Shown: positions 1 to 64,000 of the stretch, piece by piece
Numbering within the stretch: the stretch's first letter is position 1
How the letters are laid out: the number at the start of each line of letters is the position of its first letter
Made by a program: the position numbers and the translations under genes
Source of the DNA: Bacillota bacterium
GTDB taxonomy: Bacteria; Bacillota; Clostridia; Peptostreptococcales; Anaerovoracaceae
Direction of reading: 5' to 3'
Assembly: GCA_022787405.1 (NCBI GenBank)
Contig: JALFXR010000046.1
Location: forward strand, 2,365 to 66,364
DNA: 64,000 bases
The notes under the pieces: model-generated
Told to the model about the DNA's origin: nothing
Seen by the model: the letters and a program-made list of their open reading frames with translations, nothing else
The model's database searches: none

Positions 1-1476
1 CGCCTCCACCTTTATTCCCGTTATGTCCAGTGTATCTCCGATATCGTATACTTTTTTCTTGGGTGGGGTGATAACTTCTATGTAAGTGATTTTGCTGCCC
101 AGTGCCATCATGTGTGCCGAGTCATTCTTAAAGTAAATGGTACCGTATTCATCACAGATCGGGCTTGCTATTGCGTACTGTGCCTGTCCGCCCTGGGGTG
201 TAAACAGCACCGGCGCACAGTCATAGGTCTTGCCGTCTGATGCCGTTTCTTTGATTCCATCCAGCAGAGACATCTGCCCCGGTCTGTCCTTTATGTACCG
301 CAGTTTGCCCGGCGTCATATTTTCAAAGAAATACACATAGACATATCCTTCCGACTTTTCGTATGCGGTGGTAATCAGCCCGCTTGTCTGAGGGTATCCC
401 ATACAGCTTGCGGTGTAGGCGATAGAAAAGCTTTCAAGATCGATTACGGCGATTCTATGTCCGTTATACTTATCAAACTGCCCGCTTCCCGATACGCCAA
501 CATAGGCTCTCCCGTTATATACCGCGGGAGTTGAGGTGCTCATGCCGCCTAGTTTTAGCTCTTTCAGGTCACTGATTTTCCCTGATTCGGATACCTTCAC
601 CGAGTAAAAGCTGCCGCCTTTGCTGGTAAAATAATATCTGCCTGTGACCTCATCGTATGATACATTGGAGCGAATGTCCGCATTCAGTCCTTCCACTGAA
701 TCAAGAAGCTTTCCCGTCTTCGGTTTAAAACATAAAAGCTTTGAGCTCTGACTTATATATCCGTCATTTCCATCATCTGTCCCTACAAGGACAAAATCAT
801 CATTTACGAAAGCTCCTGCCCAGTAGTATCCGCCCTTGCTTGTATAGGTCCATTTGGCTTTCTTGGCTTCTGTCGCAGATGCAGGTTTTTCGTCCTTTAC
901 CGATACACATACGAAGTTGGCATTCCTCGTTTCGGAGTTCCAGAACCCAGTATACACATATCCGTCATGATATATAATCGGACAGTTTGGCTGTCCCTTA
1001 AGCTCGTCCTGATACACCCACAGAGATTCAAGCGTCTTGGCATCGAAGGCCTGAATTCTCCCGTTGGCAAGACCCACGAAAATCATTCCGTCCCCATAGG
1101 TAGGCGGAATAATGCTGAAATTGGAGCGCTCCACCATGCTGCCGCTGGCCACCAGTTCTCCGCTTACCGCATCCATTTTATTGATAGTCTTTCCCTGATT
1201 GTAATAGAGGTATCCATCCACCAGAATCGGTGAACCGATTGCTCCTTCACCGTACCCATCTCCGGATTTAGTGGCCCAGTAAAGGGCTGCTTCCCCTGCT
1301 TCTGTCGGCACCGGATCAGAAACCACGGCATTGTTGTTTTCGTTTCCGCGAAAATCCGTCCAGTCACGCGTTATGACTTTTGACGGGTCGCTGGCTCCGA
1401 AGGCAGCAGCGGAAGATGTCACTACAAGGACTGCACAAAGTGCTGCTGTCAGTATCTTTTTACCTGTTCTTTTCAT
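1..1476 (-). CDS. Secreted PQQ-like/BamB-like beta-propeller repeat protein (3' end runs off the window)
   Basis: Absent from the ORF track because no stop is reached before the window edge. An ATG at ~1476 follows an AGGAGGG RBS and reads MKRTGKKILTAALCAVLVVTSSAAAFGA (signal peptide). I checked the frame by hand at 1-120, 721-780 and 1441-1476 and found no stops. Propeller-blade-like motifs repeat (GSPILVDGYLYYNQGKTINKMDAVSGELV; GDGMIFVGLANGRIQAFDAKTLESLWVY). The start overlaps the stop of the upstream gene by ~16 nt. Confidence 0.6.
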   Translation of the reverse strand, partial: MKRTGKKILTAALCAVLVVTSSAAAFGASDPSKVITRDWTDFRGNENNNAVVSDPVPTEAGEAALYWATKSGDGYGEGAIGSPILVDGYLYYNQGKTINKMDAVSGELVASGSMVERSNFSIIPPTYGDGMIFVGLANGRIQAFDAKTLESLWVYQDELKGQPNCPIIYHDGYVYTGFWNSETRNANFVCVSVKDEKPASATEAKKAKWTYTSKGGYYWAGAFVNDDFVLVGTDDGNDGYISQSSKLLCFKPKTGKLLDSVEGLNADIRSNVSYDEVTGRYYFTSKGGSFYSVKVSESGKISDLKELKLGGMSTSTPAVYNGRAYVGVSGSGQFDKYNGHRIAVIDLESFSIAYTASCMGYPQTSGLITTAYEKSEGYVYVYFFENMTPGKLRYIKDRPGQMSLLDGIKETASDGKTYDCAPVLFTPQGGQAQYAIASPICDEYGTIYFKNDSAHMMALGSKITYIEVITPPKKKVYDIGDTLDITGIKVEA

Positions 1477-3382
1477 ATTCTTTCCTTTTCCCTCCTGTTT
1501 TTTTCAGTTTCTTCGCCATCATGGCAAAGCGGTGCATTTCCTCTTTTTCTGTATTTCCTGCGGAAGCCTCACCGTACCGGATGCTATCGTAAAGCTTCGC
1601 CGCCTTTCTGTATTCCTTTCTGAATTCTTCGCCCCATAGCATACCGATTTCTTCTTCGTAGTGAGAAAGAGGCCTGTTTCTTGCGGGCAGCCCTTTCTTT
1701 TTAAGGCTTTGCAGTGCCTCTTCCATAGAAAAGATAACCGCATCTTCCGGCTTAAGGCGCAGATACTTTCTCCTCCGCAAAGCTTTCCGCAATATCGCCG
1801 TGATTGCAGCGATAATCAGAGCCAGGCACAGAATGTACCAAAGCAGGTTTAAGCCTTCTTCCTGTGTGCTCATTTCATTGCTGCCGGCCGGTTTTTGCTC
1901 CTGCCCGGTGTTCTTTTCCGGTTCCTGCATCTCGCTTTCGGTATCCTTACCTGCGTTTATCAGCACATCGTCATTTTTCATCATGCAGCGAAGCGCAGGG
2001 TCAGATTCAAAGGGAAGCCAGCCGATGCCGTCTTCGTAATATTCGCACCAGGCATGGTAATCCTCTCCTGTAAGCTTTACAGTGCTATTTTCGAAGTCTG
2101 CAGCTTCTTCTGCTGCTTCTTCCGTAATCAGATAACCTTCCGCATATCTTGCGGGAACCCCGAGGCTTCTGAAGAGAAGTACCGCCGCAGCAGCCTCCCC
2201 TGCGCTCTTTGCATCAGGGCTGTCTTTTTTGTTCCCGGCATAGGCTGAAAATTCATCCGGAAGGCTGCTAAAGCAATGGGAATCTTCCTGAAGAACGGTC
2301 AGAATCAGGGACTTGGCTGCATCTGTTTTTCCGATGCCCGCCGCTTTTGTCTCTGCTTCTGCTTTATCAAGGTCTGTATACTCATCCAGTATATACATCA
2401 CTTCCTGCCTGTTGTCATCGCTTATGGCGAGGTAGTTTTTTTCTGCAAAGAGCCGGTAGTTATATTCTGCTTCTGCCGCTTCCCCTTCCGGCAGAGCATC
2501 CAAGATGTCACGCCGCCTGTGAACAAGGTATGTACCGGCACTGATGGTATATGTGTCTTCTCCCCATGCTCCCCCAGCGAGGAAGGTTCTGTCGCCTGTT
2601 TCCGCCTTTCTCTCCGCTCCGATGCTTATGGTTTCATAGGGTGCGTACAGATACTTTCTTGATGCCCCTGTGTTTTTTATGCGCAGAAGATTTTCTGTGG
2701 TCTTCAGATTCGCTGCAGCAGAGGAAAGGGCGGTCTGGGCGTAAAAGCCCCTTTCATGAAGCCTTGCGAAAAGTCCCATGGCATCCGTGCGGGTCGTTCC
2801 GCTAAGCTCCGTCCACACGCCGCCCTCATAGCTTTCTCCAACAAATCCCCGCAGGTAATATGGTGATGGCTCCGACATGGATACTTCAAGCTGCACCTGT
2901 TCATCGCCGTCAAACCTTCCGTATCGCATTTGGGAAATCAGATCCCCGGCCCTGCTGTTTACAAAAAGAATGTCATCCTCGCTTACGGCAGCGTAAAGAG
3001 CTGTGCAGCCTGCCGCCACACACACAGCAAGGGTAATCATCTTACACAGTTCACGCTTCAGACCGCATCTTCCGATGGAAAGATGCGCGAAAAGAAGTGT
3101 CAGGAGGATCATCGCCCCGGCCGCTGCAAGCCATAGCCAGTACTCCGAAAGAAAACTTCCTTTCCCTGCCGACGGCGGCAGAATGTCAGCGGAATAAATG
3201 CAGTTTATTCTCCCTGTGACTATACCGTACACAGTCTCTGAGATAGTTCCGGCTGTATCTGCGTTATAGCCGGACATCGTTGAGGTATCCCAAAGCACAG
3301 CAAACACGCCTGCGAAAGCAAGCAGCGCCAGGACAAGGCTCTTAATATATTTCTTTAATTTCTGTGCTTTTTGCTCCTTCAT
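1460..3382 (-). CDS. Transglutaminase-like multi-pass membrane protein (last member of a MoxR/DUF58/TGase trio)
   Basis: 640-aa ORF with several hydrophobic segments. Transglutaminase-core-like block: LFRSLGVPARYAEGY ... DYHAWCEYYEDGIGWLPFESDP. Overlaps the DUF58 gene upstream. Confidence 0.75.
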   Translation of the reverse strand: MKEQKAQKLKKYIKSLVLALLAFAGVFAVLWDTSTMSGYNADTAGTISETVYGIVTGRINCIYSADILPPSAGKGSFLSEYWLWLAAAGAMILLTLLFAHLSIGRCGLKRELCKMITLAVCVAAGCTALYAAVSEDDILFVNSRAGDLISQMRYGRFDGDEQVQLEVSMSEPSPYYLRGFVGESYEGGVWTELSGTTRTDAMGLFARLHERGFYAQTALSSAAANLKTTENLLRIKNTGASRKYLYAPYETISIGAERKAETGDRTFLAGGAWGEDTYTISAGTYLVHRRRDILDALPEGEAAEAEYNYRLFAEKNYLAISDDNRQEVMYILDEYTDLDKAEAETKAAGIGKTDAAKSLILTVLQEDSHCFSSLPDEFSAYAGNKKDSPDAKSAGEAAAAVLLFRSLGVPARYAEGYLITEEAAEEAADFENSTVKLTGEDYHAWCEYYEDGIGWLPFESDPALRCMMKNDDVLINAGKDTESEMQEPEKNTGQEQKPAGSNEMSTQEEGLNLLWYILCLALIIAAITAILRKALRRRKYLRLKPEDAVIFSMEEALQSLKKKGLPARNRPLSHYEEEIGMLWGEEFRKEYRKAAKLYDSIRYGEASAGNTEKEEMHRFAMMAKKLKKTGGKRKEYEKNR

Positions 3383-4349
3383 AATCTACAGTTATTACAC
3401 GGGAAAACTCCCATTCGTTCCTTTCATCTTCATAAATTGCCGCAGTCGAGATTCCTTTATACAAGGGCGACGATAATATATCTGCCATCTCCCATGCAAG
3501 GCTCTGGGCATCTGATATTTCCGCAATCTTAAGCCTGCTTCCGGTTTCGTTCACGAAGCCGATGTGATGGACGATTCCCCTTTGGATAAGGCTTTGGGAA
3601 AGGGAAAGAAAGTTTGATGCGGCCTGCTGTATCTTTTCTGTCGTATCTGCGCCCTCCAGCAGAATCAGGACTGCGTTTTTTACAGGAAGGCTTCCCTGCC
3701 TTATCATCAGGCTGTCCGTTTTCTGGGAAAGCTTCCAGTGAACAAAGGCGGTTCTGTCTCCCGGCACATATTGGCGCACTTCAAAAACCTCGCTCTGGTC
3801 AAAGCCCGGTTTTATCTCATCATATACATTTCCGTCAAGGTCCAGCATATACCCTCCCAGGGACTGCGTATCCAGAAAAAAGGTCTCCGGTTTTTTCAAG
3901 AATGCCGCTCTTGCCTTCACGTCTTTCACAGAGAAGCGAAAGGTTCCCGTCATGTCGCAGATCCGGACGGCTTCACTTTCAAATATGTATTTTCCCGCGC
4001 TGCCGTATGATGGCTCCATAAGGGCATCTCCCCCTGCTCCAAGGACTTTCCATTGAAGCGTTTCTTCGCCTGTAAGAAGGTTTTTTACCCTTCCTTTTAC
4101 AGCGGCCAGCGGCGTAAGGAAAGCCGGACTCTCGCATTTTACCGTAAGCACAAAGCCATTTTCTGCCGTTTCTGCCTTAAGCGATGTTTTTCCTGCCATC
4201 CGCCGTGCCGATACTGTACTCAGCAGGAGAAACAAAAGAAGTCCTGCACATATCCCAAGCGCCGCCCGGCTTCCAAGATAAATCCCTGTTCCCGCAAGCA
4301 GGCCCGCCAACGACCAGAACAAAAGGCAGCGTTCTCTGATTATGTTCAT
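3342..4349 (-). CDS. DUF58 domain protein (vWA-like, MoxR partner)
   Basis: 335-aa ORF with an N-terminal TM pair and the characteristic DUF58 motif EVRQYVPGDRTAFVHWKLSQKTDSLMIRQ. Abuts the moxR stop with no gap. Confidence 0.8.
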   Translation of the reverse strand: MNIIRERCLLFWSLAGLLAGTGIYLGSRAALGICAGLLLFLLLSTVSARRMAGKTSLKAETAENGFVLTVKCESPAFLTPLAAVKGRVKNLLTGEETLQWKVLGAGGDALMEPSYGSAGKYIFESEAVRICDMTGTFRFSVKDVKARAAFLKKPETFFLDTQSLGGYMLDLDGNVYDEIKPGFDQSEVFEVRQYVPGDRTAFVHWKLSQKTDSLMIRQGSLPVKNAVLILLEGADTTEKIQQAASNFLSLSQSLIQRGIVHHIGFVNETGSRLKIAEISDAQSLAWEMADILSSPLYKGISTAAIYEDERNEWEFSRVITVDYEGAKSTEIKEIY

Positions 4350-5282
4350 CTACAGTGCCCCCGGTATCTTTTCGCTGTCCAGTATCTCTGAAAGAACTCT
4401 TCTTTCATCCTTTTCCTCTGCCCTTGCCTTACTGCTCAGCCGAACGCGGTGGCAGCAGACATGAAGAAATACGGTTCGTATATCGGCAGGTGTAACAAAG
4501 TCTCTTCCTTCCATATATGCGGCTGCTCTTGCCATCCTGCTGAGAGCCAGCGTGCCTCTCGGACTGATTCCCAGTGAAATCATTTCGTCCTCCCTTGTCC
4601 TTCGACAGAGTCCTGTCATGTATGCCATCACTTCTTCGGATATATGTACGCTGCCTGCCTCTTCCTGCATTTTCAGTATATCCTCAATGCCGCAGACTTT
4701 TTCTGCCTTTTCAAGAGGGTTTGTTTTCTGTCTGTCCCTCACCATGTCAAGCTCGCTTTCAAAGTCAGGGTATCCCATGGATATTTTGATAAGAAAGCGG
4801 TCAAGCTGGGCATGAGGAAGTCTCTGGGTTCCTGCACCGCCCTCGGGATTCTGTGTTGCGATTACCATAAAAGGTCTAGGCAGAGGATGGCTCTTACCGT
4901 CTACGGTGGCCTGCTTTTCTTCCATAACCTCAAGGAGTGCAGACTGGGTCTTGCTTGAGGTGCGGTTTATCTCGTCTGCAAGAAAGATATTGCAAAAAGC
5001 CGCTCCTTTCTCATATCGGAACCGACCGCTGTTTTTGTCATACATGGTAAAGCCGGTAATGTCCGATGGAACCACATCGGGTGTAAACTGTACACGCTTG
5101 TAGTCCAGTCCAAGGACCTTGCTGAAGGCAAGGGCCAGTGTGGTCTTACCCACGCCGGGCACATCCTCGATCAGCACATGGCCTTCCGACAGGAGCGCCA
5201 TGAGAACATTTCTTATGACTTCATCCTTTCCTTTTACTACAGCGCCTATTTCATCAAGAATTCTGTTTATCATATCTACCAT
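4350..5282 (-). CDS. moxR: MoxR-family AAA+ ATPase
   Basis: 310-aa ORF. Walker A is DVPGVGKTTLA, Walker B is FLADEINR, and the sensor region VIATQNPEGGAGTQRLPHAQLDRF is typical of MoxR. Confidence 0.9.
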   Translation of the reverse strand: MVDMINRILDEIGAVVKGKDEVIRNVLMALLSEGHVLIEDVPGVGKTTLALAFSKVLGLDYKRVQFTPDVVPSDITGFTMYDKNSGRFRYEKGAAFCNIFLADEINRTSSKTQSALLEVMEEKQATVDGKSHPLPRPFMVIATQNPEGGAGTQRLPHAQLDRFLIKISMGYPDFESELDMVRDRQKTNPLEKAEKVCGIEDILKMQEEAGSVHISEEVMAYMTGLCRRTREDEMISLGISPRGTLALSRMARAAAYMEGRDFVTPADIRTVFLHVCCHRVRLSSKARAEEKDERRVLSEILDSEKIPGAL

Positions 5283-6697
5283 TCCTTTCCGTAATTCTTC
5301 AGTTTTCCGTAATTCATGCCCATGGCCTTGTATCCCCCGATATCCTTGCCGTAGGCAAGGGTAAAGCGCAGCCTTACCACATCACCGTCCTGCACATAGG
5401 CTTTGCTCAGCCCGTAGGAGGAATATATGCCGTTGATGGAATACATCCAGCCGGAGCCCTGAGAAAAATCAAATTCTCCCAGCTCGTCTATGCCGGCGTA
5501 GCTTTCCCTGTCGAAGATGAGACCGTCTTCTTCGATTTTTTCTGCCAGATCTTCCGGTATGCTGAAGCCGCTGAGCATACCTTTCTTTTCCACTGCCGCC
5601 AGGTAAAAGCCGTTCTCGATGGTTCCGGCATGGCGACAGGAAAATCCGTTGCTTTTCAGGAACCTGTCCACCACGGATGCAAGACTCTCTCCGTCTTCTG
5701 CCTTCATGGTCTGCGGCCTGATGAGATAAGGAATTCCCACAGTGCCGGCTTCAAGGCTTATGATTATTTCTCCTGCTCCGGTTCGATACCACAGGGTCCA
5801 TACCCTGGTGACGGTGTACTGATAGACATCTCTTGCAGTCACCTGAATCTTGTTTTCTCCTTCCTTCAGATACACGCTGTAGGTCTGGCGGTCCATTTCG
5901 CCGATATAGTCTGCGGCCTTGCCGTTGCAGGTGACCTCCATGTTGCTGTAGGAAAGAGTTTGCCCCCGATAGTCTGTAAGCCATACATCAAAATTAAGTT
6001 CCTTCTGGTTATATGTGGCTCCGTCCTTCAGGTTTGTCTCGATGACGGGCATCTTTTCGGCAGGGGTTGTGCCTTCCGGTCTCTCGTACTGCACCTTTTT
6101 TATGTAGCTTCGGCGGTTTCCGCTTCCATCGATATAGCTTATCTGAAGGATGGTGGTTCCTTTGGTGCTCAAACTGATTTCAAAGCTTCCGCCGGATGCG
6201 GTAACCCGTGTTTCTTCGCCCGGAGCTGTGATGACCTTTATCTCCTGTATCTTTTCGTCAGGGCCAAGGCCCATTTCCTCAGAAAGCGCATCTTCAGAAA
6301 AAGATTCCTTCGCAAAGGCATCCTCCTCCAGATCATCCTTTAAAATCTCCTGCGGATTTCCTGGCGGTTTTTCGGGCAGATTGTCTGCCGTGCTGTTTTC
6401 TTTTCCTGAAGATGGGTTCTCGGCGGGTTCACTGTCTGCTTTTTCTTCCTTCTCCCGGCTATCTTCTGACTCATCCTCCCCTTTCGCAGCATAATTTTGA
6501 GCAGTGCCGGTTTCAGGCACTTTGTCTATCCATGGATATTCGGGCACAGTTTCTTCCATTTTTTTCACGCCAAAAACAGCACCTGTAATTAGTACAAGCG
6601 CCAGCAGCAGCGAGATATATTTCTTTATGGTTTTCTGTAATCCGGACATTTTTTCCTGCTCTTTCTGGCGTTTTTGGAGTGCTCTCCTGACAGTCAA
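5276..6697 (-). CDS. Membrane-anchored extracellular protein with C-terminal DUF4430 (transcobalamin-like) domain
   Basis: 473-aa ORF with an N-terminal TM segment (ISLLLALVLITGAVFGV) and an acidic Glu/Ser-rich linker. The C-terminal block GSGWMYSINGIYSSYGLSKAYVQDGDVVRLRFTLAYGKDIGG matches the DUF4430 signature. Confidence 0.7.
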   Translation of the reverse strand: MTVRRALQKRQKEQEKMSGLQKTIKKYISLLLALVLITGAVFGVKKMEETVPEYPWIDKVPETGTAQNYAAKGEDESEDSREKEEKADSEPAENPSSGKENSTADNLPEKPPGNPQEILKDDLEEDAFAKESFSEDALSEEMGLGPDEKIQEIKVITAPGEETRVTASGGSFEISLSTKGTTILQISYIDGSGNRRSYIKKVQYERPEGTTPAEKMPVIETNLKDGATYNQKELNFDVWLTDYRGQTLSYSNMEVTCNGKAADYIGEMDRQTYSVYLKEGENKIQVTARDVYQYTVTRVWTLWYRTGAGEIIISLEAGTVGIPYLIRPQTMKAEDGESLASVVDRFLKSNGFSCRHAGTIENGFYLAAVEKKGMLSGFSIPEDLAEKIEEDGLIFDRESYAGIDELGEFDFSQGSGWMYSINGIYSSYGLSKAYVQDGDVVRLRFTLAYGKDIGGYKAMGMNYGKLKNYGKEW

Positions 6698-6750
6698 AAT
6701 GGCCGAAGGGGCAGAAACTGCCCCGACGACCTGTTCTCATTGGTTTATTG

Positions 6751-9700
6751 TTATTTCGTCCACGTTCTCACGGCGTATTTACACTGTATAAGCAGAGTCT
6801 GTGCTACAAGGTTTCCATCCTTGTCGTAAATCTGGATACGAGCCTTGTAATAGTACTTGGTTCCCTTCTTGCCTGCAGTATTGATAAAGGACTTTGTTGT
6901 CTTAGTTATCCTTGCCTGATACTTTGAGGCTTTCTTGGTTGAACGATAGTACTTATACTTCACAGTATATCCCATGCTCTTTATTTCTTTTATGGCTGCT
7001 GCCGTGTCATCATCCACGGTCAGAGTAACCTTGATGTTCTTCTTGGAAGTCTTTGATGAGCGTGCTTTCAGGCTCATGTCTGAAACGAGCTCCTTGATTC
7101 TTTCGATGTTTGCTTCTTCATCGTTTACTTCCAGTCCCAGTGCTTCGCCGTCCACCAGTGCAAATGAGCTGAAGTGTTCTGTCTCAAATACGTAGTATGC
7201 AGTATTGCCGATAGTCTTTCTGCTGCCCGGCATCTGATTGAACTTATCTGCACTTTCAATATGCACTGCGGCAACCTTCTTATCGAGAAGCTTTGACGGT
7301 ATTTCAAGAGTTACAGTCACCTTGCCTGCAAACTTTGTGATGGTCTGCGCACCCGATTTCACGGTCAGATCAACTCTTGCAGCAGTATCTCCAAGAAGCT
7401 TCTTTTCGCTGTCGGTTGTATTCTTTTTCTCGATAATGATGGTCAGTTCGCTTCCTCTTGCCTGTGTGAGGGCGTCCTTGAGGGACGCGCTGTCCAGCTT
7501 GACGGTGCCTGCTTCCGTGGATACAGTAAGTGCCACATCCTGGCTCTTTGCAATATCTTTTAAGGTGCTGACATCCACATTCACTGTAACGGAGTTTGCC
7601 TGCTGGCCCTTGACATCCTTTGATACCTGAATGATGATATCATCGGATTTTGCTTCCAGAGCCTGCTTTTTGATTTCCTCAAGGGTATCCTTATCCACGG
7701 TTACGGAAGCGGCTCCTTCGCTGATGACCGGCTCAACTACAGCGGTAGTATCCTTCTTATCGGTGGTCACATTGCTTTCAGGCATCTGCTCTGAGCCTGC
7801 GATAGCGGTCATCTTATATTTTTCGGCAAGCTGATTGTATATCTCTGTATCTGCCACAGTGATGTATTTTTTCTGCTCATCATTCAGCTTGTTATATGCA
7901 TTATAGGCTGCTCTTGCAGCGCTTTCAGAAGAGGTTGACTTTAACGCTGCAAATTTATCCTTTGCATCGTCGATATCGGAGTAGAACTGAATCTGGTTTT
8001 CAGCTGCGGCAAGCTTTTCCACAAGTTTGCTGTCAAGTTTGGCCCGATCCGTACTGCTGAGGAGATTGTACACTTTTCTTACACTTGCCACCTCTTCCTT
8101 ATATTTCTTATATGTGGTGTATGTGATGGCATCTGCCGAAACCATTGTTTCAAGGGCATCTTTGACATAATCCAATTCGGTTTCATAAACCTTTATGGTA
8201 TATTTGGTTCCGGTATATGCTCTTGCTTCAGCTCCCTGATTGTTCATGGACGGCCACGAATATTCGCCGCATCCCACATACAGTGTGTCTCCCGCTTTTA
8301 CAGGAACAATACTTGTTCTTCTGTACAGAGCACTGTCACTGTTATATTTATTCAGGTATGTTCTTACCTGATAGTTCTTATTGGAAGCAGCAGGCGATAC
8401 CATAAGGTTTGCAGAACTGCTTCCCAGAATCAGTCCATAGTTTAAGGTGCTGCTGTCAAAAGACGGCATAAGTTTGCCTTTACTGATGGAAAGTGATTTA
8501 AGGCTGGTGTCTGAATTACCCCATGTTCCTCCCAGATCTTCTCCGAGATTTTGTGAGAACATGATATGGATTTCATCACCATCTTCCAGTTCACCGTTCT
8601 TATAGCTGAACTCGTTAAAGCCGTAGTTTGTGAACCAGTCGTTTAAGGTTCCCATCCAGCCTGAGCCGGATTCTCCGGAAAACTCTCCAAGGCGTTCTTC
8701 CGAATCATTCAGAACGAAGTCGCTTCCGTCTGCATTAACATTTCTCGGTACTTTGATGGATGCGATATAGCTTATGCTGTAATCATCCCAGCTTGAGGCC
8801 ACACCCTGACTTCCTGTAGACCAGTTACAGCCTTTCAGCTGCAGAGCTTTTAGTACAGCAGTCATCATGGTGTCGTTTTCGCAAAGGTCATAATTGCCGT
8901 CTATGAGAGTACCATACCATGCCGGCGCTCCATTGGAACCAGCCGTCTTGAAGGTCTGATTTTCAACAATGATGTGGACCTTTCCTACGACCTTGCCGTA
9001 GTCAGGAAGTGCCACACCTGAAGCCCCGCCGGTTTCCTGTTCATTCTTCTCTTCCTGTGCTTTTGTCTTAACAGCCGCCATAGCAGCGAGGGCATTTCTT
9101 CTGGCTTCGGAGATAGCCTCCACAGTAGCCGCAAGTTCAACTGCACTCAGTCCATCGACATGAGCACTGGCAAGTACCGCCCAGTTTTCATTGCTGTAGT
9201 CTTCCTGTTTATATTTGCTGAACGCTGAATCAACAGCATCCTTTGCTGATTGCTTCGCTTCCTGAAGTTCCTGCGCCACCTGTTCGCGAGTGGCTTCTTC
9301 GTATTCAGTCTTCGACATTGGAGACAACTGAATCTTCATACTTTCAGCTTCTATATTCGGCATTGTGAAATCGATGGAAATCCAAATCTCACTATACTCG
9401 TTATATCCGGTTTTTTCTGCAAGCTCCCAGTTTTCTCCGCCATCAAGAGAGTATTTTACCCAATACTGTCCTTCGTTTTGTGTCACAAGACGCCGCAGCG
9501 TTATCTCGTTTCCTGCATATGCAGTGATAGATCTCAGCTTTGCTATATCCCCACTGTTGCCAGAAGAAACTCCATTGGTTTTCACAGTATCAAAGATTCC
9601 TATGTTTTTTTCCGTTACTTTATTGAACCAAACCCATCCGGCGACATACTTTCCTGTTGCACTGCTAACCACCGCGCTATTATGTGTCCCTTGTACAAGA

Positions 9701-12612
9701 GTACCTTCTTCCACGCTGATTGTTTTTGTCGGCGGTATCTTAATGCTTGCTACCTCGAAAGCAGCATACATCTCGTTTTTCGCAATCTCAACCGATGAGA
9801 ACAGTTTTGTTTTCTCATATTCATTCAGATACCCATAGCCTCTTTGGAAAGTTTCTATCAGCTCCTTATGTGCATAGGTCACTTCCGTGGTTTCATCCGG
9901 CAGATTCTCTAAATATGACCTGATGTTTGAAACGCGAAGCTCATGATTCAGTGCCGTTGCCGACGCTTTTTTCAGTGCGGCATAATCTGTATCAAAGCTG
10001 TTCATCAGCTCTGCATAGGTGAGCCCTTCCTTTTTCTGATTTGTTACGAGAGTATTGTATTTTTCTACGAACCCAGCATAGTTGCTGTCCGTAAAATCAT
10101 AATCATGGTATTGTTCGTAGAAGGCCTTCGCTTCTGCCAGATTGCTCTTTCGGCTTTCTTCAATCAGTGCTGTTTCATCCTCTGCCGCAGTAACGTATAC
10201 TGATGCATATCCTGCAGCACGCATACCGTGATAATCACCTTTTTCAATTACCTCATTATAGCTTTCGTGATAATATGTGTCTTCGTTGGTATCGTAAAGA
10301 GCGATGATATACCAACCCGGTTCTCTGAAAATATATTCTGTTCTGCCGTCTGCATCCGTTACGGAATTAGTCTTCTTCATGATATCGGCAATCTCGGTTT
10401 TATTTTCAGACGGTTCGCTTACAAACAGTGTAAGACCCTCCGCAGACATGACTTCATCCTGATTGGTGAAATATGTGCCTTTTACTGAGCCCGCAATGGT
10501 TGTTTTCTCTCCTACCACAGCTTCTACCGGACTTTTCGTTATGGAAATGGCTCCTATGTAATCTCCCAGAATATTCAGGGTTTTTACTGAAGCATAAGCC
10601 ACAGTTGTGCCGCCGTTATCTGCAGCATATTCATATCTGCCGATTCCATACAGGCACTTTACAACGCGCACGTCTTCACCATTGTGAAGCTGGATGTTAT
10701 TCATGTCGTTTAGCGCATATATCCCTCGGAATTCGTCATTGATGTATACCATAAACCACGAATTGTTCGCATCCTGAACAGCCACCTGGCTATATCCGGT
10801 TGCAGGAGTTATCCATATGCCGTTTGTCTGGAACTGAAGCCCAGCTTTTGTAACCAGGCTGCTTATAGTAGTGCTTCCTGCTTCCAGACCGAACTCTTTC
10901 TTCATATGTATGCCGGTGCCTGTAATCGTTGCTTTTTCAGATAAACTGTAGGCATTATTGATGTACTCGAAAGAAACCGTGATATTTTGGTTGCTAACAA
11001 GCCCATTTACTGCTGCCTTAAATTTTTTTAACGCAGTATCAAAATAGAATACGGTATTGAAATCTTCTTTGCTCCCGCCGATTTTGTTGCCTGGGCTTGT
11101 TTTAATCGTATACTCGCACTTTTCCTTGAACGCATTATATTCAGCCACATAGCTGTCCCACGAATCCGCTGTATATGTACCATTCTGATTATTTCCTAAC
11201 GCTTCCGGACTATATTCTTCGATAAAGATTCTTGCTTCTTCTAAATACGGGAGATAGTGGTTATTGTAATGGTCCTCATAGGTGGATTTTTTCACCATAG
11301 CGGACGCTGCAGCCGAGTCTGTTTTATCAGAAAAAATCCCATCTTTATAAACGGCAACTGCGATTGCCTTTGATAAAGCGTCACACTTTTCCTGCGCAGA
11401 TTTATCAGTTTCAGATACTTCATTTTTTTCAGTAGGTTCACCGTTTTCATACAGGGAATTCAAATAGTCTTGTCCTTCTTTTAATGCTTTCGCATACGGA
11501 GCCCATGTAACTGCTGTTGTCGTATTTTCCGTTACTATATTTTCACCGGAATAGGAAACATCAATTTTACCGATTTTATTGTCGTTAGTCATCCATCTAT
11601 ACCTTGCGTTTAGAACCTCATACAGCTCCGTCGCATTGACCTGCGTGGTCGGGATGAGGTCGGCGATGGCGGCTTCAAGCAATGCAGCCGCAGCATCAAC
11701 TTGATTCTGCTTAACGCCTGCTGCTAATGCACGCGTTCCGCCCTCTCCCGCAGGATAGATGGTATTCACCCTACCCATTGCAGCTTTATACAGTGCCCAG
11801 AAGCTATCTATTCTCCACTCCTGTTTGGTCCTTGAATTATAGGTGTAGAACAACTTCACTGCATTTCGGTCCGCCTTGATGGTCGCGTCGTTCCGCAACC
11901 TGTCGACAAGGTCTGTAATCGTGGTCTTGCCGTTATAGCGGTCAACCGTGTGGTAATATGCAGTGTCCGTTTCAAGCGAAGGTGCATTTTTGAGCACTGC
12001 GTTCAATTTATCAGTGTTAATTATGACAGGTGTAGCTTCAATCAAAAGTGCATAACGCAAATCATTGTTATTTTCATCTGTTCTAATAAAGGCATAATAA
12101 TAAGTTGCATTTTCAGCGGTGACAAATTCTTGAGAACGATACCCTTTTTCCGTTAAGTCGCTTGTTGTGACAGAATATTTTTGAAAATTAGTATCATCAT
12201 ATTTGAAGGCTCCACCAGTTGTTGTTACTTGTACGGCTCCTTTTCCACCAGCAAGTAAGTGATTATGATACAGTGTAATATTACTTCCAGTATCACTAAG
12301 GGCCCGAAACGTTTTACCAGGTATGGAAATAAAATATGTTTTGAGAACCTGAGCATTTGTACCGGTTGTGTCATTGCTACTTGTTTGACAGTTGATAATA
12401 AGATTTTCTGGCGTTGTGATCTCTTTGATACTGTAGCCGTCTGTGACTGTTATTCCTGATATGCCCAGCTTTATCGTGCAATCATACGAATCTGCCGCCC
12501 AGGCATCTTCCAGTCCCCACTGACCGATGCCAAGCCCTGTGAACACCATCATAAATGTCAGCGTCAGCGCCAGTATCTTCTTTATGGAACTGTTTTTCTT
12601 TACTTTTTCCAT
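6751..12612 (-). CDS. Giant secreted surface protein (1953 aa) with DUF4430 and cadherin-like beta-sandwich domains
   Basis: Signal peptide MEKVKKNSSIKKILALTLTFMMVFTGLGIG...AWA. Internal DUF4430-like block GSGWMGTLNDWFTNYGFNEFSYKNGELEDGDEIHIMFSQNLGEDLGG. It is followed by SLKSLSISKGKLMPSFDSSTLNYGLIL...MVSPAA (cadherin-like beta-sandwich pattern). The C-terminal end has YYYKARI Fn3-like repeats. Confidence 0.7.
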   Translation of the reverse strand: MEKVKKNSSIKKILALTLTFMMVFTGLGIGQWGLEDAWAADSYDCTIKLGISGITVTDGYSIKEITTPENLIINCQTSSNDTTGTNAQVLKTYFISIPGKTFRALSDTGSNITLYHNHLLAGGKGAVQVTTTGGAFKYDDTNFQKYSVTTSDLTEKGYRSQEFVTAENATYYYAFIRTDENNNDLRYALLIEATPVIINTDKLNAVLKNAPSLETDTAYYHTVDRYNGKTTITDLVDRLRNDATIKADRNAVKLFYTYNSRTKQEWRIDSFWALYKAAMGRVNTIYPAGEGGTRALAAGVKQNQVDAAAALLEAAIADLIPTTQVNATELYEVLNARYRWMTNDNKIGKIDVSYSGENIVTENTTTAVTWAPYAKALKEGQDYLNSLYENGEPTEKNEVSETDKSAQEKCDALSKAIAVAVYKDGIFSDKTDSAAASAMVKKSTYEDHYNNHYLPYLEEARIFIEEYSPEALGNNQNGTYTADSWDSYVAEYNAFKEKCEYTIKTSPGNKIGGSKEDFNTVFYFDTALKKFKAAVNGLVSNQNITVSFEYINNAYSLSEKATITGTGIHMKKEFGLEAGSTTISSLVTKAGLQFQTNGIWITPATGYSQVAVQDANNSWFMVYINDEFRGIYALNDMNNIQLHNGEDVRVVKCLYGIGRYEYAADNGGTTVAYASVKTLNILGDYIGAISITKSPVEAVVGEKTTIAGSVKGTYFTNQDEVMSAEGLTLFVSEPSENKTEIADIMKKTNSVTDADGRTEYIFREPGWYIIALYDTNEDTYYHESYNEVIEKGDYHGMRAAGYASVYVTAAEDETALIEESRKSNLAEAKAFYEQYHDYDFTDSNYAGFVEKYNTLVTNQKKEGLTYAELMNSFDTDYAALKKASATALNHELRVSNIRSYLENLPDETTEVTYAHKELIETFQRGYGYLNEYEKTKLFSSVEIAKNEMYAAFEVASIKIPPTKTISVEEGTLVQGTHNSAVVSSATGKYVAGWVWFNKVTEKNIGIFDTVKTNGVSSGNSGDIAKLRSITAYAGNEITLRRLVTQNEGQYWVKYSLDGGENWELAEKTGYNEYSEIWISIDFTMPNIEAESMKIQLSPMSKTEYEEATREQVAQELQEAKQSAKDAVDSAFSKYKQEDYSNENWAVLASAHVDGLSAVELAATVEAISEARRNALAAMAAVKTKAQEEKNEQETGGASGVALPDYGKVVGKVHIIVENQTFKTAGSNGAPAWYGTLIDGNYDLCENDTMMTAVLKALQLKGCNWSTGSQGVASSWDDYSISYIASIKVPRNVNADGSDFVLNDSEERLGEFSGESGSGWMGTLNDWFTNYGFNEFSYKNGELEDGDEIHIMFSQNLGEDLGGTWGNSDTSLKSLSISKGKLMPSFDSSTLNYGLILGSSSANLMVSPAASNKNYQVRTYLNKYNSDSALYRRTSIVPVKAGDTLYVGCGEYSWPSMNNQGAEARAYTGTKYTIKVYETELDYVKDALETMVSADAITYTTYKKYKEEVASVRKVYNLLSSTDRAKLDSKLVEKLAAAENQIQFYSDIDDAKDKFAALKSTSSESAARAAYNAYNKLNDEQKKYITVADTEIYNQLAEKYKMTAIAGSEQMPESNVTTDKKDTTAVVEPVISEGAASVTVDKDTLEEIKKQALEAKSDDIIIQVSKDVKGQQANSVTVNVDVSTLKDIAKSQDVALTVSTEAGTVKLDSASLKDALTQARGSELTIIIEKKNTTDSEKKLLGDTAARVDLTVKSGAQTITKFAGKVTVTLEIPSKLLDKKVAAVHIESADKFNQMPGSRKTIGNTAYYVFETEHFSSFALVDGEALGLEVNDEEANIERIKELVSDMSLKARSSKTSKKNIKVTLTVDDDTAAAIKEIKSMGYTVKYKYYRSTKKASKYQARITKTTKSFINTAGKKGTKYYYKARIQIYDKDGNLVAQTLLIQCKYAVRTWTK

Positions 12613-12730
12613 TTCTTTTTTTCCTTTCTTAATATTTCCCTCCGGTCCGGTCAGGCTCCATTGCCTTCCCGTCCTTTGCGATTGATCTATGTAAACACTA
12701 TTTTTCGTGTAGTGAACTTTCTGTCAGAAA

Positions 12731-13123
12731 CTATGTCCCTCCGCTGTTCTGTTCCATTTCTGCCGCTGCTTCTGCAGCTGCCTTTTCTTCTCTCAGCTGT
12801 CTGCGTCTTTCCGCCTGACGGGCCTTTCTTTCCGCCTTCTTCTGCTCTTTGATGAGATGACTTTCTGCCACCGGTCTTGTGCCTGCCTTCTCCAGCATCC
12901 GGTACCACGGTCCGAAGCGTGCTTTTAAGATCACGTCATATACCAGATCGTCTCTCGTTGGTTCTCTGCCGTTTTCCTCGGTAAAGTCTCTCACAAGCTG
13001 CAGAAGCTCCTCGTCGCTCATGGCCTTGTACGGTTCTCTCAGCTCGTTAAGCAGCTTCTGTTTCTCATGTTCGGTCATGGTCTTGCTTTCTGCAATTTCC
13101 TTTTTTGTCATCTGCTTTGTCAT
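12731..13123 (-). CDS. Small protein with a single homing-endonuclease-associated (HNH_repeat-like) module and a Lys/Arg/Glu-rich tail
   Basis: 130-aa ORF. SDEELLQLVRDFTEENGREPTRDDLVYDVILKARFGPWYRMLEKAG resembles the PF18780-type repeat (..G R.Pt..d......y..rFGsW..AL..AG). A GGGAG RBS lies ~10 nt upstream. Confidence 0.45.
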   Translation of the reverse strand: MTKQMTKKEIAESKTMTEHEKQKLLNELREPYKAMSDEELLQLVRDFTEENGREPTRDDLVYDVILKARFGPWYRMLEKAGTRPVAESHLIKEQKKAERKARQAERRRQLREEKAAAEAAAEMEQNSGGT

Positions 13124-13203
13124 ATATGTAACTCCCGCTGACCTCGGGGGCGGCTTTTTCTTCTATGCACCGCCCCTTTAAGGATGAAAAGTTTTCGAGT
13201 AAT

Positions 13204-13231
13204 AAAAAAACGATGATTTTAAAACCATCGC
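13204..13231 (-). terminator. Intrinsic terminator (expression platform of the proximal riboswitch-like leader)
   Basis: Minus strand reads cgatggttttaaaatcatcg followed by TTTTTTT. It lies ~80 nt upstream of the 130-aa CDS start. Confidence 0.5.
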
Positions 13232-13379
13232 TTTTGTGACATATGAAATACAGGCAGACAGCTTACGCCATCTCCCTTTCTTTCGGCTCCCCGACCCTTT
13301 CTTTATCTTGGTTTCAGGGGTTTGTAGGTCTTCTGACTTTTACATTCAGATGCAATCTTTTCAATTGCACCAGCGCACG

Positions 13380-13600
13380 CATTTCGCCTTCTCTCCGGGC
13401 CATGACAGCCCTTCCAATGACCGGCTTTCGCCGTATGCAGATTACCCTGCACAGAAACGGTACTTTGTAATCACAGCTACTAAGGGAGCGTGCATCTTCG
13501 CCAGTATGCACCTGGCTGCCGCTCCCACGTGTCCAGGAATTTCACCTGATTCCCTTGTTCAGCAAGGAACAAGAATGCGTGTCCGAAGCGTAATCGCATC
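13380..13600 (-). promoter_or_regulatory. Cobalamin-riboswitch-like element, proximal copy of a tandem pair (divergent)
   Basis: Minus strand contains ACAAGGGAATCAGGTGAAATTCCTGGAC (conserved 5' core). An inserted hairpin (GGGAGCG...CGCTCCC) follows, then TAGCTGTGA, GGTCATTGGAAGGGC and a B12-box-like GGCCCGGAGAGAAGGC. The match is less canonical than the other two copies. Confidence 0.4.
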
Positions 13601-13653
13601 TTCGGGTCGCGCATTTGCCACAAAAGCCATTTTCCTATTCAATTATTCATCGA

Positions 13654-13684
13654 AACAAAAATAGACTGCCTTCTGCGGCAGTCC
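13654..13684 (-). terminator. Intrinsic terminator between the two tandem riboswitch-like elements
   Basis: Minus strand reads GGACTGCCgcagaaGGCAGTCtATTTTTGTTT (7-8 bp GC-rich stem plus U tract). Confidence 0.6.
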
Positions 13685-13694
13685 ATGCATTCTC

Positions 13695-13925
13695 GTAATA
13701 TCCCGGCATCCCGGTTCTATTATCGCTCGGTGCCCCTCCGCAAATCCCCGCCGCTCTAGCAAAGGATTCTTCTCTTCGGTTACCCTCACACTGAATGTTT
13801 CTTCTGCCTCAGAAGTGAAATCATTCGAGCCACAACTCGTCTCCCGTCTCGTCGCCATCGGCGCATTACGGTTGCTGGCCAGCCGGGGAATCTCACCCCA
13901 CTTCCGTTAGTTATGCTCATTTCGT
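13695..13925 (-). promoter_or_regulatory. Cobalamin riboswitch, distal copy of the tandem pair
   Basis: Minus strand GGAAGTGGGGTGAGATTCCCCGGCTGGCCAGCAACCGTAA aligns almost base for base with the core of the canonical copy at 15.6 kb (GGAAGCAGGTGAGAATCCTGCACGGTCCCGCCACTGTA). A B12-box-like GAGACGGGAGACGAG lies downstream. Confidence 0.6.
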
Positions 13926-13954
13926 TATATATTCTATTTTTTCTCAGTAATTAA

Positions 13955-13983
13955 ATGCTATCACACCGACTTCATAAAGTCAA
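13955..13983 (-). promoter_or_regulatory. Sigma-A-type promoter for the tandem riboswitch leader
   Basis: Minus strand reads TTGACT, 17-nt spacer, TAGCAT, with an extended -10 TG (gTGaTAGCAT). It lies ~25 nt upstream of the riboswitch core. Confidence 0.45.
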
Positions 13984-14171
13984 CATATTTTACCAAATCA
14001 AGAGGGGTTTTTTTGCTTGTACAATTGCACTGCCTGCTGCTGTGTTTTCCGTCATAAATGCCGCCTCCTTTTCTTTCGCTTTTTTATTGTCAGAATGCAA
14101 AACTCCCGCCTCACATGGGAATGCTTTGATATCTCGCCCTTCCCACCGGCAGGAGTTTTCTTTACTCGCAG

Positions 14172-14339
14172 TTATATATTTTTAATTTGCTCTTCTTCCC
14201 TTTTCACTCTGATGTGAGCTATGCAGTGCTGCACGAAGTTATCGGTTTCATCCTTTTGAGTGAATCTTCTCATGACATTTCTCTCGTTATCTCTATAGTT
14301 TCTCTTAATTTTTTCCGATATGTTCTTTAACAGTTTCAT
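14172..14339 (-). CDS. Small basic hypothetical protein (55 aa, below the ORF-track cutoff)
   Basis: ATG preceded by GGGAGG at 6 nt. Reads MKLLKNISEKIKRNYRDNERNVMRRFTQKDETDNFVQHCIAHIRVKREEEQIKNI. I recognise no homology. Confidence 0.3.
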   Translation of the reverse strand: MKLLKNISEKIKRNYRDNERNVMRRFTQKDETDNFVQHCIAHIRVKREEEQIKNI

Positions 14340-14485
14340 TTCTTGCCTCCCGTTGATTAAAATATATGTCTGATCATCTCTTAATCATTTTGAGGCTAGT
14401 TGAAACCCTCGCTCTCCGCACTGCCATGGTCAGCAGCACGGGGAACATTCCGTAAAGTTTTAAGTCTTTTTATCATAACATTCCC

Positions 14486-15211
14486 CTATCTGCATATATA
14501 AATCGGTGCTGACTTTTCTCTTGCCTCCCTTGCCAGTGCAAGGTCTGCCTTCATCAGCTCGAAGCTTTCTCCCGGCCGCATAAACGGCTCGATGACCTTG
14601 GCAACCTGTGGAAACAGCATCCTCCTGTCTCCAAAAAACTCGATGACAAACAGCTTATGAGGCGCTGTCCTATAGTCGGGTCTGGCAGCCAGAATCCATG
14701 CCCGGGTCACCTCCGGATTTTTCTCAAAGAAGCTTCTGAGAACTTCCACGATTCCGGGCGGATAGCTTTTTAGTGGTGATAATATCTGTGGCGCTGGGTG
14801 GTCTGTGCGCTGCAGCGTCATTCCTTCCATCTCCCTGTCAATCTCCATGAGCTGGGGTCTTCGCAGTACCAGCGCCTTGCCGAATGGATTAAGCACCACC
14901 CCTGAAAATTCCGCAGGAAGGTCTATGATTATGTGTTTTAAGTCATCAAGGGTCATCACACCTATGTTGTCCCATGGCGTATGTTCTCTTGTCAGCTCGT
15001 ATGGTGATGTAAATGCCGGAAGGAGTATTTCGCCTGCAGAGTTATGTAATGCTGCCACGTTCATGGTATCTCCCTGGTATGGCACGAGAAGCTGCGCATC
15101 CTTCAGTTCTTTAAAAAACCGCCTCTTTCCTTGCTCCGTTGGGTTGTCTCTGAATCTTTCCATGGCCTTCACCAGGTCGAAGCCCTCTGCGAAATTATCG
15201 TCTATTCTCAT
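14486..15211 (-). CDS. SseB-family protein (enhanced serine sensitivity protein B-like, N and C domains)
   Basis: 241-aa ORF. FFKELKDAQLLVPY ... LLPAFTSPYEL ... and a C-terminal half typical of SseB_C. RBS CCGGAGGAAC upstream. Confidence 0.6.
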   Translation of the reverse strand: MRIDDNFAEGFDLVKAMERFRDNPTEQGKRRFFKELKDAQLLVPYQGDTMNVAALHNSAGEILLPAFTSPYELTREHTPWDNIGVMTLDDLKHIIIDLPAEFSGVVLNPFGKALVLRRPQLMEIDREMEGMTLQRTDHPAPQILSPLKSYPPGIVEVLRSFFEKNPEVTRAWILAARPDYRTAPHKLFVIEFFGDRRMLFPQVAKVIEPFMRPGESFELMKADLALAREAREKSAPIYICR

Positions 15212-15370
15212 TTTGTTCCTCCGGTTAGCTTTTGTTTTCGTATTTTGGAGTGGCGCAGCCTCAGGCTATACCTTATATGCATATAACCATCGGCTGCCCG
15301 TAAGGATAAAAAGAGTCCATTCGGGCTGCGACCTCTGAACGTTAATTATGGAAATCGTCATTTAAGGAGA

Positions 15371-15420
15371 AAATTAAAAAGACCACAGCCCCGCAGGTCA
15401 TAACCTGACCTACCGGCTGC
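15371..15420 (-). terminator. Intrinsic terminator (expression platform of the canonical cobalamin riboswitch)
   Basis: Minus strand reads CAGCCGGTAGGTCAGgttaTGACCTGCGGGGCTG followed by tggtcTTTTTaaTTTT. Confidence 0.6.
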
Positions 15421-15484
15421 AGCCCGTTTTTACTGCAACAAAAATATTCGCAAGTGCTCCCCGACACAAGGAACTGTCAAACAA

Positions 15485-15690
15485 TTTATGCATGTCTCCT
15501 GACTCAGCGATCAACGCTTTACTCACCTTCCCACACCCATCTTCTATCCTTTTAAATCGGTCAGAGGTGCAGTGGCATACTGAGCAAAACTCCTTCAATA
15601 CAGTGGCGGGACCGTGCAGGATTCTCACCTGCTTCCATCTTAGCTCCGGCCTCGGCTCGCTTCATGCCGCCCGGAGAACATAAATGCCTT
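15485..15690 (-). promoter_or_regulatory. Cobalamin (B12) riboswitch, canonical
   Basis: The minus strand carries all hallmark blocks in order: GGAAGCAGGTGAGAATCCTGCACGGTCCCGCCACTGTA, ATGCCACTG, GGGAAGGTG, and the B12 box AGTCAGGAGACATGC. Confidence 0.85.
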
Positions 15691-15708
15691 CATATGAACT
15701 TCGAACTT

Positions 15709-15737
15709 ATTCTATCATTTAATTAAGGGATTTGCAA
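15709..15737 (-). promoter_or_regulatory. Sigma-A-type promoter for the canonical riboswitch leader
   Basis: Minus strand reads TTGCAA, 17-nt spacer, TAGAAT, directly upstream of the riboswitch. Confidence 0.5.
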
Positions 15738-15768
15738 GCCCTCAATTTGAAATACATCGCTGCCTTTA

Positions 15769-16416
15769 TCACCCCATCATTGCCGCATCCGAAAGACTCA
15801 GCGCATCGCAGTAGGAAAGGGTGCTCTTTCTCATATAGTGATAAGCCCTGCGCCAGTAGGTAACATAAGCTGACAGGCTGAGCTGCCCTCCTTCGCTAAG
15901 AAAATGCTCCATAATTTTTCCATCAGCACCAATGATTTTATCCATTGCATCTACATATACGACTCCCGTCTCTTGAGCCAGCTCCCTGATATCAGCATTA
16001 AATCTGCATTTTGCCACATCACCGGAAAAAACAGAAATGAGCATAATTTTAGTTCCGGGTGAATCTGCTTTTATGTAGTCGATAAGCTTTATATAATCAT
16101 CGATGAATCCGGCATTTTCTTCAACCTCTCCTAAACCGATAAACAGCTTCTTTGGTTTCAAGGGTGATACAACCTGACGATAAACTTCTACCGCATCTGA
16201 TGCCGAAAGCCCGCATATGCTCCTGTTATACATCTTTTCGTCTACGCACAGCTTTCTGCAAAGCTCTGCAAATGGAAAGTCATGCAGAAAAGTGCCTCCC
16301 ATAAACACGGTTTCCCCTTCGGCTGCCAGTTTGTTAAGCTCTCTGTACTCATGAATCTGAACATTAAATTCCGTTCTCATAAGCTGCCTCCATATCATAT
16401 CTTCTGTTTCTGACAT
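15769..16416 (-). CDS. SGNH/GDSL-hydrolase-like protein with degenerate catalytic blocks
   Basis: 215-aa ORF. Overall layout follows Lipase_GDSL_2 (block I VFMGGTF, block III IGLGEVEE, block V SEGGQLS), but Ser, Asn and His are not conserved. Confidence 0.5.
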   Translation of the reverse strand: MSETEDMIWRQLMRTEFNVQIHEYRELNKLAAEGETVFMGGTFLHDFPFAELCRKLCVDEKMYNRSICGLSASDAVEVYRQVVSPLKPKKLFIGLGEVEENAGFIDDYIKLIDYIKADSPGTKIMLISVFSGDVAKCRFNADIRELAQETGVVYVDAMDKIIGADGKIMEHFLSEGGQLSLSAYVTYWRRAYHYMRKSTLSYCDALSLSDAAMMG

Positions 16417-16651
16417 ACAGGAGTATATCGGTGCTGACCATAACCAGATTTATTATATAAAGCACCAGCACGTAGTTTATGTTTCCCGCCATAAATTTGC
16501 TGCATATTCCAAAGATGTATCCTATGAAAATCGCAAGTTCAAACATAAGGCTTTTGCCCTGTGCAGTACATGATTTATAAGATTTTACAACTGATATCGG
16601 CCATGAGAGTCCGAAGCATACAAGCATTAAAGTTTCAAAAATTTCCGCCAT
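16364..16651 (-). CDS. Small three-TM PQ-loop/SemiSWEET-like membrane protein
   Basis: 95-aa ORF with three hydrophobic helices. The motif GLSWPISVVKSYKS...GKSLMF resembles PQ-loop repeat proteins. Overlaps the next gene by ~50 nt (or that gene starts later). Confidence 0.5.
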   Translation of the reverse strand: MAEIFETLMLVCFGLSWPISVVKSYKSCTAQGKSLMFELAIFIGYIFGICSKFMAGNINYVLVLYIINLVMVSTDILLYVRNRRYDMEAAYENGI

Positions 16652-16791
16652 GTTTTTTCCTCTTTTCCTTTTCTATCTCGTTCTTGACTCCATCATAGCA
16701 TGGTTATATAATAATGTAAAATATATAAAAATTATCGTTTTCATAATGTTTATATTATATACGTTTGCCATCGTGACAGGAGGGCTTTTAC

Positions 16792-17688
16792 ATGGAAATA
16801 CAGCAGCTCAGATACTTTCTTGAAGCAGCAAAAGACTGTAACATTACAAAGGCAGCCAGAAGGCTTCATATCGCTCAGCCTGCTCTCAGCCAGTCAATAA
16901 AGAGACTGGAGGAGGAACTTGGCACGGAGCTTTTTACCCGCAGCGGTCGTCATATTTTTTTAAACGATGCAGGAAAGCTTATGGTAAAAGAAATAACGCC
17001 CCTGCTCAGCTCTCTTGACGGTCTTCCCGCAAAGATTGCCGAGGCAGCAGGCGTAATGAATCGTACTGTTAAAGTAAGTGTAATGTCAGCTTCTCGTCTT
17101 GTCACAGACATCATCATAGTATACAAGGAACTTCATCCGGAAGTCAACTTCCTTTTCCGCCAGGAGCAGACCGGTGCCAGCGATGATTCCGACTGGGATG
17201 TACGAATTTCCACCGGCATCTCGGGGAAACTCGCAGAGGGCGAGGCTGCCGCACTGGACGAGGAGATTTTTCTTGCCGTTCCCAAAATATGGGACCATAT
17301 CGAAAATGGCAGCGATAGTGTAAACCTCTATGACTTCGGACAATCTCCTTTTATAAACTTTTCCGGTGCCGTGCCTTTCAGCAAGCTCTGCGAAGAGTTC
17401 TGCCATATGGCAGGTATATCTCCAGAAATCATCTTCAAAAGCGATAACCCTGCATCAGTTCGCGACCTCATAGGCGCAGGACTTGGGGTGGCCTTCTGGC
17501 CTGCCTATTCATGGGGCAAGCTGACTTCGGATAAGGTGCGCCTCCTTCACATCAGCGAGCCTGTCTGCCGCAGAACCATCATACTGTCCAAAAGCAGAAG
17601 TGTAATGCCCGGCAGTCCTCAAGATGACTTTTACCGCTTTATCCTTGAATATGCCGCTGTTATTTCAAGTCTGGGGAGGTATGAATAA
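16792..17688 (+). CDS. LysR-family transcriptional regulator
   Basis: 298-aa ORF with N-terminal wHTH MEIQQLRYFLEAAKDCNITKAARRLHIAQPALSQSIKRLEEELGTELF and a LysR substrate-binding half. Divergent from the PQ-loop/SGNH genes. Confidence 0.9.
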   Translation: MEIQQLRYFLEAAKDCNITKAARRLHIAQPALSQSIKRLEEELGTELFTRSGRHIFLNDAGKLMVKEITPLLSSLDGLPAKIAEAAGVMNRTVKVSVMSASRLVTDIIIVYKELHPEVNFLFRQEQTGASDDSDWDVRISTGISGKLAEGEAAALDEEIFLAVPKIWDHIENGSDSVNLYDFGQSPFINFSGAVPFSKLCEEFCHMAGISPEIIFKSDNPASVRDLIGAGLGVAFWPAYSWGKLTSDKVRLLHISEPVCRRTIILSKSRSVMPGSPQDDFYRFILEYAAVISSLGRYE

Positions 17689-17690
17689 TT

Positions 17691-18698
17691 TTACGCAATA
17701 GAAGAACCATATCCCATAATCACCTTATCCCCGGCTGCATACCATTTTTTCATGCAGACATCATTGCTGTTGCCTTCAACAGTATACACCAATCCATCTT
17801 CGCATCTTTCCACAATTCCCACATGGTCCGCCCTGCCGTCACCATTCCAGTCAAAGAATATAATCATTCCTGGCTCAGGACTGATATTTCTGTTAAACCA
17901 TCTTCCCTTTTCTACAAACCAGCGTATGCCGTCATCGCACACAGCAAACTTTGGCATGCTTCCGTCATCAAGGAGTCCAACCTGTTCTGCACACCAGCTT
18001 ACGAAAACTGCACACCAATCAACATGTGAAGAAAAACCATACCACCGCCAGTAGGTTTCGCCGCCCTCGTTACCTGTTTGCGACCGGGCAATGGCAACCA
18101 GCATGTCATCAGAGGGAATTTCCCCCTCCGCATCACTGCCAAAAATGGCGGCTGCTCCGCATAGTGGAAGGAGCACAGCAAGAAGTACAAGGAGTATGCT
18201 GCCCCCGGTCAGCAGGGTTGAAATCGCTCTTTTGGTGCCTCGTGCAATCCTGCTTGCGGTTTTTACTCCTGATGAGCCCTCTGCTTTCCCTTTGCGGTTC
18301 AGCGGGGGAATCCCATACTTTCTATCGACAAAGCCTTTTTCTTGCAGGACAGAGGAAATGTAGGCTTGTTTTTTTCTCTGTGCCTGTAAATTTTGCCTTT
18401 GCATCTGTGCCTGTCGTCCTCGGTTTTCCCTTTGCCTCACCAGAAGCCTTTTTCCCTGCAGCCTTGCTCTCTTCGCATAGGCTTTGGTATATCTTTCGAT
18501 ATACTGCTCTGCATAGTTCTCTGGTGAAACCTGCTTTTCTTCCTGCTGTGTCTGCGGGCTATCCTGCCCGCTTCCTTGGGAAGCCCGCCTGCTGCGCTGC
18601 CAGAGAATCCGTTCTTTTGTTTTTTTCCTTGCATAACGCAATTTTCGTTTGTCCATACAGTTTTTCACCTCCTTTCGGTTCTTGTTTTTTGCAAGCAA
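17691..18698 (-). CDS. Membrane-anchored CHAP-domain peptidoglycan hydrolase (conjugation-associated)
   Basis: 335-aa ORF with a basic N-terminal region and a TM segment (ISTLLTGGSILLVLLAVLLPLCGAAAIFG). C-terminal CHAP motifs: VDWCAVFVSWCAEQVG (Cys) and GDGRADHVGIVE (His). Confidence 0.8.
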   Translation of the reverse strand: MLAKNKNRKEVKNCMDKRKLRYARKKTKERILWQRSRRASQGSGQDSPQTQQEEKQVSPENYAEQYIERYTKAYAKRARLQGKRLLVRQRENRGRQAQMQRQNLQAQRKKQAYISSVLQEKGFVDRKYGIPPLNRKGKAEGSSGVKTASRIARGTKRAISTLLTGGSILLVLLAVLLPLCGAAAIFGSDAEGEIPSDDMLVAIARSQTGNEGGETYWRWYGFSSHVDWCAVFVSWCAEQVGLLDDGSMPKFAVCDDGIRWFVEKGRWFNRNISPEPGMIIFFDWNGDGRADHVGIVERCEDGLVYTVEGNSNDVCMKKWYAAGDKVIMGYGSSIA

Positions 18699-18735
18699 AA
18701 AGCCCGAAGTTCATGGCTCCGAGCTATCTTGTGTT

Positions 18736-20196
18736 TTATTTCAGTATTTTCCAAGTTCCTTTCTTATTTGAGCCCACCCGTACAAGGTACCCTTTCTCTT
18801 TTAGCTCTTTAATTAGTCGTGCTACCGTAGCTCTTGAACAACCTAATTTCTCCATAAGTTCTGCAGTAGTAATATGTGGATCCAATTGCAAAATTTCTAT
18901 AAGTTTCTGCGACTTGTTATTTATTGTCTCATTTATTGTCTCATTTATTGTCTCATCTGACACCGATACAGTTTCTAATGTCAACACTACCCTTGCAGGG
19001 TCGGATAACTCTTGAATGACGGGCTTCGCAAAGCCGTTTTCTTCCCATGTGCTGTAAATATCGCACAGACCGGAGCCGGAGCGTTCTCCCACATTTATTA
19101 GAGAAAACATATTGAAGATTCTTGCGTTTCGTGTGTCGCTTACCCCTCCTGCTATGGCGTCCTCTATGCTGACTCGAAAGGTTCCCGGATTGGATATGGT
19201 GATTTTGCTAAAGTCTTTATCGATGACAATTCCCTGCCGCCCGTAATAATCGGCGTGAATCAGTGCATTGGCCAATGCCTCTCGGATGGCTGCGTGTATA
19301 GGTGTGTCATCGACTCTCATCATCTGTTCATCCAGCTTGAAAGGTTTTTTCACATCGGCGGTCAGTTTCCCGATGATTCTAAAATAAAAATCAAAGATAT
19401 TGCCGCTCCAGTCTCCGTCACTACAGCATACCCTGTCTGACCAGCGGGTATCCGTAGCCTTCCGCTCTCTGTAGTCAAGGAAGTAATTCGGTAATTCGTC
19501 CATGATCGTGATAAAATCGCCAAAGAACAGAAGTCCTGCAAGGGTCGGATGTAATTCTCCGTCTAAACCTTTCTTTGCTGCACCGATTTTCAGAAGAAAT
19601 TCTTCGTCGCTGAGCTTTGTCCAAATATGGTTTGGCTTACGATTGGAAAACATTCTGCGATAGCCAAGGAGCGCTTCGTGATTCAAATCAGAGAGCCTAA
19701 GAGTTTCCACAACCTTGCTGTCCGCACTTTCTTCCGCTTGGTCGCGAAGCATGGCAAGCACTTCTTCCCTCTTACAACGATAGTCACCTTCTCCATTGCG
19801 TCGATAGCTGCCGGAAAACATATCTTTCCCAATATAGACCGGTCGGCTCTGCCTTGCCGCCCGGGGAACCTCCATGACGATGATTTTTTTCTTATCATAA
19901 TCAACGGTATAAATGTTTTCGTTCAGCAAAATATTCTCGCTTATTTTCTGTGGGTTGTTCAAAGCATTCCAAAGCTCCGAAATCATCTTTTCCGTATTTT
20001 CAACGCCGATTGGTATCAACTTCTTTGTCTGTGCATCTTCTTGCACACCAAGGAGGATGACCCCGCCATCTGTGTTGGCAAACGCCGAATAAGTTTCCCA
20101 CATGCTCTGCGGCACTCCGCCTGTTGCCGTCTTGACCTCTATGTGTCCGCTCTCTTTCTCGGATGATAAAATTCTATGGATGTCCACCATGTACAA
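18736..20196 (-). CDS. AlbA_2 (Schlafen-like) / HATPase_c_4 / C-terminal wHTH protein (often annotated as putative DNA-binding or RecG-like)
   Basis: 486-aa ORF. N-terminal ESGHIEVKTA...FANTDGGVILLGV (AlbA_2). Central REALANALIHADY...ISNPG...NARIFNMF...GSG (HATPase_c_4-like). C-terminal HTH TTAELMEKLGCSRATVARLIKELKEKGYL. Confidence 0.7.
   Translation of the reverse strand: MYMVDIHRILSSEKESGHIEVKTATGGVPQSMWETYSAFANTDGGVILLGVQEDAQTKKLIPIGVENTEKMISELWNALNNPQKISENILLNENIYTVDYDKKKIIVMEVPRAARQSRPVYIGKDMFSGSYRRNGEGDYRCKREEVLAMLRDQAEESADSKVVETLRLSDLNHEALLGYRRMFSNRKPNHIWTKLSDEEFLLKIGAAKKGLDGELHPTLAGLLFFGDFITIMDELPNYFLDYRERKATDTRWSDRVCCSDGDWSGNIFDFYFRIIGKLTADVKKPFKLDEQMMRVDDTPIHAAIREALANALIHADYYGRQGIVIDKDFSKITISNPGTFRVSIEDAIAGGVSDTRNARIFNMFSLINVGERSGSGLCDIYSTWEENGFAKPVIQELSDPARVVLTLETVSVSDETINETINETINNKSQKLIEILQLDPHITTAELMEKLGCSRATVARLIKELKEKGYLVRVGSNKKGTWKILK
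18919..18954 (-). repeat. Perfect 12-bp x 3 in-frame tandem repeat (encodes INET x 3)
   Basis: Plus strand atttattgtctc occurs three times back to back. It translates to ETINETINETIN in the linker before the wHTH of the 486-aa protein. Confidence 0.85.
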
Positions 20197-20271
20197 ATCC
20201 TCTTTTCATCGAAAATGTGTTTTTATTATTATATTATTTTTTCTTCCTAAAATCCATACTAATTTTATGGG

Positions 20272-22617
20272 CTACTCCCGGTCGGCGGATTTGGTGGTCA
20301 TGAGCTGATAGAGCCTTGTGTCTCTTGGGAAATGGTTCTCAAAGGGAACGAGGCTGCTGCCGATTTTGAGCAGGCCATGTCCGGCGTCCACATCGGTGAT
20401 ATAGGATAGCTGGGTGTCGGAAATATCAAGAAGCCCCGCAAGTTCCTCCCGGTTGGTGGCTGCCTGATTCAGCATGATGACAAACTCGGAATTTGAAAGC
20501 ATGGTACGGGCGACGTGAGATTGCAGAAGATCCTCCACGTCCTGCGTGATTCCGGTGCAGAAGGCGCCATACTTTCTGACACGTTTCCAGAGCTTGAACA
20601 AAAACTGTGCGGAGTATTCGTGCATGAACAAAAGGTAGATTTCGTCGATATAGACGAAGGTTTTTCTGCCTTTCTTTCGATTCGCCGTAATGCGGTTGAG
20701 AATGCTGTCTAAAATCACAAGCATGCCTACCGGACGGAGCTGCTCTCCCAGCTCCATGATGTCGTAGCAGATCAGGCGATTTTCCGTATCCACATTGGTC
20801 TGCCGGGCAAAGGTGTTGAGGCTGCCCTTTGTGAACAGCTCTAATTCCAGTGCAAGGGCATGTGCCTCCGGTTCCGGCTGTTTTAGGAGTTCCTCCCGAA
20901 AATCCTGCAAAGTAGGGGGAACGCCCTGATAATTTCCCTGCATATAATACCGATAGACGCTTTCGGTGCAGCGGTCGATGATGGACTGCTGCCCTCTGCT
21001 GAAGGTATGGCCTGCGATAATCTGCTCACACAGCGACTGCAGAAATTGTGATTTTTCGATAATCGGGTTGATCTCCCCGTAGTCCTTTGTCATGTCCATG
21101 GCATTAATATGGTTCGGGCTCGTGGCTGAGATTTCCATGACCTCGCCGCCAAGTGCCCGCACAAGCGGTGCGTACTCCCTTTCCGGATCTATTATCAAAA
21201 TATCCGCATCGGTGGCCAGCATCAGATTGGTGATTTCGCATTTTGCCGCAAAGGACTTGCCGCTGCCGGATACCCCTAAAATAAAGGAATTTCCATTCAG
21301 AAGCTGCCTTCTGTCAGCTAAAATCATATTCTTGCTGACAATATTCTGCCCGTAATAAATGCCTTTCCGGTGGGATATTTCCTGCACCCTGAAAGGCATC
21401 ATAACTGCAAGAGATTCAGTTGTCAGAGTTCTGAATGTATCAATTTTTCGTGTGCCTATAGGAAGCACGGTATTCAGTCCGTCAAGCTGCTGAAACTTAA
21501 GCACTGCAAGCTGGCACAGCCTTTCTCTTCCCATTGTAAGCAGCGCCTTGGTATCCTGGTCAAGCTGCTCCATGGTTTCAGCAGTATGGACAAGGGTCAT
21601 TACCGTCAGCATCATGCGCTGATCACGGTTTGAAATATCGTCAAGAAATTCTCGCAGCTCCGTTCTTTGCATCTCCATATCGTATGGCACCTCTGCCGAA
21701 AAGTTATTATTCGTGTTCTGCCTTCTCTGCCAGTTGGTGATGTTTGTCTCCGCACCAAGGAGCCTTGATTCTATCTCTTTTACTGCTTCCCCTGTGGATA
21801 CCGGAATCACATCCATTGACAGCATCATGTTTTTACACCTGTTGGTCAGTTCGGTTACAAAATCATCCCTGATGAAATTGGCATATTCCTTTAAGAATAT
21901 CACCCGTGCGTAACGCTCTCCCATTTTCACATAGTCTTTTCCGATTTCCAAAGAATCGGGGCAGATGTAATCTTTGAAGCTGTGTCCTTTTTTTCGGTTC
22001 TCGCTGATATTAAAAGCGAAGCTGCTTTCTTCGCCGCTTCTGTAAAAGTCATGCAGAATGCGCAGCCGTTCAACGGCTCCAAGTTCTGTGCATTTGGAAC
22101 CCAGCTTATTCAGATGAATTGAAAGCTCCGCACCAAATCTGTGAAAATATACTCTTGCGTCCTCCACGGATTTCTCTGCAATAGTTACAGTGATGTATTT
22201 TTCCTGTGTAATGGAATTGCCCGCATTTCCCTTGTGAAGCAGCATACGGTTATATTCTTCCCTGTACATATCCAGACTGTCATCTGCTCTGTCAATGAGG
22301 ATTCTGCTCTTGAATTCCGCCGTGTTAAGTTTGCGGTTGAATATGGTTATCTTAGTATCCGCACTGCTATCCAAGGAGTTAAGGAGTCCGCTGTACTTCT
22401 CAAACATAGTTTCCTTGTCTTCTTCCGATGCCACCTGATAGTTTATATCTTCAAAGCGGTATGTTCTGCTGAACTGATTCTTACCTACACAAATTATCCC
22501 GTCGTCATAAACGATTTTTACCGGAATGGTGTCCTGCACGCTCCGAGGCATTTTGATGTATTCTTTTCTTCTTTTCGACTCTGTTTTTCTTATCACTGTG
22601 CGTTTCCTGCCTTTCAT
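20272..22617 (-). CDS. virB4: VirB4-family type IV secretion ATPase
   Basis: 781-aa ORF. Walker A is GVSGSGKSFAAK and Walker B is TFVYIDEIY. The N-terminal MPRSVQDTIPVKIVYDDGI is typical of Gram-positive VirB4/TraE. The true start is probably the internal Met at ~22551. Confidence 0.9.
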   Translation of the reverse strand: MKGRKRTVIRKTESKRRKEYIKMPRSVQDTIPVKIVYDDGIICVGKNQFSRTYRFEDINYQVASEEDKETMFEKYSGLLNSLDSSADTKITIFNRKLNTAEFKSRILIDRADDSLDMYREEYNRMLLHKGNAGNSITQEKYITVTIAEKSVEDARVYFHRFGAELSIHLNKLGSKCTELGAVERLRILHDFYRSGEESSFAFNISENRKKGHSFKDYICPDSLEIGKDYVKMGERYARVIFLKEYANFIRDDFVTELTNRCKNMMLSMDVIPVSTGEAVKEIESRLLGAETNITNWQRRQNTNNNFSAEVPYDMEMQRTELREFLDDISNRDQRMMLTVMTLVHTAETMEQLDQDTKALLTMGRERLCQLAVLKFQQLDGLNTVLPIGTRKIDTFRTLTTESLAVMMPFRVQEISHRKGIYYGQNIVSKNMILADRRQLLNGNSFILGVSGSGKSFAAKCEITNLMLATDADILIIDPEREYAPLVRALGGEVMEISATSPNHINAMDMTKDYGEINPIIEKSQFLQSLCEQIIAGHTFSRGQQSIIDRCTESVYRYYMQGNYQGVPPTLQDFREELLKQPEPEAHALALELELFTKGSLNTFARQTNVDTENRLICYDIMELGEQLRPVGMLVILDSILNRITANRKKGRKTFVYIDEIYLLFMHEYSAQFLFKLWKRVRKYGAFCTGITQDVEDLLQSHVARTMLSNSEFVIMLNQAATNREELAGLLDISDTQLSYITDVDAGHGLLKIGSSLVPFENHFPRDTRLYQLMTTKSADRE

Positions 22618-22933
22618 TTATTAAGCTGTAATATATATTCGTTGTCTTTACCGTAAGCTTCTTCGGTGTCAGAATTTCCGACTTGATGACTGCCCATAAA
22701 AACTTCTCTGCCGGCATTTTGTTATATGTTACAAAACCCAGCAGCGCACATGGCAGCATGCCAAAGATACATGCCCACGATACGGCTCCTGTGCCAAGCC
22801 GATTTCTCAGCAGAAAATATATTCCCACCGATACCCCTATACCCAGACATGAAAAAAGGAACTGCCGCAGTGACAGTCCCCAAAATATGGACTCTTTATA
22901 GTCCCTGATTTCTTTATTCGTTTTTATTTCCAT
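22505..22933 (-). CDS. PrgI-family small T4SS membrane protein
   Basis: 142-aa ORF. MEIKTNKEIRDYKESIFWGLSLRQFLFSCLGIGVSVGIYFLL is the PrgI-family pattern, with two TM helices. Its 3' end overlaps virB4. Confidence 0.7.
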   Translation of the reverse strand: MEIKTNKEIRDYKESIFWGLSLRQFLFSCLGIGVSVGIYFLLRNRLGTGAVSWACIFGMLPCALLGFVTYNKMPAEKFLWAVIKSEILTPKKLTVKTTNIYYSLINERQETHSDKKNRVEKKKRIHQNASERAGHHSGKNRL

Positions 22934-22946
22934 TGTAATGTGCTCC

Positions 22947-23783
22947 TTATAATCCCATCATTTCCTTAACGACTCTATCCGACAGTTTAATCATTCCCAC
23001 AAGTACAAGCATATTGAATATGAGCTCACCCAGGTACGACCATACCATCGATACAGCTGCCGCATTCTCATCGATTACCGGCGGTGATGCAGCAAACATG
23101 GAGAAAATTATGCATGCAAGGATAATTATGGCGCCTTCCATACAGACGGAAACATAGGATTTGATAAATGATATTCCTATGTGCTGTGAGGGTTCGCCTG
23201 CAACAGTTGAGAGAGGTATAGGTGCTATTGCCGTATACATATACAGTCTGAAAAAACGCCCGTACACAGTCATAATAATGATAAAGGAAAGCACCGTGAT
23301 TACCAGGCTGCCAATCAGCGTTACGGCCCACAGCGGTATACTCTCAAAAAAGCCGCAGTCCTCAATGGCCGTTATCATCACATCCGGCAGGCTCATTCCC
23401 TGAGTCCGTCCCAGCCCTGCGGTCCTCATAATTGTACTTATAACTCCCTGCAATATCTCAAAAATTGCAAGCATCAGTTCCATCCCGTAAGTAATCATTC
23501 CTTTTGCTATGATAAACCTTATAAACAGCTTCAGTGCATGCTCCGGTTTTTTTACGTCAGCAAAGCTGCCGCAGGTTTTCATCATTCCGACAAGAAAAAA
23601 GAGCACCAGCAAAGCAACTCCGATTGCCTGCAGTGCTCCGTGAATGTCAACGATTACTTGCCATATTGTACCACCTTTAAAATTCTCCGGCTCTTCCGTG
23701 AGCAGCACCCATATTTCCGACAGTTTTTCATTCCAGGTCGTAAGTGCATTCTGTAGGTTCTGCACCACCCAGTTGTCTGACAC
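22947..23783 (-). CDS. Polytopic T4SS channel protein (VirB6/TrbL-like, CD0415/CD1112-type)
   Basis: 278-aa ORF with at least 5 TM segments. It sits in the position conserved between Maff2/VirD4 and PrgI/VirB4 in this ICE family. GTG start after an AGGAGGTG RBS. Confidence 0.6.
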   Translation of the reverse strand: MSDNWVVQNLQNALTTWNEKLSEIWVLLTEEPENFKGGTIWQVIVDIHGALQAIGVALLVLFFLVGMMKTCGSFADVKKPEHALKLFIRFIIAKGMITYGMELMLAIFEILQGVISTIMRTAGLGRTQGMSLPDVMITAIEDCGFFESIPLWAVTLIGSLVITVLSFIIIMTVYGRFFRLYMYTAIAPIPLSTVAGEPSQHIGISFIKSYVSVCMEGAIIILACIIFSMFAASPPVIDENAAAVSMVWSYLGELIFNMLVLVGMIKLSDRVVKEMMGL

Positions 23784-23874
23784 GTTATCACCTCCTAGTG
23801 TAGTAGTTATAACGGATTGACCTTTTTTCGTGCATAATAAAAAGCCCGGAATATTAATCCGAGCTAGGTAATCA

Positions 23875-24618
23875 TCATTCTTCTTCTTGTTTTTTCTTTG
23901 GAAAACATAGGCTTAAGTTAGTATGCCTTTCAAGCGAATGCTTATCTTCTTTTATATATTTCCAGCTTGAAAGATAATCTCCACCAACAGAGAAATCAGA
24001 TTCTGATATGAATTCCTTAAATCCTTCTGTATCAGATTTATATTTACGCACAAAATTGTAAGAATCATTTTCCTTTTCTTCATCAGAGCTGTTCAGTTTA
24101 TTATATAGAACATGATCAATATTGCAAGACATATAATAAGCAGAATACGGGATTTCTCCCCATATTACAGGTGTCTCTGACAGCTTATCAATGTTCTTGC
24201 TTTTAACAAGATTTCTTTCAATTATGCCCTGCTTATTACGAGTTTTTATTGAATTCAGGGAATACATTGTTTTTTCCACTGTTTCATCTTCTATTATGCA
24301 ATCTTCTGATACATAAGCTCCATCCATATCAATAATATGAATGACCTGCTGAAAATGGACTTTATTAAAGTGATTGTTCCTAGCATATCCTATTATCTCT
24401 TCCGTTACTTTCTTTAGGATATTAGACGCATTATTCCCTGTTCTGCTTGTAATATCTCCATGTGTAACATGAACAAACACTCTGTTACTGTCAAAAATAT
24501 TATTCAACAACAATTCCAGTGCATCCTGGTCAGAAGGTCCTTCCACTATGATAAATACAATTTTCTTACGAGCCAATGCTCTCACCAGCCTCTCTGAATG
24601 CCAATGCAATCTCAGCAT
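23875..24618 (-). CDS. Toprim-like (DUF4276/DUF4435/RloB-like) putative nuclease, partner of the upstream ATPase
   Basis: 247-aa ORF. N-terminal KKIVFIIVEGPSDQDAL (conserved Glu of Toprim-type folds) and a later acidic motif VIHIIDMDGAYV (DxD-like). Overlaps the ATPase stop (a GTG/TTG start nearer 24585 is possible). A weak terminator follows at ~23845-23870. Confidence 0.5.
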   Translation of the reverse strand: MLRLHWHSERLVRALARKKIVFIIVEGPSDQDALELLLNNIFDSNRVFVHVTHGDITSRTGNNASNILKKVTEEIIGYARNNHFNKVHFQQVIHIIDMDGAYVSEDCIIEDETVEKTMYSLNSIKTRNKQGIIERNLVKSKNIDKLSETPVIWGEIPYSAYYMSCNIDHVLYNKLNSSDEEKENDSYNFVRKYKSDTEGFKEFISESDFSVGGDYLSSWKYIKEDKHSLERHTNLSLCFPKKKQEEE

Positions 24619-26029
24619 TGTTTGTCAGATCATAAACAGCCTCATCCTGTTCTCCCAGTATAATATCTCTGTAGTAGAAGTCTCTAAGATTATTGTTCTC
24701 TTTAACGTTAGCAAGTCTGATATATCTGTTATCAGGATTTGTTGTAGTAAATGCCACAAAACCCCTGTCAATAGTCTCTAATGGCCTGAGGTTATGGGAA
24801 GTAAATATCAGCTGCCCTTTTCCCTTTTCAGATATTATCCTCAGCAGTTCTCCTAAAAGATACTCAAACACTCCTGAGTCAAGCTCATCAATTGCAACGG
24901 TTATTGACTTCTGGTTATAAACGACAACAAGTAGCTGGAGAATCGAAACAATCTTTTTTATTCCTTCAGACTCATATTTTAAAGGTATTTCCTTGCTGTT
25001 CTTATTTGAAACAAGTTCTATTCTTTTCCCGGCAGACCCATTCGGCATAAGCTGACTGCCAAGATCTTTTACAGCAATTGTGAGCCCCGGAACGATCTTC
25101 TCAAGCACTATGTTCATATTTTCAATTACAGCTTTTGTAACATGAAACATCTCTTCAGGTATGACTGAAGGTTCTTCAATAGGCACAGCAATTGTTCCCA
25201 ATGTTCCCGTTTTCTTTCCCTGAATTTTGAAGACAAGAGGTTGCGCATTTAAGCTTATCAGACCCGAATTCGCTGTATTTATCACAAACAGTTCAGAATT
25301 GCCAAACTTGACTAAAGACTCAATCAAAGCCAAGTAATGTGTTAATTCTTTTAGTTCTTCATCATTAGTTCTGCTCTGCTCACTGTATTTTTTTCTGATT
25401 GCATTCAATAAATCTTTTGAAAACAAAAACGATTTTGATGTCTTCTGTGACAATTTTTTTGAAACAAGAAGGTCTGTCGAGGTTTCTTTATTTCCGCCAA
25501 CTAGTAAATCATATTTGGCTTTAGGGACAAACACTGCAGTTGACTCTGTATCAATTATTCGTCCCATTCTAAGTTTTCCACTTGGAGTCTTTGCCTGACA
25601 TTTTAACACTTCATTTAAGACTTTGGCTTTATATCGTTCCCTTTCTTCTATTGCACTCTCTGTGTTTCCGCTATCCTGCACAGTCTCTCTCATTATGGTC
25701 AGGCTATATACAACAGGATATACTGTTTCATCCAGAATAACATCAAAAGAATACTCAATTTCCGAACCGTCAGAATCAACATTGATATAGTCAGCAAATT
25801 TATCTGGAATTTCAAATTCACATAATGCGCCCTTAAGCAACTCCAATGCATCAATCAACGCAGTTTTTCCTGAGCCGTTCTGGCCATATAAACCTAAAAC
25901 GCTTGCCTTGAAGTTTTTTCTACTATTGACAAATGATATTTCGCCTTTGTTAACATTTTTAAAATTCCTGATTGAAATATTCGTTATCCTAACATTAGAC
26001 TCCATAACATGAACCTCCAAATTGTACAT
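24566..26029 (-). CDS. ABC-type (AAA_21/AAA_15-like, OLD/AriA-like) ATPase
   Basis: 487-aa ORF. Walker A is LYGQNGSGKTAL, the signature-like motif is YESEGIKKIV, Walker B is ITVAIDELDSGV, and the H-loop is IFTSHN. A long helical insertion separates the two halves. The likely true start is MESNVRITNISIRNFKN at ~26005, with a GGAGG RBS. Confidence 0.75.
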   Translation of the reverse strand: MYNLEVHVMESNVRITNISIRNFKNVNKGEISFVNSRKNFKASVLGLYGQNGSGKTALIDALELLKGALCEFEIPDKFADYINVDSDGSEIEYSFDVILDETVYPVVYSLTIMRETVQDSGNTESAIEERERYKAKVLNEVLKCQAKTPSGKLRMGRIIDTESTAVFVPKAKYDLLVGGNKETSTDLLVSKKLSQKTSKSFLFSKDLLNAIRKKYSEQSRTNDEELKELTHYLALIESLVKFGNSELFVINTANSGLISLNAQPLVFKIQGKKTGTLGTIAVPIEEPSVIPEEMFHVTKAVIENMNIVLEKIVPGLTIAVKDLGSQLMPNGSAGKRIELVSNKNSKEIPLKYESEGIKKIVSILQLLVVVYNQKSITVAIDELDSGVFEYLLGELLRIISEKGKGQLIFTSHNLRPLETIDRGFVAFTTTNPDNRYIRLANVKENNNLRDFYYRDIILGEQDEAVYDLTNNAEIALAFREAGESIGS

Positions 26030-26197
26030 AATAATATACTACTACGATTATCAAAGAAAATCAATAAAAATTTATTTATTTCTATACATTTTGTACCGTT
26101 TTTGCACATTTTATGCATGTTTGTTCTGAATATCACCATAATCATTCATTTATCATTTTGTTTGTCTTCCCCTAAATACTACTTGTTGTTTCGCTTT

Positions 26198-26569
26198 CTA
26201 TCCTGTAATCATATTCAGGATTTCCTTGGTAAAGGTAATGATCACACCACCGGCAAGGGTCAGAAAACCATTGGCACGCTGCGACGGATCATGGGACTTA
26301 AGAGATAAACCAACCTGCATAACTCCAAGCCCCAGCAATATAATGCCGATGGCTCTGATTAAAGCAAAAATGAAGTCTGATAGGTTATTTACAACTGCTA
26401 ATGGGTCTCCCCCTGCTCCAAATGCCGTCTGGGGGACTGCGGCAGCAATTCCATAGCAGAAATAGAGTACCCATTTAACTTTTTTCAGTGCGATTTTTTC
26501 GCTCATTTTTCCTTTTTTCTCTTTCATTTTCTTAATCCTCCCATTCATTTTTTTCTTCCAGTTCCTCAC
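26198..26569 (-). CDS. Maff2-family (VirB2-like) small membrane protein
   Basis: 123-aa ORF. The hydrophobic hairpin IRAIGIILLGLGVMQVGLSLKSHDPSQRANGFLTLAGGVIITF resembles the Maff2 pattern. It lies immediately downstream of virD4. Confidence 0.6.
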   Translation of the reverse strand: MRNWKKKMNGRIKKMKEKKGKMSEKIALKKVKWVLYFCYGIAAAVPQTAFGAGGDPLAVVNNLSDFIFALIRAIGIILLGLGVMQVGLSLKSHDPSQRANGFLTLAGGVIITFTKEILNMITG

Positions 26570-28334
26570 TTGTCATCATCTCATATTGTTCCGGATGAAC
26601 ATCGTATGTTGCTATTTCCGTATTAAACGGCTCATCCATGCAAAGGCTTATGCTGCCCTTGACTTCTGTAACCTTTCCATGCTCATAAGGCTCACCCTTT
26701 CCATCAGCTGTAGCTTTGATATCAGGGTGTTTCAGAATATCATATTTAAAATCCATTATAGGGCTTTCTCCCCTTATAAATGCCAGTGCATATCTATTGT
26801 CCAGCTTTCGTACCTCATCCGGCGTCATCAATTCCCTTCCGGTAATCTGATAGTTTGTCGAATAGTTTCCTCCCCGTCCGCTGGACTTCCCATAGGTGTT
26901 GGTGTCTATTGTGTCTTTGCCGAGCAGTTCGCTGACATATTTATGTGTGCTCTGCTCATTTCCGCCAAGATATAAAAAACTGTCACAATTTCCCACAATG
27001 CTTTCCCACTGTTTTTCAAACAGTGCCTTCAGCTGCGCCAGATTCTGCAGTATGATGCTTACTGATACGCCACGTGAACGCATAACCGAAAGTATCTTGT
27101 CGAAGTCATCAGGCAAAGAAACATTGGCAAATTCGTCCATCAGGAAATGAACGTGAACAGGAAGTGAGCCTCCGTGAAGATGGTCAGCGGCATAAAAAAG
27201 CTGCTGAAAAAGCTGCGTATAAAGTATTGATACCAGAAAGTTAAAACTGGAGTCATTATCCGGTATCAGTGCAAACAGGGCCATCTTTTTCTCTCCAAGT
27301 AAAGGAATTTCAAGCTCATCAGTTGCCGTTAATGAAGCTATACTTTCAAGGTTGAACTTCTCCAGTCTTGCAGCAAGCGTAATCTGTATGGATTTCAGTG
27401 TCTTGGCGGAACCGCTTCTGTAGTTCTTATAGTATTTGACGGCGATGTGAGCAGGTTCTCGCGTTTCCAAATTAAAAAACAGACTGTCTAGTGGACTGAT
27501 ATAACTGTCATCGTCTTCCCTCACCTCACCATACCTTAGCATTTCCATTACCATGGGGAAGTTCTGTTCTTCCTCCGGGGCTTCATATCGGAGATAAAAA
27601 ATCAGCGCCAGAAGCAGCATTGAAGCCGCTGTATCCCAGAAAGGGTCCTGAGATTGGGCATTTTTAGGCGTCGTGCTCTTAAATAAATTAGTTACAAGCC
27701 GCTGTACATCGTTATCATCCTGAAGATAAACAAACGGGTTGTAACAATGGCTTTTATCCATATTTATTAAATCAAGAACCCTTACCTCATAACCTCTCTC
27801 TTCAAGAAGTCTTCCGGTGTCTCTTAAAATCTCTCCCTTAGGGTCCAGGACCACGAATGAGGTATTGGCCTGCATAATGTTAGGCTTGCAAAAAAAGCGA
27901 GTTTTTCCCGCTCCGCTGCCGCCTATGACAAGTATATTCAGATTACGTCTGTGCTTTCTTCCATCCAGTCCTATCCTGAGGTTCTGAGTCAATATTTTAT
28001 TTGCAGCAGCCGGTGTCTGCTCGTATCGCTTGTTTACAGCCTTCACATCACCCCATTTTGCAGAGCCGTGTTCTTCTCCTTTCCGATAGTTCTTTTTTGT
28101 AGATATGTAGACGGCTATTGCCGCTGCGTAAACTGCTAAAAAAACGAGGACAGTTTTGGGGCTGTCCTCACATATTCTGATGGATTTAGGATTTTCTATT
28201 CCTGCGGTTATGCCTTCAATTATGCCTAAAAGTCCGTTTTCTATATATGGCGCTGCGCAAAGTGCAAGATAGATTACCGGAATGGAAAGGAGAAAAGCCG
28301 CCAGCATTTCAGTTCTTTTTTCTTCCTGCTTCAT
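26532..28334 (-). CDS. virD4: VirD4/TraG-family type IV coupling protein
   Basis: 600-aa ORF with two N-terminal TM helices. Walker A is VIGGSGAGKTRF and Walker B is HFLMDEFAN. TraG/TraD-type C-terminal half. Confidence 0.9.
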   Translation of the reverse strand: MKQEEKRTEMLAAFLLSIPVIYLALCAAPYIENGLLGIIEGITAGIENPKSIRICEDSPKTVLVFLAVYAAAIAVYISTKKNYRKGEEHGSAKWGDVKAVNKRYEQTPAAANKILTQNLRIGLDGRKHRRNLNILVIGGSGAGKTRFFCKPNIMQANTSFVVLDPKGEILRDTGRLLEERGYEVRVLDLINMDKSHCYNPFVYLQDDNDVQRLVTNLFKSTTPKNAQSQDPFWDTAASMLLLALIFYLRYEAPEEEQNFPMVMEMLRYGEVREDDDSYISPLDSLFFNLETREPAHIAVKYYKNYRSGSAKTLKSIQITLAARLEKFNLESIASLTATDELEIPLLGEKKMALFALIPDNDSSFNFLVSILYTQLFQQLFYAADHLHGGSLPVHVHFLMDEFANVSLPDDFDKILSVMRSRGVSVSIILQNLAQLKALFEKQWESIVGNCDSFLYLGGNEQSTHKYVSELLGKDTIDTNTYGKSSGRGGNYSTNYQITGRELMTPDEVRKLDNRYALAFIRGESPIMDFKYDILKHPDIKATADGKGEPYEHGKVTEVKGSISLCMDEPFNTEIATYDVHPEQYEMMTSEELEEKNEWED

Positions 28335-28522
28335 CTTTCCTTTATCCTCTCAACTACCTTGACTCTTTTTTCCGGCGCGTATGCTGTTTTGATAATTAAA
28401 TCATCCACCGCATCGGTAGTACGCTCTTCTTCAATCAAATCGTTGCGAAACTCATTAAGGGCATTGAGCATTATTCCATGCTCGTTATCATCAAGTGCCA
28501 GATGGTATCTCTTCTCTCTCAT
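28331..28522 (-). CDS. Small hypothetical ICE protein
   Basis: 63-aa ORF whose 3' end overlaps the virD4 start by 4 nt (translational coupling). I recognise no motif. Confidence 0.4.
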   Translation of the reverse strand: MREKRYHLALDDNEHGIMLNALNEFRNDLIEEERTTDAVDDLIIKTAYAPEKRVKVVERIKER

Positions 28523-28530
28523 AACCGCAC

Positions 28531-29433
28531 CTACCGTTCTTCTCTGATGGGAGACGGTTTTTCTGCTGCTCTTTGTAAAATCTGGCGTTCCGCTTCCCTG
28601 ATCTGATTTCTCAGTTCCACAGGCTTATTTAATATTTTTCTGATTTCCTTTGGCTTTTTTTTCTTTACTGCATCCGGCACATCTATATGCACATCTTTTT
28701 CTGCCATGCCATGGTCCTTCTCCACAAGATATGCCCCGCACATTGTCTGAAAATCTAAAATATCTTCCTGTATTTCAGGCTGCTCGCATACTATGTTTGC
28801 TCTGATAGCCTCAGTGATTACGCCTTTAACTACTTCCAGATCATTCAGCCCTCTTCTAAGATAAATGGTCCGCTGCTCTCTTCCGTACATAGCATCCCTG
28901 TTATCCGGCAATTGGTCTGTTACACCTAGCTCAACATTCACAATGCTTGAAACAGCATACATAATCGTTCTTTTATCAGGGATTTCCCTCTTTTGATTTA
29001 CAGGCAGGGCGTTAGTCTGCGATATGTCAAGAACCTTCTTCACATTGAATCCAGTAAAGGCTTCTCCTTCTCTGGTTCTTGCGGAAGTAGGCTCAAGAAT
29101 ACGGATTGCTTTGGAGTTCTTTTTAATGCTTACTCCGTCAGCTTTCCAGTCATCGAATTCCTTTAACTGCACGGCATCAGGCTTCTGTTTGAAAACAAGC
29201 AGGGTGTTTGACACAGTATAATTGAGTCTGGCCTGCAGTCTGATATACTGGCTGAAATCTTCATTGCTGGATACTGCCTCCACTGTTGCTGCATCCAGAA
29301 GGTCAAAGGTTTCACGGCGCTCCTGTTCTTTTTTCTGCCTGTATTCATCAGGGTCGAAGGTCTTCATTTCCGGTGTGTTCGTTTCTCCGCTTTTACCGAT
29401 ATTTTCAATAAAACTGTACAAATCATTTGTCAT
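28531..29433 (-). CDS. Conserved ICE protein, possible ArdC-N-like ssDNA-binding N-terminal region
   Basis: 300-aa ORF. NTLLVFKQKPDAVQLKEFDDWKADGVSIKKNSKAIRILEP resembles the DUF1738/ArdC N-terminal pattern. The rest is unassigned. Confidence 0.4.
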   Translation of the reverse strand: MTNDLYSFIENIGKSGETNTPEMKTFDPDEYRQKKEQERRETFDLLDAATVEAVSSNEDFSQYIRLQARLNYTVSNTLLVFKQKPDAVQLKEFDDWKADGVSIKKNSKAIRILEPTSARTREGEAFTGFNVKKVLDISQTNALPVNQKREIPDKRTIMYAVSSIVNVELGVTDQLPDNRDAMYGREQRTIYLRRGLNDLEVVKGVITEAIRANIVCEQPEIQEDILDFQTMCGAYLVEKDHGMAEKDVHIDVPDAVKKKKPKEIRKILNKPVELRNQIREAERQILQRAAEKPSPIREER

Positions 29434-29438
29434 CTTTT

Positions 29439-30119
29439 CTACCTTTCCTTTCCAATTTGTTTTTCAGTCCTTGCTCTCGCAATCGCCGTACTTTTTTCGA
29501 GCTTTTCTTTTATATCTTTAAGCTCGGCTCTGACTGAAGGTTTTTTCACCTTTTTTACATTTGAATCAGTAATATTCTTCGCTTTCTTTTGCCCGTCTGA
29601 GAATAACTCTGACTGATTGCTTACTTCCCTGCGGGCTAAACCGGGGACCGAAGTCACCTCGTCCAGCAGCTTATCAATCTTATCCATATAGTCATTAGTT
29701 TCTCTGCTCTTTTCCGCTGTCCGGACAATCTGTGCCTTGTCTACAGACGCCAGTTTGAAGCGTTCTACAACCCTGTTAATCTTCGGTGCATCCTCCGCCC
29801 TTGTTATGATGTCAACAATTCCGTTTTCATCTTTGCTGTTCTTTTCCTTGATTACGGAATATAGCACGCCATACTTCTTTGCTTCCTTTACAAACTTCTT
29901 TAAATCCTTCTGCGGCAGTGAAAACACCGTCAGTTCCTTGCCGGACTTCAGCATATTTGTAAGTCTGCCCTTTCCGGCAGTCTTCTGTTCAGCTTTAAGT
30001 GCTGCTGCAATGAGTATGGCCAGTTCTCTTGTTCCCTGCCCGGTAATGCGCAGCAGCGCTTCCATACCTTCCAGAGAAAAACGCACAATCTGTTCTGCTG
30101 CGTCTCCGCCATAGTTCAT
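29439..30119 (-). CDS. PcfB-family (DUF3801) relaxosome accessory protein
   Basis: 226-aa ORF. AEQIVRFSLEGMEALLRITGQGTRELA...GKGRLTNMLKSGKELTVFSLPQKDLKKFVKEAKKYGVLYSVI matches the DUF3801 pattern. Overlaps the relaxase stop by 4 nt. Confidence 0.7.
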   Translation of the reverse strand: MNYGGDAAEQIVRFSLEGMEALLRITGQGTRELAILIAAALKAEQKTAGKGRLTNMLKSGKELTVFSLPQKDLKKFVKEAKKYGVLYSVIKEKNSKDENGIVDIITRAEDAPKINRVVERFKLASVDKAQIVRTAEKSRETNDYMDKIDKLLDEVTSVPGLARREVSNQSELFSDGQKKAKNITDSNVKKVKKPSVRAELKDIKEKLEKSTAIARARTEKQIGKER

Positions 30120-31483
30120 CTGTCATCTCTCCTTTCTTTGTTTGCTTGTCTGCAGTTCATCTTTTCGACCTCCTCTTGTTCTGTTTTCATTTTTTGTTTT
30201 ATTACTTCCGAGCGTACTATTATGCCGTCACACAGGTGAATATTTCGGCGAACTCTTCTCAGCTCCGCTGTTATATACTCACGCCGGCTTGCATAATTCT
30301 CCTTTTGCTGTTGTGTCACTCCAAGTCTGCGTCCTGTGTTATATATGTTTTGACGCTGCCTGCACAGTCTTTCCACCTCCTTTTCCAGTTCCTTTCGGTA
30401 CGAAAAAAGCTCCTCTGTGCTTTCGATTTTGTTCATGCAAAGGAGCCTCGTTTCGTCCGTTATATTTTTCAGTTTTAAAAGATCATCACGGTATAGGTAA
30501 TATATTTTCTTTCCGCTCTGTGGTTTCTGAAATGCACCTAGCTTATAGCAGTAGTGCAGATACCGTCCTCTAAGTCCTCCAATTTTTCTGTATGCTTTAC
30601 TATGAGGTGTTTTATGCTTTTTTCGCTTCCCGCCCTTCCTTTTATGAATTGTTTTCATCCCCAGCTTCATATTGTATTGGTTTGCCAAGAGTCGTTCCTT
30701 TATTATATCGTTGGAATATTCCTCGCCCATATGGATAATTCTGATTGATTTCTTCCAGTCTTTCTGTCTGATAGTCCAGTATTTCCTCGCTGGGTCAAAC
30801 CGGCAGTAATAGCCCTCCTCCTTTAACCGCTGCTCCAGTTCTCTCAGGCTGCAGCTTTTTAGAATTGCCTCATCCAAGGCCTCTTTAGCCAGCAGTAGAC
30901 GACTGGGTTTTCCTTCGCTTTCTGCTTTTGCAATCATATACGGAAGTCTTTTTCCCTTCGGTTCAGCTATGGTTGACAGCTTTTGCTCTCTGCATATTTC
31001 ATCGGACACTTGATGAATCTGCCGCCATGTGGTCTTCCTGCACCTTCTTCCATGCTTAAAAGAAACCGAATTAACTATGAAATGATTATGGAGGTTGTCT
31101 GTATTCAGATGCGTGGAAACCACAATTTGATAGTCCTCGCCCCACACTCTTTGGGCAAATTCCATCCCTATAGCGTGTGCCTGCTCCGGAGTAACCTCTC
31201 CTTCTGCAAATGACTGATAGCCATGATAGCATATAATCCCTCCTTCCTTTCCGAACTGCTTCTTGACAAAACCGAATTCCTCCGATGCGCTCTCAGGCTG
31301 ACAGTTTATACCGCTCACATAAAGCTGCTGTTCTGTCTTCTGTGGGTTCGTTGCATATTGCAGTACCTCTCCCATGGCAGTCTCTCCATTCCAAAGGCTC
31401 TTATCTGTCTTTTCCGGATTTTTAATATACTCGATAGGCTGCTCTATCCGGCCACGTACCTCCCATATTCTTGTTACAGCCAT
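30116..31483 (-). CDS. MobA/VirD2-family relaxase
   Basis: 455-aa ORF. N-terminal relaxase domain with histidine triad STHLNTDNLHNHFIVNSV. Confidence 0.85.
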   Translation of the reverse strand: MAVTRIWEVRGRIEQPIEYIKNPEKTDKSLWNGETAMGEVLQYATNPQKTEQQLYVSGINCQPESASEEFGFVKKQFGKEGGIICYHGYQSFAEGEVTPEQAHAIGMEFAQRVWGEDYQIVVSTHLNTDNLHNHFIVNSVSFKHGRRCRKTTWRQIHQVSDEICREQKLSTIAEPKGKRLPYMIAKAESEGKPSRLLLAKEALDEAILKSCSLRELEQRLKEEGYYCRFDPARKYWTIRQKDWKKSIRIIHMGEEYSNDIIKERLLANQYNMKLGMKTIHKRKGGKRKKHKTPHSKAYRKIGGLRGRYLHYCYKLGAFQKPQSGKKIYYLYRDDLLKLKNITDETRLLCMNKIESTEELFSYRKELEKEVERLCRQRQNIYNTGRRLGVTQQQKENYASRREYITAELRRVRRNIHLCDGIIVRSEVIKQKMKTEQEEVEKMNCRQANKERRDDR

Positions 31484-31818
31484 TCCGCTTCATCCGGTTC
31501 CAGATATTTTTTCATAAGTGCAAGCCTGAAAGCTTTTAGTGCTTCCACTTCTGTTTTTAACCGTTCTCCGTCTATTTCTCCGGTAGAATTAACCTTTGCC
31601 GCAATCTGGTTTATATTGTTTCCAATGGCAGCAAGCTGCTTCATTTCCTTATAGAACTGCTCATCGGGCCTTTCCTTAGGCATAAAGCCTTTAATCAGAA
31701 GCCTCACAAATGCCGCTTCTGTAAGGCAGGTGCGTTCTGCGTTTTTCTGCAGTGCTTCTGCTTCCTCTCTGCTTAGCCAGAACTGTTTTTTTACGGTTCT
31801 TTTCATTTCTCTTTTCAC
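31474..31818 (-). CDS. mobC: MobC-family relaxosome protein
   Basis: 114-aa ORF. LAAIGNNINQIAAKVNSTG is the MobC signature. Overlaps the relaxase start. Confidence 0.8.
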   Translation of the reverse strand: MKREMKRTVKKQFWLSREEAEALQKNAERTCLTEAAFVRLLIKGFMPKERPDEQFYKEMKQLAAIGNNINQIAAKVNSTGEIDGERLKTEVEALKAFRLALMKKYLEPDEAEWL

Positions 31819-31831
31819 CTCTTTTCTGCAA

Positions 31832-31860
31832 TAAAAAAGACTGCCGGTTTAGACAGTCTT
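31832..31860 (-). terminator. Intrinsic terminator upstream of mobC
   Basis: Minus strand reads AAGACTGtctaaaccggCAGTCTTTTTT. Confidence 0.55.
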
Positions 31861-32127
31861 CACGTTTGTTTTCATTTTAAGATATCAGAGCATATCTGGT
31901 TCTTCAATTTCTTCGACAAATAGATTCATTAAATCATGGTTTGCACCTACATTGGTAACCTCAAAATGATTTACGCATTTTGATAACCAAGGGAATGACT
32001 TCCCCATCTCATCAATCAAGTCAAAGATTTCAAGGTCTGTAGTCTTGAAATTAGAATGGTATCCGGAATATTGCTCATGTGAAAAGTTTCGCTTAACAAG
32101 GAAATTTTTTATCTTCTTTCCTTGCCA

Positions 32128-32463
32128 TCAAGCCATACTCTCCCTTCGCGTATAATGATACAGTACATCTTCAATGCAAAAGTCGTTTTCACTTTCTCCG
32201 TCATCACTATTATACCATAGCCATTTCGTCAGATATGGTGTAAACCACTCTTTATCCTTTAAGGAGGTGATAATTCTGCCAAAAGTGCCATAATCCCTTG
32301 CATTTCCATTACCATAATAGCAAACGGTTCCATCTGAAAGCTTTTCTTTACGGAAATCATATTTTGCAAATGCCTTGTCTATGGCCTGATAGATACTGCT
32401 TATGCTGTACCTTGCATCATATTCAATCTTTTTTTCATTTAACTTAATTTCAACTTTCAGCAT
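32128..32463 (-). CDS. Hypothetical ICE cargo protein
   Basis: 111-aa ORF. I cannot assign a family. Confidence 0.4.
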   Translation of the reverse strand: MLKVEIKLNEKKIEYDARYSISSIYQAIDKAFAKYDFRKEKLSDGTVCYYGNGNARDYGTFGRIITSLKDKEWFTPYLTKWLWYNSDDGESENDFCIEDVLYHYTRRESMA

Positions 32464-32626
32464 AAAAGCTCCCTCTCTTTCCTTATTCCATTATACCAAA
32501 ACAATATGCAAAGTCAAACATTTCAAAGCATATTTAAGGGGTCTTAGGGGACAGCCCCTAACAAGCGTATTTTTCTCCGTCAGGAGTAAAAATGCACTGC
32601 TTGCTAATTTATAACAACAGCTGTTA

Positions 32627-33034
32627 TCATCTTTCCATGTCTGTTCGTTCCTTAAGCTGGATAACACGAATACCCTTTATTGTCCTTTGAAATCTTTCAG
32701 GATATTTAAACCTTTCGGAATACTTTTTCTTCTGCTCCTCAGTTAAGCTTTCAAATCGGTCGCTGTCTGCCGGCGCTCTGCAAATAAAAAAGTCTCCTGC
32801 TATTATTTCAACAAGAGAACCTGAGCTGTCGTAAATTGCCCTGTTAAGCGGAAGTCCTATGAGTTTTCCCTCCTCATTGCATATAATGGCAGCATCATCA
32901 TCAAAAGGCATATATAGCTCAATCATTCCGCCAACTAGCTTTTGCTCACTTTCCAAAGAGTCCGTAATAGTCACTTCCTGCGGCCTCTGATTAGCTTTTA
33001 CAAGCAGAACATCCAGTTTTCTTTCTTCATTCAT
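32627..33034 (-). CDS. DUF3846 domain protein
   Basis: 135-aa ORF. VGGMIELYMPFDDDAAIICNEEGKLIGLPLNRAI...IIAGDFFIC matches the DUF3846 pattern. Overlaps the upstream gene by 4 nt. Confidence 0.6.
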   Translation of the reverse strand: MNEERKLDVLLVKANQRPQEVTITDSLESEQKLVGGMIELYMPFDDDAAIICNEEGKLIGLPLNRAIYDSSGSLVEIIAGDFFICRAPADSDRFESLTEEQKKKYSERFKYPERFQRTIKGIRVIQLKERTDMER

Positions 33035-33978
33035 TTTATCTTATCCCCCTTATCTATAGATTTATTGCATGAATGCAGTAATAAGTAATCGTTTACATCC
33101 TTTCCCTGCGGTGGCGGGCAGTCAACAACATCATATTTTTTATCCAGTTTTTCAATAATTTTAATGCTGTATTTTCTGCCTGCTGCATCGTTATCAAGGT
33201 GCAGTGCAATGGTTCGTGGCCTCTCATGTGAATTGAGGAAGTGCGAAAGGGCAGGTGGAAGACCGGTCTGCGGTGAAATCGCTGTTCCTCCAAGGGAAAT
33301 ATAGCAATGCTTTTTCCAGTCCTCACCCCTCATCTTGAGTATGGTCGCATATGAAAGCAAATCAATAGCACTTTCAAACACATGCAGGGTTTCAGAATTG
33401 CCTTCCGAAAAAGAGAAGGCATATTCCTTTATGCTTCCCTCAGCCTCCCCCACAAACCTTTTTTCTCCTGTGCCTCTTATTGCAGCATAGGCTGGCTTTC
33501 CGCTTTCATCTTTTCCTACAAATACCGCATTGTGATACGGCAGTGATTCATATATAAGACCTCTGTCAATGAAGAAGTCAATAATACTTCCGTCTATTCC
33601 CCTTGCCTTAAGATATTTTATTACCCGTCCATTGCTCCCTGCCTTTTCCGGCATACTGAGTATCGGGTGCTCGTCTCTGCTGCTTTGAATAACTGCCTGC
33701 TTCTTTTTATTTTGGCAATTCTCTGAGCCGGAAAGAAAAAGCACAGCTTTCCTGAAATTCCATCCCTCCACCCTTACAAGATAGTCAAGAGCGCTGGTTC
33801 CTCCAAAACCGCGGGACCACCAGAACCATTTTCCTTTGTCTATTTTCAGGCTGTCATGAGTCCTGGTACAATACCTTCCAGAACTGATTTTTACCAGTTC
33901 AAATGGTTCATAGATCCTCAGGTAAGTAAGCAGATCCATCTCCCGTGCTTTTTCTATAGCCTCGTTTGACAAAAGCAT
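33031..33978 (-). CDS. DUF3991 + Toprim domain protein (primase-like)
   Basis: 315-aa ORF. VFVGKDESGKPAYAAIRGTG ... HVFESAIDLLSY ... ALHLDNDAAGR (Toprim acidic motifs). Confidence 0.7.
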   Translation of the reverse strand: MLLSNEAIEKAREMDLLTYLRIYEPFELVKISSGRYCTRTHDSLKIDKGKWFWWSRGFGGTSALDYLVRVEGWNFRKAVLFLSGSENCQNKKKQAVIQSSRDEHPILSMPEKAGSNGRVIKYLKARGIDGSIIDFFIDRGLIYESLPYHNAVFVGKDESGKPAYAAIRGTGEKRFVGEAEGSIKEYAFSFSEGNSETLHVFESAIDLLSYATILKMRGEDWKKHCYISLGGTAISPQTGLPPALSHFLNSHERPRTIALHLDNDAAGRKYSIKIIEKLDKKYDVVDCPPPQGKDVNDYLLLHSCNKSIDKGDKIK

Positions 33979-33983
33979 TTTTT

Positions 33984-34922
33984 CTACCTCTCCTTATCTT
34001 CTTTTCCCCTGTTTATATCTGCAGACAGCTGTTTAATCTCCTTTGAAGTCTTATCATATGCATAAACGCTGTCAGACAGATAATCCTCCGGTTGAACTAC
34101 TTCTTTGTTTGCCATCCTTAGCATTTCTTCTGCTCTCTGCAGAGCAAAAGCGTCTCCGCCTGCAAGCAGTATGGTCTCATGGACAGAGGATGGCAGAATA
34201 AAGAAAGGTCCTCCTATCCTTTCGGAGATTTTCTCCATTACACCGGGATAAAGCATTGCTGCCGCTCCGTAATCGTAGCTTTCGTTGGTCAATACATAGG
34301 CGACTTCATTCAGCATACTGTTATCATTTAGCAGGTTCAAGTAAGGTTTCCCATAAGCAGTAATATCTAACGCCTGAAGCAACGGCGGCTGTTTCACAGG
34401 CATATTATTTAATGCCGTATCCTGAAGCTTTTTCGTGTCAACTTCCCAGGCCTTCAACATTTCGCATGTAATCTTTATTCTATGCATGTCATCGACCACT
34501 ACATAAAACACCTTGGCAATATCTCCAAATGAACGGTAGGCTGCATTACGAAGATAATGTGAATTACTTCTTTTGTTTACAAGAAGCATCTGTATCTTGT
34601 CTGAAACCTGAGTAAAGTCAGATATGTCAAAATCCATTTTGTTTCTGATAGTCTCTTTACCATCGGCGAGTGCCTTATCGTAGAGTTCTGCCATTTCTTT
34701 CAGCACATTTCCTACAAATTCTCCCTTCTGAACCTTTTCATAATAAGGTTCAATATATATCAGCGGTGATACATCACAGATGCCCTCAACTGCTATCCCT
34801 TCTGCAACAGGTCCATTTCTCAGCTGCTTCGGGATAAATCTGATTTTCGCCTTGGAAGTATCTGCTCCAAGATAATTCAGCCATTCTTTTTCAATGTAAT
34901 TTTTAAATTCAAGGTATGTCAT
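33984..34922 (-). CDS. DUF5688-like conserved ICE protein
   Basis: 312-aa ORF in the conserved position between the polyvalent protein and the DUF3991 gene. Assignment is from remembered family pattern only. Confidence 0.4.
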   Translation of the reverse strand: MTYLEFKNYIEKEWLNYLGADTSKAKIRFIPKQLRNGPVAEGIAVEGICDVSPLIYIEPYYEKVQKGEFVGNVLKEMAELYDKALADGKETIRNKMDFDISDFTQVSDKIQMLLVNKRSNSHYLRNAAYRSFGDIAKVFYVVVDDMHRIKITCEMLKAWEVDTKKLQDTALNNMPVKQPPLLQALDITAYGKPYLNLLNDNSMLNEVAYVLTNESYDYGAAAMLYPGVMEKISERIGGPFFILPSSVHETILLAGGDAFALQRAEEMLRMANKEVVQPEDYLSDSVYAYDKTSKEIKQLSADINRGKEDKER

Positions 34923-37900
34923 ATTTGTCGCTCCTCTCTTTTATATGTCGCTTCATCCGTTTCAACTTCGGGACTGTCGTCTATTTCAGCGACATCCTTC
35001 TTATCCATATTAAGTAAAATGTTCAGTTCATCCAGCCTTCTGCTCTTTTCATGCAGTTCTTCCTCATGTGGATATTCCCTTGCAGCCTCTTCTCGTGCAT
35101 TTTCCATCTGCCTCCGTGTTTCCTCAAGCTCTATTGTGGTCTTTTTAAGAAGCTCTGGAATCCTTTCCAGGGCATTTTCAATACGGGTAAGATTTCCTAA
35201 AGTATCAGCTCCGAGAGTAATGCTGTAGCTCATACTGCCTCGCAAAGTAAGGATGTAGTCTCTTTCCAGCATGTCAAAGCCAAGTTCCATTGAAAATCCT
35301 TTATATTCCCCTATCTTCACCGCCTCGGGACTTTTCATCTTCTTGCATTCAAGAAGAAGGGCATCACCTGCAGTTTTCTTTTCATCATAGGTATGCTCTC
35401 CAATCATCATCCCGGTAAATTTATCTTCTGACTCAGGAAGCGACTGAAGCATTGCGTTGTCTTTTTCGTATCCGGATATTTTCTCCTGACAGTTCTTCAC
35501 TACTTGCGGATAAACACGCAGCAGCCTGTCTTCAAGATCATACTTTTCACTTAAAAAGCTCTGCTTGAGCATTTTGAGTTTGCTTACCTGTATATCCAAA
35601 TCCATTTTTTCCTTAATATACGGATTATCAGAAGCAAGCATCTTCATCTCCGCATAGGACAGTGCCACCTCGTCCACATCTTCTGCCGAACGCACCGGCG
35701 ATTTTGAAGTATATATCTGACTTATAAATCGCTGCTTTGTTTCAAGAATCTGATATAGATAAGCATCAAATGTTCCTTCCGTCACATACCGGGTAATTGT
35801 TACTTTCTCATTGGAATTTCCCTGACGTATTATACGGCCGGAACGCTGCTCCAGGTCCGAAGGCCGCCATGGGCAATCAAGATCATGCAGTGCTGCAAGC
35901 AGCCGCTGCACATTAGTACCTGCTCCCATCTTTTGTGTTGAGCCGATGAGAATTCTTACCTCTCCTGCACGGACCTTTGAAAACAGCTTTGCTTTCTTGG
36001 CATCATTATCCGCATCATGTACAAACGCTATTTCCTCCTTCGGAATGCCCCTCTCTGTAAGTTTGTCTTTAATGTCATTATAGACATCAAAGCTTCCGTC
36101 ATTTTTCGGCGTCGAAAGGTCACAAAATAAAAGCTGGGTCAGCTTTCTGTCCTTCCCGCTTTCCCAGATGTCATATACTCTTTTTACGCACTCGTTGACC
36201 TTGCTTCCTTCAAAATCCGGAAGCATCGGGTTAAGAAGCCGCTGATCCAGCGCAAGCTTTCTGCCGTCGTTTGTCACCTTAAGCATGTTGTCCTGATTGG
36301 AAGATACCTGTTTGTTTCGGATTTTTTCCGCACGTTCTGCTAGTCCCTGAACCATCTCTTTTTGCATTTCTGATGGCTTTACCGACACATTTATATACTC
36401 TGCTTCCGGCACAGGAAGGTTGAGCATGTCTGCTGTCTGAATATCTGCAATTTCTTTAAACATCGCCATAAGTTCAGGCAGATTATAAAATCTTGCAAAT
36501 CGTGTTTTAGCTCTGTATCCTGTTCCCTCCGGTGCAAGCTCGATGGCAGTAACCGTCTCACCAAAGGTTGAAGCCCATGCATCAAAGGTTTCAAGACCCA
36601 TTTCTTTCAGTCTGTCGTATTCGAGATATCGCTGAAGAGTATACAGCTCCACCATGGAGTTGCTGACAGGAGTTCCCGTCGCAAACACTACACCTTTTCC
36701 CCCCGTCAGTTCATCCAGATAACGGCACTTCATGTAGAGGTCTGTGGACTTTTGTGCCTCCGTCTGTGCTATTCCCCCTACATTTCTCATCTTTGTATAG
36801 AGAAACAGATTTTTGTAATAGTGAGCCTCATCTATAAAAATCCGGTCAACACCTAGCTCTTCAAAGGTTACTACATCATCTTTTCTGCTCTGGTCGTTAA
36901 GCTTTTTAAGTTTTGTTTCAAGCCCCTTTTTCATTTTTTCAAGAGCTTTTACTGATAGTCTTTCTCCCCGCTGTGCTTTCAGCTCCTTTATTCCTCTTGT
37001 AACAGATTCAATTTCATTTTCCAGATGCGTTACCTGGCGCTGCATGGACATAGGAATTTTCTCAAATTGCGAGTGCCCTATGATGATGGCATCGTAATCG
37101 CCTGTAGCAATTCTGCTGCAAAACCTTTTTCGGTTCTTCTTTTCAAAATCCTTTTTGGTGGCAACAAGAAGATTTGCTGCCGGATAAAGCTGCAGAAATT
37201 CACTTGCCCATTGGTTAATAAGATGATTGGGTACAACAAAAAGAGATTTGCTGCATAGTCCCAGCCTTTTGCTTTCCATTGCCGCTGCCGTCATTTCAAA
37301 GGTCTTTCCGGCTCCCACGCAATGTGCCAAAAGGGTGTTTCCTCCATACAGCACTCTGGCCACCGCATTCTTCTGGTGAGTCATCAACGAAATTTCAGGG
37401 TTCATTCCTTCAAAAACAATGTGGCTTCCGTCATACTCTCTTGGACGAATGGCATTAAATTTATCATTGTATATCCGGCATAGCCTGTTCCTTCTGTCAG
37501 GATCTTTCCATATCCAGTCTGTAAATGCCTGTTTTATCTGTTCCTGCTTTGCCTGTGCGATGGCTGTTTCTTTTTTGTTCAGAACGGCGGTCTTTTTTCC
37601 GTCACTTTCATAGTTATAGTCAAATATCCGGACGTCTTTTAGATTAAGCGTCTGCTCGATGATTTTATATGCATTGATTCTGGCCGTTCCAAAAGTTCTG
37701 TTAGCCTTCACATTGCCGCTGTCCATACTTTTGTTTTCCACATACCACTCACCTGTATATTTGGATAGATGAATACGTATGCGGTCTTTCAGGTAAAAAG
37801 GAGTTCCAAGAAGTTCATAGGTAAACTGCTCAATATACCTTTCGGGAATCCAGGTGGCTCCAAGGCGTACTGAGATTTCTGAGGCGGGAAGGTCTTTGGG

Positions 37901-40900
37901 CTGTGCCTTTTCCAGAGCCTTGACGTTTTCAGTAAAATCATCCCCTCTGGCGGATGCTGCAAGCTTTGCTGTTTCTAGCTTTTCTCTCACATTTCCGGAC
38001 AGGTATTCATCAGCCGTAAGATACTTTTCCTCAGAGCTTTCCTCTTTCCAGTTTGGATTCATGAAAATAATACCCTTTAGTTCCTCAAAGATCTCTGCTT
38101 CTGTTTTCATGCAAAGCGACTCCATATAGGCCATGTCCACCCTTGCCTTTTCACCTATAGATACTCCCAGAGCCTCCACCGAGGTATCAACTCTGGTTGA
38201 CGGTTTATGTGAGCGTATGGTGCGCTTATAGAAAATATCCGCCTTCCTGTTTAAGCTGCCGTCATCATTTAGGATTTCAAGAGCAGAAAGCAGAAAATAT
38301 GAACTGTCATCAGAAAAGGCAGAGCTGTTCGCCCTGCCTGAGATTAAACCGTATTTCTTTGTAAAACTGTCATAAAGCTGATTCAGCTTTTTTTGCTCTG
38401 CCGCAATTTCTTCTTCGGGATAATCCTCTGACTGATAAGTTATAAGCATTTTCAGGCAGTCTCGGATTTGTATCATGCCTTTTATCCTGCTTTCGGCCGT
38501 AGAGGTAGTCTCCACCGGTTTCATTATGGAGTTCTCCCGGAAATAGATTTTTCCGTCTATCATAGCAAAGGAAAAGTTTTTTACCGAAGGGTCTGCGATG
38601 ATATATTCATTCTCCTCTTCGGCAAGCTCCTCTGCTCTTTCTGTTATCTGTGCATGAATGGATTTTACAGCATTGTCAAGCTGTATTGACAGCGGAATGC
38701 TTTCATCTGCTATGCAGCTGCTCTCTTGCCCGAACCGACCGCTTACCATTTCCATTTTGCCAAGTACCATTTCCGGATGCTGGATATAATACTGATTTAT
38801 CTGTATTCCATCATCATTAAGTCCCAGATGCAGCCACTCCGGCTCAATATCAATAATGCTTTCTCTCTTCTGAAGGAAGATAATATCTGAAGTTACCTCC
38901 GTTCCGGCGTTTTTAGTAAATGTATTGCTTGGAAGTCTGATGGCACCTATAAGGTCGGCTCTTTGTGCAATGTATTTTCTTACCTTTGAGTTTTCCTTAT
39001 CAAGAGTACCTTTGCTTGTCACAAATGCAATAATGCCTCCCGGTCTTACCTTATCAATGGTCTTAGCAAAGAAGTAATCGTGAATTAGAAAATTTTCCTT
39101 ATCGTAACGTTTGTCAGCAAGTCTGAAATCACCGAAGGGGATATTGCCTATGGCAACATCAAAGAAGCTGTCAGGAAGAGAAGTATTTTCATATCCTTCA
39201 ATGCTAATGCTGGCATTTTGATAAAGCTGCCTTGCAATCCGGCCTGATACAGAGTCCGCCTCAACACCATACAATTTACTCTTTTCAAAGTCTTCAGGAA
39301 GCATTCCAAAGAAATTTCCTATGCCGCAGGAGGGTTCAAGTATGTTACCCTCACTAAATCCTGATTGCTTTAGCACCTGATACATGGCCCGGATTACAAC
39401 AGGAGGTGTATAAAATGCCGTAAGGCATGACTGCCGGGCAGCAGCATATTCATCTTCGTCAAGAAGCTGCTTAAGCTGCATATACTCATTTGCCCAGCTG
39501 CTGTTTGATTCATCAAAAACCTCCGGCTGGCCGCCCCAGCCTGTGTAGTCCGCAAGTATCTCCTGTTCTTTCTCTGTGGCAAAGCGCTCCTTTTCATCAA
39601 GTGTTTTCAGAAGCCGGATTGCTTCAATGTTTCGCCTGAATTTTTCTTTCGGACTGCCTTCTCCATACGCATCGTCTGAAATACAGTATTGTATTCTATC
39701 TGCTCTCTTTATCTCAGGAAAAATATATTCTGCCGGCTTTTTCTCAGTAGGGAGCTCCCATGATGGTGTCAGGCTCTCGCTCTCGGATACTTGGACTTCT
39801 TCTTTTTCTTCTTCCTCTTTTTCTGATTCCTTCCCTGGCTCTTTCCTCAGGTGCTCGTTTCCCGGTGTTTCTGCAGCTTTTATATCAAACTCCTGCCGAT
39901 TCATGGTCTTATTTATCAGTGGGCAGGCGATGTCATAAAGCACCACTTCTTCATCATCAATAGCTAATATCTCATATTGCTGAGCGCCGATAAAGACTGA
40001 ATCTCCCAAGTGAAATTCATATTCGCCATATTGGGTTTGCTCTTTTGGCTTTGCCTCCGGCGGTGCTATGGAAAGAATTTCTTTGTTCTTCCGGTATTCT
40101 TCAATCTCCTTTCTGCAGATTGTTTCTTTCTCCAGCCATGCAGGATAATTTTCTGCTTCCTTTTTATTCAGATACCTTCCTATGCGAATCAGTTCCCTTA
40201 TTCTTTTCTCAACTTCTTGCCATTTAATCAAAATTTTCGGGCTGTCATTTCCATAGCCTTTGCTTAGCATAATTCCTTTCGGTGAGTGATCCTCGCCTAT
40301 TCCAAGGCCGGATTTTATCGGGTTCCTTCCACCTGTGCCGTACTCCTTTTTCAGAAATTCCACATTTTCTTTTTGTGACAGGCTTTTTTCAAACTGCTCA
40401 AAAATCCGATATTTCCCGTTTTCAAACCCGCTCCCCTTTGTGATTGCAACATCAATTACCTCCTGTGGGAAATCAGTCTCTTTTGCGGAATCAAAAGAAT
40501 CAAAGAATGCAGTCTGTTCCTCAACAGATGGTAAGGGTTCTGCAATGTCATACAGTTTATTGAGAATTCTCAGACTGTCAAAATGCTCTGAAACGACCTC
40601 CCAGTTATAATAGCCTTCTGCCGTTCTGTTAAGGTAACTCCCTTCCCAAAGGTGCAGCACATTCTGATATGTCTTATATCCGACCCGGCGTTCTCCGCTG
40701 ATGATCAGCTCTGTGTAATCGTTATTGAATATTTCTTTCAGATAAGCTACCCTTTCGGCTGTATCATCATGCATCTCAAAGAATTTTCGTATTTCTGAGT
40801 AGCTTGCTTTTAAATGCGGGGTGCTAAGCAGTATTTCGTGTATGTCACTGTCTTTACAAAAAAACGGGAGCTTGCTTTCTCCCGCTTTCCTGTCAAAATA

Positions 40901-42085
40901 TTTTACTTGAAAATCAGTTCCGTCTTTACTACTTCCATCGCTCTGGCCTTGATGCTGTTCATCTTCTGAACCCAGCTCATCATGTCGGCTGCTTTCAATT
41001 CCTCGCTCACGCCCTCGTTCTTCGCCATCTGCGCAATCAGAAGTTCCAGCATCTCCTCTGCCTCCCTGTCCGTGTTCCTCAGATGCTCGCTTAAGCTGCA
41101 GTCCGTCAGCATGCTGTAAAAAATCAACTTGCGATGTTCTTTCAAGTAGTCCCTCCTCATCTGTCCGAATCTGCCTATTTGCATCGGCTCTTCCTTCGGC
41201 ATGCCTATCATTGGAATCTGATAATTCCCTCTCTGTTGATATCCTATGTTCATGTTCTCCTCTCCTTTCCCTTTTTTCTCCATTATATATACCTTCTTTT
41301 GGTGCCGCAAATGTGCGATTCAAATTTTTTTCGGCTTGCAGGTTTCGTATTGTCTTTCCTATTTCTGAAAGTGCCATCTGAGAAATATCGCTTACTGCAT
41401 ATCCAATAGCGTGCAGAGTATCCTTGGTGTTAAAATCGGTAATTGCAGCAAAATCAGCTTTTTCAAAGCTGCTGTTAATATCAATGCCAAGCCTTGCCAT
41501 AATCATATATGCCACACTTGTGGATACCAGCTGTTCAAAGCAGATTTTAATGTTGTCATTGTCTAATGTGCCAATCCGGCTTCCTGCCTTTCGCTCATGC
41601 AAAAATTCCAGGTAGTCTGAAAGATTATCTCTGGCTGCATTCTCTGAAGCAGAAAGCACCGCACCTGCGATGCTTTCTTTTCGCTCCAGTTCTCCGAAGC
41701 TTGCTTCGAGTGTTTCAATAACCTCATCCTCATATGAATTATCATAATCCCACAGGGGTACAGGTCTTGAAAATGTTCCTTCATGAGTATCAGAAACATC
41801 AAAGTAATACTTCAGTCGCTGATTTTCTCCAAATTCATCGTCAAAAACTGCAATCCCTCTGGCTCCTTTATTTACCCATCTGCGAAAAAGGCCATTCCAC
41901 TTTTCAATAGTTAAAACGGCTGTGGCATCCGGTCTTTGGGCATAAACAAGTACCTGTTCGTCAAACCTTAGCTTGAAATTCCGCCCTGCTGACAAAAGAA
42001 ATCCCTGCCAGCTTTCGATATCTGTTGAAATCTCTTTGCAGGCATCTTTATACAGCTTATTGATTGAATAAAACTTGCTGGCCAA
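34919..42085 (-). CDS. Polyvalent ICE protein: ArdC-N-like domain, charged linker, N6-adenine DNA methyltransferase, SNF2/DEAD-like helicase
   Basis: 2388-aa ORF. N-terminal VLVYAQRPDATAVLTIEKWNGLFRRWVNKGARGIAVF (ArdC-N-like). MTase motif I is ILEPSCGIGNFFG and motif IV is DVAIGNIPFGDF. Helicase motif I is LLAHCVGAGKTFE, motif II is IFIDEAHYYKN and motif VI is LEQRSGRIIRQGN. Confidence 0.9.
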   Translation of the reverse strand: MASKFYSINKLYKDACKEISTDIESWQGFLLSAGRNFKLRFDEQVLVYAQRPDATAVLTIEKWNGLFRRWVNKGARGIAVFDDEFGENQRLKYYFDVSDTHEGTFSRPVPLWDYDNSYEDEVIETLEASFGELERKESIAGAVLSASENAARDNLSDYLEFLHERKAGSRIGTLDNDNIKICFEQLVSTSVAYMIMARLGIDINSSFEKADFAAITDFNTKDTLHAIGYAVSDISQMALSEIGKTIRNLQAEKNLNRTFAAPKEGIYNGEKRERRGEHEHRISTERELSDSNDRHAEGRADANRQIRTDEEGLLERTSQVDFLQHADGLQLKRASEEHGQGGRGDAGTSDCADGEERGRERGIESSRHDELGSEDEQHQGQSDGSSKDGTDFQVKYFDRKAGESKLPFFCKDSDIHEILLSTPHLKASYSEIRKFFEMHDDTAERVAYLKEIFNNDYTELIISGERRVGYKTYQNVLHLWEGSYLNRTAEGYYNWEVVSEHFDSLRILNKLYDIAEPLPSVEEQTAFFDSFDSAKETDFPQEVIDVAITKGSGFENGKYRIFEQFEKSLSQKENVEFLKKEYGTGGRNPIKSGLGIGEDHSPKGIMLSKGYGNDSPKILIKWQEVEKRIRELIRIGRYLNKKEAENYPAWLEKETICRKEIEEYRKNKEILSIAPPEAKPKEQTQYGEYEFHLGDSVFIGAQQYEILAIDDEEVVLYDIACPLINKTMNRQEFDIKAAETPGNEHLRKEPGKESEKEEEEKEEVQVSESESLTPSWELPTEKKPAEYIFPEIKRADRIQYCISDDAYGEGSPKEKFRRNIEAIRLLKTLDEKERFATEKEQEILADYTGWGGQPEVFDESNSSWANEYMQLKQLLDEDEYAAARQSCLTAFYTPPVVIRAMYQVLKQSGFSEGNILEPSCGIGNFFGMLPEDFEKSKLYGVEADSVSGRIARQLYQNASISIEGYENTSLPDSFFDVAIGNIPFGDFRLADKRYDKENFLIHDYFFAKTIDKVRPGGIIAFVTSKGTLDKENSKVRKYIAQRADLIGAIRLPSNTFTKNAGTEVTSDIIFLQKRESIIDIEPEWLHLGLNDDGIQINQYYIQHPEMVLGKMEMVSGRFGQESSCIADESIPLSIQLDNAVKSIHAQITERAEELAEEENEYIIADPSVKNFSFAMIDGKIYFRENSIMKPVETTSTAESRIKGMIQIRDCLKMLITYQSEDYPEEEIAAEQKKLNQLYDSFTKKYGLISGRANSSAFSDDSSYFLLSALEILNDDGSLNRKADIFYKRTIRSHKPSTRVDTSVEALGVSIGEKARVDMAYMESLCMKTEAEIFEELKGIIFMNPNWKEESSEEKYLTADEYLSGNVREKLETAKLAASARGDDFTENVKALEKAQPKDLPASEISVRLGATWIPERYIEQFTYELLGTPFYLKDRIRIHLSKYTGEWYVENKSMDSGNVKANRTFGTARINAYKIIEQTLNLKDVRIFDYNYESDGKKTAVLNKKETAIAQAKQEQIKQAFTDWIWKDPDRRNRLCRIYNDKFNAIRPREYDGSHIVFEGMNPEISLMTHQKNAVARVLYGGNTLLAHCVGAGKTFEMTAAAMESKRLGLCSKSLFVVPNHLINQWASEFLQLYPAANLLVATKKDFEKKNRKRFCSRIATGDYDAIIIGHSQFEKIPMSMQRQVTHLENEIESVTRGIKELKAQRGERLSVKALEKMKKGLETKLKKLNDQSRKDDVVTFEELGVDRIFIDEAHYYKNLFLYTKMRNVGGIAQTEAQKSTDLYMKCRYLDELTGGKGVVFATGTPVSNSMVELYTLQRYLEYDRLKEMGLETFDAWASTFGETVTAIELAPEGTGYRAKTRFARFYNLPELMAMFKEIADIQTADMLNLPVPEAEYINVSVKPSEMQKEMVQGLAERAEKIRNKQVSSNQDNMLKVTNDGRKLALDQRLLNPMLPDFEGSKVNECVKRVYDIWESGKDRKLTQLLFCDLSTPKNDGSFDVYNDIKDKLTERGIPKEEIAFVHDADNDAKKAKLFSKVRAGEVRILIGSTQKMGAGTNVQRLLAALHDLDCPWRPSDLEQRSGRIIRQGNSNEKVTITRYVTEGTFDAYLYQILETKQRFISQIYTSKSPVRSAEDVDEVALSYAEMKMLASDNPYIKEKMDLDIQVSKLKMLKQSFLSEKYDLEDRLLRVYPQVVKNCQEKISGYEKDNAMLQSLPESEDKFTGMMIGEHTYDEKKTAGDALLLECKKMKSPEAVKIGEYKGFSMELGFDMLERDYILTLRGSMSYSITLGADTLGNLTRIENALERIPELLKKTTIELEETRRQMENAREEAAREYPHEEELHEKSRRLDELNILLNMDKKDVAEIDDSPEVETDEATYKREERQI
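40903..41253 (-). CDS. tnpV: TnpV-family protein, nested in the +1 frame of the 2388-aa ORF
   Basis: The ORF-track entry is 40903..41310. The likely start is MNIGYQQRGNYQIP at ~41253, preceded by AAAGGAGAGGAGAAC. IGRFGQMRRDYLKEHRKLIFYSMLTDCSLSEHLRNTDREAEEML...EGVSEELKAADMMSWVQKMNSIKARAMEVVKTELIF matches the TnpV (PF14198) pattern end to end. Confidence 0.7.
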   Translation of the reverse strand: MNIGYQQRGNYQIPMIGMPKEEPMQIGRFGQMRRDYLKEHRKLIFYSMLTDCSLSEHLRNTDREAEEMLELLIAQMAKNEGVSEELKAADMMSWVQKMNSIKARAMEVVKTELIFK

Positions 42086-42105
42086 TCTTGCTGCCTCCTT
42101 CCTTT

Positions 42106-45100
42106 TTACTCGTCTTTTTCTTTGCGTGAAACTGCTGCAATCATTCCGGTGAATGCGATGACAAGAAGCAGCATCAACTCATGCAATCTGTTCTTATCCC
42201 CTGTCTTTGGTACTTCTGATGGCTTTTGCGGTTTTTCCGGTGTCGGATCGATGATTTCTACAGTCTGATCAATATCATTAATGTCGGTGTGCTTTGCAAT
42301 AAGCTTTACGTCAAGGTAAAGTCTTTCGAAGACTACCAGCTTATGTCCGCCAAATCCGCTGCCATCAAAGGTAAACTTGATGGTTAAGCTTCCGTCTTTT
42401 GACTTTGGAGTAAAGGTTTTTTCAGCTATGACTTTCTTTCCATTAACAGTAATGGCTTTTCCGGTAGCTTTATCCATGATAGTACCCTTCATGGTATAGG
42501 TTTCTCCCGGGGTGAGATTATAGTAGCTTACAGTATCAACAATTGTAATTTTTTTAGCTGCTGCAATCTCCTTAGAACCGTCTGTACCTACAGCAGATGT
42601 TTTTATCATCGGTTCCGTGACTTTTTCATTCTCCACTTCAATTCTGGTAATCAGTCCAAGCATTGTCGTGTCAATCAAATGAAATTCGCTATCTGCTTTA
42701 TAGCCGTCAGGTGCCTTTACTTCACGATAGAAGAAAGTTCCTTTATGGTCTACAGAAATGGTAACAACACCATACTGACCTGTGATTACATTCTGCTCTA
42801 AAAGCTTTTTATCAGGAATAAGGGTAACGCCATCTTCGGCCAGCTTGCTTGACCAGATTTCAAACTCAGCTCCGGCAAGAGTCTCTCTTGTATCTTTATC
42901 TACTTTCTTGATTTCGATTTGATAAGAAAAACCGCCGCCCGGAGTATACGGAACAGCTTCGTTTTCAACAACGAATCTGTACTGAGGAAGACCTTTGATT
43001 ACTCTGAATCTGTGATAATCATAATCATCAGCCTTGTATCCTGAAGGAGCCTTTATCTCACGCCAGAAGTATGTGCCGTAATCAAGGACCAACGTAAAGG
43101 TTCCGTCAGCGCCTGTGGTGTAGGTTCCAAGAAGTTTGTCCGGTTCATAGGTCCATTCGCCGGAAGGTTTTGCAGAGTAGATTTCAAAGACTGCTCCTGA
43201 AAGCTTCTTTTCAGGGTCTTCCCTGTCAACCTTTACAAACTCAATTTCCGGCTTGTGGTCGTTTTCAACAGCAAAGCCGTCTCTGTTATCAGAGTTGATC
43301 TTTATCATCAGCTTGTCAGCTGAGGTGTCCTGTCTTGCCAGAGTGACATTCTTTGTGAATTCAAATGTCTGAGCCGTATCGAAGGCACCTGTTGAAGATA
43401 CTTCTGAATTAGCTGCATCTGTAAAGAGGCCCGAAAGCACATTTTCTATGGCTGCCGTGACCACTCCGTATTTATCCATGGATACGGTAACGTCTGCACC
43501 GGATGCTGTCTTAAGCTTTAAGGTATCCTTCGGATTAAGAATAATCTCGCCGGACGGGTCAAGCGTCTCCGTTACAGCAGTTGTGCCGGATATTCTCTCG
43601 TATGATGCTTCTATTACGTTTACGTCGGCAAAGTCTTTTACCGTAATAACAGCGCTGTGCTTGAATATCTGGTTTCCGCCTGGTGTCAGGTTTCCTGATT
43701 CTGTGGTCACAGTCTCATATCCCAGTTCAGGCTGAGCCGGGTCTATAAGCTGCTCCTTTGTGGTAACTGTCTTTGACGGCTGGTGAGTGATAACTGCCTT
43801 TAATATTAACGCTGTCTTGTCTGTTCCTGCGCCGGTAAGGGTAAACTCCGGTGTGTAGGTGATAAGGTCTTCACCTTTAGTCGGTGTCCAAAGCTCCTCA
43901 TAGCCTGCATAATATCCTGTGTAGGCTGCGGTAGGCGTAAAGGTTTCTGTTACACCGTCAACGGTGTAATCAAAGGTGTTTCCTGTTTCGCCGAGTTTAA
44001 CCTTAAGGGTCTTCCCGTTTGGCAAAATGATGTTTGTCTCAGCATCTGCGAAAGTATCAACGGTAACTTCCGTAAAGTCGGAATCAGCATCGATGCTTAC
44101 TCTTCCGTCTTCACTTGCAAAGTCGGTATCCAGAGGATATACGCTTCCGTCGATTGTAATAGACGGCATAGGAAGTCTTGACTCAACCATGATTGTTGTC
44201 TTCACATGGTTCTTTTCTTCAAGAACGAACCTTCCGTAAATACCGTCATTGATTGTATAGTCAAAAGCGGCATCCGATGAGTAATCAGCATCGTCTTCTC
44301 TTACTTCAAAGTTGAATCTTACGTCGCTCAGAAGATAGTCTTCCGGTCCTTCAAGCTCCCTGATGTAGTAGCTTCCTTCAGGAAGCTTTGCATCTGCAAG
44401 GACGCTTCCGCCTGTGGTGTAATCAACTGATATAACATCAATCAAAGTGTCAGCCTTGATAGTCTTCTCTGTGACTTCATGCTTTCCTACAGCTGTTGCT
44501 GTAATATCTTCTGCGGTGTAAAGACCGAACTTCACAGTCTGCCCTTCCTCCGGCGGCTGGTATGCATCCGATCTGAACGAAGTCTCAAAGACTTTTGAAA
44601 GGTCAATCTGAACGCTCATATACTCATTGTCAAAGGAAGCAGCTCCCCAGATAACAGGTGTGAACTGGTCTTTGTACTTAAGGGTTACAAGCTGCTCTTC
44701 ACTGTCATTTAAGTAGTTATCATCAGCTGATAATTCGCGGACGATGTAATCGCCGAGAGGGAGAAGACCGCTTGTAGCAATTCCGTCCTCATTTGTAGTA
44801 ATTACTTCGATGATGTCTGACTGAGTATAACGGTTTGTCTTATACACATTGTAAAGGTCAAGAACGCCTACATTATTTCCCGATGCAGCCTTTGCGCAGT
44901 AGATTGCCATAGTGTAGCCGTCTGCAAAGGTTATCTCAAGAGGAGCATCCTCCGTCTGATTGGTGACGATTTCAAGGTAGTACATTGTCTTGCCGCCTAC
45001 TGCGGTAGAGTCAACTCTTCTTGCAATTACACTTACTCCGTCAGCAAGTCCGTCTTTACTGTTAAACTCAATTACCGGATTCTCCGGTGAGAGCTTTGAA

Positions 45101-48100
45101 TACCAGTCTATGAGAAGCGGCTGCTTCTCGCCTTCTGAGTTGTAATGAATAAAGTTAAGTGTCGGAACTATGTTCTCATAGAGATGTCCCACTGCCGATT
45201 CCGGCATAGTAATCGTGGTATAGCAGGCTCCGCCTTTATAGTACATATCAGCCTTTGTTCCGTCAGCCCAAGCAAAATATATAGGAGCTGCAAATGGGAT
45301 TGTTCTGAATGTAATCTCCTGCGGAGCATTCTCATATTCGTAGCCTGCGCCAACATCAATGGTTTCTGCAGGACTTGGTATCTGCTTTGTGATGATGGTT
45401 GTGGCCACATTGGTATTCTGGTCTACAGTAGAGCCAAGAGCAAAACCGTCGAAATTAACAGTAAAGCCATCGGCATCACCCTTTTCCTGAGTGTAGACTG
45501 CTCTGTAGACCTGAACACGCATCTTTTCAAAGTTTCCGATAGGTGTGCATTCCTGCCAGCCCGCCAGATCAGAAAGTAGAACTCTGTAAACGGTTTCTCC
45601 GGTTTGGGCATCTGTCTGATAGATAATAACATACTGTGGGTCTTCCTTCGGATCACCTGTAAAGGTCTTTAAGGTCCAGCCTTCCGGTACTGTGTATTCC
45701 GGAAGTGCAGCACCTGTTTCATCACTGTCAATGAAAGCATAATCACTTCCGGCGCCGGTAAGAGATGTCTTATTTCCGGCGATGTAGCAGCCTGTCACCG
45801 CTGCCTTATATACATCAGCTGCTTCGCTCTTTAAAACTGCCTTTCCGCCGACAGTCTTTGGTGATATTAAAGTAAAGCCCTCGTTATCCCATTCGAACAT
45901 AGTCTTGGTTTCTTTAATGTCTTCGGTCTTGTAGGTTGGCGGTGTATCTTCCGGATCATCATAGTCACCGTCTCCGTTGGCATCGACTCCCGGAGTATCT
46001 ATAACCTGTCTTTCTCCCACCTTTCTTTCCTCGGTCTTTAAATCGTCCTTGGTCAGTTCGTAGTAGATATAGTCTTTTACGAGGTATCTTTCCGGACAAG
46101 GCTCTGAAAGGTCTATTTCGTTTCCGTCTGTAAAGATGTCCTTTTCTCCGTCAGCCTCAAAGACATATGTTTTCTTGTACACATCAAGTTCTGATACTGT
46201 TGTCCAATCAAACGGGTCACGAAGCGGCTTGGTGTAGCTCTGGATTTCCCCATTTGAATCATCAACAACCACATCACCTACGGTGCCGCTCATGTAAGTC
46301 ATCGGAATCTCGGAAACGCAGCCGGAAAGCGGCATCGTTGTCTTTGTCACATTGACATCTGTAACATTTCTTCCGCCTGCCTGGTTCTTAAGGATTACCT
46401 CAATATCATAGCGGTAGCTGTACTTATCGTCTGCAGTCGCATAGATATATGAGTATGTGGTGTCTTTCTGCTCAGGGGAAACATATATGGTTCTCTTCAT
46501 GTTTCCTTCTGAAGCTTCCCTCTCAAGCATATACCAAAGCTCTGCTCCCGATTTGTGTGAGTATGAGCCGGTTTCATAGTTTGCAGCATCGTATTCCTTT
46601 GGATTAAAGAGTTTGCCAAAGAAAGCCTTTACCTTTTCAATTGCATTGGAAAGGTGTGATGATTTTTCCTTTGGAATTGTTATCTTATCACCTGTCTCGG
46701 AATCGTAAATGGCCGGTCCTTCAGAACCGTCATTTAATGTCTCATCCTTTGCAGCGAAGATTCCAAAGACTGCATCCTTTAATTTTGCTGCTGTTTCAAA
46801 TACAGGGGTAAGAATTGTATATCCGTCCTTTTCCTCTTCCTTAAAGCCTACAAGGGCTTCTCCTGTTTTACTTATTTCGAGTTTACCTTTTACAGCATCG
46901 TTTAATACTGCAGCAATGCGGTAGTAGTTCCTGTACGGATGGTCTCCGCTGTCATAGGACGGGTCTGCATCCATTCTCTTGCTGTCAAAAGTAACGAGCT
47001 GGGAGAAATTACCGTCTTCGTGCATATCCTGCTGAGTAACGGTGAAGGTGTATCTGTTCACTACCATCTTGGCAAGTTCATCAAAGGTGTATTTATCCTT
47101 ATCCTGGTACTTCACCTTATTTCCGGCAGCATCGTAGATTGCTACAACATCTTCGTATTTGTGTCCGTCGCCGCTGTAGTAGTCACCGAACTTTCCGGTG
47201 TCTCCGAACTTAAAGACTCCTTCCTCAATATATCCGAAGTCGTGGTTTTTGCCAACGCCTGTTTCATCGTACTTACCTACGAAATATCCATCGGGAACCA
47301 GCCACTCGGATATTTCATATCTTCCGTAAGGCAGCTGATAAGGGATGGTAATTTCGCCGTTTTCAGAGAGCTCAAAGGCGTAGTTTGTACTCTTTGAGTT
47401 AATGCTTTCTGCGTTTGGAAGGAACCTGTTATATATGTTCTTTGCTACGGTCCCGCCCTCTCCGAACATTGCTCTGTTTTCTTCGTCAGTATAGTCAGGG
47501 TTTCCTTTGAAACGGATATATACCTTGGTTCCGGCAAGGGGAATCTTCTTTCCTGTTTCAGAGTCAACCTTTTCAATCTTTACGATGTTTTCCTTGATTT
47601 TATCTCTCAGGTTCACATCATATCTGTTGTTATAGTAGTCGCCGGTGCCGTTTGACTTGGCACCGATTGGATTTGTTCCTGCTGTGCCGTATCCGGAATA
47701 AAGTCCTTCATCGGGAACTGCGCCCTTAGAGCCGTACATTACATTAGCACCGCTTGCTCCATTATGTTCTGATACAACTACAGTGCACTTTTCAAGAACA
47801 TATTTCGGATTATCTGCTTTTACCTCTGTTAATTCATACCTGCCATACGGAAGGTCTTTAATGAGAATCTGGCCGTTGGTACCGACCTTCATTCCAAGGC
47901 CGCCGTTAAGTGTGTTGTTTGGAATTCCTGATCCTCTTGATACAGTGTACTGATGGGTACCGCCCTCAAGGACTGTCGGAGTTGCTGACTGAAGGTGTGC
48001 ATATTCTACACCTTCCAAGCCGTCCATAAGCTTTATTGTCCAGTAAGAATCTATTGAGATGTTGCTTTTGTCGCCACCCATGGCAGAGTCTTTAAACGGA

Positions 48101-49986
48101 TTCTCCTGCTCATTGGATTTGATAATGAGGACATCGCCTCTGAACTCATCATCCACAAAGGTTTCAAGGTCATAGTCGAGGATGTTCTTAACAGCAGCTT
48201 TTGTTCCCGTAGAAGTAAAGCTGCTGCCATCACCTTTGGTCGCTGACCATTCAAATTTGTAATTTACTTCAGTCCACGGAGCCGATTCGCATTCGTATGT
48301 GCAGTTATCCTTAGCATCTGCGTGATATTTAAATGTGTATTCTCTTACGCCTCCGTATGGGTCAGGATTAATATACCTGCCGTCAGGTCTTGTTTCGGTG
48401 ATTCTATACTGCACCGTAACATCCCATGTTCTTGACTTTTCCTTATTTCCGCAGTGCTTCACAAGACCCGGTGGGTCATTTCCGTCCGGCACCATATGGT
48501 CAGGTGTCATGGTCTTCGTAAGGTATGCATCAAGGTCTGATTTAGTCAAGAAAGGTCTGTCCTCAAAGACATACTCTGAGCCGTAATCATCGAGAGTTAC
48601 TGTGCTGATGGTCTGCCAGCCCTCGCCTCCGATATTTCTTTCAAGAGTGAAGGTTGCATCAAGGCCTGCACCGCCAAGTGGAGTGTGGCTGTCTCCGTCC
48701 CATCCGGTATTTGCATCTATCTTTTCGATAGGCATTTTGATTGTCGGGAAAACTTCCACATCAGGAGGTGTGCAGTCGCCCTCTTCTTCTTTCGGGTCAG
48801 GTCCGTCTAAAACAAGCCATCCTGATACCGGATCGTTAAGTCCCGATACGAAAGCCTGAGTATGGCCTGTCTTGGTTGCGTGTTCCCAGATGTATCTCTT
48901 GTACTCGGAACCATTAGGACCATTCAAGTATTTTTCTGCTCTTTCGGCGATAGCATCCTTATGTTTTATCTCGAGAGTCTTTCCAAGAAGCGACTTGTCG
49001 GTAATGGTGATGATGTACTTGCCGTCCTTCTTGGTAGCCCCTTCTACATATTCAATCTTTATTCCGTCTAAATCATCACCGTTTTTATTGACAGCTTTGT
49101 ATTCGCCCTGGTATGACCCTGCCGATATTTCCTTTATGATTGTATCTGCCGCTTTTTCCTCTTCTGTAAGAAGTATGGTCTGAGGTTCATTCTTAAAGGA
49201 GCCTGCAATGCTTCTGTCAAGGTTTGATCTTTCCTTAATCTTCGATGCCATGAAGTTATATATGTCCATAGCAGGAGTTCCCCAGAGGTTCTTTGAGTAA
49301 TGCTCCTTTGGGATGAGATCCGTGTAAACGCCTGTCTTATATCCGGTTTCAAATCTAAGACCATTCTCACTTCTTTCGAAGTTTTCATCTCTGAACAATT
49401 GCTGGCATTCCCATATGAGCATCTGTGATGCTGCGTACCAGTCTGACTTTTTGTATGTTGTGTTCGGGTCCTTGTACTTAGAATCGGCAAATCCCATATC
49501 GTTAAGTTCCTTTACGCCTACACTTCCGTCAACAGGAGCCAGCATCAAAACATTTAAAATGTTTTTGATTGGATACGGATCGTCGCCTCCTGAATGAAGA
49601 GCATTCTGATATGCGTAGTATATAGGTGACTTTGCATATCCGTGCTTGTATAGTGTTGTAGACTTATGAGATACGCCGTGTTCAACGCAGTAAACTAAAA
49701 AGCCTCCAGCCTTATACATCTTTATGGGCTGCTTGGCCTCAGAGCAGCTTCCATCGTCTCTTAAGCGTGCATCCTCTGCTCTCATTCCGGCTTTGTAATC
49801 TGCCCACCATATCTGCAGGTACCTTCCGGATTTAAAAGTGTAACTGCCCAGGTTTTCCTCTGTAAGGGTATATCCGCTTGCAGCCTCTGCTGTTTCAGCC
49901 ATATCTAGGCACGGCACGGAAGTAAAGACGATGGTAATGGCCATCGCCAATGTCAGGATTTTTTCACCTAGTTTCTTAAAATTCAT
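42106..49986 (-). CDS. Giant LPXTG-like anchored adhesin with candidate N-terminal thioester domain and many Cna-B/SpaA-type repeats
   Basis: 2626-aa ORF with a signal peptide. Candidate thioester Cys in FLVYCVEHG and Gln in AASQMLIWE. Repeated motifs such as GAVFEIYS...GTYTTGADGTFTL..YGTYFWREIKAPSGYK. C-terminal VPKTG, then a hydrophobic helix, then RKEKDE. Confidence 0.85.
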   Translation of the reverse strand: MNFKKLGEKILTLAMAITIVFTSVPCLDMAETAEAASGYTLTEENLGSYTFKSGRYLQIWWADYKAGMRAEDARLRDDGSCSEAKQPIKMYKAGGFLVYCVEHGVSHKSTTLYKHGYAKSPIYYAYQNALHSGGDDPYPIKNILNVLMLAPVDGSVGVKELNDMGFADSKYKDPNTTYKKSDWYAASQMLIWECQQLFRDENFERSENGLRFETGYKTGVYTDLIPKEHYSKNLWGTPAMDIYNFMASKIKERSNLDRSIAGSFKNEPQTILLTEEEKAADTIIKEISAGSYQGEYKAVNKNGDDLDGIKIEYVEGATKKDGKYIITITDKSLLGKTLEIKHKDAIAERAEKYLNGPNGSEYKRYIWEHATKTGHTQAFVSGLNDPVSGWLVLDGPDPKEEEGDCTPPDVEVFPTIKMPIEKIDANTGWDGDSHTPLGGAGLDATFTLERNIGGEGWQTISTVTLDDYGSEYVFEDRPFLTKSDLDAYLTKTMTPDHMVPDGNDPPGLVKHCGNKEKSRTWDVTVQYRITETRPDGRYINPDPYGGVREYTFKYHADAKDNCTYECESAPWTEVNYKFEWSATKGDGSSFTSTGTKAAVKNILDYDLETFVDDEFRGDVLIIKSNEQENPFKDSAMGGDKSNISIDSYWTIKLMDGLEGVEYAHLQSATPTVLEGGTHQYTVSRGSGIPNNTLNGGLGMKVGTNGQILIKDLPYGRYELTEVKADNPKYVLEKCTVVVSEHNGASGANVMYGSKGAVPDEGLYSGYGTAGTNPIGAKSNGTGDYYNNRYDVNLRDKIKENIVKIEKVDSETGKKIPLAGTKVYIRFKGNPDYTDEENRAMFGEGGTVAKNIYNRFLPNAESINSKSTNYAFELSENGEITIPYQLPYGRYEISEWLVPDGYFVGKYDETGVGKNHDFGYIEEGVFKFGDTGKFGDYYSGDGHKYEDVVAIYDAAGNKVKYQDKDKYTFDELAKMVVNRYTFTVTQQDMHEDGNFSQLVTFDSKRMDADPSYDSGDHPYRNYYRIAAVLNDAVKGKLEISKTGEALVGFKEEEKDGYTILTPVFETAAKLKDAVFGIFAAKDETLNDGSEGPAIYDSETGDKITIPKEKSSHLSNAIEKVKAFFGKLFNPKEYDAANYETGSYSHKSGAELWYMLEREASEGNMKRTIYVSPEQKDTTYSYIYATADDKYSYRYDIEVILKNQAGGRNVTDVNVTKTTMPLSGCVSEIPMTYMSGTVGDVVVDDSNGEIQSYTKPLRDPFDWTTVSELDVYKKTYVFEADGEKDIFTDGNEIDLSEPCPERYLVKDYIYYELTKDDLKTEERKVGERQVIDTPGVDANGDGDYDDPEDTPPTYKTEDIKETKTMFEWDNEGFTLISPKTVGGKAVLKSEAADVYKAAVTGCYIAGNKTSLTGAGSDYAFIDSDETGAALPEYTVPEGWTLKTFTGDPKEDPQYVIIYQTDAQTGETVYRVLLSDLAGWQECTPIGNFEKMRVQVYRAVYTQEKGDADGFTVNFDGFALGSTVDQNTNVATTIITKQIPSPAETIDVGAGYEYENAPQEITFRTIPFAAPIYFAWADGTKADMYYKGGACYTTITMPESAVGHLYENIVPTLNFIHYNSEGEKQPLLIDWYSKLSPENPVIEFNSKDGLADGVSVIARRVDSTAVGGKTMYYLEIVTNQTEDAPLEITFADGYTMAIYCAKAASGNNVGVLDLYNVYKTNRYTQSDIIEVITTNEDGIATSGLLPLGDYIVRELSADDNYLNDSEEQLVTLKYKDQFTPVIWGAASFDNEYMSVQIDLSKVFETSFRSDAYQPPEEGQTVKFGLYTAEDITATAVGKHEVTEKTIKADTLIDVISVDYTTGGSVLADAKLPEGSYYIRELEGPEDYLLSDVRFNFEVREDDADYSSDAAFDYTINDGIYGRFVLEEKNHVKTTIMVESRLPMPSITIDGSVYPLDTDFASEDGRVSIDADSDFTEVTVDTFADAETNIILPNGKTLKVKLGETGNTFDYTVDGVTETFTPTAAYTGYYAGYEELWTPTKGEDLITYTPEFTLTGAGTDKTALILKAVITHQPSKTVTTKEQLIDPAQPELGYETVTTESGNLTPGGNQIFKHSAVITVKDFADVNVIEASYERISGTTAVTETLDPSGEIILNPKDTLKLKTASGADVTVSMDKYGVVTAAIENVLSGLFTDAANSEVSSTGAFDTAQTFEFTKNVTLARQDTSADKLMIKINSDNRDGFAVENDHKPEIEFVKVDREDPEKKLSGAVFEIYSAKPSGEWTYEPDKLLGTYTTGADGTFTLVLDYGTYFWREIKAPSGYKADDYDYHRFRVIKGLPQYRFVVENEAVPYTPGGGFSYQIEIKKVDKDTRETLAGAEFEIWSSKLAEDGVTLIPDKKLLEQNVITGQYGVVTISVDHKGTFFYREVKAPDGYKADSEFHLIDTTMLGLITRIEVENEKVTEPMIKTSAVGTDGSKEIAAAKKITIVDTVSYYNLTPGETYTMKGTIMDKATGKAITVNGKKVIAEKTFTPKSKDGSLTIKFTFDGSGFGGHKLVVFERLYLDVKLIAKHTDINDIDQTVEIIDPTPEKPQKPSEVPKTGDKNRLHELMLLLVIAFTGMIAAVSRKEKDE

Positions 49987-50088
49987 TTTGCTGTTTCCTC
50001 CTTGTTTAATTTTTATATAAAAGAAAAGAGAGCAAGTGTTTTCTTGCCCTCTTATCTGAAAAAAGAGTATTATATGTGTATTTGATGT

Positions 50089-51336
50089 TTAATATAGCAT
50101 AAAAGCATTGTAATGGATATCCGGGCCTTCATTTCTAAAAAAGTGGTCCTCCCAGTCTCCTGTGCCTACTTTTGAAAAGTACAGAAAACCAGAATCATAA
50201 CCTCCCTGCTTTGCTACTCTTGAGATGTAACCTTTTATTTCAGGCTTGTAAAATTCAATTACGTCTTCCTGCCTTGAGTAGATTGAAAAGTCTGCCCAAT
50301 GGCCATCTGAATAGTAGTTTGAGTTCTGAGGATTTCCCGTAGGTCGGTCCTCGTAGTGCCATCTAGGCTCGTTTTCAGCGGCATAGTCTATTGCGTACTG
50401 ACGAAGCTCTTTATATATCTCATCAATGTTTAGAGTTTCTTTCAGTGTGTAGGTATCTGACCATGGACCGTAGATTTTCTTACCATTTACCGTTTTATAT
50501 GCTCTTACTCTGAACTGATATGTGCTGTCATCTTGAACCGGACTTATTTTTATCTGATTTTTTGCTATCATGCTCTCTGCGTATTCTTCTACGGTAATTC
50601 TTTTTGATGTCATCTTTCCATCTTCGACTACTGCAACACTTACATATCCAGAAGGATTATGTTTTTTTTGCAATGCCAAATTGCTTCTATATGTCGAAAA
50701 TGTATTCTTAACCCCCTCGTAATCGTATGTATAGCTTCTGAAACCAGTCTCCTCGCCATCCTTAATCTGATTTATCTGTCCTTCATAATCTGTGGCTCCC
50801 CTTACAGTCTTAAAATCAATCGCTATGGTTGTAACTGCTGTATCAGGTGCATATGCATCGGTTATTGCCACCTTTGCCGGCTTTGGTGCCGCACTCATCA
50901 CTGAGCTGAACTTCGAGTAAACGGTCTTTCCGCTTATTTTCTTATATGCTCTTACCTTGTAGTAATATGTCTTACCGCAGGTTCTGCCTTCGTTGATGTA
51001 GGAAGACTTTGATGCTCCGGTAACGGATGTCACCTTGCTGTAAGTTCCACTCTTTGATGTGGCTCTGTAGATCTGGTAGCCATCCACTCCCGAAAGCGGC
51101 TCCCATGTCAACTTGATTTTATCATAGCTGTACGATGCGACTTTTATTAAATTAAGCTTTGCTTTCTTAAGCTTTGAACTTGTCCAACTGGTTGCTTTAA
51201 CACCGGTGGCTATCACTGTCTGTTTATCCGCATAATCTGTAGTTGTTTCTGCCAGAGCGGGAACTGCAAATGTGCAAGCAACTGCCAATGCTAAGGTTGT
51301 AACAAGCAGTCTCTTTTTTAATTTCTTGGCTTTCAT
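50089..51336 (-). CDS. Secreted protein with two Fn3-like repeats and an unassigned C-terminal domain
   Basis: 415-aa ORF with a signal peptide (LLVTTLALAVACTFAVPALA). KLTWEPLSGVDGYQIYRATSKSGTYSKV...YYYKVRAYKKISGKTVYS and a second YQFRVRAYKTVNGKKIYGPWS. Confidence 0.6.
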   Translation of the reverse strand: MKAKKLKKRLLVTTLALAVACTFAVPALAETTTDYADKQTVIATGVKATSWTSSKLKKAKLNLIKVASYSYDKIKLTWEPLSGVDGYQIYRATSKSGTYSKVTSVTGASKSSYINEGRTCGKTYYYKVRAYKKISGKTVYSKFSSVMSAAPKPAKVAITDAYAPDTAVTTIAIDFKTVRGATDYEGQINQIKDGEETGFRSYTYDYEGVKNTFSTYRSNLALQKKHNPSGYVSVAVVEDGKMTSKRITVEEYAESMIAKNQIKISPVQDDSTYQFRVRAYKTVNGKKIYGPWSDTYTLKETLNIDEIYKELRQYAIDYAAENEPRWHYEDRPTGNPQNSNYYSDGHWADFSIYSRQEDVIEFYKPEIKGYISRVAKQGGYDSGFLYFSKVGTGDWEDHFFRNEGPDIHYNAFMLY

Positions 51337-51552
51337 ACTTCTTTCCTCCTGGTCACATTTTATTATGTGTTTATGCTCACAGTCAAGAGTCTAAGAAGCT
51401 GATTATCTTTTCCCCTACCTTTCGTGCGCACGAACCATACAGCCACACCTGATCAAGCTTATCCCCCAAAACACCACTTAATGCCTCGCAGGTTTCTTGT
51501 ATTAGATTTTTGAATTCCAAATTCATCGGCAATGATATTTCATTTAATATAG

Positions 51553-52284
51553 CTACTCATCTAACATTAGCTTGCCCTTTTTTGCTTTTGCCTTTAAACG
51601 AGCCATTTGTTCTTTTTCAATTTGTTGTATGCTCTTATCAGGGGTTGGCAAATCTTCCGGCATAGTTCCGCCGATGTTTTCAATGGCAGTTCTCACTTCT
51701 TTTCCAACGTTATAATGAACAGATGTTGCTTTCTCTGCACCACATATTTTATCTTTTCGTATTTTTTCTTCCGTCTGGGATATTCTGAATAAGTTTGCTA
51801 TTAGTTCAGTACTACCCATATAATCTAAAATTTTCTGACCTACATCAAGCTTTTTTCTTTCATGAATATCGTCTACGTCTAAACCACCATACAAACCCAT
51901 ATAACCTGCATTTTGAAATATGGCAAATTCCTCATTTGTGATAACTCCAGCATCATGTGCGGTTTCCGCTAAAAGCTGATTCCATTGTTTTATATCTCCA
52001 CGAACAACGAGTCGACGGTTATCTTCACTCAGCTGGTTAAAATGGTCAGCTACTTCTTGTCTATATGTCTGTATTGCAAAATATGTCTGTCCCAATGCAA
52101 TTACTTCTTTTCTGGGATCACCATTCTGCACTATTAAGTAGCAAGCATATCTTGATAATTCATAATCTATAACAGGCTTAGTTGTCGCACCTGCATCAAC
52201 GATTTTCCTGACCTCAGGAAAATCGTAAGCAACATCATGCCCTGAATTATCAGCGGCAATCATTGCTCGCTTAATTACCTTCAA
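51553..52284 (-). CDS. dinD: DNA-damage-inducible protein D (DinD) family, N-terminus uncertain
   Basis: 243-aa ORF from the first ATG. The frame stays open ~85 nt further upstream and encodes family-like IEDIKCVRDDGSEFWSARELGNVLDYKKWENFLKVIKRA with no ATG/GTG/TTG. Confidence 0.7.
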   Translation of the reverse strand: MKVIKRAMIAADNSGHDVAYDFPEVRKIVDAGATTKPVIDYELSRYACYLIVQNGDPRKEVIALGQTYFAIQTYRQEVADHFNQLSEDNRRLVVRGDIKQWNQLLAETAHDAGVITNEEFAIFQNAGYMGLYGGLDVDDIHERKKLDVGQKILDYMGSTELIANLFRISQTEEKIRKDKICGAEKATSVHYNVGKEVRTAIENIGGTMPEDLPTPDKSIQQIEKEQMARLKAKAKKGKLMLDE

Positions 52285-52414
52285 AAAGTTTTCCCATTTT
52301 TTATAGTCAAGAACATTTCCCAGTTCCCTTGCACTCCAAAACTCAGAGCCGTCATCTCTGACACACTTTATATCTTCAATCTGATTCTATTCTTAATCCT
52401 TTACCTTTCCGGCT

Positions 52415-53314
52415 CTACCTTTCATGTGTTTTTTCTTTTCTCCTGCGGTCGAGTTCAGCTGCTTCTTCCTGAACTGCCTCTTCCAGCGCCTCATAATCGC
52501 TCATTCCATACTTATCAGCCTTTCTACGCATTTCGGCAGATATTCTTGAAATCGTTTTGTCTGACTTGAGTATAGAATTAATTCCTATACCATTTTGAGC
52601 CTTAAATTCAAGACGCTTTTCCTTATCTTTGTGAAGGTCGCTCAAAAAATTTCTAACATAGCTTTCATCCCAAATCCGCTGCTGCTCGAAGAAAGCTGTG
52701 GAAAGCTCATCTCTGGTTAAAGGTATCTCCATCTTCTTACCATTAACCTCCCTGGATATTTTCAAAGAAGAATAGTCCTCGTCTTTATCATCCGGCAGTC
52801 TGATTTCAGGAAGCTCTGATTCATTGATTTTATTCAGATCGTTTTCACTATCATCAAAAAGATGTTCATATCCATAGCTTCTCATGCTTATATAACCATG
52901 CTCAGCGCAGATTATATGGTCCACCACGGGTATCGCTAATACTCTTCCACAAACAGCAATACGTTCTGTAGTCTTGATATCTTCTTCACTTGGTGACAGA
53001 TTGCCGCTTGGGTGATTATGAAGAAGCATGATGCATGCAGCGGAACTAAGCACAGCACTTTTGAAGACTTCCCTGGGGTGTACCAATGTACTTGTCAGTT
53101 CTCCAATACTTGTTATGCTGGCACTCAGCGGCAGCCCTTTTGGGTTCAGATGCAGCACACAGAAAACCTCTCTGTCGTACTCGCCCAATTCTTTGCTCAG
53201 AAGTGCCACTGCATCTGAACTGCAGGCAATCTCCTTTTCACTATACAGCTTTCGCTCTGGCACAAGCCTGACGCCTACCATATCAAACTCTTTTTTACTT
53301 CTTGCTTCCATCAA
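52415..53314 (-). CDS. radC: RadC-like JAB/MPN domain protein with C-terminal extension
   Basis: 299-aa ORF. JAMM motif LLHNHPSGNLSPSEEDIKTTERI. Confidence 0.8.
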   Translation of the reverse strand: MMEARSKKEFDMVGVRLVPERKLYSEKEIACSSDAVALLSKELGEYDREVFCVLHLNPKGLPLSASITSIGELTSTLVHPREVFKSAVLSSAACIMLLHNHPSGNLSPSEEDIKTTERIAVCGRVLAIPVVDHIICAEHGYISMRSYGYEHLFDDSENDLNKINESELPEIRLPDDKDEDYSSLKISREVNGKKMEIPLTRDELSTAFFEQQRIWDESYVRNFLSDLHKDKEKRLEFKAQNGIGINSILKSDKTISRISAEMRRKADKYGMSDYEALEEAVQEEAAELDRRRKEKTHER

Positions 53315-53492
53315 ACCTTACCGAAAGCCTTTCCCCTATTTTCATAGTGCTAAGTGCAAGATGTAGGTCTTTACTGTCCACCTCTCTTACCTTTTCCTTT
53401 GGCTGCTCTACAAATTCGATCAATAAAGTGTTGTTGCTTTTAAGGTCTTTTAATAAAAAATCCATTCCCTTGTTCACTGCTCTCTTTTTCAT
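53295..53492 (-). CDS. Small hypothetical protein
   Basis: 65-aa ORF overlapping the radC-like start. No motif. Confidence 0.3.
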   Translation of the reverse strand: MKKRAVNKGMDFLLKDLKSNNTLLIEFVEQPKEKVREVDSKDLHLALSTMKIGERLSVRFDGSKK

Positions 53493-53608
53493 TTTCTGCG
53501 TCCCTTTCTCCGTATCTTACGGGCTTTTTCTTAATTAAGATTTAAAATAATATACTATTTTCGGCATACCGAAGAAAGAATGTCTTTTGTTTTTCGGTAG
53601 GCTAATTA

Positions 53609-54562
53609 TTATCTTGTAAGTGTTTGTGTTTGTTTTTGTTTTTCCTGAACCTTTGCATAATACTCCAGTGCCTTTATGATATACTCCTCTCTCCCCTTCA
53701 GCGGAATATTGGGAGGAATGAACCTGCTTATGCGCTCCTCTCGCAATACGATTTTTTCCTTCTGGTTCGGTTTTTCTTCCTGCATTATAGCCAATATGGA
53801 ATCGACGGACAGCTTGTCCATATCTAAAAACTTTCGCATTTTCTTCGCCTGTGCATATGATGGAGTGCAATCCTCCATTTCCATTGCGTTAAGGAGTTCT
53901 TCCTGAAGCTCTTTTGGGATATATGATATTTCAACAGCTGGTGTCATCGCCATTTTCCCCTCGTCTACACGCTTTAGGAGTTCAGGAATTAGATATGTCA
54001 AACGAATATATCTTCGTACCTGGTCTTGGCTTTCACCCACTTCTTCTGCAAGTTTTTGTCTTGACTTTTTCCCATCCAACTTGTGTGCAGATTGCACACA
54101 AGTTAAATCTGTTCTCATACCCTGCCTTTTCATTGCTTCAAGTTTCATCTTAAACGCAAAGGCTTTTTCACTCGGCAAGAGATTTTCTCTCTGCATATTG
54201 CTGTCTACCATGATTATAGTGGATTCATCGTCAGACAGCGTTCTTACTATGCAAGGTATCTCTTCTCTTCCTGCCAAACCGCTTGCAAATTTTCTTCTGT
54301 GCCCGGCAATCATTTCATAACCGCCGCTTTCTTTTGGTCTGACGAGTGCCGGAACCAATACACCGTTTTGCTTAATACTCTCAACCAGCCTTTCCATCTC
54401 ATTATCCATGCTTACATGGAAAGGGTGATTTGGGAAATCGCTTATCTCATCTAATCTCAAGTCTACTATCTTTTCCCTGCCGTTATCTTCCCTCTGCTGC
54501 TGGGTACTGAACAAATCATCTATCGAGGCCAGTGGAATCTCTAAACTTTTCTTTTTCGCCAT
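53609..54562 (-). CDS. parB: ParB/Spo0J-family partition protein
   Basis: 317-aa ORF. ParB-N motifs LVRPKESGGYEMIAGHRRKFA and an HTH region. Overlaps parA. Confidence 0.85.
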   Translation of the reverse strand: MAKKKSLEIPLASIDDLFSTQQQREDNGREKIVDLRLDEISDFPNHPFHVSMDNEMERLVESIKQNGVLVPALVRPKESGGYEMIAGHRRKFASGLAGREEIPCIVRTLSDDESTIIMVDSNMQRENLLPSEKAFAFKMKLEAMKRQGMRTDLTCVQSAHKLDGKKSRQKLAEEVGESQDQVRRYIRLTYLIPELLKRVDEGKMAMTPAVEISYIPKELQEELLNAMEMEDCTPSYAQAKKMRKFLDMDKLSVDSILAIMQEEKPNQKEKIVLREERISRFIPPNIPLKGREEYIIKALEYYAKVQEKQKQTQTLTR

Positions 54563-55343
54563 TTTTCAATACCTCCTTTGCAAACTTTCTATAGGCTTCC
54601 GACACCGTGCTTTTCGGGTCATACTCAAATATGCTTTCGCCTTGTGACGGCGATTCTGCGGTCGAAACCGCCACCGGTATTTCTGTTTTAAACATATTTA
54701 TTTTACTTCCATACGAACTCTGAATAGTTTTCTTTATTTCCTTTGCCAGATTCGTTCTGCTATCAACAAGGGTAAGAAGAATTCCGCTTATTCTCAGATT
54801 GGGGTTTGTATTTCTTTGTACCCTGCCTATGGTTTTAAGAAGTTGTGTCATTCCCTTTGCCGGGAGAAAATGTGCCTGAACAGGAATGATGACTTTGTCT
54901 GCAGCAGTTAAAGCATTTATTGTAATCATTCCAAGAGACGGCATACAGTCTATTATTACATAGTCATAGTTTTCTTTAATCTTATCGATGTATAGACTTA
55001 ATATCCTTTCCCTGCTCATGGCATTTACAAGATTAACTTCCATTGCTGACAAATCAAGATTAGATGGGACCAAATCAACTCCTTCTTTCTGATGAAGAAT
55101 TCCATCATTGCTTTCAATCGGTTCGTCCTGCATAATTTTTCTCATTACATCAGCAAGTGTCACATCCAGACTCTCTCCGTCAAAGTATCCAAGATATGTT
55201 GTCAAGTCGCCCTGTGGGTCTGCGTCTATCAGGAGTACCTTTTTCCCTTCCTTAGCAAGTCCTACTCCTAAATTTACTGCCGTCGTAGTTTTCCCTACTC
55301 CGCCTTTCTGGTTGCATATTGCTATTATCTCTGCTTTTTTCAT
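54516..55343 (-). CDS. parA: ParA/Soj-family ATPase
   Basis: 275-aa ORF. Deviant Walker A is NQKGGVGKTTTAVNLG, and a second motif is VLLIDADPQG. Confidence 0.9.
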   Translation of the reverse strand: MKKAEIIAICNQKGGVGKTTTAVNLGVGLAKEGKKVLLIDADPQGDLTTYLGYFDGESLDVTLADVMRKIMQDEPIESNDGILHQKEGVDLVPSNLDLSAMEVNLVNAMSRERILSLYIDKIKENYDYVIIDCMPSLGMITINALTAADKVIIPVQAHFLPAKGMTQLLKTIGRVQRNTNPNLRISGILLTLVDSRTNLAKEIKKTIQSSYGSKINMFKTEIPVAVSTAESPSQGESIFEYDPKSTVSEAYRKFAKEVLKNGEKEKFRDSTGLDR

Positions 55344-55478
55344 TTGCTGTCACCTCTCTCATATTTAAGAATGGCGGAGAGGTCTTTCTCCGCCTATGTA
55401 ATCATTTGTTTGAATCGTTGAAAATTCAATATTTACAGGCATTTAACTTATACACCAGCAGAATCTGTTGTAATTATT

Positions 55479-55634
55479 ACCTCTACACATAAGGATGTTA
55501 CGGAAAGGCTCCTCGAAATCAATCCGGGGCTGGCTTCCGAAGTAAAGGACGTTCTGGAAAACAACAAAGCGGAGCGCCACCTTCGCGGCGGGATGGCTAC
55601 CAGAGAAAAATATCAGCATGCGAAAGAAAAATAA
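55479..55634 (+). pseudogene. spoIIID: 3' fragment of sporulation regulator gene spoIIID (no start codon; 5' half absent from the window)
   Basis: Reads ..STHKDVTERLLEINPGLASEVKDVLENNKAERHLRGGMATREKYQHAKEK*. Compare B. subtilis SpoIIID STVHKDLTERLPEINPDLANEVKEILDYHKSIRHLRGGEATKLKY. Upstream in frame there is a stop at ~55419, no start and no similarity. Confidence 0.75.
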
Positions 55635-55662
55635 CGGCCCAACGGGTCGTTTTTTTACTTGC
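55634..55662 (+). terminator. Intrinsic terminator after the spoIIID fragment
   Basis: ACGGCCCaacGGGTCGT followed by TTTTTT. Confidence 0.6.
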
Positions 55663-55755
55663 TAAAGGCCATATACAGGTACTATAATTAAGGTATAAAA
55701 TATATGGTTCCGGCAGAATGATAAAAACGATTCACGTAACGAGGAGGATGAAAAG

Positions 55756-56778
55756 ATGATTTATTTCAGAAGCGACTATAGCCTTGGCGCCCACCCGAAG
55801 GTAATGCAGGCTCTTATGGATACAAATATGGAGCATACAGACGGTTATGCCGAGGACAGGTTTTCTTACGAAACTGCAGATATGATCCGCGAAATGATTG
55901 GCAAGCCTGACGCTCACGTTCATTTCATGGTAGGCGGCACCCCGACCAATACCATCACCATTGCAGCAGCACTCAGACCTTACGAGGGAGTCATCTCACC
56001 AGCCACAGGTCATATCTATGTTCACGAAACCGGTTCTGTAGAAGCAAACGGTCACAGAGTTTTCGCCGCTCCTACAGAGGACGGCAAGCTCACTCCTGAA
56101 GCAATAGAGAAGGTTCTCCTTCACCACGAAGACGAGCACACAGTTATCCCAAAGATGGCCTACATAACCCACCCGACGGAAAACGGCGGCGTTTACACTA
56201 AAGCTGAACTTACAGCTCTCAGCGAGTGCTGCAAAAAACACGGACTTTATCTCTACATGGACGGTGCACGACTGGGCACTGCTCTTACATGGCCGGGCAA
56301 CGACCTTTCACTTAAGGACATCGCCAACCTGGTAGACGCATTCTACATTGGCGGCACCAAAATCGGTGCCCTCTTCGGCGAAGCCCTTATTATCATGAAC
56401 GATAACATGAACGATCATTTCCGCTATATGGTAAAGCGTGCCTGCGCTTTGCTGGCAAAAGGCAGACTCATCGCCATCCAGCTCAAGGCTCTCCTCGAAG
56501 GCGGCGAAGATTCACTTTACTATGAACTTTCACGTCATGAAAACGAACTGGCTATCAAGCTTTCCAAGGGTGTTGTGGAAAAAGGCTACGAGCTCTGGAT
56601 TCCTCATCAGACCAACCAGGTCTTCGTAATTGTCGATAACGACAAGATTAAGGAACTGGAAAAGGACTTCTTCTTCTACACATGGTGTCCTTACGACGAA
56701 ACCCGTTCAGTAATCAGACTGGTTATCAGCTGGGGCTCCACTGAGGAAGACGTGGACGCTATTTTGGCAGCACTGTAA
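55756..56778 (+). CDS. ltaE: Low-specificity threonine aldolase family (PLP-dependent beta-eliminating lyase fold)
   Basis: 340-aa ORF. FRSDYSLGAHPKVMQAL..., GGTPTNTI, and the PLP-lysine region YIGGTKIGALFGEAL. Confidence 0.8.
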   Translation: MIYFRSDYSLGAHPKVMQALMDTNMEHTDGYAEDRFSYETADMIREMIGKPDAHVHFMVGGTPTNTITIAAALRPYEGVISPATGHIYVHETGSVEANGHRVFAAPTEDGKLTPEAIEKVLLHHEDEHTVIPKMAYITHPTENGGVYTKAELTALSECCKKHGLYLYMDGARLGTALTWPGNDLSLKDIANLVDAFYIGGTKIGALFGEALIIMNDNMNDHFRYMVKRACALLAKGRLIAIQLKALLEGGEDSLYYELSRHENELAIKLSKGVVEKGYELWIPHQTNQVFVIVDNDKIKELEKDFFFYTWCPYDETRSVIRLVISWGSTEEDVDAILAAL

Positions 56779-56811
56779 AGCCAGTCTGACGCAGTTTCCA
56801 CAAAAATCAGC

Positions 56812-56862
56812 AAAAAACCTCTGTTTGATGGGGGATTGCCCTCAAAAAACAGAGGTTTTTCT
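56812..56862. terminator. Bidirectional intrinsic terminator
   Basis: AAAAAACCTCTGTTT...AAACAGAGGTTTTTC lies between convergent genes. Confidence 0.6.
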
Positions 56863-56969
56863 TACATTTTATTATAGTATCACCTGGATTTAGTCAATCT
56901 ACAGCCCTTTTCCTCCACTCAAATCAGCATTTTTGACTTATTTTTGTGGGGAAAAGTGAAATCGAAAGC

Positions 56970-58034
56970 TTACTCCGCATCAACCACAGTCTTTCCGAAT
57001 TTCACCGCTTTCACCTGAGCCGTGTCAACAGGCATTGACCACTGATACTTCATCTGCCATGAACCGTCTTCAAGCTGTACACCGCTTCCCCCTGTAATAC
57101 CTACCTCGCTGCCATCCTTAAAAATCAGTCTCGGCAGTTCTCCGTGAGCCTCACTTTCTCCTTCAAAGAGATACTTTATTCCTACCATGTTAATCTGAAT
57201 TTTGCTCACTCTGCACATGGTCTCCTCGCCGTTTCCAATAGCAAATACTGCATCCGAATCAGGTGCTGTCATTATTTCTCCAGATTCTGCTGCAGGCACT
57301 TCAAACTCGAAACTCCAGGTCCCCTCCTGCAGTACAGATTCCTTTGTGCTTGTAATGATGCTGTGCTTCTTTTCCACAAAATCAGACACTGACAGCATGA
57401 AATGCATATTGCCCCCGTCGGCCGCAATAGCTTCAGCTGATTCCGGACTTATTTCTCCTTCGAAAAGCATTTTCAAAGCAGAACCGCCTCTGGCAGTCTG
57501 AGTTATGCTTCTGCCGCACTGCCCAAGCTCTCTGCCATCCTCGGACACAATTATCAGGTCACTCTTTCTGCACCCGTACCCGTTATCCTGATCAAACTTC
57601 ATTCCCTCTGCATAGACCATAAGCCAATAGTACCCGTCACTGTAAGCCACTGAATCCACTGTAACTGTCAGATTGCCAACAGTCTGGCTGATTCCTACAG
57701 GTGCGGAAAGGCTCTCAACTATCTGCTGTTGTTCTGCAGGCATTTCACCGTCATTATTGTATCCCCATTCATCAGAGAACCAGCTTTTCAAGCCCCCGCC
57801 TGATGTTACTGCTAATGCCGTGCCTGTAATAAGCACAACCGCCATGCAGACTGCCATAGCCATGGAAAACCTTCTTCTGCCGTGTAAGCTCCTTTTATCT
57901 TCACATTCTGCAGCAATCCCAAGAACTTTCTCTCTGGCATTTCTTCCCAGCTTCACCTGATTAAAGGCATCTATATAAGCATTTCTGTACAGGCTTTCCT
58001 CCGATTTCTCTCTCATATTTTTTATCTCGTTCAT
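56970..58034 (-). CDS. Membrane-anchored putative anti-sigma factor (DUF4179-like)
   Basis: 354-aa ORF overlapping the sigma gene stop by 4 nt. It has a short cytoplasmic N-terminus, one TM (FSMAMAVCMAVVLITGTALAV) and an extracellular domain. Confidence 0.55.
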   Translation of the reverse strand: MNEIKNMREKSEESLYRNAYIDAFNQVKLGRNAREKVLGIAAECEDKRSLHGRRRFSMAMAVCMAVVLITGTALAVTSGGGLKSWFSDEWGYNNDGEMPAEQQQIVESLSAPVGISQTVGNLTVTVDSVAYSDGYYWLMVYAEGMKFDQDNGYGCRKSDLIIVSEDGRELGQCGRSITQTARGGSALKMLFEGEISPESAEAIAADGGNMHFMLSVSDFVEKKHSIITSTKESVLQEGTWSFEFEVPAAESGEIMTAPDSDAVFAIGNGEETMCRVSKIQINMVGIKYLFEGESEAHGELPRLIFKDGSEVGITGGSGVQLEDGSWQMKYQWSMPVDTAQVKAVKFGKTVVDAE

Positions 58035-58513
58035 TTCATTTCCTCCTCTAATACCGCTCTGAGCTTTTCCCTGCCTCTGGCAAGTCTGGTCTGCAAAGTT
58101 GATATTTTGCTTCCTGTAAGCTCGGCAATCTCCTTCACCGAATACCCCTCGTAATAATACAGATACATGGGCACCCTGTACTTGGGCGGCAGTCCGGCGA
58201 CCTTCATGAGAAGGCCCTGCTGAAAGCCGTCTGTGCCGTCTGCAATATTAAGCACCTTCTCAAATGATGCCTCCCGCTTTTTCCATGGCAGCCCGACAAG
58301 ACGTTTTGACTCATTTACGGCCACACGGATAAGCCAGCGCCTGGCATGCTCCTCACTTTCAAAATCAGGATCTGACCTGTAGAGTCTCAGCATAACATTC
58401 TGAACCACATCCTCTGCATCGGCTGCACTTCCTGAAGCATTCAGCGCTATGCGATAGACCATATCCATATATTGTTCTGCCAGAGCAGTGAACCTGCTTT
58501 CGTTCATCATCAC
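58031..58513 (-). CDS. ECF-type sigma-70 family RNA polymerase sigma factor
   Basis: 160-aa ORF. Region 2 is DAEDVVQNVMLRLY...RRWLIRVAVNESK. Region 4 is YYEGYSVKEIAELTGSKISTLQTRLARGREKLR. Confidence 0.85.
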   Translation of the reverse strand: MMMNESRFTALAEQYMDMVYRIALNASGSAADAEDVVQNVMLRLYRSDPDFESEEHARRWLIRVAVNESKRLVGLPWKKREASFEKVLNIADGTDGFQQGLLMKVAGLPPKYRVPMYLYYYEGYSVKEIAELTGSKISTLQTRLARGREKLRAVLEEEMK

Positions 58514-58633
58514 CTATACCTCTGTTTCTTTTCTGAAAAGCTTTTCATCATTAATACCCGCCGGCAAGGAGAAATATCCCATAAAAAAACTCTGTTTACA
58601 GGGAAAAGTTTTTCACCCGCAACAGAGGTTCTT

Positions 58634-59065
58634 TTAATGATTTTCTATAAACGTGGAAAACACCACCTGAGTTTCCGTCTTGCCAAAGCTCTGCAGCTTG
58701 CCCAGAAATATCTCCAGCATCACTGTGCTTGGAAAGGCAGCCTTGACTATCATGGAATAGGGCCCTGTTATATGGCTGCATTCCATGACGCATTCCTGCT
58801 TACCTACAAATGTATAGAACTTCTTTATATCTTCAGGCTTAACAGTTATCATAATATATGCCTTGACCACGTATCCCAGTTTTTCAATATCAACTTCCGC
58901 ATGGTATCCTTTGATATATCCTTCCTTTTCAAGCTTTTCTATTCTTGCGGAAACGGCAGGCGTTGTAAGGAATACTTCTGCCGAAAGATCTTTCAGCGGA
59001 ATTCTGGCATTTTCCTGCAGTTTTTTAAGTATTTCTTTATCTATTGTATCCAATGCTTTCATCAC
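58634..59065 (-). CDS. Lrp/AsnC-family transcriptional regulator
   Basis: 143-aa ORF. LDTIDKEILKKLQENARIPLKDLSAEVFLTTPAVSARIEKLEKEGYI plus a RAM-like C-terminal domain. Confidence 0.85.
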   Translation of the reverse strand: MMKALDTIDKEILKKLQENARIPLKDLSAEVFLTTPAVSARIEKLEKEGYIKGYHAEVDIEKLGYVVKAYIMITVKPEDIKKFYTFVGKQECVMECSHITGPYSMIVKAAFPSTVMLEIFLGKLQSFGKTETQVVFSTFIENH

Positions 59066-59222
59066 TAACTGACCTTCTTGTCTATTACATGTTTAAATTA
59101 TCATAACATTCGCCAAACCAGGTACAGTATATCATATAACTTCAAAAAATGAAAGCTGCCACAGGAGTATTATTGCAGGTTATATGCAAAATATCCACGC
59201 AGCAGCATTCACGATGTTAAAC

Positions 59223-60449
59223 TTAAATAAAGAGGCTCTTGATGATTTCAGGCATCCGTTTGCATTCGTCAATTGTGTTTGATGCGACGGAAACCCTTAT
59301 ACCCTTGCTTAAAGGTACGGTGAAAAGATTCTTTTCCTGCAATTTTGCGCAGATTTCATCAGGATTATCACACGGAATTGTGATAAAGAATCCCGAATCA
59401 TACGGTATGATATCCAGGCCGACTTCCTTTGCCTTCTCCACGAAAGCTGTTCCTCTCCTGCGGAGTTTTACAAGCCAACCCTCTCTTTCTTTTTTTACTT
59501 CATCATAAAGCTCCGGGTTTTCCAGAATGTTTGCGATTACCTTCATGGCAGCTCTGTTTCCATTGGACCAGGAACCCCTGGACTGGACGCTTACAACATC
59601 TCTGAATTCATCAGCAATCTCCTTTGTAGGTGCCATACACATTATTGCTCCGCAGCGCATGCCGTACATTGTGTATCCCTTTGAAGCGCTGAATGCAATC
59701 AGGGGTAAAATATTTTCAGGAAGTCCGACTAATTTGTTCAGGAATCCTCTGTATTCATGGGCATCTCCTGAAAAATCCAGATAGGCAATATCCACCAGAA
59801 CAGCAATTTTTTTATTTTTATACTTCTTGATTACAGAAAGCACATTGTCCCAGTCCGCATAAGTAAAAGTATATCCCGTCGGGTTATGAGCAGGGGTGTT
59901 TATAATCACTACAGTTTCATCCTGCACTTTCAGAATCTTATCAAGTTCAGCATAAAAGCTGTTGTAATTTACATGTTTATTTTCATCGAACAGCTGGTAT
60001 GTAGCAACCTCTCTGCCGATTTCCTGTGCCACAATATTATATGGACTCCAGTGCCAGTCGGAAGTGAGAATCTTATCTCCGGGTTTTGTGTATGCGGAAA
60101 CAGCATGTCTTATTGCTCCCGTTCCTCCAGGAGTATAGCAAGCTCTGATGTGACAGCCTTCCGGTACCCCGTCTATAAAAACTATGTTCTTTACCGCTTC
60201 GAGATACTCAGGAAGTCCGGTAATAGGTGCGTAAGGTGCATAATCCTCCGGCCCCAGCATCCTGATTGCTTTCATAACAGAATCCAGCACTACAATTTTT
60301 CCTTCATCATCAAGAAGAACGCCAATGGTAGAATCTATAACCTTGTCCTTCCCCAGCTCAGCCTTCCTCTCCTTGGCCTTCTGAGATACTCCGAACAATT
60401 TATCCGGAACACCGATACTTTTTCTTCCGTTTTCATTTGCAAAAATCAC
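59223..60449 (-). CDS. Class I (aspartate/aromatic-type) PLP aminotransferase
   Basis: 408-aa ORF. TPAHNPTGYTF and the PLP-lysine region FSASKGYTMYGMRCG. Confidence 0.8.
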   Translation of the reverse strand: MIFANENGRKSIGVPDKLFGVSQKAKERKAELGKDKVIDSTIGVLLDDEGKIVVLDSVMKAIRMLGPEDYAPYAPITGLPEYLEAVKNIVFIDGVPEGCHIRACYTPGGTGAIRHAVSAYTKPGDKILTSDWHWSPYNIVAQEIGREVATYQLFDENKHVNYNSFYAELDKILKVQDETVVIINTPAHNPTGYTFTYADWDNVLSVIKKYKNKKIAVLVDIAYLDFSGDAHEYRGFLNKLVGLPENILPLIAFSASKGYTMYGMRCGAIMCMAPTKEIADEFRDVVSVQSRGSWSNGNRAAMKVIANILENPELYDEVKKEREGWLVKLRRRGTAFVEKAKEVGLDIIPYDSGFFITIPCDNPDEICAKLQEKNLFTVPLSKGIRVSVASNTIDECKRMPEIIKSLFI

Positions 60450-60464
60450 TGTAATCTACCTCCT

Positions 60465-61862
60465 TTAAATCGGATACGCTTTGTTTGTATAATCAAATCT
60501 GTCAGGGTCGAGGCCTTCTTTTCTTGCCGCTCTGCGTTTAAAATACTCTGAGGCGACCTGAGGGAAAAGAGCATAACTTAAGATGTCTTCATCTTTTTCC
60601 TTGAAGCTTCCAAGTTCCTTCTCCAGACTATCAAGTTCAGGCTGGATTAAATCTGCCGGCCTTACCGTAACAGGTTTTTCGTCTCCTATAGCTTTTTTCA
60701 GCACCTCCTCATTAAACGGAACGGCCGTTTTTCCATACTCTCCTCTCAGGATTCCCTTGGTTTCTTTAGAAATAATCTTATATCTTTCTCCGCTGAGAAC
60801 ATTAAGCACTGCCTGAGTACCCACTATCTGGGATGAAGGAGTTACAAGGGGAGGCTCTCCAAGATCTTCCCTTACCCGCGGAATCTCTTTAAGGACTTCG
60901 TCGTATTTATCCATAGCCTTCTGTCCTTTAAGCTGAGATACCAGGTTAGAAAGCATCCCGCCCGGTACCTGATACAGCAGACCTTCAAAGTCTATGCCCA
61001 TAACCTTTGGTTCTATAATTTTTTCATTTAAAAATCTGTCTCTTATGCCTTTAAAATGATTTGCGATTTCTGCCAGCTTTATCTGGTCCAGACCTGTATC
61101 CCTCTCAGTGTCCCTAAAAGCTTCTACCATCACTTCTGTTGCCGGCTGACTGGTACCGAGAGCAAAAGGCGAAATTGCAGTATCTATTCCGTCACATCCT
61201 GCAGCGGCCGCCTCCATATACACAATAGGAGCAGTTCCGCATGTGCAGTGGCTGTGAAGCTGTATAGGAACCGAGACAGTCTCCTTAAGAGCAGTAACAA
61301 GCTTTCGCGCTTCCTTAGGAAGCAGTATTCCTGCCATGTCCTTAATACAAATTGAATCTGCACCCATACTCTGCATATCATCGGCAAGCTTTTTCCAGTA
61401 ATCAAGTGTATATGCTCTGCCGGTTGTATACGCCATCGCAAGCTGCACATGTCCACCTTCTTTTTTAGCTGCATTGACCGCCGTTTCAAGATTCCTCAGG
61501 TCATTCAGCGCATCAAATATTCTCATTATTTCAATACCGTTTGCAATCGATTTCTGAACAAAGTATTCAACAACATCATCGGCATAATGCCTGTACCCCA
61601 GCAGGTTCTGTCCCCTGAGAAGCATTTGCAAAGGTGTTTTTTTAACTCTTTTCTTTATTTCTCCAAGCCGTTCCCACGGATCCTCGTTCAGGAATCTGAG
61701 ACATGCATCAAAAGTTGCTCCGCCCCAACATTCAAGGGAGTAATATCCTATTTCGTCCATCTTTTCCAGGATAGGAATCATGTCATCAGTGCTCATGCGG
61801 GTTGCGGCAAGTGATTGATGACCGTCTCTCAGCACGGTCTCGGTTATTCTAAGCTTTTTCAT
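60465..61862 (-). CDS. Oxaloacetate decarboxylase alpha / pyruvate carboxyltransferase (5S-type) subunit, no fused biotin domain
   Basis: 465-aa ORF. ITETVLRDGHQSLAATRMSTDDM..., HSHCTCG metal site. Confidence 0.85.
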   Translation of the reverse strand: MKKLRITETVLRDGHQSLAATRMSTDDMIPILEKMDEIGYYSLECWGGATFDACLRFLNEDPWERLGEIKKRVKKTPLQMLLRGQNLLGYRHYADDVVEYFVQKSIANGIEIMRIFDALNDLRNLETAVNAAKKEGGHVQLAMAYTTGRAYTLDYWKKLADDMQSMGADSICIKDMAGILLPKEARKLVTALKETVSVPIQLHSHCTCGTAPIVYMEAAAAGCDGIDTAISPFALGTSQPATEVMVEAFRDTERDTGLDQIKLAEIANHFKGIRDRFLNEKIIEPKVMGIDFEGLLYQVPGGMLSNLVSQLKGQKAMDKYDEVLKEIPRVREDLGEPPLVTPSSQIVGTQAVLNVLSGERYKIISKETKGILRGEYGKTAVPFNEEVLKKAIGDEKPVTVRPADLIQPELDSLEKELGSFKEKDEDILSYALFPQVASEYFKRRAARKEGLDPDRFDYTNKAYPI

Positions 61863-61880
61863 TGCGATTCACCTCAATTC

Positions 61881-63017
61881 CTATATTCCGAAAATAGCCA
61901 TAAATACGCCTGCTACCACTGCAGTGCCTATTACACCTGCAACATTAGGCCCCATGGCATGCATAAGAAGAAAGTTTGTCGGATCTGCCTCCGCTCCGAC
62001 CTTCTGGGCCACGCGAGCTGCCATAGGAACAGCTGAAACTCCTGCCGATCCGATAAGCGGATTAATCTTTCCCCCTGAAAGCTTGCACATGATCTTTCCA
62101 AAAATCACTCCTGCTGCAGTCCCGAAGCAGAATGCGGAAAATCCTATGATAACAATCTTGATTGTATCCCATTTAAGAAAAGCTTCAGCACTGGTAGTCG
62201 CACCTACTGAAGTTCCCAGCAGGATTACCACGATGTACATCAGTGCATTTGACGCTGTTTCAGTCAACTGTCGAACAACTCCGCTTTCTCTGAAGAGATT
62301 TCCAAGCATCAGCATGCCTACAAGCGGTGTTGTAGACGGAAGCAGACCGCATACCAGAATCGTTACTATTACAGGGAAGAGAATTCTTTCCTTTTTAGAA
62401 ACAGTTCTGAGCTGCTCCATCTTAATCCTTCTTTCCTCCTCAGTGGTCAGTGCCTTCATTATCGGAGGCTGTATGATAGGTACCAGTGACATATATGAAT
62501 AGGCAGCAACCGCAATCGGTCCCATTATATCGGTCTGCCCCAGCTTCATGGCCAGAAAAATTGATGTAGGGCCGTCAGCTCCGCCGATTATAGCGATTGC
62601 AGCGGCTGCCATATCATTGAATCCAAAACCCATGGCCAATATATATGCAGCAAATATTCCAAACTGTGCCGCTGCTCCAAGCAGGAAGCTCTTTGGATTA
62701 GCAATCAGCGGTCCGAAGTCCGTAAGTGCTCCCACTCCCAGAAAAATCAGGGACGGCAATATAGTCCACTCGTCCAGCATATAGAAGTAGTGCAGCAGAC
62801 CGCCTTCTTCCATAATCGGAGGATATATATTTACAAGCAGCATTCCAAAAGAAATCGGCAAAAGCAGCAAGGGTTCATATTGCTTGGCAATAGCCAGATA
62901 CATGAATCCACATGCCACAGCAATCATCAGGAAATTTCCTGCTGTAAGGGTTCCCAAGGCCGTCTGCGCTGCCAGATTTCCCAGAGTATCAAATATATAA
63001 CTCATGACCAGCCTCAC
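61881..63017 (-). CDS. Na+-translocating decarboxylase beta subunit (OadB/MmdB/GcdB family)
   Basis: 378-aa polytopic ORF. Family-typical IGGADGPTSIF and GSAGVSAVPMAARV. Confidence 0.9.
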   Translation of the reverse strand: MRLVMSYIFDTLGNLAAQTALGTLTAGNFLMIAVACGFMYLAIAKQYEPLLLLPISFGMLLVNIYPPIMEEGGLLHYFYMLDEWTILPSLIFLGVGALTDFGPLIANPKSFLLGAAAQFGIFAAYILAMGFGFNDMAAAAIAIIGGADGPTSIFLAMKLGQTDIMGPIAVAAYSYMSLVPIIQPPIMKALTTEEERRIKMEQLRTVSKKERILFPVIVTILVCGLLPSTTPLVGMLMLGNLFRESGVVRQLTETASNALMYIVVILLGTSVGATTSAEAFLKWDTIKIVIIGFSAFCFGTAAGVIFGKIMCKLSGGKINPLIGSAGVSAVPMAARVAQKVGAEADPTNFLLMHAMGPNVAGVIGTAVVAGVFMAIFGI

Positions 63018-63023
63018 TTTCCC

Positions 63024-63401
63024 TTATTTAGGTTCAACCAGTGCGATTCTCTTTCCTGATTCAACATCGCTTCCTTCTGTTACAAGAATCCTTGTTACTG
63101 TTCCTTCTACCGGCGATACAACCGGTATTTCCATTTTCATGGATTCCAGAATAACCACTGCTTCACCCTTGGCCACTTTGTCGCCTTCCGCCTTAACTAT
63201 CTTCCATATTTTCCCTGTTGCGCCGCACTCTACAGGAACGCCGGCAGCTTCTGCGCCGGATATTGATGCATTCTTCGTTTCAGCAGGCGTAACCGGGACA
63301 GCGGCTGAGGTTATATTGGTCACAGTGGCTGAGGCTCCTTCTTTTTTTTCAACTTCTACTTCGTATACTTTTCCATTTACTTTAATAATGTATGTCTTCA
63401 T
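63024..63401 (-). CDS. Biotin carboxyl carrier (biotinyl domain) protein
   Basis: 125-aa ORF with C-terminal biotinylation motif VILESMKMEIPV. Confidence 0.85.
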   Translation of the reverse strand: MKTYIIKVNGKVYEVEVEKKEGASATVTNITSAAVPVTPAETKNASISGAEAAGVPVECGATGKIWKIVKAEGDKVAKGEAVVILESMKMEIPVVSPVEGTVTRILVTEGSDVESGKRIALVEPK

Positions 63402-63406
63402 TTACT

Positions 63407-63745
63407 TCACCTTTTTCTGATTTTTTTAGCAGTAAATACTGTTGCCGCCCGGGTCTGACTGACTTCCTCTTTCTCATCTTCTTCAAAGGCTTGCAATGCA
63501 GCGGCAATTACCGCCACAGTTTCGTCATCATCAGAAAATTCCCGTTCTTCTTTATAAGCAGTCTGTTCAGTCTCCCCGCTTTTTTCCTTCTTGTCAGGGA
63601 TAAATCTCAATAAATAAATTACAGAACTGATAAAGATAAGCATCAGGAAAACCGTCCCCATTCCAAGGCATGTATTCAGCGCAGCTTTGGAAAGTATTTC
63701 ACCTAGTCCCATCTTCCTACCTCCTGACGTTTGCCAGGGTTTCAA
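63407..63745 (-). CDS. OadG-like decarboxylase gamma subunit
   Basis: 112-aa ORF with a single N-terminal TM (GMGTVFLMLIFISSVIYLL) and an acidic tail, in the gamma-subunit position. Confidence 0.6.
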   Translation of the reverse strand: MKPWQTSGGRKMGLGEILSKAALNTCLGMGTVFLMLIFISSVIYLLRFIPDKKEKSGETEQTAYKEEREFSDDDETVAVIAAALQAFEEDEKEEVSQTRAATVFTAKKIRKR

Positions 63746-64000
63746 ATGCCCCTATGAGATATTTGCGGCTTTCTTCGGGCCTTATTATCTTGTCAGCATA
63801 TCCGCACCTTGCCATGGCCTCTGCACTGCACTGATTTTCCTTATATTCGGCAGCCTTTTCTTCAAGTGCCTTCAGGCTGAGATTCGGGTATAAAATATCA
63901 GCAGCATACAAAGGATTTATTATCTGCACTGAAGCATCATCCCACATAAGAGTATAGTCCATACCGCATCCCTTGCTGTTAAATACACTGTAATAGCTTC
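63717..64000 (-). CDS. Acyl-CoA carboxyltransferase (12S-type; methylmalonyl-/glutaconyl-CoA decarboxylase alpha) C-terminal part, 5' end off-window
   Basis: The frame is open to the window edge (..SYYSVFNSKGCGMDYTLMWDDASVQIINP...). The C-terminal end CGYADKIIRPEESRKYL is typical of carboxyl_trans proteins. Confidence 0.7.
   Translation of the reverse strand, partial: SYYSVFNSKGCGMDYTLMWDDASVQIINPLYAADILYPNLSLKALEEKAAEYKENQCSAEAMARCGYADKIIRPEESRKYLIGAFETLANVRR

Follow-up and report, generated by a model that had tools for sequence, protein, structure and literature searches.

The window, a stretch of 64,000 nucleotides from a monoderm Clostridia gut bacterium with Anaerovoracaceae and Emergencia as its nearest named relatives, contains the leading seven of the nine genes in an operon that we predict to capture corrinoids (vitamin B12 or analogues of it) outside the cell, a reading to which we assign a probability of about three in four. 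It draws on gene content, domains, a modelled fold and the riboswitch elements, as well as on the conservation of synteny and the association with B12 importers.

Layout of the operon and its leader

On the minus strand, seven closely spaced genes follow a promoter-like site and two cobalamin aptamers in tandem, each with a terminator of its own (Table 1); the spacings between successive genes are +118, +53, -7, 0, -41 and -17 nt. The first-pass annotation had described an operon of seven same-strand genes running from 13123 down to 1. All seven are confirmed, but contigs that are 97.4-97.8% identical reveal that the operon extends beyond the window, where it encodes a third DUF4430 protein (276 aa, 66.3 bits) as well as a transcobalamin-alpha-like toroid protein, which is SQHop_cyclase-like and carries fn3. 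The propeller, truncated in the window, has 657 aa and a C-terminal fn3 domain in relatives. Internal terminators had been reported as absent, and indeed the terminator-like matches inside genes are weak and all fall within coding sequence, with both strong terminators located in the leader; the genes are probably co-transcribed. The HNH_repeat domain of the first gene is found again in two B12 clusters of relatives (L088 and L094). The operon adjoins a conjugative element, which carries another adhesin.

Table 1. Features of the operon and its leader in the window
Feature	Position	Strand	Score or remark
sigma-70-like promoter	13955..13983	-	TTGACT-17-TAGCAT, TG upstream of -10 hexamer
cobalamin aptamer 1, short, class-II-like	13817..13956	-	without P6 extension; RF00174 26.2 bits, E 6.6e-4
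intrinsic terminator 1	13661..13686	-	10-bp stem then T run
cobalamin aptamer 2, long	13308..13589	-	~130-nt insertion; RF00174 15.5 bits, E 0.09-0.8
intrinsic terminator 2	13206..13235	-	13-bp stem then T run
HNH_repeat protein, 130 aa	12731..13123	-	PF18780 44.7 bits; basic tail
giant secreted protein, 1953 aa	6751..12612	-	one N-terminal hydrophobic segment
transcobalamin-beta-like (SLBB/DUF4430) domain of giant, ~aa 1207-1365	8518..8994	-	
membrane-anchored 473-aa protein	5276..6697	-	PF14478 32.7 bits; TTG start
MoxR-type AAA+ ATPase	4350..5282	-	AAA_3 184.7 bits, AAA_lid_2 87.9 bits
DUF58-like protein	3342..4349	-	PF01882 21.0 bits, below cut-off of 23.4
TgpA-like membrane protein	1460..3382	-	Transglut_core 41.4 bits, above cut-off; four hydrophobic segments
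secreted PQQ/BamB-like beta-propeller	1..1476	-	PQQ_2 33 bits; gene cut by window edge

Transcription would start at the sigma-70-like promoter, just upstream of which homology to two related loci (L007 and L011) begins, and would then pass two complete cobalamin riboswitches, each with its intrinsic terminator. Two cobalamin-riboswitch leaders with their own terminators had been proposed before. The terminators are present, but both aptamers remain under the RF00174 gathering score of 31.5. Both pass a two-part core-motif scan, which gives 0 matches on reversed sequence, and both are recovered by a covariance model built from other loci only (model R1, search space 2.8 Mb; 18.2 bits and E 9e-3 for aptamer 1, 28.7 bits and E 6e-6 for aptamer 2). 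Aptamer 1 aligns with the short aptamer of locus L023 (75.6 bits), and aptamer 2 contains both core motifs, GAAUCAGGUGAAAUUCCUG and AAGUCAGAAGAC, and has a fold z-score of -4.3. As two riboswitch-terminator units stand in series, the operon would be expressed only at low intracellular corrinoid. Tandem riboswitch arrangements were reportedly described by Sudarsan et al. in 2006 and by Welz and Breaker in 2007. The window leader likewise places two complete aptamer-terminator units in series, as do L051, L050 and L058, but its units differ in cobalamin architecture, one being short and the other long with an insertion. A canonical cobalamin riboswitch (103.9 bits, 15472-15698), overlooked in the first-pass annotation, drives a separate SseB-like gene.

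Transcobalamin-like modules

DUF4430 had been assigned to both large extracellular proteins. The 473-aa protein passes the Pfam cut-off of 23.8 bits. It has more than 1370 homologues and consists of a disordered acidic linker, Ig-like domains and a C-terminal DUF4430 domain (AlphaFold model, pLDDT 79.6). Its relatives are annotated as 457 aa, which fits an ATG at 6649, and thus the protein itself probably has 457 aa. The giant fails the DUF4430 HMM, with a sub-threshold match on a sub-fragment only (14.1 bits, E 0.068), but it aligns with the 473-aa protein in BLASTP (E 2e-8, 33% identity across 76 aa), and its domain was modelled by AlphaFold with a pLDDT of 82.8. The top 16 PDB matches of this model are 3u7z from Ruminococcus gnavus and the beta domains of transcobalamin, haptocorrin and intrinsic factor (Foldseek probability 0.90-1.00, with modest E-values of 3e-3 to 5e-2 and TM ~0.4-0.6), so that the suspected resemblance to the transcobalamin beta domain is borne out. 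Within the giant family, some members of which carry SLH or DUF4430 annotations, no block is better conserved than this domain; a Pfam scan of the rest of the giant returned no matches.

Three transcobalamin-beta-like modules may thus contribute to capture, in the secreted giant, the membrane-anchored Ig-rich protein and the 276-aa protein outside the window. The other putative parts are the separate alpha/alpha-toroid protein, which resembles the transcobalamin alpha domain, and the PQQ-like propeller-fn3 protein. Toroid and SLBB modules would be expected to clamp the corrinoid between them, like the two domains of transcobalamin.

Conservation and linkage to B12 importers

We surveyed 80 Firmicutes genome loci anchored on the 473-aa family, together with six transglutaminase-anchored contexts. 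A toroid gene is present in 68 of the 80 loci, MoxR in 51, the full MoxR/DUF58/TgpA-like trio in 42 and an adjacent ECF importer in 36; trio and ECF genes share one same-strand cluster in 15, including those of Peribacillus faecalis, Sporosarcina ureae and Blautia sp. MSJ-19. Cobalamin aptamers occur on the cluster strand in 49/80 loci, usually less than 500 nt from the first gene, and about half of the 31 loci without one are cut off upstream. The ECF S-component that we tested, from locus L004, most closely resembles CbrT of PDB 6FNP (E 5.8e-8), and L088 carries a cobA/BtuR-type adenosyltransferase gene. All six transglutaminase-anchored contexts are corrinoid clusters, five with DUF4430 (four of these with ECF genes alongside) and one with a FecCD/Peripla_BP_2 importer. 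Some relatives have an ExbB-like pair. As already noted in the first-pass annotation, a scan of window ORFs of at least 150 aa detected no transporter of the BtuCDF, ECF or BtuB type; the importer, ECF-CbrT-like or BtuFCD-like in relatives, would be encoded elsewhere in the present genome. That annotation had inferred a B12-repressed surface corrinoid-binding apparatus with uptake located elsewhere, and it is strengthened by the aptamer and ECF counts, the CbrT-like S-component, the FecCD/Peripla_BP_2 context, the adenosyltransferase gene, and the toroid and third DUF4430 protein.

The ligand might instead be heme or another tetrapyrrole, as for Lactobacillus sakei Lsa1836-1840, where there is in vitro evidence for a role in heme uptake and heme has been docked into the modelled alpha/beta groove (bioRxiv 10.1101/864751). 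We consider this unlikely, because cobalamin aptamers front 49 of the 80 homologous clusters and the present operon twice, the tested S-component is closest to CbrT, L088 also encodes a corrinoid adenosyltransferase, and heme-related genes were not found in the scanned neighbourhoods. It is quite improbable that the operon is a generic surface-adhesin assembly cluster of the PFNA kind (FN3 protein, MoxR, DUF58, transglutaminase), with B12 leaders that regulate only the small first gene or are incidental. The giant is indeed adhesin-like and otherwise Pfam-dark, the PFNA trio adjoins an FN3 surface protein, and an adhesin lies in the neighbouring conjugative element. However, the combination of toroid, SLBB and ECF-CbrT-like genes with riboswitches is found repeatedly in Bacillales and Clostridia, the transglutaminase-anchored contexts are corrinoid clusters without exception, and our terminator scan found no strong terminator behind the first gene.

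The MoxR/DUF58/TgpA-like trio

MoxR, for which no transmembrane or hydrophobic segment was found, is presumably cytoplasmic. The DUF58-like gene follows it directly, and this order is kept in 42/80 loci; its product has an N-terminal two-helix membrane hairpin, on which the DUF58 domain would face the cytoplasm, and is always paired with a TgpA-like membrane protein. The latter comprises three transmembrane segments, an extracytoplasmic transglutaminase-like domain, a fourth segment and a conserved basic tail, predicted to be cytoplasmic. Its earlier description as a transglutaminase-like membrane protein agrees with the Transglut_core match and the membrane segments, but not with its active site: at the nucleophile position, defined by alignment to Pseudomonas aeruginosa TgpA (PDB 6g49), 50 family sequences contain Ser (35), Asp (9), Ala (5) or Asn (1) and never Cys. 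Because the catalytic Cys is missing in 50/50 members, the domain is probably not a cross-linking enzyme. We therefore give little credence to a scheme in which it is activated by MoxR/DUF58 and either anchors the giant covalently, cross-linking it independently of sortase, or processes the giant as a cysteine protease. Such a scheme would fit a giant in which hydrophobic-segment analysis finds no obvious C-terminal membrane segment, and a domain that scores above the Transglut_core cut-off and conserves the His and acidic residue of the triad, but variation at the nucleophile position suggests that the domain is not catalytic.

MoxR and DUF58 could alternatively form a chelatase-like motor in the style of CobS/CobT or BchI/BchD, which inserts or removes metal on scavenged corrinoid precursors. 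B12 regulation and weak NCBIfam similarities (BchD/ChlD, 56.7 bits; 'putative cobaltochelatase', 41.2 bits) point in this direction, yet these scores fall far short of the 499 and 779 bits that the families require, no CobN/BchH-like subunit was found in any cluster, and the DUF58-like protein is membrane-anchored beside its constant TgpA-like partner, making a chelatase highly improbable. We regard as hardly credible a MoxR-vWA-beta-propeller-type mobile conflict or defence system carried as cargo by the abutting conjugative element, as the Pfam bpMoxR match (32.7 bits) is far exceeded by AAA_3 (184.7 bits), PADLOC finds one marginal match only (18.8 bits), and riboswitch control comes with fixed synteny to nutrient importers. 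For the predicted corrinoid-capture system, the trio would be a dedicated accessory. It most likely couples ATP hydrolysis in the cytoplasm to an event outside it, in which either the capture complex would be assembled or tightly bound corrinoid would be released and passed on to the importer.

Comparison with known systems

The operon shares the beta-domain fold and an alpha-domain-like toroid with mammalian transcobalamin, haptocorrin and intrinsic factor. In contrast to these carriers, the alpha-like and beta-like domains are found on separate polypeptides, and three different proteins each carry a beta module, which is built into multidomain surface proteins of very large size. Burroughs, Balaji, Iyer and Aravind predicted in 2007 that Gram-positives scavenge B12 with SLBB/DUF4430 proteins (PMC1796856). 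Their SLBB proteins of low-GC Gram-positives match ours in the secreted or anchored modules with paralogues within one operon, the Ig-like and beta-propeller fusions, the separate or fused alpha/alpha toroid, and the association with CbiO/CbiQ-type transporters. Both systems are predictions; riboswitch control and the MoxR/DUF58/TgpA-like trio are described only here, and the words 'riboswitch' and 'MoxR' do not occur in PMC1796856.

Lsa1836-1840 of L. sakei encode ECF-S, ECF-AA', ECF-T and transcobalamin beta-like and alpha-like proteins (bioRxiv 10.1101/864751). This split transcobalamin with an ECF importer corresponds to the toroid-SLBB-ecfT-ecfA-ecfS block of 36/80 relatives. The five listed genes, assigned to heme, include no MoxR trio, giant or propeller, whereas the window operon has cobalamin riboswitches in its leader and lacks ECF genes. 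Among relatives of the toroid, SLBB and ECF module, the L. sakei genes alone have been studied by experiment, and they were linked to heme, not B12.

In the Bacteroides BtuB-BtuG-BtuH-BtuJ surface relay, several high-affinity binders pass the vitamin to a transporter (PMC8941943, PMC10404256, PMC13616437), and we liken the predicted window system to it: both would be B12-regulated, multi-protein extracellular capture systems with a beta-propeller among their parts. Folds and families differ. The propeller, earlier compared with BtuG, is PQQ/BamB-like, and no sequence similarity to BtuG or BtuH was detected; the comparison with BtuG is unsupported. The BtuH paper makes no mention of transcobalamin. 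The Bacteroides proteins are outer-membrane lipoproteins energised by TonB, whereas the present bacterium is monoderm and encodes a MoxR trio. Gram-positive extracellular cobamide capture has been termed 'entirely uncharacterized' (PMC13616437).

MoxR-DUF58-TgpA operons are known from P. aeruginosa TgpA, the bifidobacterial PFNA cluster and the mycobacterial moxR1 operon (PMC8430577, PMC12067865). They share with the present trio the order of an AAA_3 MoxR, DUF58 and a polytopic protein with an extracytoplasmic transglutaminase core. The family described here differs in that the catalytic Cys is absent throughout and the trio lies within corrinoid clusters under riboswitch control, a dedicated link that appears to be previously unreported.

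Gene Content and Extent of the Operon

All seven minus-strand open reading frames of the first-pass annotation are present, and Pfam backs most of their assignments. Neighboring genes overlap or are separated by at most 118 nt. Contigs of three relatives (loci L011, L012, and L013), which are 97.4-97.7% identical to positions 1-13933 of the window, carry the operon past the window edge. Here, the propeller protein is 657 aa long with a C-terminal fn3 domain and is followed by two further genes, for a further DUF4430 protein and for a secreted protein predicted to form an alpha/alpha toroid, a fold class to which the transcobalamin alpha domain belongs (PMC1796856). Since these relatives carry both genes, the operon encodes a split transcobalamin (separate toroid and SLBB proteins) beside two larger SLBB-bearing proteins, with the toroid gene located outside the window, after the propeller. 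The analogy to the scavenger BtuG that had been drawn for the propeller found no backing, as a phmmer search against PDB sequences returned quinoprotein dehydrogenases, BamB, and fn3 modules and no BtuG.

HNH_repeat proteins, encoded by the first gene of the operon, recur in unrelated B12 clusters. In locus L088 (812-1066), the HNH_repeat gene is the first behind the riboswitch and is followed by a gene for a cobA/BtuR-type adenosyltransferase; in locus L094 (12406-13251), it is fused to DUF2284 and located between a transglutaminase-like gene and DUF4430-ECF genes. The HNH_repeat protein is probably a real component of these clusters rather than homing-endonuclease debris.

Features of the window and of closely related loci (window positions unless a locus is named)
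Feature	Position	Strand	Matches and remarks
130-aa protein	12731-13123	-	HNH_repeat 44.7 bits (Pfam)
310-aa protein, MoxR ATPase			AAA_3 184.7 bits, AAA_lid_2 87.9 bits (Pfam)
335-aa protein			weak DUF58 match, 21.0 bits, under cut-off 23.4 (Pfam)
640-aa protein	1460-3382	-	Transglut_core 41.4 bits, cut-off 23 (Pfam PF01841)
Last ORF			PQQ_2 propeller 33 bits (Pfam); cut by window edge
First added gene (relatives)			276-aa membrane-anchored DUF4430 protein, 66.3 bits
Second added gene (relatives)			439-aa secreted protein; weak squalene-cyclase/prenyltransferase-type matches (SQHop_cyclase 24 bits) and fn3
Aptamer 2	13308-13589	-	RF00174 15.5 bits
Aptamer 1	13817-13956	-	RF00174 26.2 bits, E 6.6e-4
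Sigma-70-like promoter	13983-13955	-	upstream of operon leader
SseB-like gene	14486-15211	-	PF07179 and PF14581; separate gene just upstream of operon
Canonical cobalamin riboswitch	15472-15698	-	RF00174 103.9 bits; sole window match at gathering threshold
Conjugative element	16792-55343		complete-looking; adjoins operon
Inverted repeat arms, locus L011	946-969 / 1091-1114		on contig 95-97% identical to window
Inverted repeat arms, locus L007	943-966 / 1087-1110		on contig 95-97% identical to window

Cobalamin Aptamers in the Operon Leader

A pair of riboswitch-like elements, each with its own terminator, had been proposed upstream of the operon, and our analysis bears this out. Both aptamers contain the cobalamin core, formed by a GGAA-P4 hairpin (GGUG..A.UCC) and a 3' B12 box (AGUCAGGAGAC-like), and each is followed by a strong intrinsic terminator (stems of 10 and 13 bp, both leading into T runs). 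The expected matches to RF00174 (clan CL00101) were obtained for both leaders, but neither reaches the Rfam gathering threshold of 31.5 bits. A two-part core-motif scan, which both leader aptamers pass, gave 27 matches in 1.5 Mb versus none on the reversed sequence. Aptamer 1 is a short form without the P6 extension and aligns column for column with a 75.6-bit short aptamer from Sporosarcina ureae. We trained a covariance model (R1) on the 140-position trimmed core of 17 aptamers from other loci, and in a 2.8-Mb search it recovered aptamer 2 with 28.7 bits (E 6e-6) and the aptamer 1 region with 18.2 bits (E 9e-3). Tandem aptamers are found also in loci L051, L050, and L058. The leader is ~95% identical to those of L007 and L011, which is too near for covariation analysis.

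The canonical riboswitch of the window is predicted to drive the SseB-like gene separately from the operon. In locus L001, a riboswitch-SseB pair (11492-11679, 11969-12646) likewise adjoins the homologous operon. We know of no described SseB-family protein under B12 regulation.

Transcobalamin Beta-like Modules in the Surface Proteins

The first-pass annotation had placed DUF4430 in both large extracellular proteins. For the 473-aa protein this is supported by Pfam (PF14478, 32.7 bits, above the gathering cut-off of 23.8). The 1953-aa giant gave no match at full length and only 14.1 bits for a sub-fragment, which is under the cut-off, and segment-wise scanning by Pfam revealed no further domains. 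In the giant, the segment surrounding GSGWMGTLND...DGDEIHIMF can be aligned with the DUF4430 region of the 473-aa protein (E 2e-8) and shows the highest conservation within the giant family. An AlphaFold model of residues 1200-1375 has a pLDDT of 82.8, and the comparison with the transcobalamin beta domain that had been suggested turned out positive. Among the Foldseek matches in the PDB, the first 16 comprise only Ruminococcus gnavus 3u7z and beta domains from transcobalamin, haptocorrin, and intrinsic factor (E 3e-3 to 5e-2, probability 0.90-1.00); generic ubiquitin-like folds come next, at lower probability. Based on the alignment, the family conservation, and the match of the predicted structure, the giant carries a transcobalamin beta-like module with a predicted beta-grasp fold.

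Other searches were less informative. Structural comparison of the complete 473-aa model returned mostly Ig-like matches and left the SLBB domain unexposed, and when the 473-aa family was searched against PDB sequences, by sequence or by profile, the outcome was nothing or low-complexity artefacts (huntingtin, SNF5). An exact-sequence look-up of the 473-aa protein of the window found none on record, and its homologues took its place. In addition, phmmer against PDB sequences gave nothing useful for the 276-aa SLBB protein. Residues 545-655 of the giant (window 10648-10980) contain a degenerate second block (…NSWFMVYINDEF…LHNGEDVRVV…) that resembles the GW…N…DGD SLBB signature and is without HMM support. 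In some Oscillospiraceae-type clusters, we found a PQQ/Cadherin-like giant with a dockerin (L096 12354-16913, L098 12321-16877, L099 12303-16856), with a cohesin protein encoded upstream in two of them (L096 1905-2594, L098 2072-2764). By analogy to cellulosomes, this pairing suggests a similar style of anchoring for capture proteins.

Conservation with B12 Importers

For the 473-aa family, more than 1370 homologues can be detected. Using it as anchor, we sampled 80 loci, all from Clostridia and Bacillales, in a one-genome-per-species scan and determined gene order by BLASTP over ~10 kb. Of these loci, 68 contain a toroid gene, 51 contain MoxR, 42 the complete MoxR-DUF58-transglutaminase-like trio, and 36 an ECF transporter. 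Trio and ECF genes share one same-strand cluster in 15 loci, including those of Peribacillus faecalis, Sporosarcina ureae, Lysinibacillus alkalisoli, and Blautia sp. MSJ-19; these four and Kurthia senegalensis are cultured carriers of the cluster. Eight loci have neither MoxR nor ECF, and most of these extend only a short way downstream of the anchor gene. The ECF ATPase passes TIGR04520, and the S-component of locus L004 best matches CbrT of PDB 6FNP (E 5.8e-8 versus 0.015 for folate S-components). No CbrT-like S-component, EcfT, or EcfA/A' was found in the window itself, among the scanned ORFs of at least 150 aa.

In 49 of the 80 loci, we detected cobalamin aptamers on the cluster strand, typically 20-500 nt upstream of the gene that opens the cluster, and about half of the 31 aptamer-less loci are truncated upstream. 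In a reciprocal test, we took the transglutaminase-like protein as anchor and picked six contexts, the only criteria being a long contig and coverage of different ranks. Each of the six anchors sits in a corrinoid-type cluster: five of the clusters contain DUF4430, four of these with ECF genes alongside, and the sixth anchor directly follows a FecCD / ABC / Peripla_BP_2 importer. We thus find a riboswitch-fronted cluster of secreted and anchored transcobalamin-like modules that is conserved with B12 importers. Heme is a formal rival substrate, as a Lactobacillus sakei operon with an ECF transporter and alpha/beta transcobalamin-like proteins has been studied for, and linked to, heme (bioRxiv 10.1101/864751); the riboswitch control of the clusters argues in favor of a corrinoid.

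The MoxR, DUF58, and TgpA-like Trio

The MoxR protein has the hallmarks of MoxR-proper (MRP), with an AAA_3 core, an AAA lid, and a DUF58-like gene directly after its own, and hydrophobicity analysis located no membrane segment in it. The DUF58 protein starts with a two-helix hairpin, and because positive charges flank this hairpin on both sides, its DUF58 domain is predicted to be cytoplasmic; phmmer against PDB sequences gave nothing useful for this protein. The TgpA-like protein has four hydrophobic segments, three of them N-terminal, followed by a large loop with the transglutaminase-like domain, the fourth segment, and a basic, cytoplasmic C-terminal tail, which is conserved in the family.

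The Transglut_core match covers only positions 56-107 of the 108 profile positions and starts after that of the nucleophile. Similarly, the alignment with Pseudomonas aeruginosa TgpA (PDB 6g49) begins just after what we take to be the position of its cysteine. Among 50 homologues, the nucleophile column contains Ser (35), Asp (9), Ala (5), or Asn (1) and no Cys, and a Cys-His-Asp catalytic triad is thus missing from the whole sub-family, with the remainder of the triad found as His in 49 of 50 sequences and as an acidic residue (42 Glu, 7 Asp). Such variation at the nucleophile position speaks for a domain that serves in binding or as a scaffold without catalysis, rather than for a cross-linking enzyme.

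Two other identities for the module fared poorly. A chelatase is very unlikely, as the NCBIfam chelatase similarities fall far under their cut-offs. As to a MoxR-vWA-beta-propeller defence system, bpMoxR scores 32.7 bits versus 184.7 for AAA_3, and PADLOC returned one marginal 18.8-bit match only.

In three loci, an ExbB/MotA-like channel and DUF2149 are encoded between the riboswitch and the 473-aa-type gene (L002 9008-9956, L015 8246-9194, L051 8411-9350); such a proton-motive-force stator is unexpected in a B12 capture operon of monoderms, which have no outer membrane. In locus L097 (4759-12394), the trio directly follows a FecCD / ABC ATPase / Peripla_BP_2 importer of the BtuFCD type, instead of an ECF transporter. 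The trio therefore accompanies two importer classes.

Possible Mobility and Phase Variation

The element adjoining the operon encodes a CHAP-domain protein, a VirB4/TraG-like ATPase, a VirD4-type coupling protein, a MobA/VirD2 relaxase, Toprim, a 2388-aa SNF2 giant, a 2626-aa SpaA/TQ-ester adhesin, RadC, ParB, and ParA. Since the operon lies beside this element and chromosome-like genes begin only at ~55.7 kb, it may be cargo of the element. In the close relatives L007 and L011, 24-nt inverted repeats, 88% complementary and 120 nt apart, bracket the operon promoter, and a 186-aa serine recombinase is encoded just upstream (L011 328-888). Together, repeats and recombinase make this promoter a candidate for inversion and phase variation. 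The window (~13990-14055) has lost the two repeat arms along with most of the recombinase gene, a deletion that would leave the promoter fixed as ON. The adjacent conjugative element and the putative invertible promoter of close relatives suggest that B12-capture capacity in Firmicutes may be both mobile and phase-variable.

Discussion

Competition of Gram-positive gut bacteria for scarce extracellular B12 is essentially unstudied; recent reviews regard extracellular capture in this group as unexplored, and a 2026 review terms it 'entirely uncharacterized' (PMC13616437). B12 scavenging by extracellular SLBB proteins of Gram-positive bacteria was predicted in 2007, a prediction that covered pairs of paralogues, partners with Ig, propeller, or toroid domains, and CbiO/CbiQ neighbors (PMC1796856). 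From our locus and the ~80 relatives sampled emerges a recurrent set of components under riboswitch control. It consists of a split transcobalamin, giant surface proteins that bear SLBB modules, propellers of the PQQ-like kind, importers resembling ECF-CbrT or BtuFCD, and a dedicated MoxR/DUF58/pseudo-transglutaminase membrane trio. Our literature search returned no paper that ties MoxR, DUF58, or TgpA-like genes to cobalamin riboswitches or B12 uptake. We regard the link of an orphan AAA+ module to a function as a real lead. Placing this trio sub-family in nutrient uptake gives a testable phenotype, namely growth and uptake at picomolar B12.

We envision that low corrinoid levels would allow read-through of both leader terminators. 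At the cell surface, corrinoids would then be clamped by SLBB and toroid proteins in a capture layer that the giant and the propeller may extend or organize, and an importer encoded elsewhere would take up the ligand. For the trio, we favor a transmembrane coupling role, in which ATP hydrolysis by MoxR may be transmitted via the DUF58 and TgpA-like proteins to the outside. The step driven in this way could be that of assembling the capture complex or of freeing tightly bound ligand; what prompts the second option is that transcobalamin-type binders hold their ligand with very high affinity. In the most specific form of this idea, the trio would be an ATP-driven transmembrane machine that acts on the extracellular capture complex and forces corrinoid release and hand-over to an ECF-CbrT-like or BtuFCD-like importer, which we consider unlikely, with roughly one chance in five. 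If true, this would be the first defined biochemical role for the widespread orphan MoxR-DUF58-TgpA operons.

Related trios with DUF58 and a transglutaminase-like protein are found in the bifidobacterial PFNA cluster and with TgpA in P. aeruginosa, where TgpA is essential; to our knowledge, these trios have no known function. The mycobacterial moxR1 operon is likewise related and combines DUF58 with a vWA membrane protein. As a corrinoid-release motor, the trio would represent a monoderm functional counterpart of the energization of BtuB by TonB-ExbBD.

Follow-up and report, generated by a model that had tools for sequence, protein, structure and literature searches.

Two dissimilar cobalamin-riboswitch-like elements, each with its own terminator, in the leader of a surface-protein operon from gut Clostridia

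The question raised by this locus is whether a leader of about 830 nt on the minus strand carries two cobalamin riboswitches in tandem and how they might act together on the operon behind them. The window that we analyzed, a single stretch of 64,000 nucleotides, also contains a canonical cobalamin riboswitch at 15472-15698 (RF00174, 103.9 bits). A sequence-only reading of the region had proposed two complete aptamers of one class, each with its own intrinsic terminator, behind a single promoter. Our analysis confirms this architecture, and we assign a rough probability of 0.55 to the view that the leader would work as two OFF switches of the cobalamin riboswitch superfamily, each terminating transcription independently, placed in series on one transcript. 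However, the two copies do not belong to the same sub-class, as a class-II-like aptamer comes first and a class-I-like element second.

The order on the minus strand is promoter, aptamer 1, terminator T1, element 2, terminator T2 and the first coding sequence. The sequence scan placed the promoter, TTGACT-17-TAGCAT, a sigma-70-type site with a TG-extended −10, at 13955-13983 (minus strand, 13983..13955) as had been proposed, and its core (GTTGA...TGTGATA) is kept in the relatives that bear aptamer 1. The first core, GGAAGTGGGGTGAGATTCCCCGGCTGGCCAGCAACCGTAA, lies inside 13866-13906 and is followed by the stem of T1 (13686..13661), and the second, AAGGGAATCAGGTGAAATTCCTGGAC (13531-13556), is followed further on by GGCCCGGAGAGAAGGC and by T2 (13238..13204) with its U7. 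Two complete aptamers thus share one leader with a terminator each, and neither an ORF nor a strong promoter separates them. The only ORF in the interval, of 71 aa (13643-13858), overlaps most of the switch 1 platform and was rejected as a leader peptide, its start being inside the P6 hairpin of aptamer 1. We infer that both elements are co-transcribed from the one promoter. It could be argued instead that T1 ends a short riboswitch RNA and that element 2 is transcribed from a weak promoter of its own, the two not being in series; in one relative (L006) element 2 lies directly behind its own promoter, in relatives with a repeat leader a perfect TATAAT precedes element 2 by about 25 nt, and in the window the spacer that separates T1 from element 2 is AT-rich. 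However, this spacer is only about 25 nt long, the promoter scan found no promoter-like site of at least 9/12 between 13653 and 13628, and a stand-alone riboswitch and terminator without cargo would be unusual. A weak internal promoter may be present in this interval, and two separate transcription units seem to us very unlikely.

Membership in the cobalamin class was to be judged, in the sequence-only reading, by the Rfam model RF00174 (clan CL00101), and in the covariance-model search neither element reached its gathering score of 31.5 bits, an outcome that this reading had named as its refutation. Aptamer 1 scored 26.2 bits (E 0.011 in the 64-kb window, 2e-4 in the 1.2-kb region) and element 2 scored 15.5 bits (E 0.24 in 1.2 kb), which alone is not significant, so that the case now rests on comparative evidence. 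Among relatives, aptamer 1 scores 29.6 bits (L048) and element 2 scores 18.9-24.7 bits. RF00174 is the only family that matches either segment in the correct register, and other Rfam families over the region (STnc410, SNORD49) gave noise-level matches only. The resemblance also runs in the opposite direction. A covariance model built from element 2 cores only (R1) matched, in 128 kb, the canonical riboswitch (15483-15642, 14.8 bits, E 0.05) and aptamer 1 (7.4 bits, E 3.6), and a model built from aptamer 1 only (R2) had the canonical riboswitch (15485-15644, 18.3 bits, E 0.009) as its sole non-self match; these E-values are rough, coming from a short calibration. Neither model gave an unrelated match below E = 10 in the window, all matches being to cobalamin-type sites.

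Both elements form a P3-P4-P5-P6 four-way junction with J3/4 GGAA and a T-loop-type L4 (GGUGnnAAUCC) in the right order. The junction helices P4, P5, and P6 are backed by compensatory changes; P3 and the base of P6 are invariant and uninformative in this respect. The B12 boxes are off consensus (GAAGACCUAC and GGGAGACGAG vs. GGAGACCUGC): against the Rfam consensus gAGCCAGGAGACCuGCC, aptamer 1 has CGAGACGGGAGACGAG, its relatives AAGUCAGGAGACGAG and element 2 AAGUCAGAAGACCUACA, with the GAGAC/AAGAC core and the position retained and 2-4 deviations. The L5-L13 kissing loop that links aptamer and platform is described as ‘common to all’ cobalamin riboswitch classes (PMC7367189, PMC10327014), and we found it in neither element, either by the window scan for aptamer 1 or by comparing loops across lineages for element 2. 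Chance resemblance in an ordinary long 5′ UTR holding no riboswitch would agree with two matches under the gathering threshold, the weaker at E 0.24, but it does not account for end-to-end conservation among relatives at 60-90% protein identity with insertions at helix tips only, for 19 and 5 compensatory pairs in the two elements, or for reciprocal model matches confined to cobalamin-type sites, and we find it scarcely credible.

Class I cobalamin riboswitches are defined by P2 and a large P6 extension, and class II by the lack of P2 and a P6 that ends in a loop or short hairpin (PMC7367189). The marked difference between the two copies pointed out by the sequence-only reading follows this division. 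Aptamer 1 (13826-13919, minus strand) is a compact class-II-like four-way junction in which P1 (UGAGCAUAACU/AGUUGU-G-GCUCG) meets P3 (CG/CG) across an AA bulge (J1/3) without P2. P4 is GGGG-UGAGAUU-CCCC with a T-loop-type L4, P5/L5 occupies 13874-13884 on the minus strand, P6 is a short hairpin (CCGU..CGCC-GAU-GGCG..ACGG), and the B12-box-like stretch is GAGACGGGAGACGAG. The 4-bp distal hairpin of P6 covaries among relatives (CGCC/GGCG, CGU/ACG, CCUG/CAGG, CCCG/CGGG). In an alignment of six sequences from six loci, which is the whole of the comparative support for this aptamer, the 23 pairs are formed in 99.3% of cells and five are compensatory, in P1 and both parts of P6, compared with 32-50% of cells and 0-1 compensatory pairs in slid controls. 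Aptamer 1 has in common with the Cbl-II group (env8 HyCbl/Cbl-IIa, Cbl-IIb, and AdoCbl-variant, CL00101) the absence of P2, the small bulged J1/3 (AA), a P6 extended by a short hairpin only, and a core length of about 95 nt. It departs from that group in that RF00174, rather than a variant model, is its best-scoring clan model, and in that no kissing-loop partner was found in the window, where an exhaustive complement scan with L5 gave a longest match of 5 nt; the assignment is class-II-like, not split by sequence into IIa or IIb, on which a preference for Me/HyCbl or for AdoCbl would depend.

Behind aptamer 1, a P13-like hairpin GAAUGAUUUC-A-CUUCUG-AGG-CAGAAG-AAACAUUC (13793-13826, minus strand; −9.4 kcal/mol by folding) presents on its 3′ side the sequence GAGGCAG, complementary to the 5′ side of T1 (CUGCC; duplex −9.7 kcal/mol), and the two sides form a candidate antiterminator. 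T1 (AUGGACUGCC-GCAGAA-GGCAGUCUAU, then UUUUUGUUU; 13653-13686, minus strand) has a 10-bp stem of −16.2 kcal/mol followed by the U tract UAUUUUUGUUU. The same layout of P13, antiterminator and T1 is found in relatives. Our model of this platform is patterned on PMC10327014, and its energies agree with the experimentally dissected P. megaterium metE riboswitch described there. Switch 1 would consist, in our reading, of a class-II-like aptamer, a weak P13-like hairpin, an antiterminator between P13 and T1, and T1 itself.

The distribution of the two elements raises the possibility that only the second is a working corrinoid sensor, aptamer 1 being in decay or ligand-independent and T1 a constitutive partial attenuator. 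Element 2 was found in about 65 related human-gut loci, where it is the constant part of the leader; aptamer 1 was present in only 8 of the 55 loci with a classifiable upstream module. Moreover, a covarying 7-nt complement to L5 occurs in three relatives, and two relatives carry 11 nt complementary to the T1 loop; the copy in the window lacks the covarying L5 complement, and its platform has strongly diverged from theirs. However, its core is intact, with all invariant positions retained, near-complete pairing in the alignment and compensated changes in P1, and the P13-like hairpin, the antiterminator complementarity, T1, and the promoter have all been kept. We regard a single working sensor as unlikely and retain two switches in series as the preferred reading.

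Element 2 (13317-13628, minus strand, as are all of its parts) is class-I-like with insertions. It begins with the 5′ half of P1, GGCUUUUGUGGC (13617-13628), a candidate toggling strand, followed by an extra hairpin P0 (13574-13616), P2 (CUUGUUC/GAACAAG; 13554-13573), and P3-J3/4-P4 (GGGAAUCAGGUGAAAUUCCUGG; 13531-13554). P5 (13484-13526) consists of a GGGAGCG/CGCUCCC stem of 7 bp that encloses an inner hairpin, P6 and its large extension, with GUCAUUG...GGAGAGAAGGC, span 13333-13477, and the B12-box-like strand AAGUCAGAAGACCUACAAACCCC lies at 13317-13339. P2 between P1 and P3, together with a P6 extension of about 145 nt that contains six covarying helices, places it with class I. The sequence-only reading had taken GGCCCGGAGAGAAGGC for a non-canonical 3′ core, which is a misassignment, since this is the class-I P6-extension motif (compare CGGGAAGGC); the B12-box equivalent, absent from that reading, is AAGTCAGAAGACCTACAAACCCC at 13317-13339. 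It had also seen one inserted hairpin where there are several, namely P0, a long P5, and a further two within the P6 extension.

Element 2 is kept from end to end in 63 related loci, with insertions at helix tips only. In alignment A1 (29 representatives), 87 pairs are formed in 98.2% of cells, and 19 are compensatory; these lie in P4, P5, and the extension of P6, and slid controls gave 3-6. P1, P2, P3, and the base of P6 are invariant, and covariation is thus uninformative on these core helices. Part of the invariance is forced, as the 68 metagenome loci were retrieved by an exact 21-mer, GTCAGAAGACCTACAAACCCC. A GUAG/CUAC pairing offered by RNAalifold in place of P3 is likewise invariant, and P3 was chosen by homology to the canonical fold. 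P5 covaries between lineages, and its terminal loop is different in every one of them, so a conserved L5 was rejected, which makes a conserved L5-L13 kissing loop impossible.

Compared with Cbl-I riboswitches (T. tengcongensis; P. megaterium metE; RF00174), element 2 has the same P1, P2 module, and P3-P6 junction, the same J3/4 GGGAA and L4 GGUGAnAAUCC, a B12-box-like 3′ strand, and a terminator downstream. The P6-extension pair GCCACUG...GGGAAGGC of Cbl-I has its equivalent in GUCAUUG...GAGAAGGC. In contrast, element 2 has the extra P0 before P2, its P5 is a lineage-variable helix of 20-90 nt rather than a 2-bp stem with a UCCCG loop, the L5-L13 kissing loop is missing, the B12 box is AGUCAGAAGACCUAC, and the score is 15-25 bits against 31.5. 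These differences may be read as signs that element 2 descends from a cobalamin riboswitch and has lost corrinoid sensing, so that it now responds to another ligand or a protein, or serves in processing or stability, with B12 control exerted through aptamer 1 only or absent in the repeat-leader relatives. The very low RF00174 scores (15.5-24.7 bits), the altered B12 box (GG to GA, UGC to UAC), and the large insertions would suit such a history, and other riboswitch classes are known to include variant subgroups whose ligand has changed (PMC6847200). However, none of the 29 representatives departs from J3/4 GGGAA, the GAAGACC core, the GGUGAnAAUCC T-loop of L4 or the motifs of the P6 extension, as expected under selection on the ancestral pocket, DUF4430 modules are encoded in the regulated operon, and in most loci element 2 is the sole metabolite-type sensor before the downstream genes. 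We hold a change of function to be improbable and continue to read element 2 as a corrinoid switch.

The platform of element 2 consists of a spacer (13241-13316, minus strand) that varies between lineages, then GUCACAAAAGC (13230-13240, minus strand), which overlaps the base of T2, and T2 itself (CACAAAAGCGAUGGUUUU-AAAAUCAUCG, then U7; 13204-13238, minus strand). In nearly every related locus T2 lies about 135 nt past the B12 box, and a conserved GC-rich hairpin (GGGGCGG...CCGCCCC; 13147-13176, minus strand) lies between T2 and the ribosome-binding site. GUCACAAAAGC is perfectly complementary to the 5′ strand of element 2 at 13617-13628 and is a candidate antiterminator partner, the proposed toggling segments on the minus strand being GGCUUUUGUG (13619-13628) and CACAAAAGC (13230-13238). 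All 29 representatives keep this duplex, which in the window is the pairing of minimum free energy, at −17.8 kcal/mol compared with −7.4 for P1; T2 weakens from −12.3 to −5.7 kcal/mol once the GUCACAAAAGC strand is captured. Other pairings were considered for this platform. An antiterminator for T2 within the P5 insertion (CCAUCGC complementing GCGAUGG in L007) is missing in the window and most loci, and the pairing of GGAGCC in the platform with GGCUCC of a P6-extension hairpin was rejected because the hairpin covaries internally (GGGCU/GGCCC vs. GAGCU/GGCUC), whereas GGAGCC is unchanging. RNAalifold also pairs the P5 5′ strand with the platform at UUCCAUUCCG; this pairing has 9 bp in the majority clade and is wobble-rich and weak in the window.

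From these complementarities we infer a toggling mechanism for switch 2, a class-I-like aptamer with a long, lineage-variable P5 instead of a conserved L5. Bound ligand would lock P1 (GGCUUUUGU with ACAAA..CC), leaving GUCACAAAAGC free to complete the 13-bp T2; without ligand, the P1 5′ strand would be captured by GUCACAAAAGC over 11-12 bp, the base of T2 would be stripped, and RNA polymerase would read through. The read-out would thus be the 5′ strand of P1, in contrast to P13 in Cbl-I. Expression of the operon would require RNA polymerase to pass both T1 and T2, and sufficient intracellular corrinoid would shut it off. Both the corrinoid ligand and the OFF polarity are predictions. The response would be sharpened if both bind the same ligand, and NOR logic would result if they bind different corrinoid forms. 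The suggestion of the sequence-only reading that the two aptamers differ in corrinoid selectivity is a reasonable guess from their difference in class.

The tandem is not a fixed unit but one modular arrangement among several, since in about 85% of classifiable loci aptamer 1 is absent and a leader with tetranucleotide (CCAA) repeats stands in its place. The sequence-only reading was right that tandems of one class are rare, but they are already catalogued, with 26 doublets of AdoCbl riboswitches (PMC9481103); the AqCbl (class II) riboswitch is among the classes never seen in tandem (PMC9481103). The ‘pseudo-cooperative’ AdoCbl doublets (Sudarsan et al., 2006; Sherlock et al., 2022, PMC9481103) likewise combine two complete aptamers within a single 5′ leader and give each an intrinsic terminator, and a steeper OFF response is expected of them as it is here. 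However, those doublets were found by standard models, whereas both elements of this leader are sub-threshold and belong to different architectural sub-classes. The SAM-I/AdoCbl NOR gate of B. clausii metE (Sudarsan, 2006; PMC9481103) is also built of two OFF switches in series with their own terminators, where either ligand alone shuts off expression; its ligands are chemically unrelated and its logic was shown experimentally, while both elements here are of the cobalamin superfamily and a difference in ligand is hypothetical. A precedent for peripheral elements of mixed class is B. subtilis yvrC (Chan & Mondragon, 2020, PMC7367189), and such hybrids can bind several cobalamin forms; yvrC, with its L5-L13 kissing loop retained and its P6 extension small, differs from element 2, in which the P6 extension is large and L5 is not conserved. 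What is new in this leader is the heterotypic pairing, class-II-like then class-I-like, and an element that has a long, variable P5 and lacks a conserved kissing loop; switching by toggling of a 5′ strand may be new as well.

The regulated genes begin with a 130-aa HNH_repeat (PF18780) protein (12731-13123, minus strand), followed by a 1953-aa surface protein (6751-12612), a 473-aa DUF4430 protein (5276-6697), and then MoxR, DUF58, and transglutaminase-like genes. Relatives have the same gene order behind element 2, which precedes the 130-aa gene in 53 loci and surface-protein homologues in 42. The operon contains no classical btu, cob, or cbi gene, and HNH_repeat, the first regulated gene, has no known B12 link. 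The 473-aa protein matches DUF4430 at 34.3 bits (cutoff 23.8), and the 1953-aa protein has a segment homologous to this module (pairwise E 5e-10). Transcobalamins have DUF4430 as their C-terminal domain (PMC4350170), and the link of DUF4430 to corrinoids here is one of family annotation only; a search of solved structures gave no informative sequence match for the module, and the literature on DUF4430 and B12 in bacteria yielded almost nothing. Judged by these domains, the surface and DUF4430 proteins probably bind corrinoids at the cell surface.

Taken together, the most far-reaching interpretation is that element 2 represents a kissing-loop-independent cobalamin architecture, in which a long cis P5 replaces L5-L13 and the P1 5′ strand toggles to an antiterminator about 380 nt downstream; that with aptamer 1 it forms a two-input NOR gate for different corrinoid forms over unrecognised giant DUF4430 corrinoid-capturing surface proteins of human-gut Clostridia; and that sister lineages exchange the first input for a phase-variable tetranucleotide-repeat attenuator. 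As a whole this is speculative and rather doubtful. Corrinoid binding by element 2 in the absence of a kissing loop, if it occurs, would broaden the accepted definition of the class, and the switching of element 2, if true, would be a natural example of long-distance P1-5′-strand toggling. Standard annotation would report one riboswitch in the window (15472-15698) and miss two more, so cobalamin-type regulation in gut Clostridia is likely under-counted. Corrinoids in the gut are chemically diverse, and from the heterotypic tandem one could learn how different corrinoid forms are integrated within one cell. Bacteroides are equipped with surface proteins for B12 capture, and the genes regulated here are candidates for a corrinoid-scavenging surface apparatus that may play a comparable role in Gram-positive gut bacteria.

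The leader lies on the minus strand, and in the sequence of 13100-14010 it reads, from its 5' end, as a promoter (TTGACT-17-TAGCAT with a TG-extended -10, 13983..13955), a first cobalamin-like core (aptamer 1, 13826-13919), a terminator T1 built of a 10-bp GC-rich hairpin (stem 13686..13661) and a U tract, a second cobalamin-like core (element 2, 13317-13628), a terminator T2 with a 13-bp hairpin and U7 (13238..13204), and the ATG of a 130-aa ORF (13123). The promoter and both terminators were recovered independently by pattern scan, and the single promoter followed by two cores, each with its own hairpin and U tract, that the sequence-only reading had described is present in full. We favor, at odds slightly better than even (about 55%), the view that aptamer 1 with T1 (switch 1) and element 2 with T2 (switch 2) are two corrinoid-responsive OFF switches acting in series. 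That the region instead comprises two transcription units seems quite improbable; the pattern scan found no promoter-like site between T1 and T2. A GC-rich hairpin, GGGGCGG-N16-CCGCCCC (13147-13176, minus strand), separates T2 from the 130-aa gene's ribosome-binding site; it is kept in all related loci with a CUUUUCAUCCUUA motif upstream, and could act in RNA stability or processing or provide a third point of control.

At gathering thresholds the window has a single Rfam match, a canonical cobalamin riboswitch at 15472-15698(-) (103.9 bits). RF00174 gave 26.2 bits on the aptamer 1 segment (13817-13956; E 2e-4 in a 1.2-kb search, 0.011 window-wide) and 15.5 bits on the element 2 segment (13308-13589; E 0.24 in the 1.2-kb search), the latter alignment leaving insertions of 53 nt and 101 nt unaligned. 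Neither segment exceeds the gathering score of 31.5 bits, a result which formally goes against the identification made from sequence alone; as to membership in another RNA family, the only further matches over the region were at noise level (E 2.7 and 5.2). Reciprocal searches were made with two covariance models, R1, built from 18 element-2 cores with variable insertions cut out, and R2, built from six aptamer-1 sequences. Against the whole window R1 returned three matches at E <10, namely element 2 itself (79.7 bits), the canonical riboswitch (15483-15642; 14.8 bits, E 0.05) and aptamer 1 (13828-13913; 7.4 bits, E 3.6), all aligned in register at P4, the P6 base and the B12 box. R2 returned two, aptamer 1 itself and the canonical riboswitch (15485-15644; 18.3 bits, E 0.009). 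Each of these scores is weak alone, and the non-self matches of R1 and R2 in 128 kb fall on other cobalamin-type sites only; that the resemblance to cobalamin riboswitches arose by chance is scarcely credible.

Relatives of the leader were gathered in two ways. Species-representative genomes scanned with the 130-aa protein yielded 9 loci in MAGs of uncultured Clostridia and Anaerovoracaceae, and the exact 21-mer GTCAGAAGACCTACAAACCCC retrieved 68 human-gut metagenome loci. Element 2 is present end to end in 63 loci, starting with GGCTTTTGTGGCAAATGCGCGA, with the B12-box-like 21-mer 283-396 nt 3' of this start and the terminator CGATGGTT..AATCATCGTTTTTTT about 135 nt further on. Its sequence blocks are near-invariant among relatives and its length varies at hairpin tips only, as is characteristic of a structured RNA. 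The 130-aa gene has a homologue downstream of the element in 53 loci, and the giant surface protein has one in 42. Repeat-like insertions, which may be miniature mobile elements, occur at two fixed leader positions: after T2 (carrying AAGTTGGACTTTTGAC / AAAAGTCCAA motifs, about 300 nt long; L002:930-1260 and L006:2670-2910) and directly before element 2 (about 130-260 nt, AATGGAGTTGTCCCTGTTTTCGGAGAAAACAG...; L010, L012, L019, L024, L026).

Read against the RF00174 consensus and published class definitions (PMC7367189), element 2 has a class-I layout: P1 (GGCUUUUGU paired with ACAAA..CC), an additional hairpin P0, a P2 module (CUUGUUC/GAACAAG), P3 preceding J3/4-P4-L4 (GGGAAUCAGGUGAAAUUCCUGG), a long P5 helix, a P6 extension of about 145 nt, and a 3' strand. 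It departs from the canonical cobalamin riboswitch in the P6 extension (GUCAUUG...GGAGAGAAGGC vs GCCACUG...CGGGAAGGC) and in the 3' strand (AAGUCAGAAGACCUAC vs gAGCCAGGAGACCuGC). That element 2 has been repurposed is a rather unlikely reading that we keep in view. Among 29 representatives with pairwise identity <94%, 98.2% of cells in an 87-pair model were paired and 19 pairs carried compensatory changes, vs 35-44% and 3-6 pairs when structures were slid by 1-3 columns. These changes lie in P4, P5, the P6 extension and its hairpins; P1, P2, P3 and the P6 base are invariant, so that covariation neither supports nor contradicts these helices.

In aptamer 1 an 11-bp P1 carrying a bulged G leads through an AA bulge at J1/3 to a 2-bp P3; then come P4/L4 (GGGG-UGAGAUU-CCCC), a short P5 and a P6 with a 3-4-bp hairpin as its cap. 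The aptamer lacks P2, which gives it a class-II layout, and the marked difference between the two copies noticed in the sequence-only reading is therefore borne out as one of class. Complete or near-complete copies are found in six loci only (the window and the related loci L002, L011, L042, L048 and L051), and that element 2 is the sole working switch is a further reading to which we give little weight. In a 23-pair model of aptamer 1, 99.3% of cells were paired, with compensatory changes in five pairs, for example C-G/U-A at the P6 base, G-C/C-G and C-G/U-A in distal P6, and C-G/G-C and G-C/A-U in P1. The slid structures had 32-50% of cells paired and 0-1 compensatory pairs.

With regard to read-out, switch 1 has a conserved but weak hairpin 3' of P1 (13793-13826, -9.4 kcal/mol), whose 3' side (GAGGCAG) can pair with the T1 5' side (CUGCC..). 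The energy of this duplex is -9.7 kcal/mol in the window and lies between -10.7 and -13.2 kcal/mol in relatives; that of T1 is -16.2 kcal/mol. Switch 1 thereby appears to share the P13/antiterminator/terminator logic that mutagenesis established in the metE riboswitch of P. megaterium (PMC10327014). A P13-stabilising kissing loop was not found in the window, where aptamer 1 has no L5 complement longer than 5 nt downstream; such a complement is present in L042 and L048 (GGCGAGC opposite GCUCGCU) and, with a compensatory change, in L011 (GGCAAGC opposite GCUUGCU), and in L051 and L002 the complementarity runs to 11 nt and involves the T1 loop. In element 2 the P5 terminal loop differs in every lineage (GUGCAUA in the window, GAGA in L001, GUAAUA in L048, AAAC in L059), which makes a conserved L5-L13 kissing loop impossible. 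Perfect complementarity links the P1 5' strand of element 2, GGCUUUUGUGGC, with GUCACAAAAGC at the T2 base; the long-range helix is predicted by RNAalifold on the alignment and is the minimum-free-energy pairing of the window sequence, with -17.8 kcal/mol vs -7.4 for P1. With GUCACAAAAGC taken up, T2 has -5.7 instead of -12.3 kcal/mol and lacks the pairs beside the U tract. Ligand-locked P1 would leave T2 intact (OFF), and in RNA without ligand the P1 5' strand would invade the T2 base (ON); we can only infer this toggle, because all three strands are invariant.

The arrangement itself has precedent, since 26 doublets of AdoCbl riboswitches with separate terminators have been catalogued and counted as 'pseudo-cooperative' (PMC9481103). 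The components are unusual. The AqCbl (class II) riboswitch is among the classes never found in tandem (PMC9481103), whereas here a class-II-like sensor precedes a divergent class-I-like one, both invisible at Rfam thresholds, and element 2 lacks the kissing loop regarded as universal in cobalamin riboswitches (PMC7367189, PMC10327014).

The operon 3' of the leader encodes, in order on the minus strand, the 130-aa HNH_repeat protein, a 1953-aa protein (6751-12612), a 473-aa DUF4430 protein (5276-6697), a MoxR-type AAA+ protein, a DUF58 protein and a transglutaminase-like protein. In translation the 1953-aa protein has a hydrophobic, signal-peptide-like N-terminus, solely because of which we call it a surface protein. 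It has no Pfam domain above threshold; a segment adjoining a weak Cadherin-like match is DUF4430-like: it stays sub-threshold against Pfam, and pairwise comparison shows homology with the DUF4430 module of the 473-aa protein (E 5e-10). Vertebrate transcobalamins have DUF4430 as their C-terminal domain (PMC4350170), and the modules of both proteins are plausible candidate corrinoid binders. The canonical riboswitch, which makes a third cobalamin-type element on the same strand within 2.5 kb, precedes a 241-aa SseB-family protein (Pfam SseB + SseB_C, 14486-15211(-)), an unusual cargo without an obvious link to B12. A long hairpin 3' of this ORF (AAAACUCCUGCC...GGCGGGAGUUUU then GCAUUCUG, 14099-14159(-)), missed by the terminator scan because its loop is large, is likely a terminator insulating the SseB-family transcript from the promoter at 13983. 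A run of apparently conjugation-type genes adjoins the riboswitch locus (18736-30119(-)); from their translations the products would include membrane proteins, lytic-domain proteins, a VirB4-like ATPase (781 aa) and a VirD4/TraG-like coupling protein (600 aa). The B12-regulated operon may lie at the edge of a mobile element or be carried by one.

What stands upstream of element 2 varies. Of 65 loci with the element 2 5' end on the contig, 8 have aptamer 1 with T1, 47 have a promoter and a leader ORF with a tetranucleotide repeat followed by its own terminator, and 10 have another module or one too short to classify. The repeat leader, absent from the window, encodes MVNGYKNVNNWHDSC-[NQPT]n... 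(for example L004:2170-2350, L007:2260-2410, L024 and L053) with (CCAA)3-14, (CAAG)11-12 or (CAAT)9, and the copy number, which varies between metagenomes, determines the reading frame. The ORF ends 37-49 nt short of the terminator stem in 29 loci and about 21 nt short of it in one, and runs 25-82 nt into or through the terminator in 11. The pattern resembles phase-variable attenuation coupled to translation and placed in series with element 2. The repeat leaders also show that the tandem riboswitch is only one among several first gates that can replace one another.

Follow-up and report, generated by a model that had tools for sequence, protein, structure and literature searches.

An ABC ATPase and Toprim-like gene pair inserted between conjugation genes: a probable immune-type cassette of a Tn1549-like element

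The T4SS operon of an ICE in the window (the whole 64,000-nucleotide stretch of DNA that was analysed) is interrupted by an insertion that carries a two-gene unit, a gene for an ABC ATPase followed by a gene for a small Toprim-like protein. Catalytic-type residues are conserved in both proteins of the pair. We consider it probable that the block was acquired horizontally and is an immune-type cassette, which a Tn1549-like (MPF_FA) conjugative element carries as cargo. The pair is probably an ATPase-controlled Toprim nuclease of the PARIS, AbiL, MADS3-4 and HEC-01 kind, and we infer that it constitutes a new family. It is the architecture of the pair and its genomic context that suggest a function in defence. 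The features of the insert and of its flanks are listed in Table 1.

Table 1. Features of the insert and of the adjacent T4SS genes; positions refer to the window.
Feature	Position	Strand	Comment
Whole cassette	23796-26198	minus	2403 bp; spans the AT-rich leader, both genes and the terminator; from empty-site comparison
AT-rich upstream region with ribosome-binding site GGAGG, possibly a promoter	26006-26198	minus	
ABC-type ATPase (AAA_15/AAA_21, Rad50/SMC-like), 479 aa	24566-26005	minus	
Toprim-like putative nuclease effector, 233 aa	23875-24576	minus	TTG start
Terminator-like hairpin and T-run	23843-23865	minus	8-bp stem, 5 G-C pairs, tail TTTTATTATG
Maff2-like small membrane protein gene, ICE T4SS operon	26198-26569	minus	109 aa as called in relatives
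VirB6-like TrbL_2 gene, ICE T4SS operon	22947-23783	minus	Pfam TrbL_2 on identical proteins

Boundaries and composition of the insert

The T4SS backbone of this kind has the order virD4-maff2-virB6-virB3-virB4 (PMC12084326). Three related ICEs (L008, L011 and L013) match the window at 97-98% identity; the match ends exactly at 26199 and restarts at 23795, and therefore the insert occupies 23796-26198. In these empty-site ICEs, whose TrbL_2 protein is identical to that of the window's ICE, the gap between the Maff2-like gene and the TrbL_2 gene is 31 bp, and the cassette swaps out 20 bp of this spacer. Comparison with insert-free ICEs thus fixed the boundaries and bore out the first-pass annotation, made from the sequence of the window, in its claim that the flanking T4SS genes are normally adjacent. 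The TrbL_2 gene keeps its ribosome-binding site at the insert junction. An exact-sequence look-up of the 123-aa Maff2 ORF of the window returned no record, and the true Maff2 gene is probably the 109-aa version. Near-isogenic ICEs exist with the pair (as in L009), without it (L008) and with a broken Toprim gene (L012 and L014), and they differ in this respect only.

The block of ~2.4 kb had been described as more AT-rich than its flanks. Its GC content is 0.348, compared with 0.444 for the window, and in a sliding-window check it lay below each of the 284 other segments of 2403 bp (mean 0.444 +/- 0.025, minimum 0.39), that is, it is the lowest in the window. In all 27 other loci compared, too, the ATPase-Toprim pair has a lower GC content than its flanks. 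A repeat search detected neither terminal inverted or direct repeats nor a target duplication in the insert, and no transposon-like signature; an Rfam search in E-value mode found no RNA family in it and no retron-type ncRNA.

The AT-rich upstream region and the downstream hairpin of the first-pass annotation are both present. The upstream spacer (26030-26198) has a GC content of 0.254, and a terminator-like stem with a T-run stands directly past the stop codon of the small gene. A weak promoter-like site was found in the upstream region at 26136-26108. Sigma-70-like sites in the insert are no richer than in shuffled sequences (14 vs 9.9 +/- 3.4 expected), and since the consensus sites stay within chance, we do not count a promoter of its own among the established features of the cassette. 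In copies of the cassette from other contexts (L005, L016, L017 and L019) homology starts at ~26103-26163.

The ATPase

The most likely start of the ATPase gene is ATG 26005, which is preceded by GGAGG 8 nt upstream; database proteins 100% identical to this ATPase are likewise 479 aa long. The assignment as an ABC-type ATPase in the first-pass annotation stands, and its length of 487 aa is corrected by the new start. All four motifs named there occur in the translation and are invariant in 33 homologues: Walker A GQNGSGKT (G41-T48), the signature ESEGIKK (E345-S-E-G348), Walker B IDELDSG (D373-E374) and the H-loop TSHN (H404). The helical insert also noted there spans approximately residues 162-238 of the AF2 model (pLDDT 68), about 80 aa. 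The C-terminus of the ATPase (residues 405-479) is modelled poorly although it is highly conserved.

The protein is an ABC ATPase. Membership in the AAA_15/AAA_21 (Rad50/SMC-like) clade was judged by Pfam AAA_21 and AAA_15 scores above gathering and by the presence of Walker A, the ABC signature, Walker B with D-loop and the H-loop; the ATPase scores 56.1 bits with AAA_21 (cut-off 27, 8e-15) and 44 bits with AAA_15 (cut-off 32.1, 3e-11), and belongs to this clade. In Foldseek its model matches the heads of Rad50, SMC and PtuA with E-values of 6.5e-13 to 5e-8. A search of the ATPase profile against PDB sequences, AriA included, gave nothing at E<=0.01.

The best PADLOC match is AbiLi (PDLC02335, 1.1e-28), followed by AriA (3e-17 and 2.9e-15), mad3 (2.5e-15), HEC-01A (3.8e-9) and GajA (1.9e-5). 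The AbiLi model is not diagnostic, because it scores 1.5e-39 on the unrelated ATPase PDC-M12A. The AriA models of PADLOC cross-match many AAA_15/21 ATPases, and AbiLi outscores them on the ATPase of the insert.

The small Toprim-like protein

The longest ORF of the small gene starts with ATG 24618 and encodes 247 aa, as given in the first-pass annotation. Homologues mostly start MARKKIVFVIVEG, gene callers give 233 aa, and TTG 24576 is the most likely start. The reported overlap of the two genes is retained; with the corrected starts it is therefore 11 nt, not 53.

The motifs FIIVEGPSDQ and IIDMDG, on which the Toprim-like assignment had been based, are present in the translation and vary little or not at all among homologues. 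Among 113 diverse relatives (32-51% identity) E12 is kept in at least 90% of members and the DxDG motif with D83 and D85 is invariant; these three residues are candidate catalytic residues, and D41, R121, N122, K125, N152 and H155 are conserved as well (all in 233-aa numbering). The AF2 model (pLDDT 85.6) has a beta-alpha-beta topology followed by a helical C-terminal domain, and the Glu and the DxD end its predicted strands 1 and 3 (19-25 and 89-97 in 247-aa numbering). Toprim-type placement was defined by a conserved Glu after strand 1 and a DxD after strand 3 within a four-stranded parallel beta/alpha fold; conservation in the 113 members and the AF2 model put the residues of the small protein at these places. 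In an hhalign comparison the IVEGxSD of the family profile falls on the VVEGKDD of RNase M5, with only this Glu motif of the Geobacillus enzyme (sequence from a PDB alignment) aligned, over 15 columns at E 0.011.

Foldseek of the small-protein model against PDB yielded nothing at E<1e-3; weak matches were to gyrase, topoisomerase II and PARIS (E 0.02-0.13, TM about 0.2). The best viral match (BFVD) is a phage RloB-like protein (E 3.8e-3, probability 0.96). The Toprim-like character of the partner is supported by residue placement and by recurrent sub-threshold family matches (below); fold searches gave no significant Toprim match. Sequence searches of the protein and of the 113-member profile against PDB chains produced chance-level matches only, and a PHROGs scan was uninformative for the small protein.

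The Pfam families that recur among the 113 relatives are Toprim (41), DUF4276 (28), OLD-like_TOPRIM (19) and DUF3226 (7), all below threshold, and each remaining family is matched in at most two; Toprim reaches 17 bits against a cut-off of 23.1 and DUF4276 14 bits against 30.2. The mad4 model gives 0.0028 for the small protein and weak matches in 17 of the 113 relatives, and several HEC-01B models are weakly matched in the family. In agreement with the earlier failure to place the protein, it passes no threshold in Pfam, PADLOC-DB v2 or NCBIfam; family members are labelled 'hypothetical protein' in RefSeq.

Distribution, pairing and genomic context

The small-protein family comprises ~1800 clusters at 50% identity and 340 GTDB species, with members in Bacillota, Spirochaetota, Synergistota and Gammaproteobacteria from the anaerobic environments of gut and rumen. 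The distribution is sporadic, with horizontal transfer and low GC. The family occurs in one of 50,697 phage records, in 14 IMG/VR contigs and in five plasmid records.

The ATPase gene lies directly upstream of the Toprim gene, overlapping it or at most 6 nt away, in 79 of 80 GTDB loci; the exception is a 5'-truncated remnant, and none of the 80 has an intact Toprim gene without the ATPase. Divergence in one protein correlates with divergence in the other (Spearman 0.48, p 1.5e-5, with close relatives left out). The opposite loss is observed in a few cases. The Toprim gene is broken next to an intact ATPase gene by a 1-bp frameshift in one locus (L012) and by a 169-bp deletion in another (L014), and in E. 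eligens it is absent and an orphan ATPase is kept. Such a pattern would fit a toxic effector; only a few disrupted copies were seen, in metagenome assemblies, and they may reflect neutral decay or assembly error. An hhalign comparison with the 246-aa partner in locus L001 found nothing; that partner is the Septu PtuB, an HNH protein.

Some family loci are situated within clear, dense defence islands, and homologous pairs were found between Septu, a SIR2-STAND gene, AbiH and a PD-T4-4-like ATPase. Many others are outside recognisable defence islands. Many loci are chromosomal, without an obvious mobile element, and others are on mobile elements beside recombinases. T4SS genes are nearby in three of the 80 homologous loci and in none of the remaining 77. 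Together with the empty-site ICEs, this count agrees with the earlier reading of the pair as cargo and not as a core part of the T4SS.

Comparison with known systems

We compared the pair with characterised and candidate systems of similar architecture and rejected its membership in PARIS, AbiL, MADS and OLD/Gabija, because the partner models were unmatched or the architecture differs.

PARIS also consists of two genes, for an AAA_15/21-type ABC ATPase and then a stand-alone Toprim-type protein, and resides on mobile elements; its logic of a sensor that releases a nuclease is plausible for the pair of the insert. However, neither DUF4435 (PF14491) nor AriB is among the recurrent families of the 113 partner relatives, the partner of 233 aa has a different C-terminal domain from AriB (about 35 kDa), and a chain of the PARIS complex matches the small-protein model only at E 0.13 in Foldseek. 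AbiL of Lactococcus resembles the pair in that AbiLi, a model that is not specific, is the best PADLOC match of the ATPase and that the partner's fold is matched best, among viral proteins, by an RloB-like one; each of the two systems is an operon of two genes on mobile elements of Gram-positive bacteria, but no relative among the 113 matches the AbiLii or RloB (PF13707) HMMs.

By profile, the partner is closest to the MADS submodule Mad3-Mad4 (ATPase and DUF4276-Toprim) and to HEC-01 (ABC ATPase and TOPRIM), through the DUF4276 (best 2e-4), mad4 and HEC-01B matches given above. The matches of the partner itself all fall short of any reporting threshold and extend over the first three strands only. 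Unlike in MADS, no methyltransferase or other MADS gene is near the insert, which is flanked by T4SS genes only, and the pair is not inside an Hma system.

OLD and Gabija GajA share with the pair the domain logic of an ATPase and a Toprim, and OLD-like_TOPRIM is among the weak partner matches. In those systems the two are fused in one polypeptide, whereas they are separate in the insert and in 79 of 80 relatives; moreover, no GajB/UvrD-like gene adjoins the pair, and GajA models reach no better than 1.9e-5 on the ATPase. The NetFlax combination AAA(D29):TOPRIM_OLD (D44/D60) has the same architecture, with a toxic Toprim protein that is neutralised by the ATPase. D44 is described as RloB-homologous, in contrast to the partner family of the insert as judged by HMM, and WP_013483399, WP_050822422, WP_066717493 and other family members have no match among the NetFlax entries listed (by accessions and species names).

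Possible mechanism and alternative explanations

In PARIS, AriA sequesters and then releases AriB (PMC11464382). We propose that the pair acts in a similar way, a model in which nuclease activity, neutralisation by the ATPase, trigger, substrate and protective phenotype are all predicted. The two proteins would be co-produced via translational coupling; the ABC ATPase would oligomerise, keep the Toprim protein inactive and serve as a sensor. A trigger (a phage, another invading element, or its product) could cause an ATP-dependent rearrangement that frees or activates the Toprim protein. This putative metal-dependent nuclease might cut tRNA or other RNA, like PARIS, or DNA, like OLD and Gabija, and the cleavage would halt growth of the infected cell or destroy the invader.

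Pairs of AAA and TOPRIM_OLD proteins have been validated as antitoxin/toxin pairs in neutralisation assays (PMC10440598). The unit could accordingly be a plain addiction module, in which a Toprim toxin and an ATPase antitoxin stabilise the carrier DNA or ICE with no immune role, and in favour of it one pair neutralised by an AAA protein did not protect against phage, HEC-01 (a PADLOC candidate and the nearest architecture) gave no protection in E. coli assays, homologues sit beside recombinases on mobile elements, and the loss of the Toprim gene fits a toxin. We regard this explanation as unlikely. An ABC ATPase of ~480 aa with invariant catalytic motifs would be a costly antitoxin, in PARIS, a relative that has been characterised, an ATPase so arranged is a sensor, several homologues are within dense defence islands, and many chromosomal loci have no obvious mobile element to be stabilised; addiction can, besides, coexist with a role in abortive infection.

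Similarly low is the probability that we assign to exclusion of competing mobile elements, in which the ATPase would sense conjugative or plasmid DNA on its entry and the Toprim nuclease would cut this DNA, as in Wadjet or Lamassu, shielding the resident ICE. The position inside a conjugation operon, the alternative cargo of related ICEs in the same slots and the affinity of the ATPase model to Rad50/SMC heads point in this direction, but 77 of the 80 homologous loci are away from T4SS genes, and the pair has no long coiled coil (the helical insert of the ATPase measures no more than some 80 aa), kleisin or Mre11-like partner.

RecR is a Toprim protein, the ATPase fold resembles Rad50, and in NCBIfam the ATPase matches RecF best, though only over its N-terminal 50 residues (E 4e-6); a RecF/RecR-like or SbcCD-like accessory of DNA repair or recombination on mobile elements is nevertheless highly improbable, as the RecF match of 26 bits is far under the cut-off of 172, the genes occur sporadically, have low GC and are spread by horizontal transfer, neighbours are defence islands, and the nearest profile affinities are to defence families. 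A core or accessory role in type IV secretion or conjugation, suggested by the location of the pair inside the T4SS operon on the strand of the flanking genes, is effectively refuted because near-identical ICEs exist without the cassette; a different gap is used in another ICE, T4SS genes are missing near 77 of 80 loci, and a terminator-like hairpin closes the cassette.

If the unit is active, a two-gene system that is common among anaerobes of gut and rumen escapes Pfam, PADLOC-DB v2 (as searched here) and NCBI annotation, and the immune theme of ABC ATPase and Toprim (OLD, Gabija, PARIS, AbiL, MADS3-4) would gain a partner family with its own C-terminal domain. The near-isogenic ICE variants are usable for testing cost, toxicity and protection.

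Cargo slots in the T4SS operon

The intergenic gaps in the T4SS operon of the window's ICE appear to be swappable cargo slots. A related ICE has the PADLOC candidate PDC-M12 in the slot of the cassette, and in one ICE (L005) the pair sits in a different T4SS gap. One can tentatively join these observations to those on the family, a combined reading that is possible but somewhat doubtful. An unnamed large ABC-ATPase/Toprim immune family would then form a fifth partner class beside OLD, DUF4435, RloB and DUF4276, and the Maff2|VirB6, VirB6|VirB3 and VirB4|CHAP gaps of Tn1549-like ICEs would be dedicated exchange slots, in which the pair of the insert, PDC-M12, PDC-S09 and a Schlafen/AlbA_2 gene would be swapped as modules. 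Immunity would in that case travel with conjugation genes and might share their expression. The conjugation operon of a major gut ICE family tolerates and exchanges small intergenic cargo, which bears on the spread of defence genes between gut species.

Insertion of the ATPase-Toprim cassette into the conjugation operon

The backbone order of the conjugation operon, DUF3801-VirD4-Maff2-VirB6-VirB3(PrgI)-VirB4-CHAP, is the same as in Faecalibacterium and Tn1549-like ICEs (PMC12084326). Many metagenomic copies of the ICE were retrieved by searching for exact matches to TrbL_2, the VirB6-like protein encoded on the flank. In three of these copies (L008, L011 and L013) the Maff2-like gene is separated from TrbL_2 by 31 bp, and three others (L009, L010 and L015) carry the ATPase-Toprim pair. 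BLAST matches between the window and the empty copies (97-98% identity) end at 26199 and restart at 23795; thus 2403 bp substitute for a 20-bp spacer. The ribosome-binding site of TrbL_2 is retained at the junction. The empty copies thereby bear out the first-pass annotation, which had described the block as inserted, and set its limits. No terminal repeats, target duplication, recombinase or Rfam match were found in the insert. For such ICEs, a recombination breakpoint has been reported in the maff2-virB6 interval (PMC12084326).

Both genes proposed from the sequence alone are located on the minus strand at 23.8-26.2 kb with every quoted motif in place; their lengths and starts need correction, as translation probably begins at positions slightly different from the starts of the longest ORFs. 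The ATPase gene likely starts at ATG 26005, with GGAGG 8 nt upstream; the database entries that match its product at 100% identity are 479 aa long. The Toprim gene likely starts at TTG 24576; most homologues begin MARKKIVFVIVEG, and gene callers assign 233 aa to the protein on identical DNA. With these starts the two genes overlap by 11 nt. The AT-rich character of the block was also recovered, with a GC content of 0.348 versus 0.444 +/- 0.025 in all other 2403-bp windows of the sequence (minimum 0.39), as were the AT-rich leader (GC 0.254) and a terminator-like hairpin with a T-run after the second stop codon. Promoter-like sites in the cassette are no commoner than in shuffled sequence.

Coordinates of the cassette, its homologues and other genes
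Feature	Location	Strand	Setting	Remarks
Insert	window 23796-26198	minus	between Maff2-like and TrbL_2 genes	
ATPase gene	window 24566-26005	minus	insert	
Toprim gene	window 23875-24576	minus	insert	
Schlafen/AlbA_2 + HATPase_c_4 + winged-HTH protein, 486 aa	window 18736-20196	minus	between VirB4 and CHAP hydrolase	
ORF, 1953 aa	window 6751-12612	minus	ICE	
ORF, 415 aa	window 50089-51336	minus	ICE	
PDC-M12 ATPase pair	L005 3302-5462		Maff2-VirB6 gap	PADLOC candidate PDC-M12 (A 8e-91, B 9e-33)
ATPase-Toprim pair	L005 6572-8702		VirB6-PrgI gap	
Nucleotidyltransferase (NTP_transf_2), 114 aa	L011 6912-7256		VirB6-PrgI gap	PADLOC PDC-S09 7e-21; ICE without ATPase-Toprim pair
Extra cargo, ~4.3 kb	L016 250-4580		between Maff2 and pair	MerR regulator, 331-aa protein, EcsC, DUF4230
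PD-T4-4-like AAA_15 ATPase, then 200-aa protein	L001 12451-14312		same defence island as pair	
Orphan ATPase, 58% identical	L101 (NC_012780.1) 4986-6386		adjoins IS256 transposase	Lachnospira eligens ATCC 27750 megaplasmid

The ATPase

The ATPase exceeds the thresholds of both Pfam AAA_21 and AAA_15. Among PADLOC models AbiLi ranks first (1e-28), followed by AriA, mad3 and HEC-01A; the AbiLi model is not diagnostic, since the unrelated PDC-M12A ATPase outscores it there. NCBIfam RecF is touched by the N-terminal P-loop region only, with a score far under the cut-off. Walker A, the SxG signature, Walker B with the D-loop, and the H-loop do not vary among 33 homologues (61-93% identity). The AF2 model is of moderate quality (pLDDT 68) and places an all-helical insert of ~80 residues between two ABC lobes; it matches the heads of Rad50, SMC and retron/Septu PtuA (E 1e-13 to 1e-8). 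A profile search against PDB sequences returned none. Residues ~405-479 (window 24566-24790) are among the most conserved of the family, with many invariant positions, and are modeled with a pLDDT of 30-40. This C-terminal segment of ~75 residues might fold only upon partner binding or oligomerization.

The Toprim-like small protein

The small protein has no match of reportable level in Pfam, PADLOC, NCBIfam or PHROGs. Its family comprises at least 1271 proteins in 90% clusters; the representatives at 50% identity number 1803 at E<=1e-3 and 635 at E<=1e-30, and nearly all are ~230 aa long. In 113 diverse relatives, which share 32-51% identity with the protein of the window, residues G13, D83, D85, G86, K125, K168 and N220 do not vary, and conservation is at least 90% at E12, D41, T43, R121, N122, N152 and H155. 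Scanning of these relatives gave recurrent Pfam matches, all below threshold, to Toprim (41), DUF4276 (28), OLD-like_TOPRIM (19) and DUF3226 (7), any other family being matched by at most two of them; the recurrent PADLOC models are mad4 and HEC-01B.

With pLDDT 85.6 and pTM 0.83, the AF2 model is of good quality. Its elements follow the order strand-helix-strand-helix-strand, succeeded by an insertion that contains a long helix and by a fourth strand. Glu directly follows strand 1 and DxDG directly follows strand 3, which is the Toprim arrangement (PMC12065111). Foldseek found no significant match of the model in PDB; among viral proteins, an RloB-like one from a phage ranks first (E 3.8e-3, probability 0.96). 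In hhalign, the alignment of the family with RNase M5 is confined to the Glu motif. We read the small protein as a member of the Toprim superfamily in the neighborhood of OLD, DUF4276 and RloB, with its own helical C-terminal domain and outside current models.

Distribution and loss of the pair

With one genome taken per GTDB species, a relative was found in 340 species. The ATPase gene lies directly upstream, overlapping or a few bases away, in 79 of the 80 best loci; the sole exception among them (L093) is a 5'-truncated remnant without ATPase. Divergences of the two proteins correlate. At least two T4SS genes are nearby in just 3 of these 80 loci, and the pair is lower in GC than its flanks in all 27 loci with full flanks. 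The hosts are mainly Lachnospiraceae, Oscillospiraceae and other Clostridia, and also include Erysipelotrichaceae, Negativicutes, Sphaerochaeta, Fretibacterium and Ruminobacter/Aeromonadales. The pair is scarce on sequenced plasmids (5 records), in IMG/VR (14 contigs) and in GenBank phages (one C. difficile phage-plasmid), and it is always annotated as 'hypothetical protein' adjoining 'AAA family ATPase'. The pair is one unit and is mobile. On a 3.8-kb contig binned to Bacteroides stercoris (L018) it adjoins VirB4/PrgI-like genes of this Firmicutes-type ICE (small protein 78% identity); here the pair has been carried across phyla or else the contig was misbinned.

In three cases the ATPase is kept and the Toprim function is lost. 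A 1-bp deletion in L012 at window-equivalent 24115 cuts the Toprim protein to 160 aa, and a 169-bp deletion in L014 (window-equivalent 24396-24564) removes its N-terminus; the ATPase gene is intact in both copies, which are otherwise near-identical to the window and were disrupted independently. The third case is the orphan ATPase of the L. eligens megaplasmid, where a Toprim gene was neither matched by tblastn nor annotated downstream of the ATPase. In none of the 80 loci did an intact Toprim gene occur apart from the ATPase. Such a pattern would be expected of a toxic Toprim protein held in check by the ATPase, within small numbers and with metagenome assemblies that can contain errors. Natural isogenic variants with, without and with a broken pair are available for testing.

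Comparison with known systems

Stand-alone proteins known to partner AAA_15/21 ATPases comprise OLD-Toprim, DUF4435 (AriB of PARIS), RloB (AbiLii of AbiL) and DUF4276 (Mad4) (PMC11464382). Membership of the pair in PARIS, AbiL, MADS or OLD/Gabija was rejected because the partner models are unmatched or the architecture differs; the pair was therefore filed as a new partner family of the known ATPase-Toprim kind. The principle is already known, but the family is widespread and goes unrecognized by current tools.

In PARIS, the ATPase hexamer holds AriB and frees it upon sensing of a phage protein, and AriB then cleaves tRNA (PMC11464382). Antitoxin/toxin behavior has been validated for AAA + TOPRIM_OLD pairs (PMC10440598), and the candidate system HEC-01, an ABC ATPase with a TOPRIM protein, gave no protection when assayed in E. 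coli. Judged by its architecture, conserved residues, context and pattern of loss, the pair most likely works like PARIS-type and AAA-TOPRIM pairs: the ATPase would act as sensor and neutralizer of the Toprim protein, and the latter would be the nuclease effector, acting on RNA or DNA. The earlier interpretation of the block as defence cargo is supported as far as computation reaches, as a predicted function.

Neighborhoods and exchangeable cargo

The neighbors of the pair in L001-L004 are a Septu system, a SIR2-STAND gene, an ISL3 transposase, AbiH and a PD-T4-4-like ATPase. The 200-aa protein that follows the latter in L001 has zero Pfam or PADLOC matches and may be another putative effector. 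Two serine recombinases precede the pair in L097 and L098, and an AAA + S8 peptidase pair precedes it in L099 and L100. In L096 it stands alone amid housekeeping genes and adjoins a group II intron.

The ICE family shows exchangeable cargo within operon gaps, and this ICE is a clear example of cargo slots within a conjugation operon. The ATPase-Toprim cassette uses different gaps in different ICEs, since in L005 it is located between VirB6 and PrgI. The more diverged ICE L016 has extra cargo upstream of the pair, in which the 331-aa protein is unmatched in Pfam. The Schlafen/AlbA_2 gene is a second variable cargo gene: it is found in L008, L010, L012 and L013, and is missing from L009 and L015, where VirB4 abuts CHAP. 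Its product has weak PADLOC matches to pAgo-associated and SIR2-PNTD models (E ~1e-11). Neither the 1953-aa nor the 415-aa ORF of the ICE matches Pfam at E<=1e-5; giant ORFs in their neighborhood encode an SNF2-helicase protein of 2388 aa and a SpaA/TQ-ester surface adhesin of 2626 aa.
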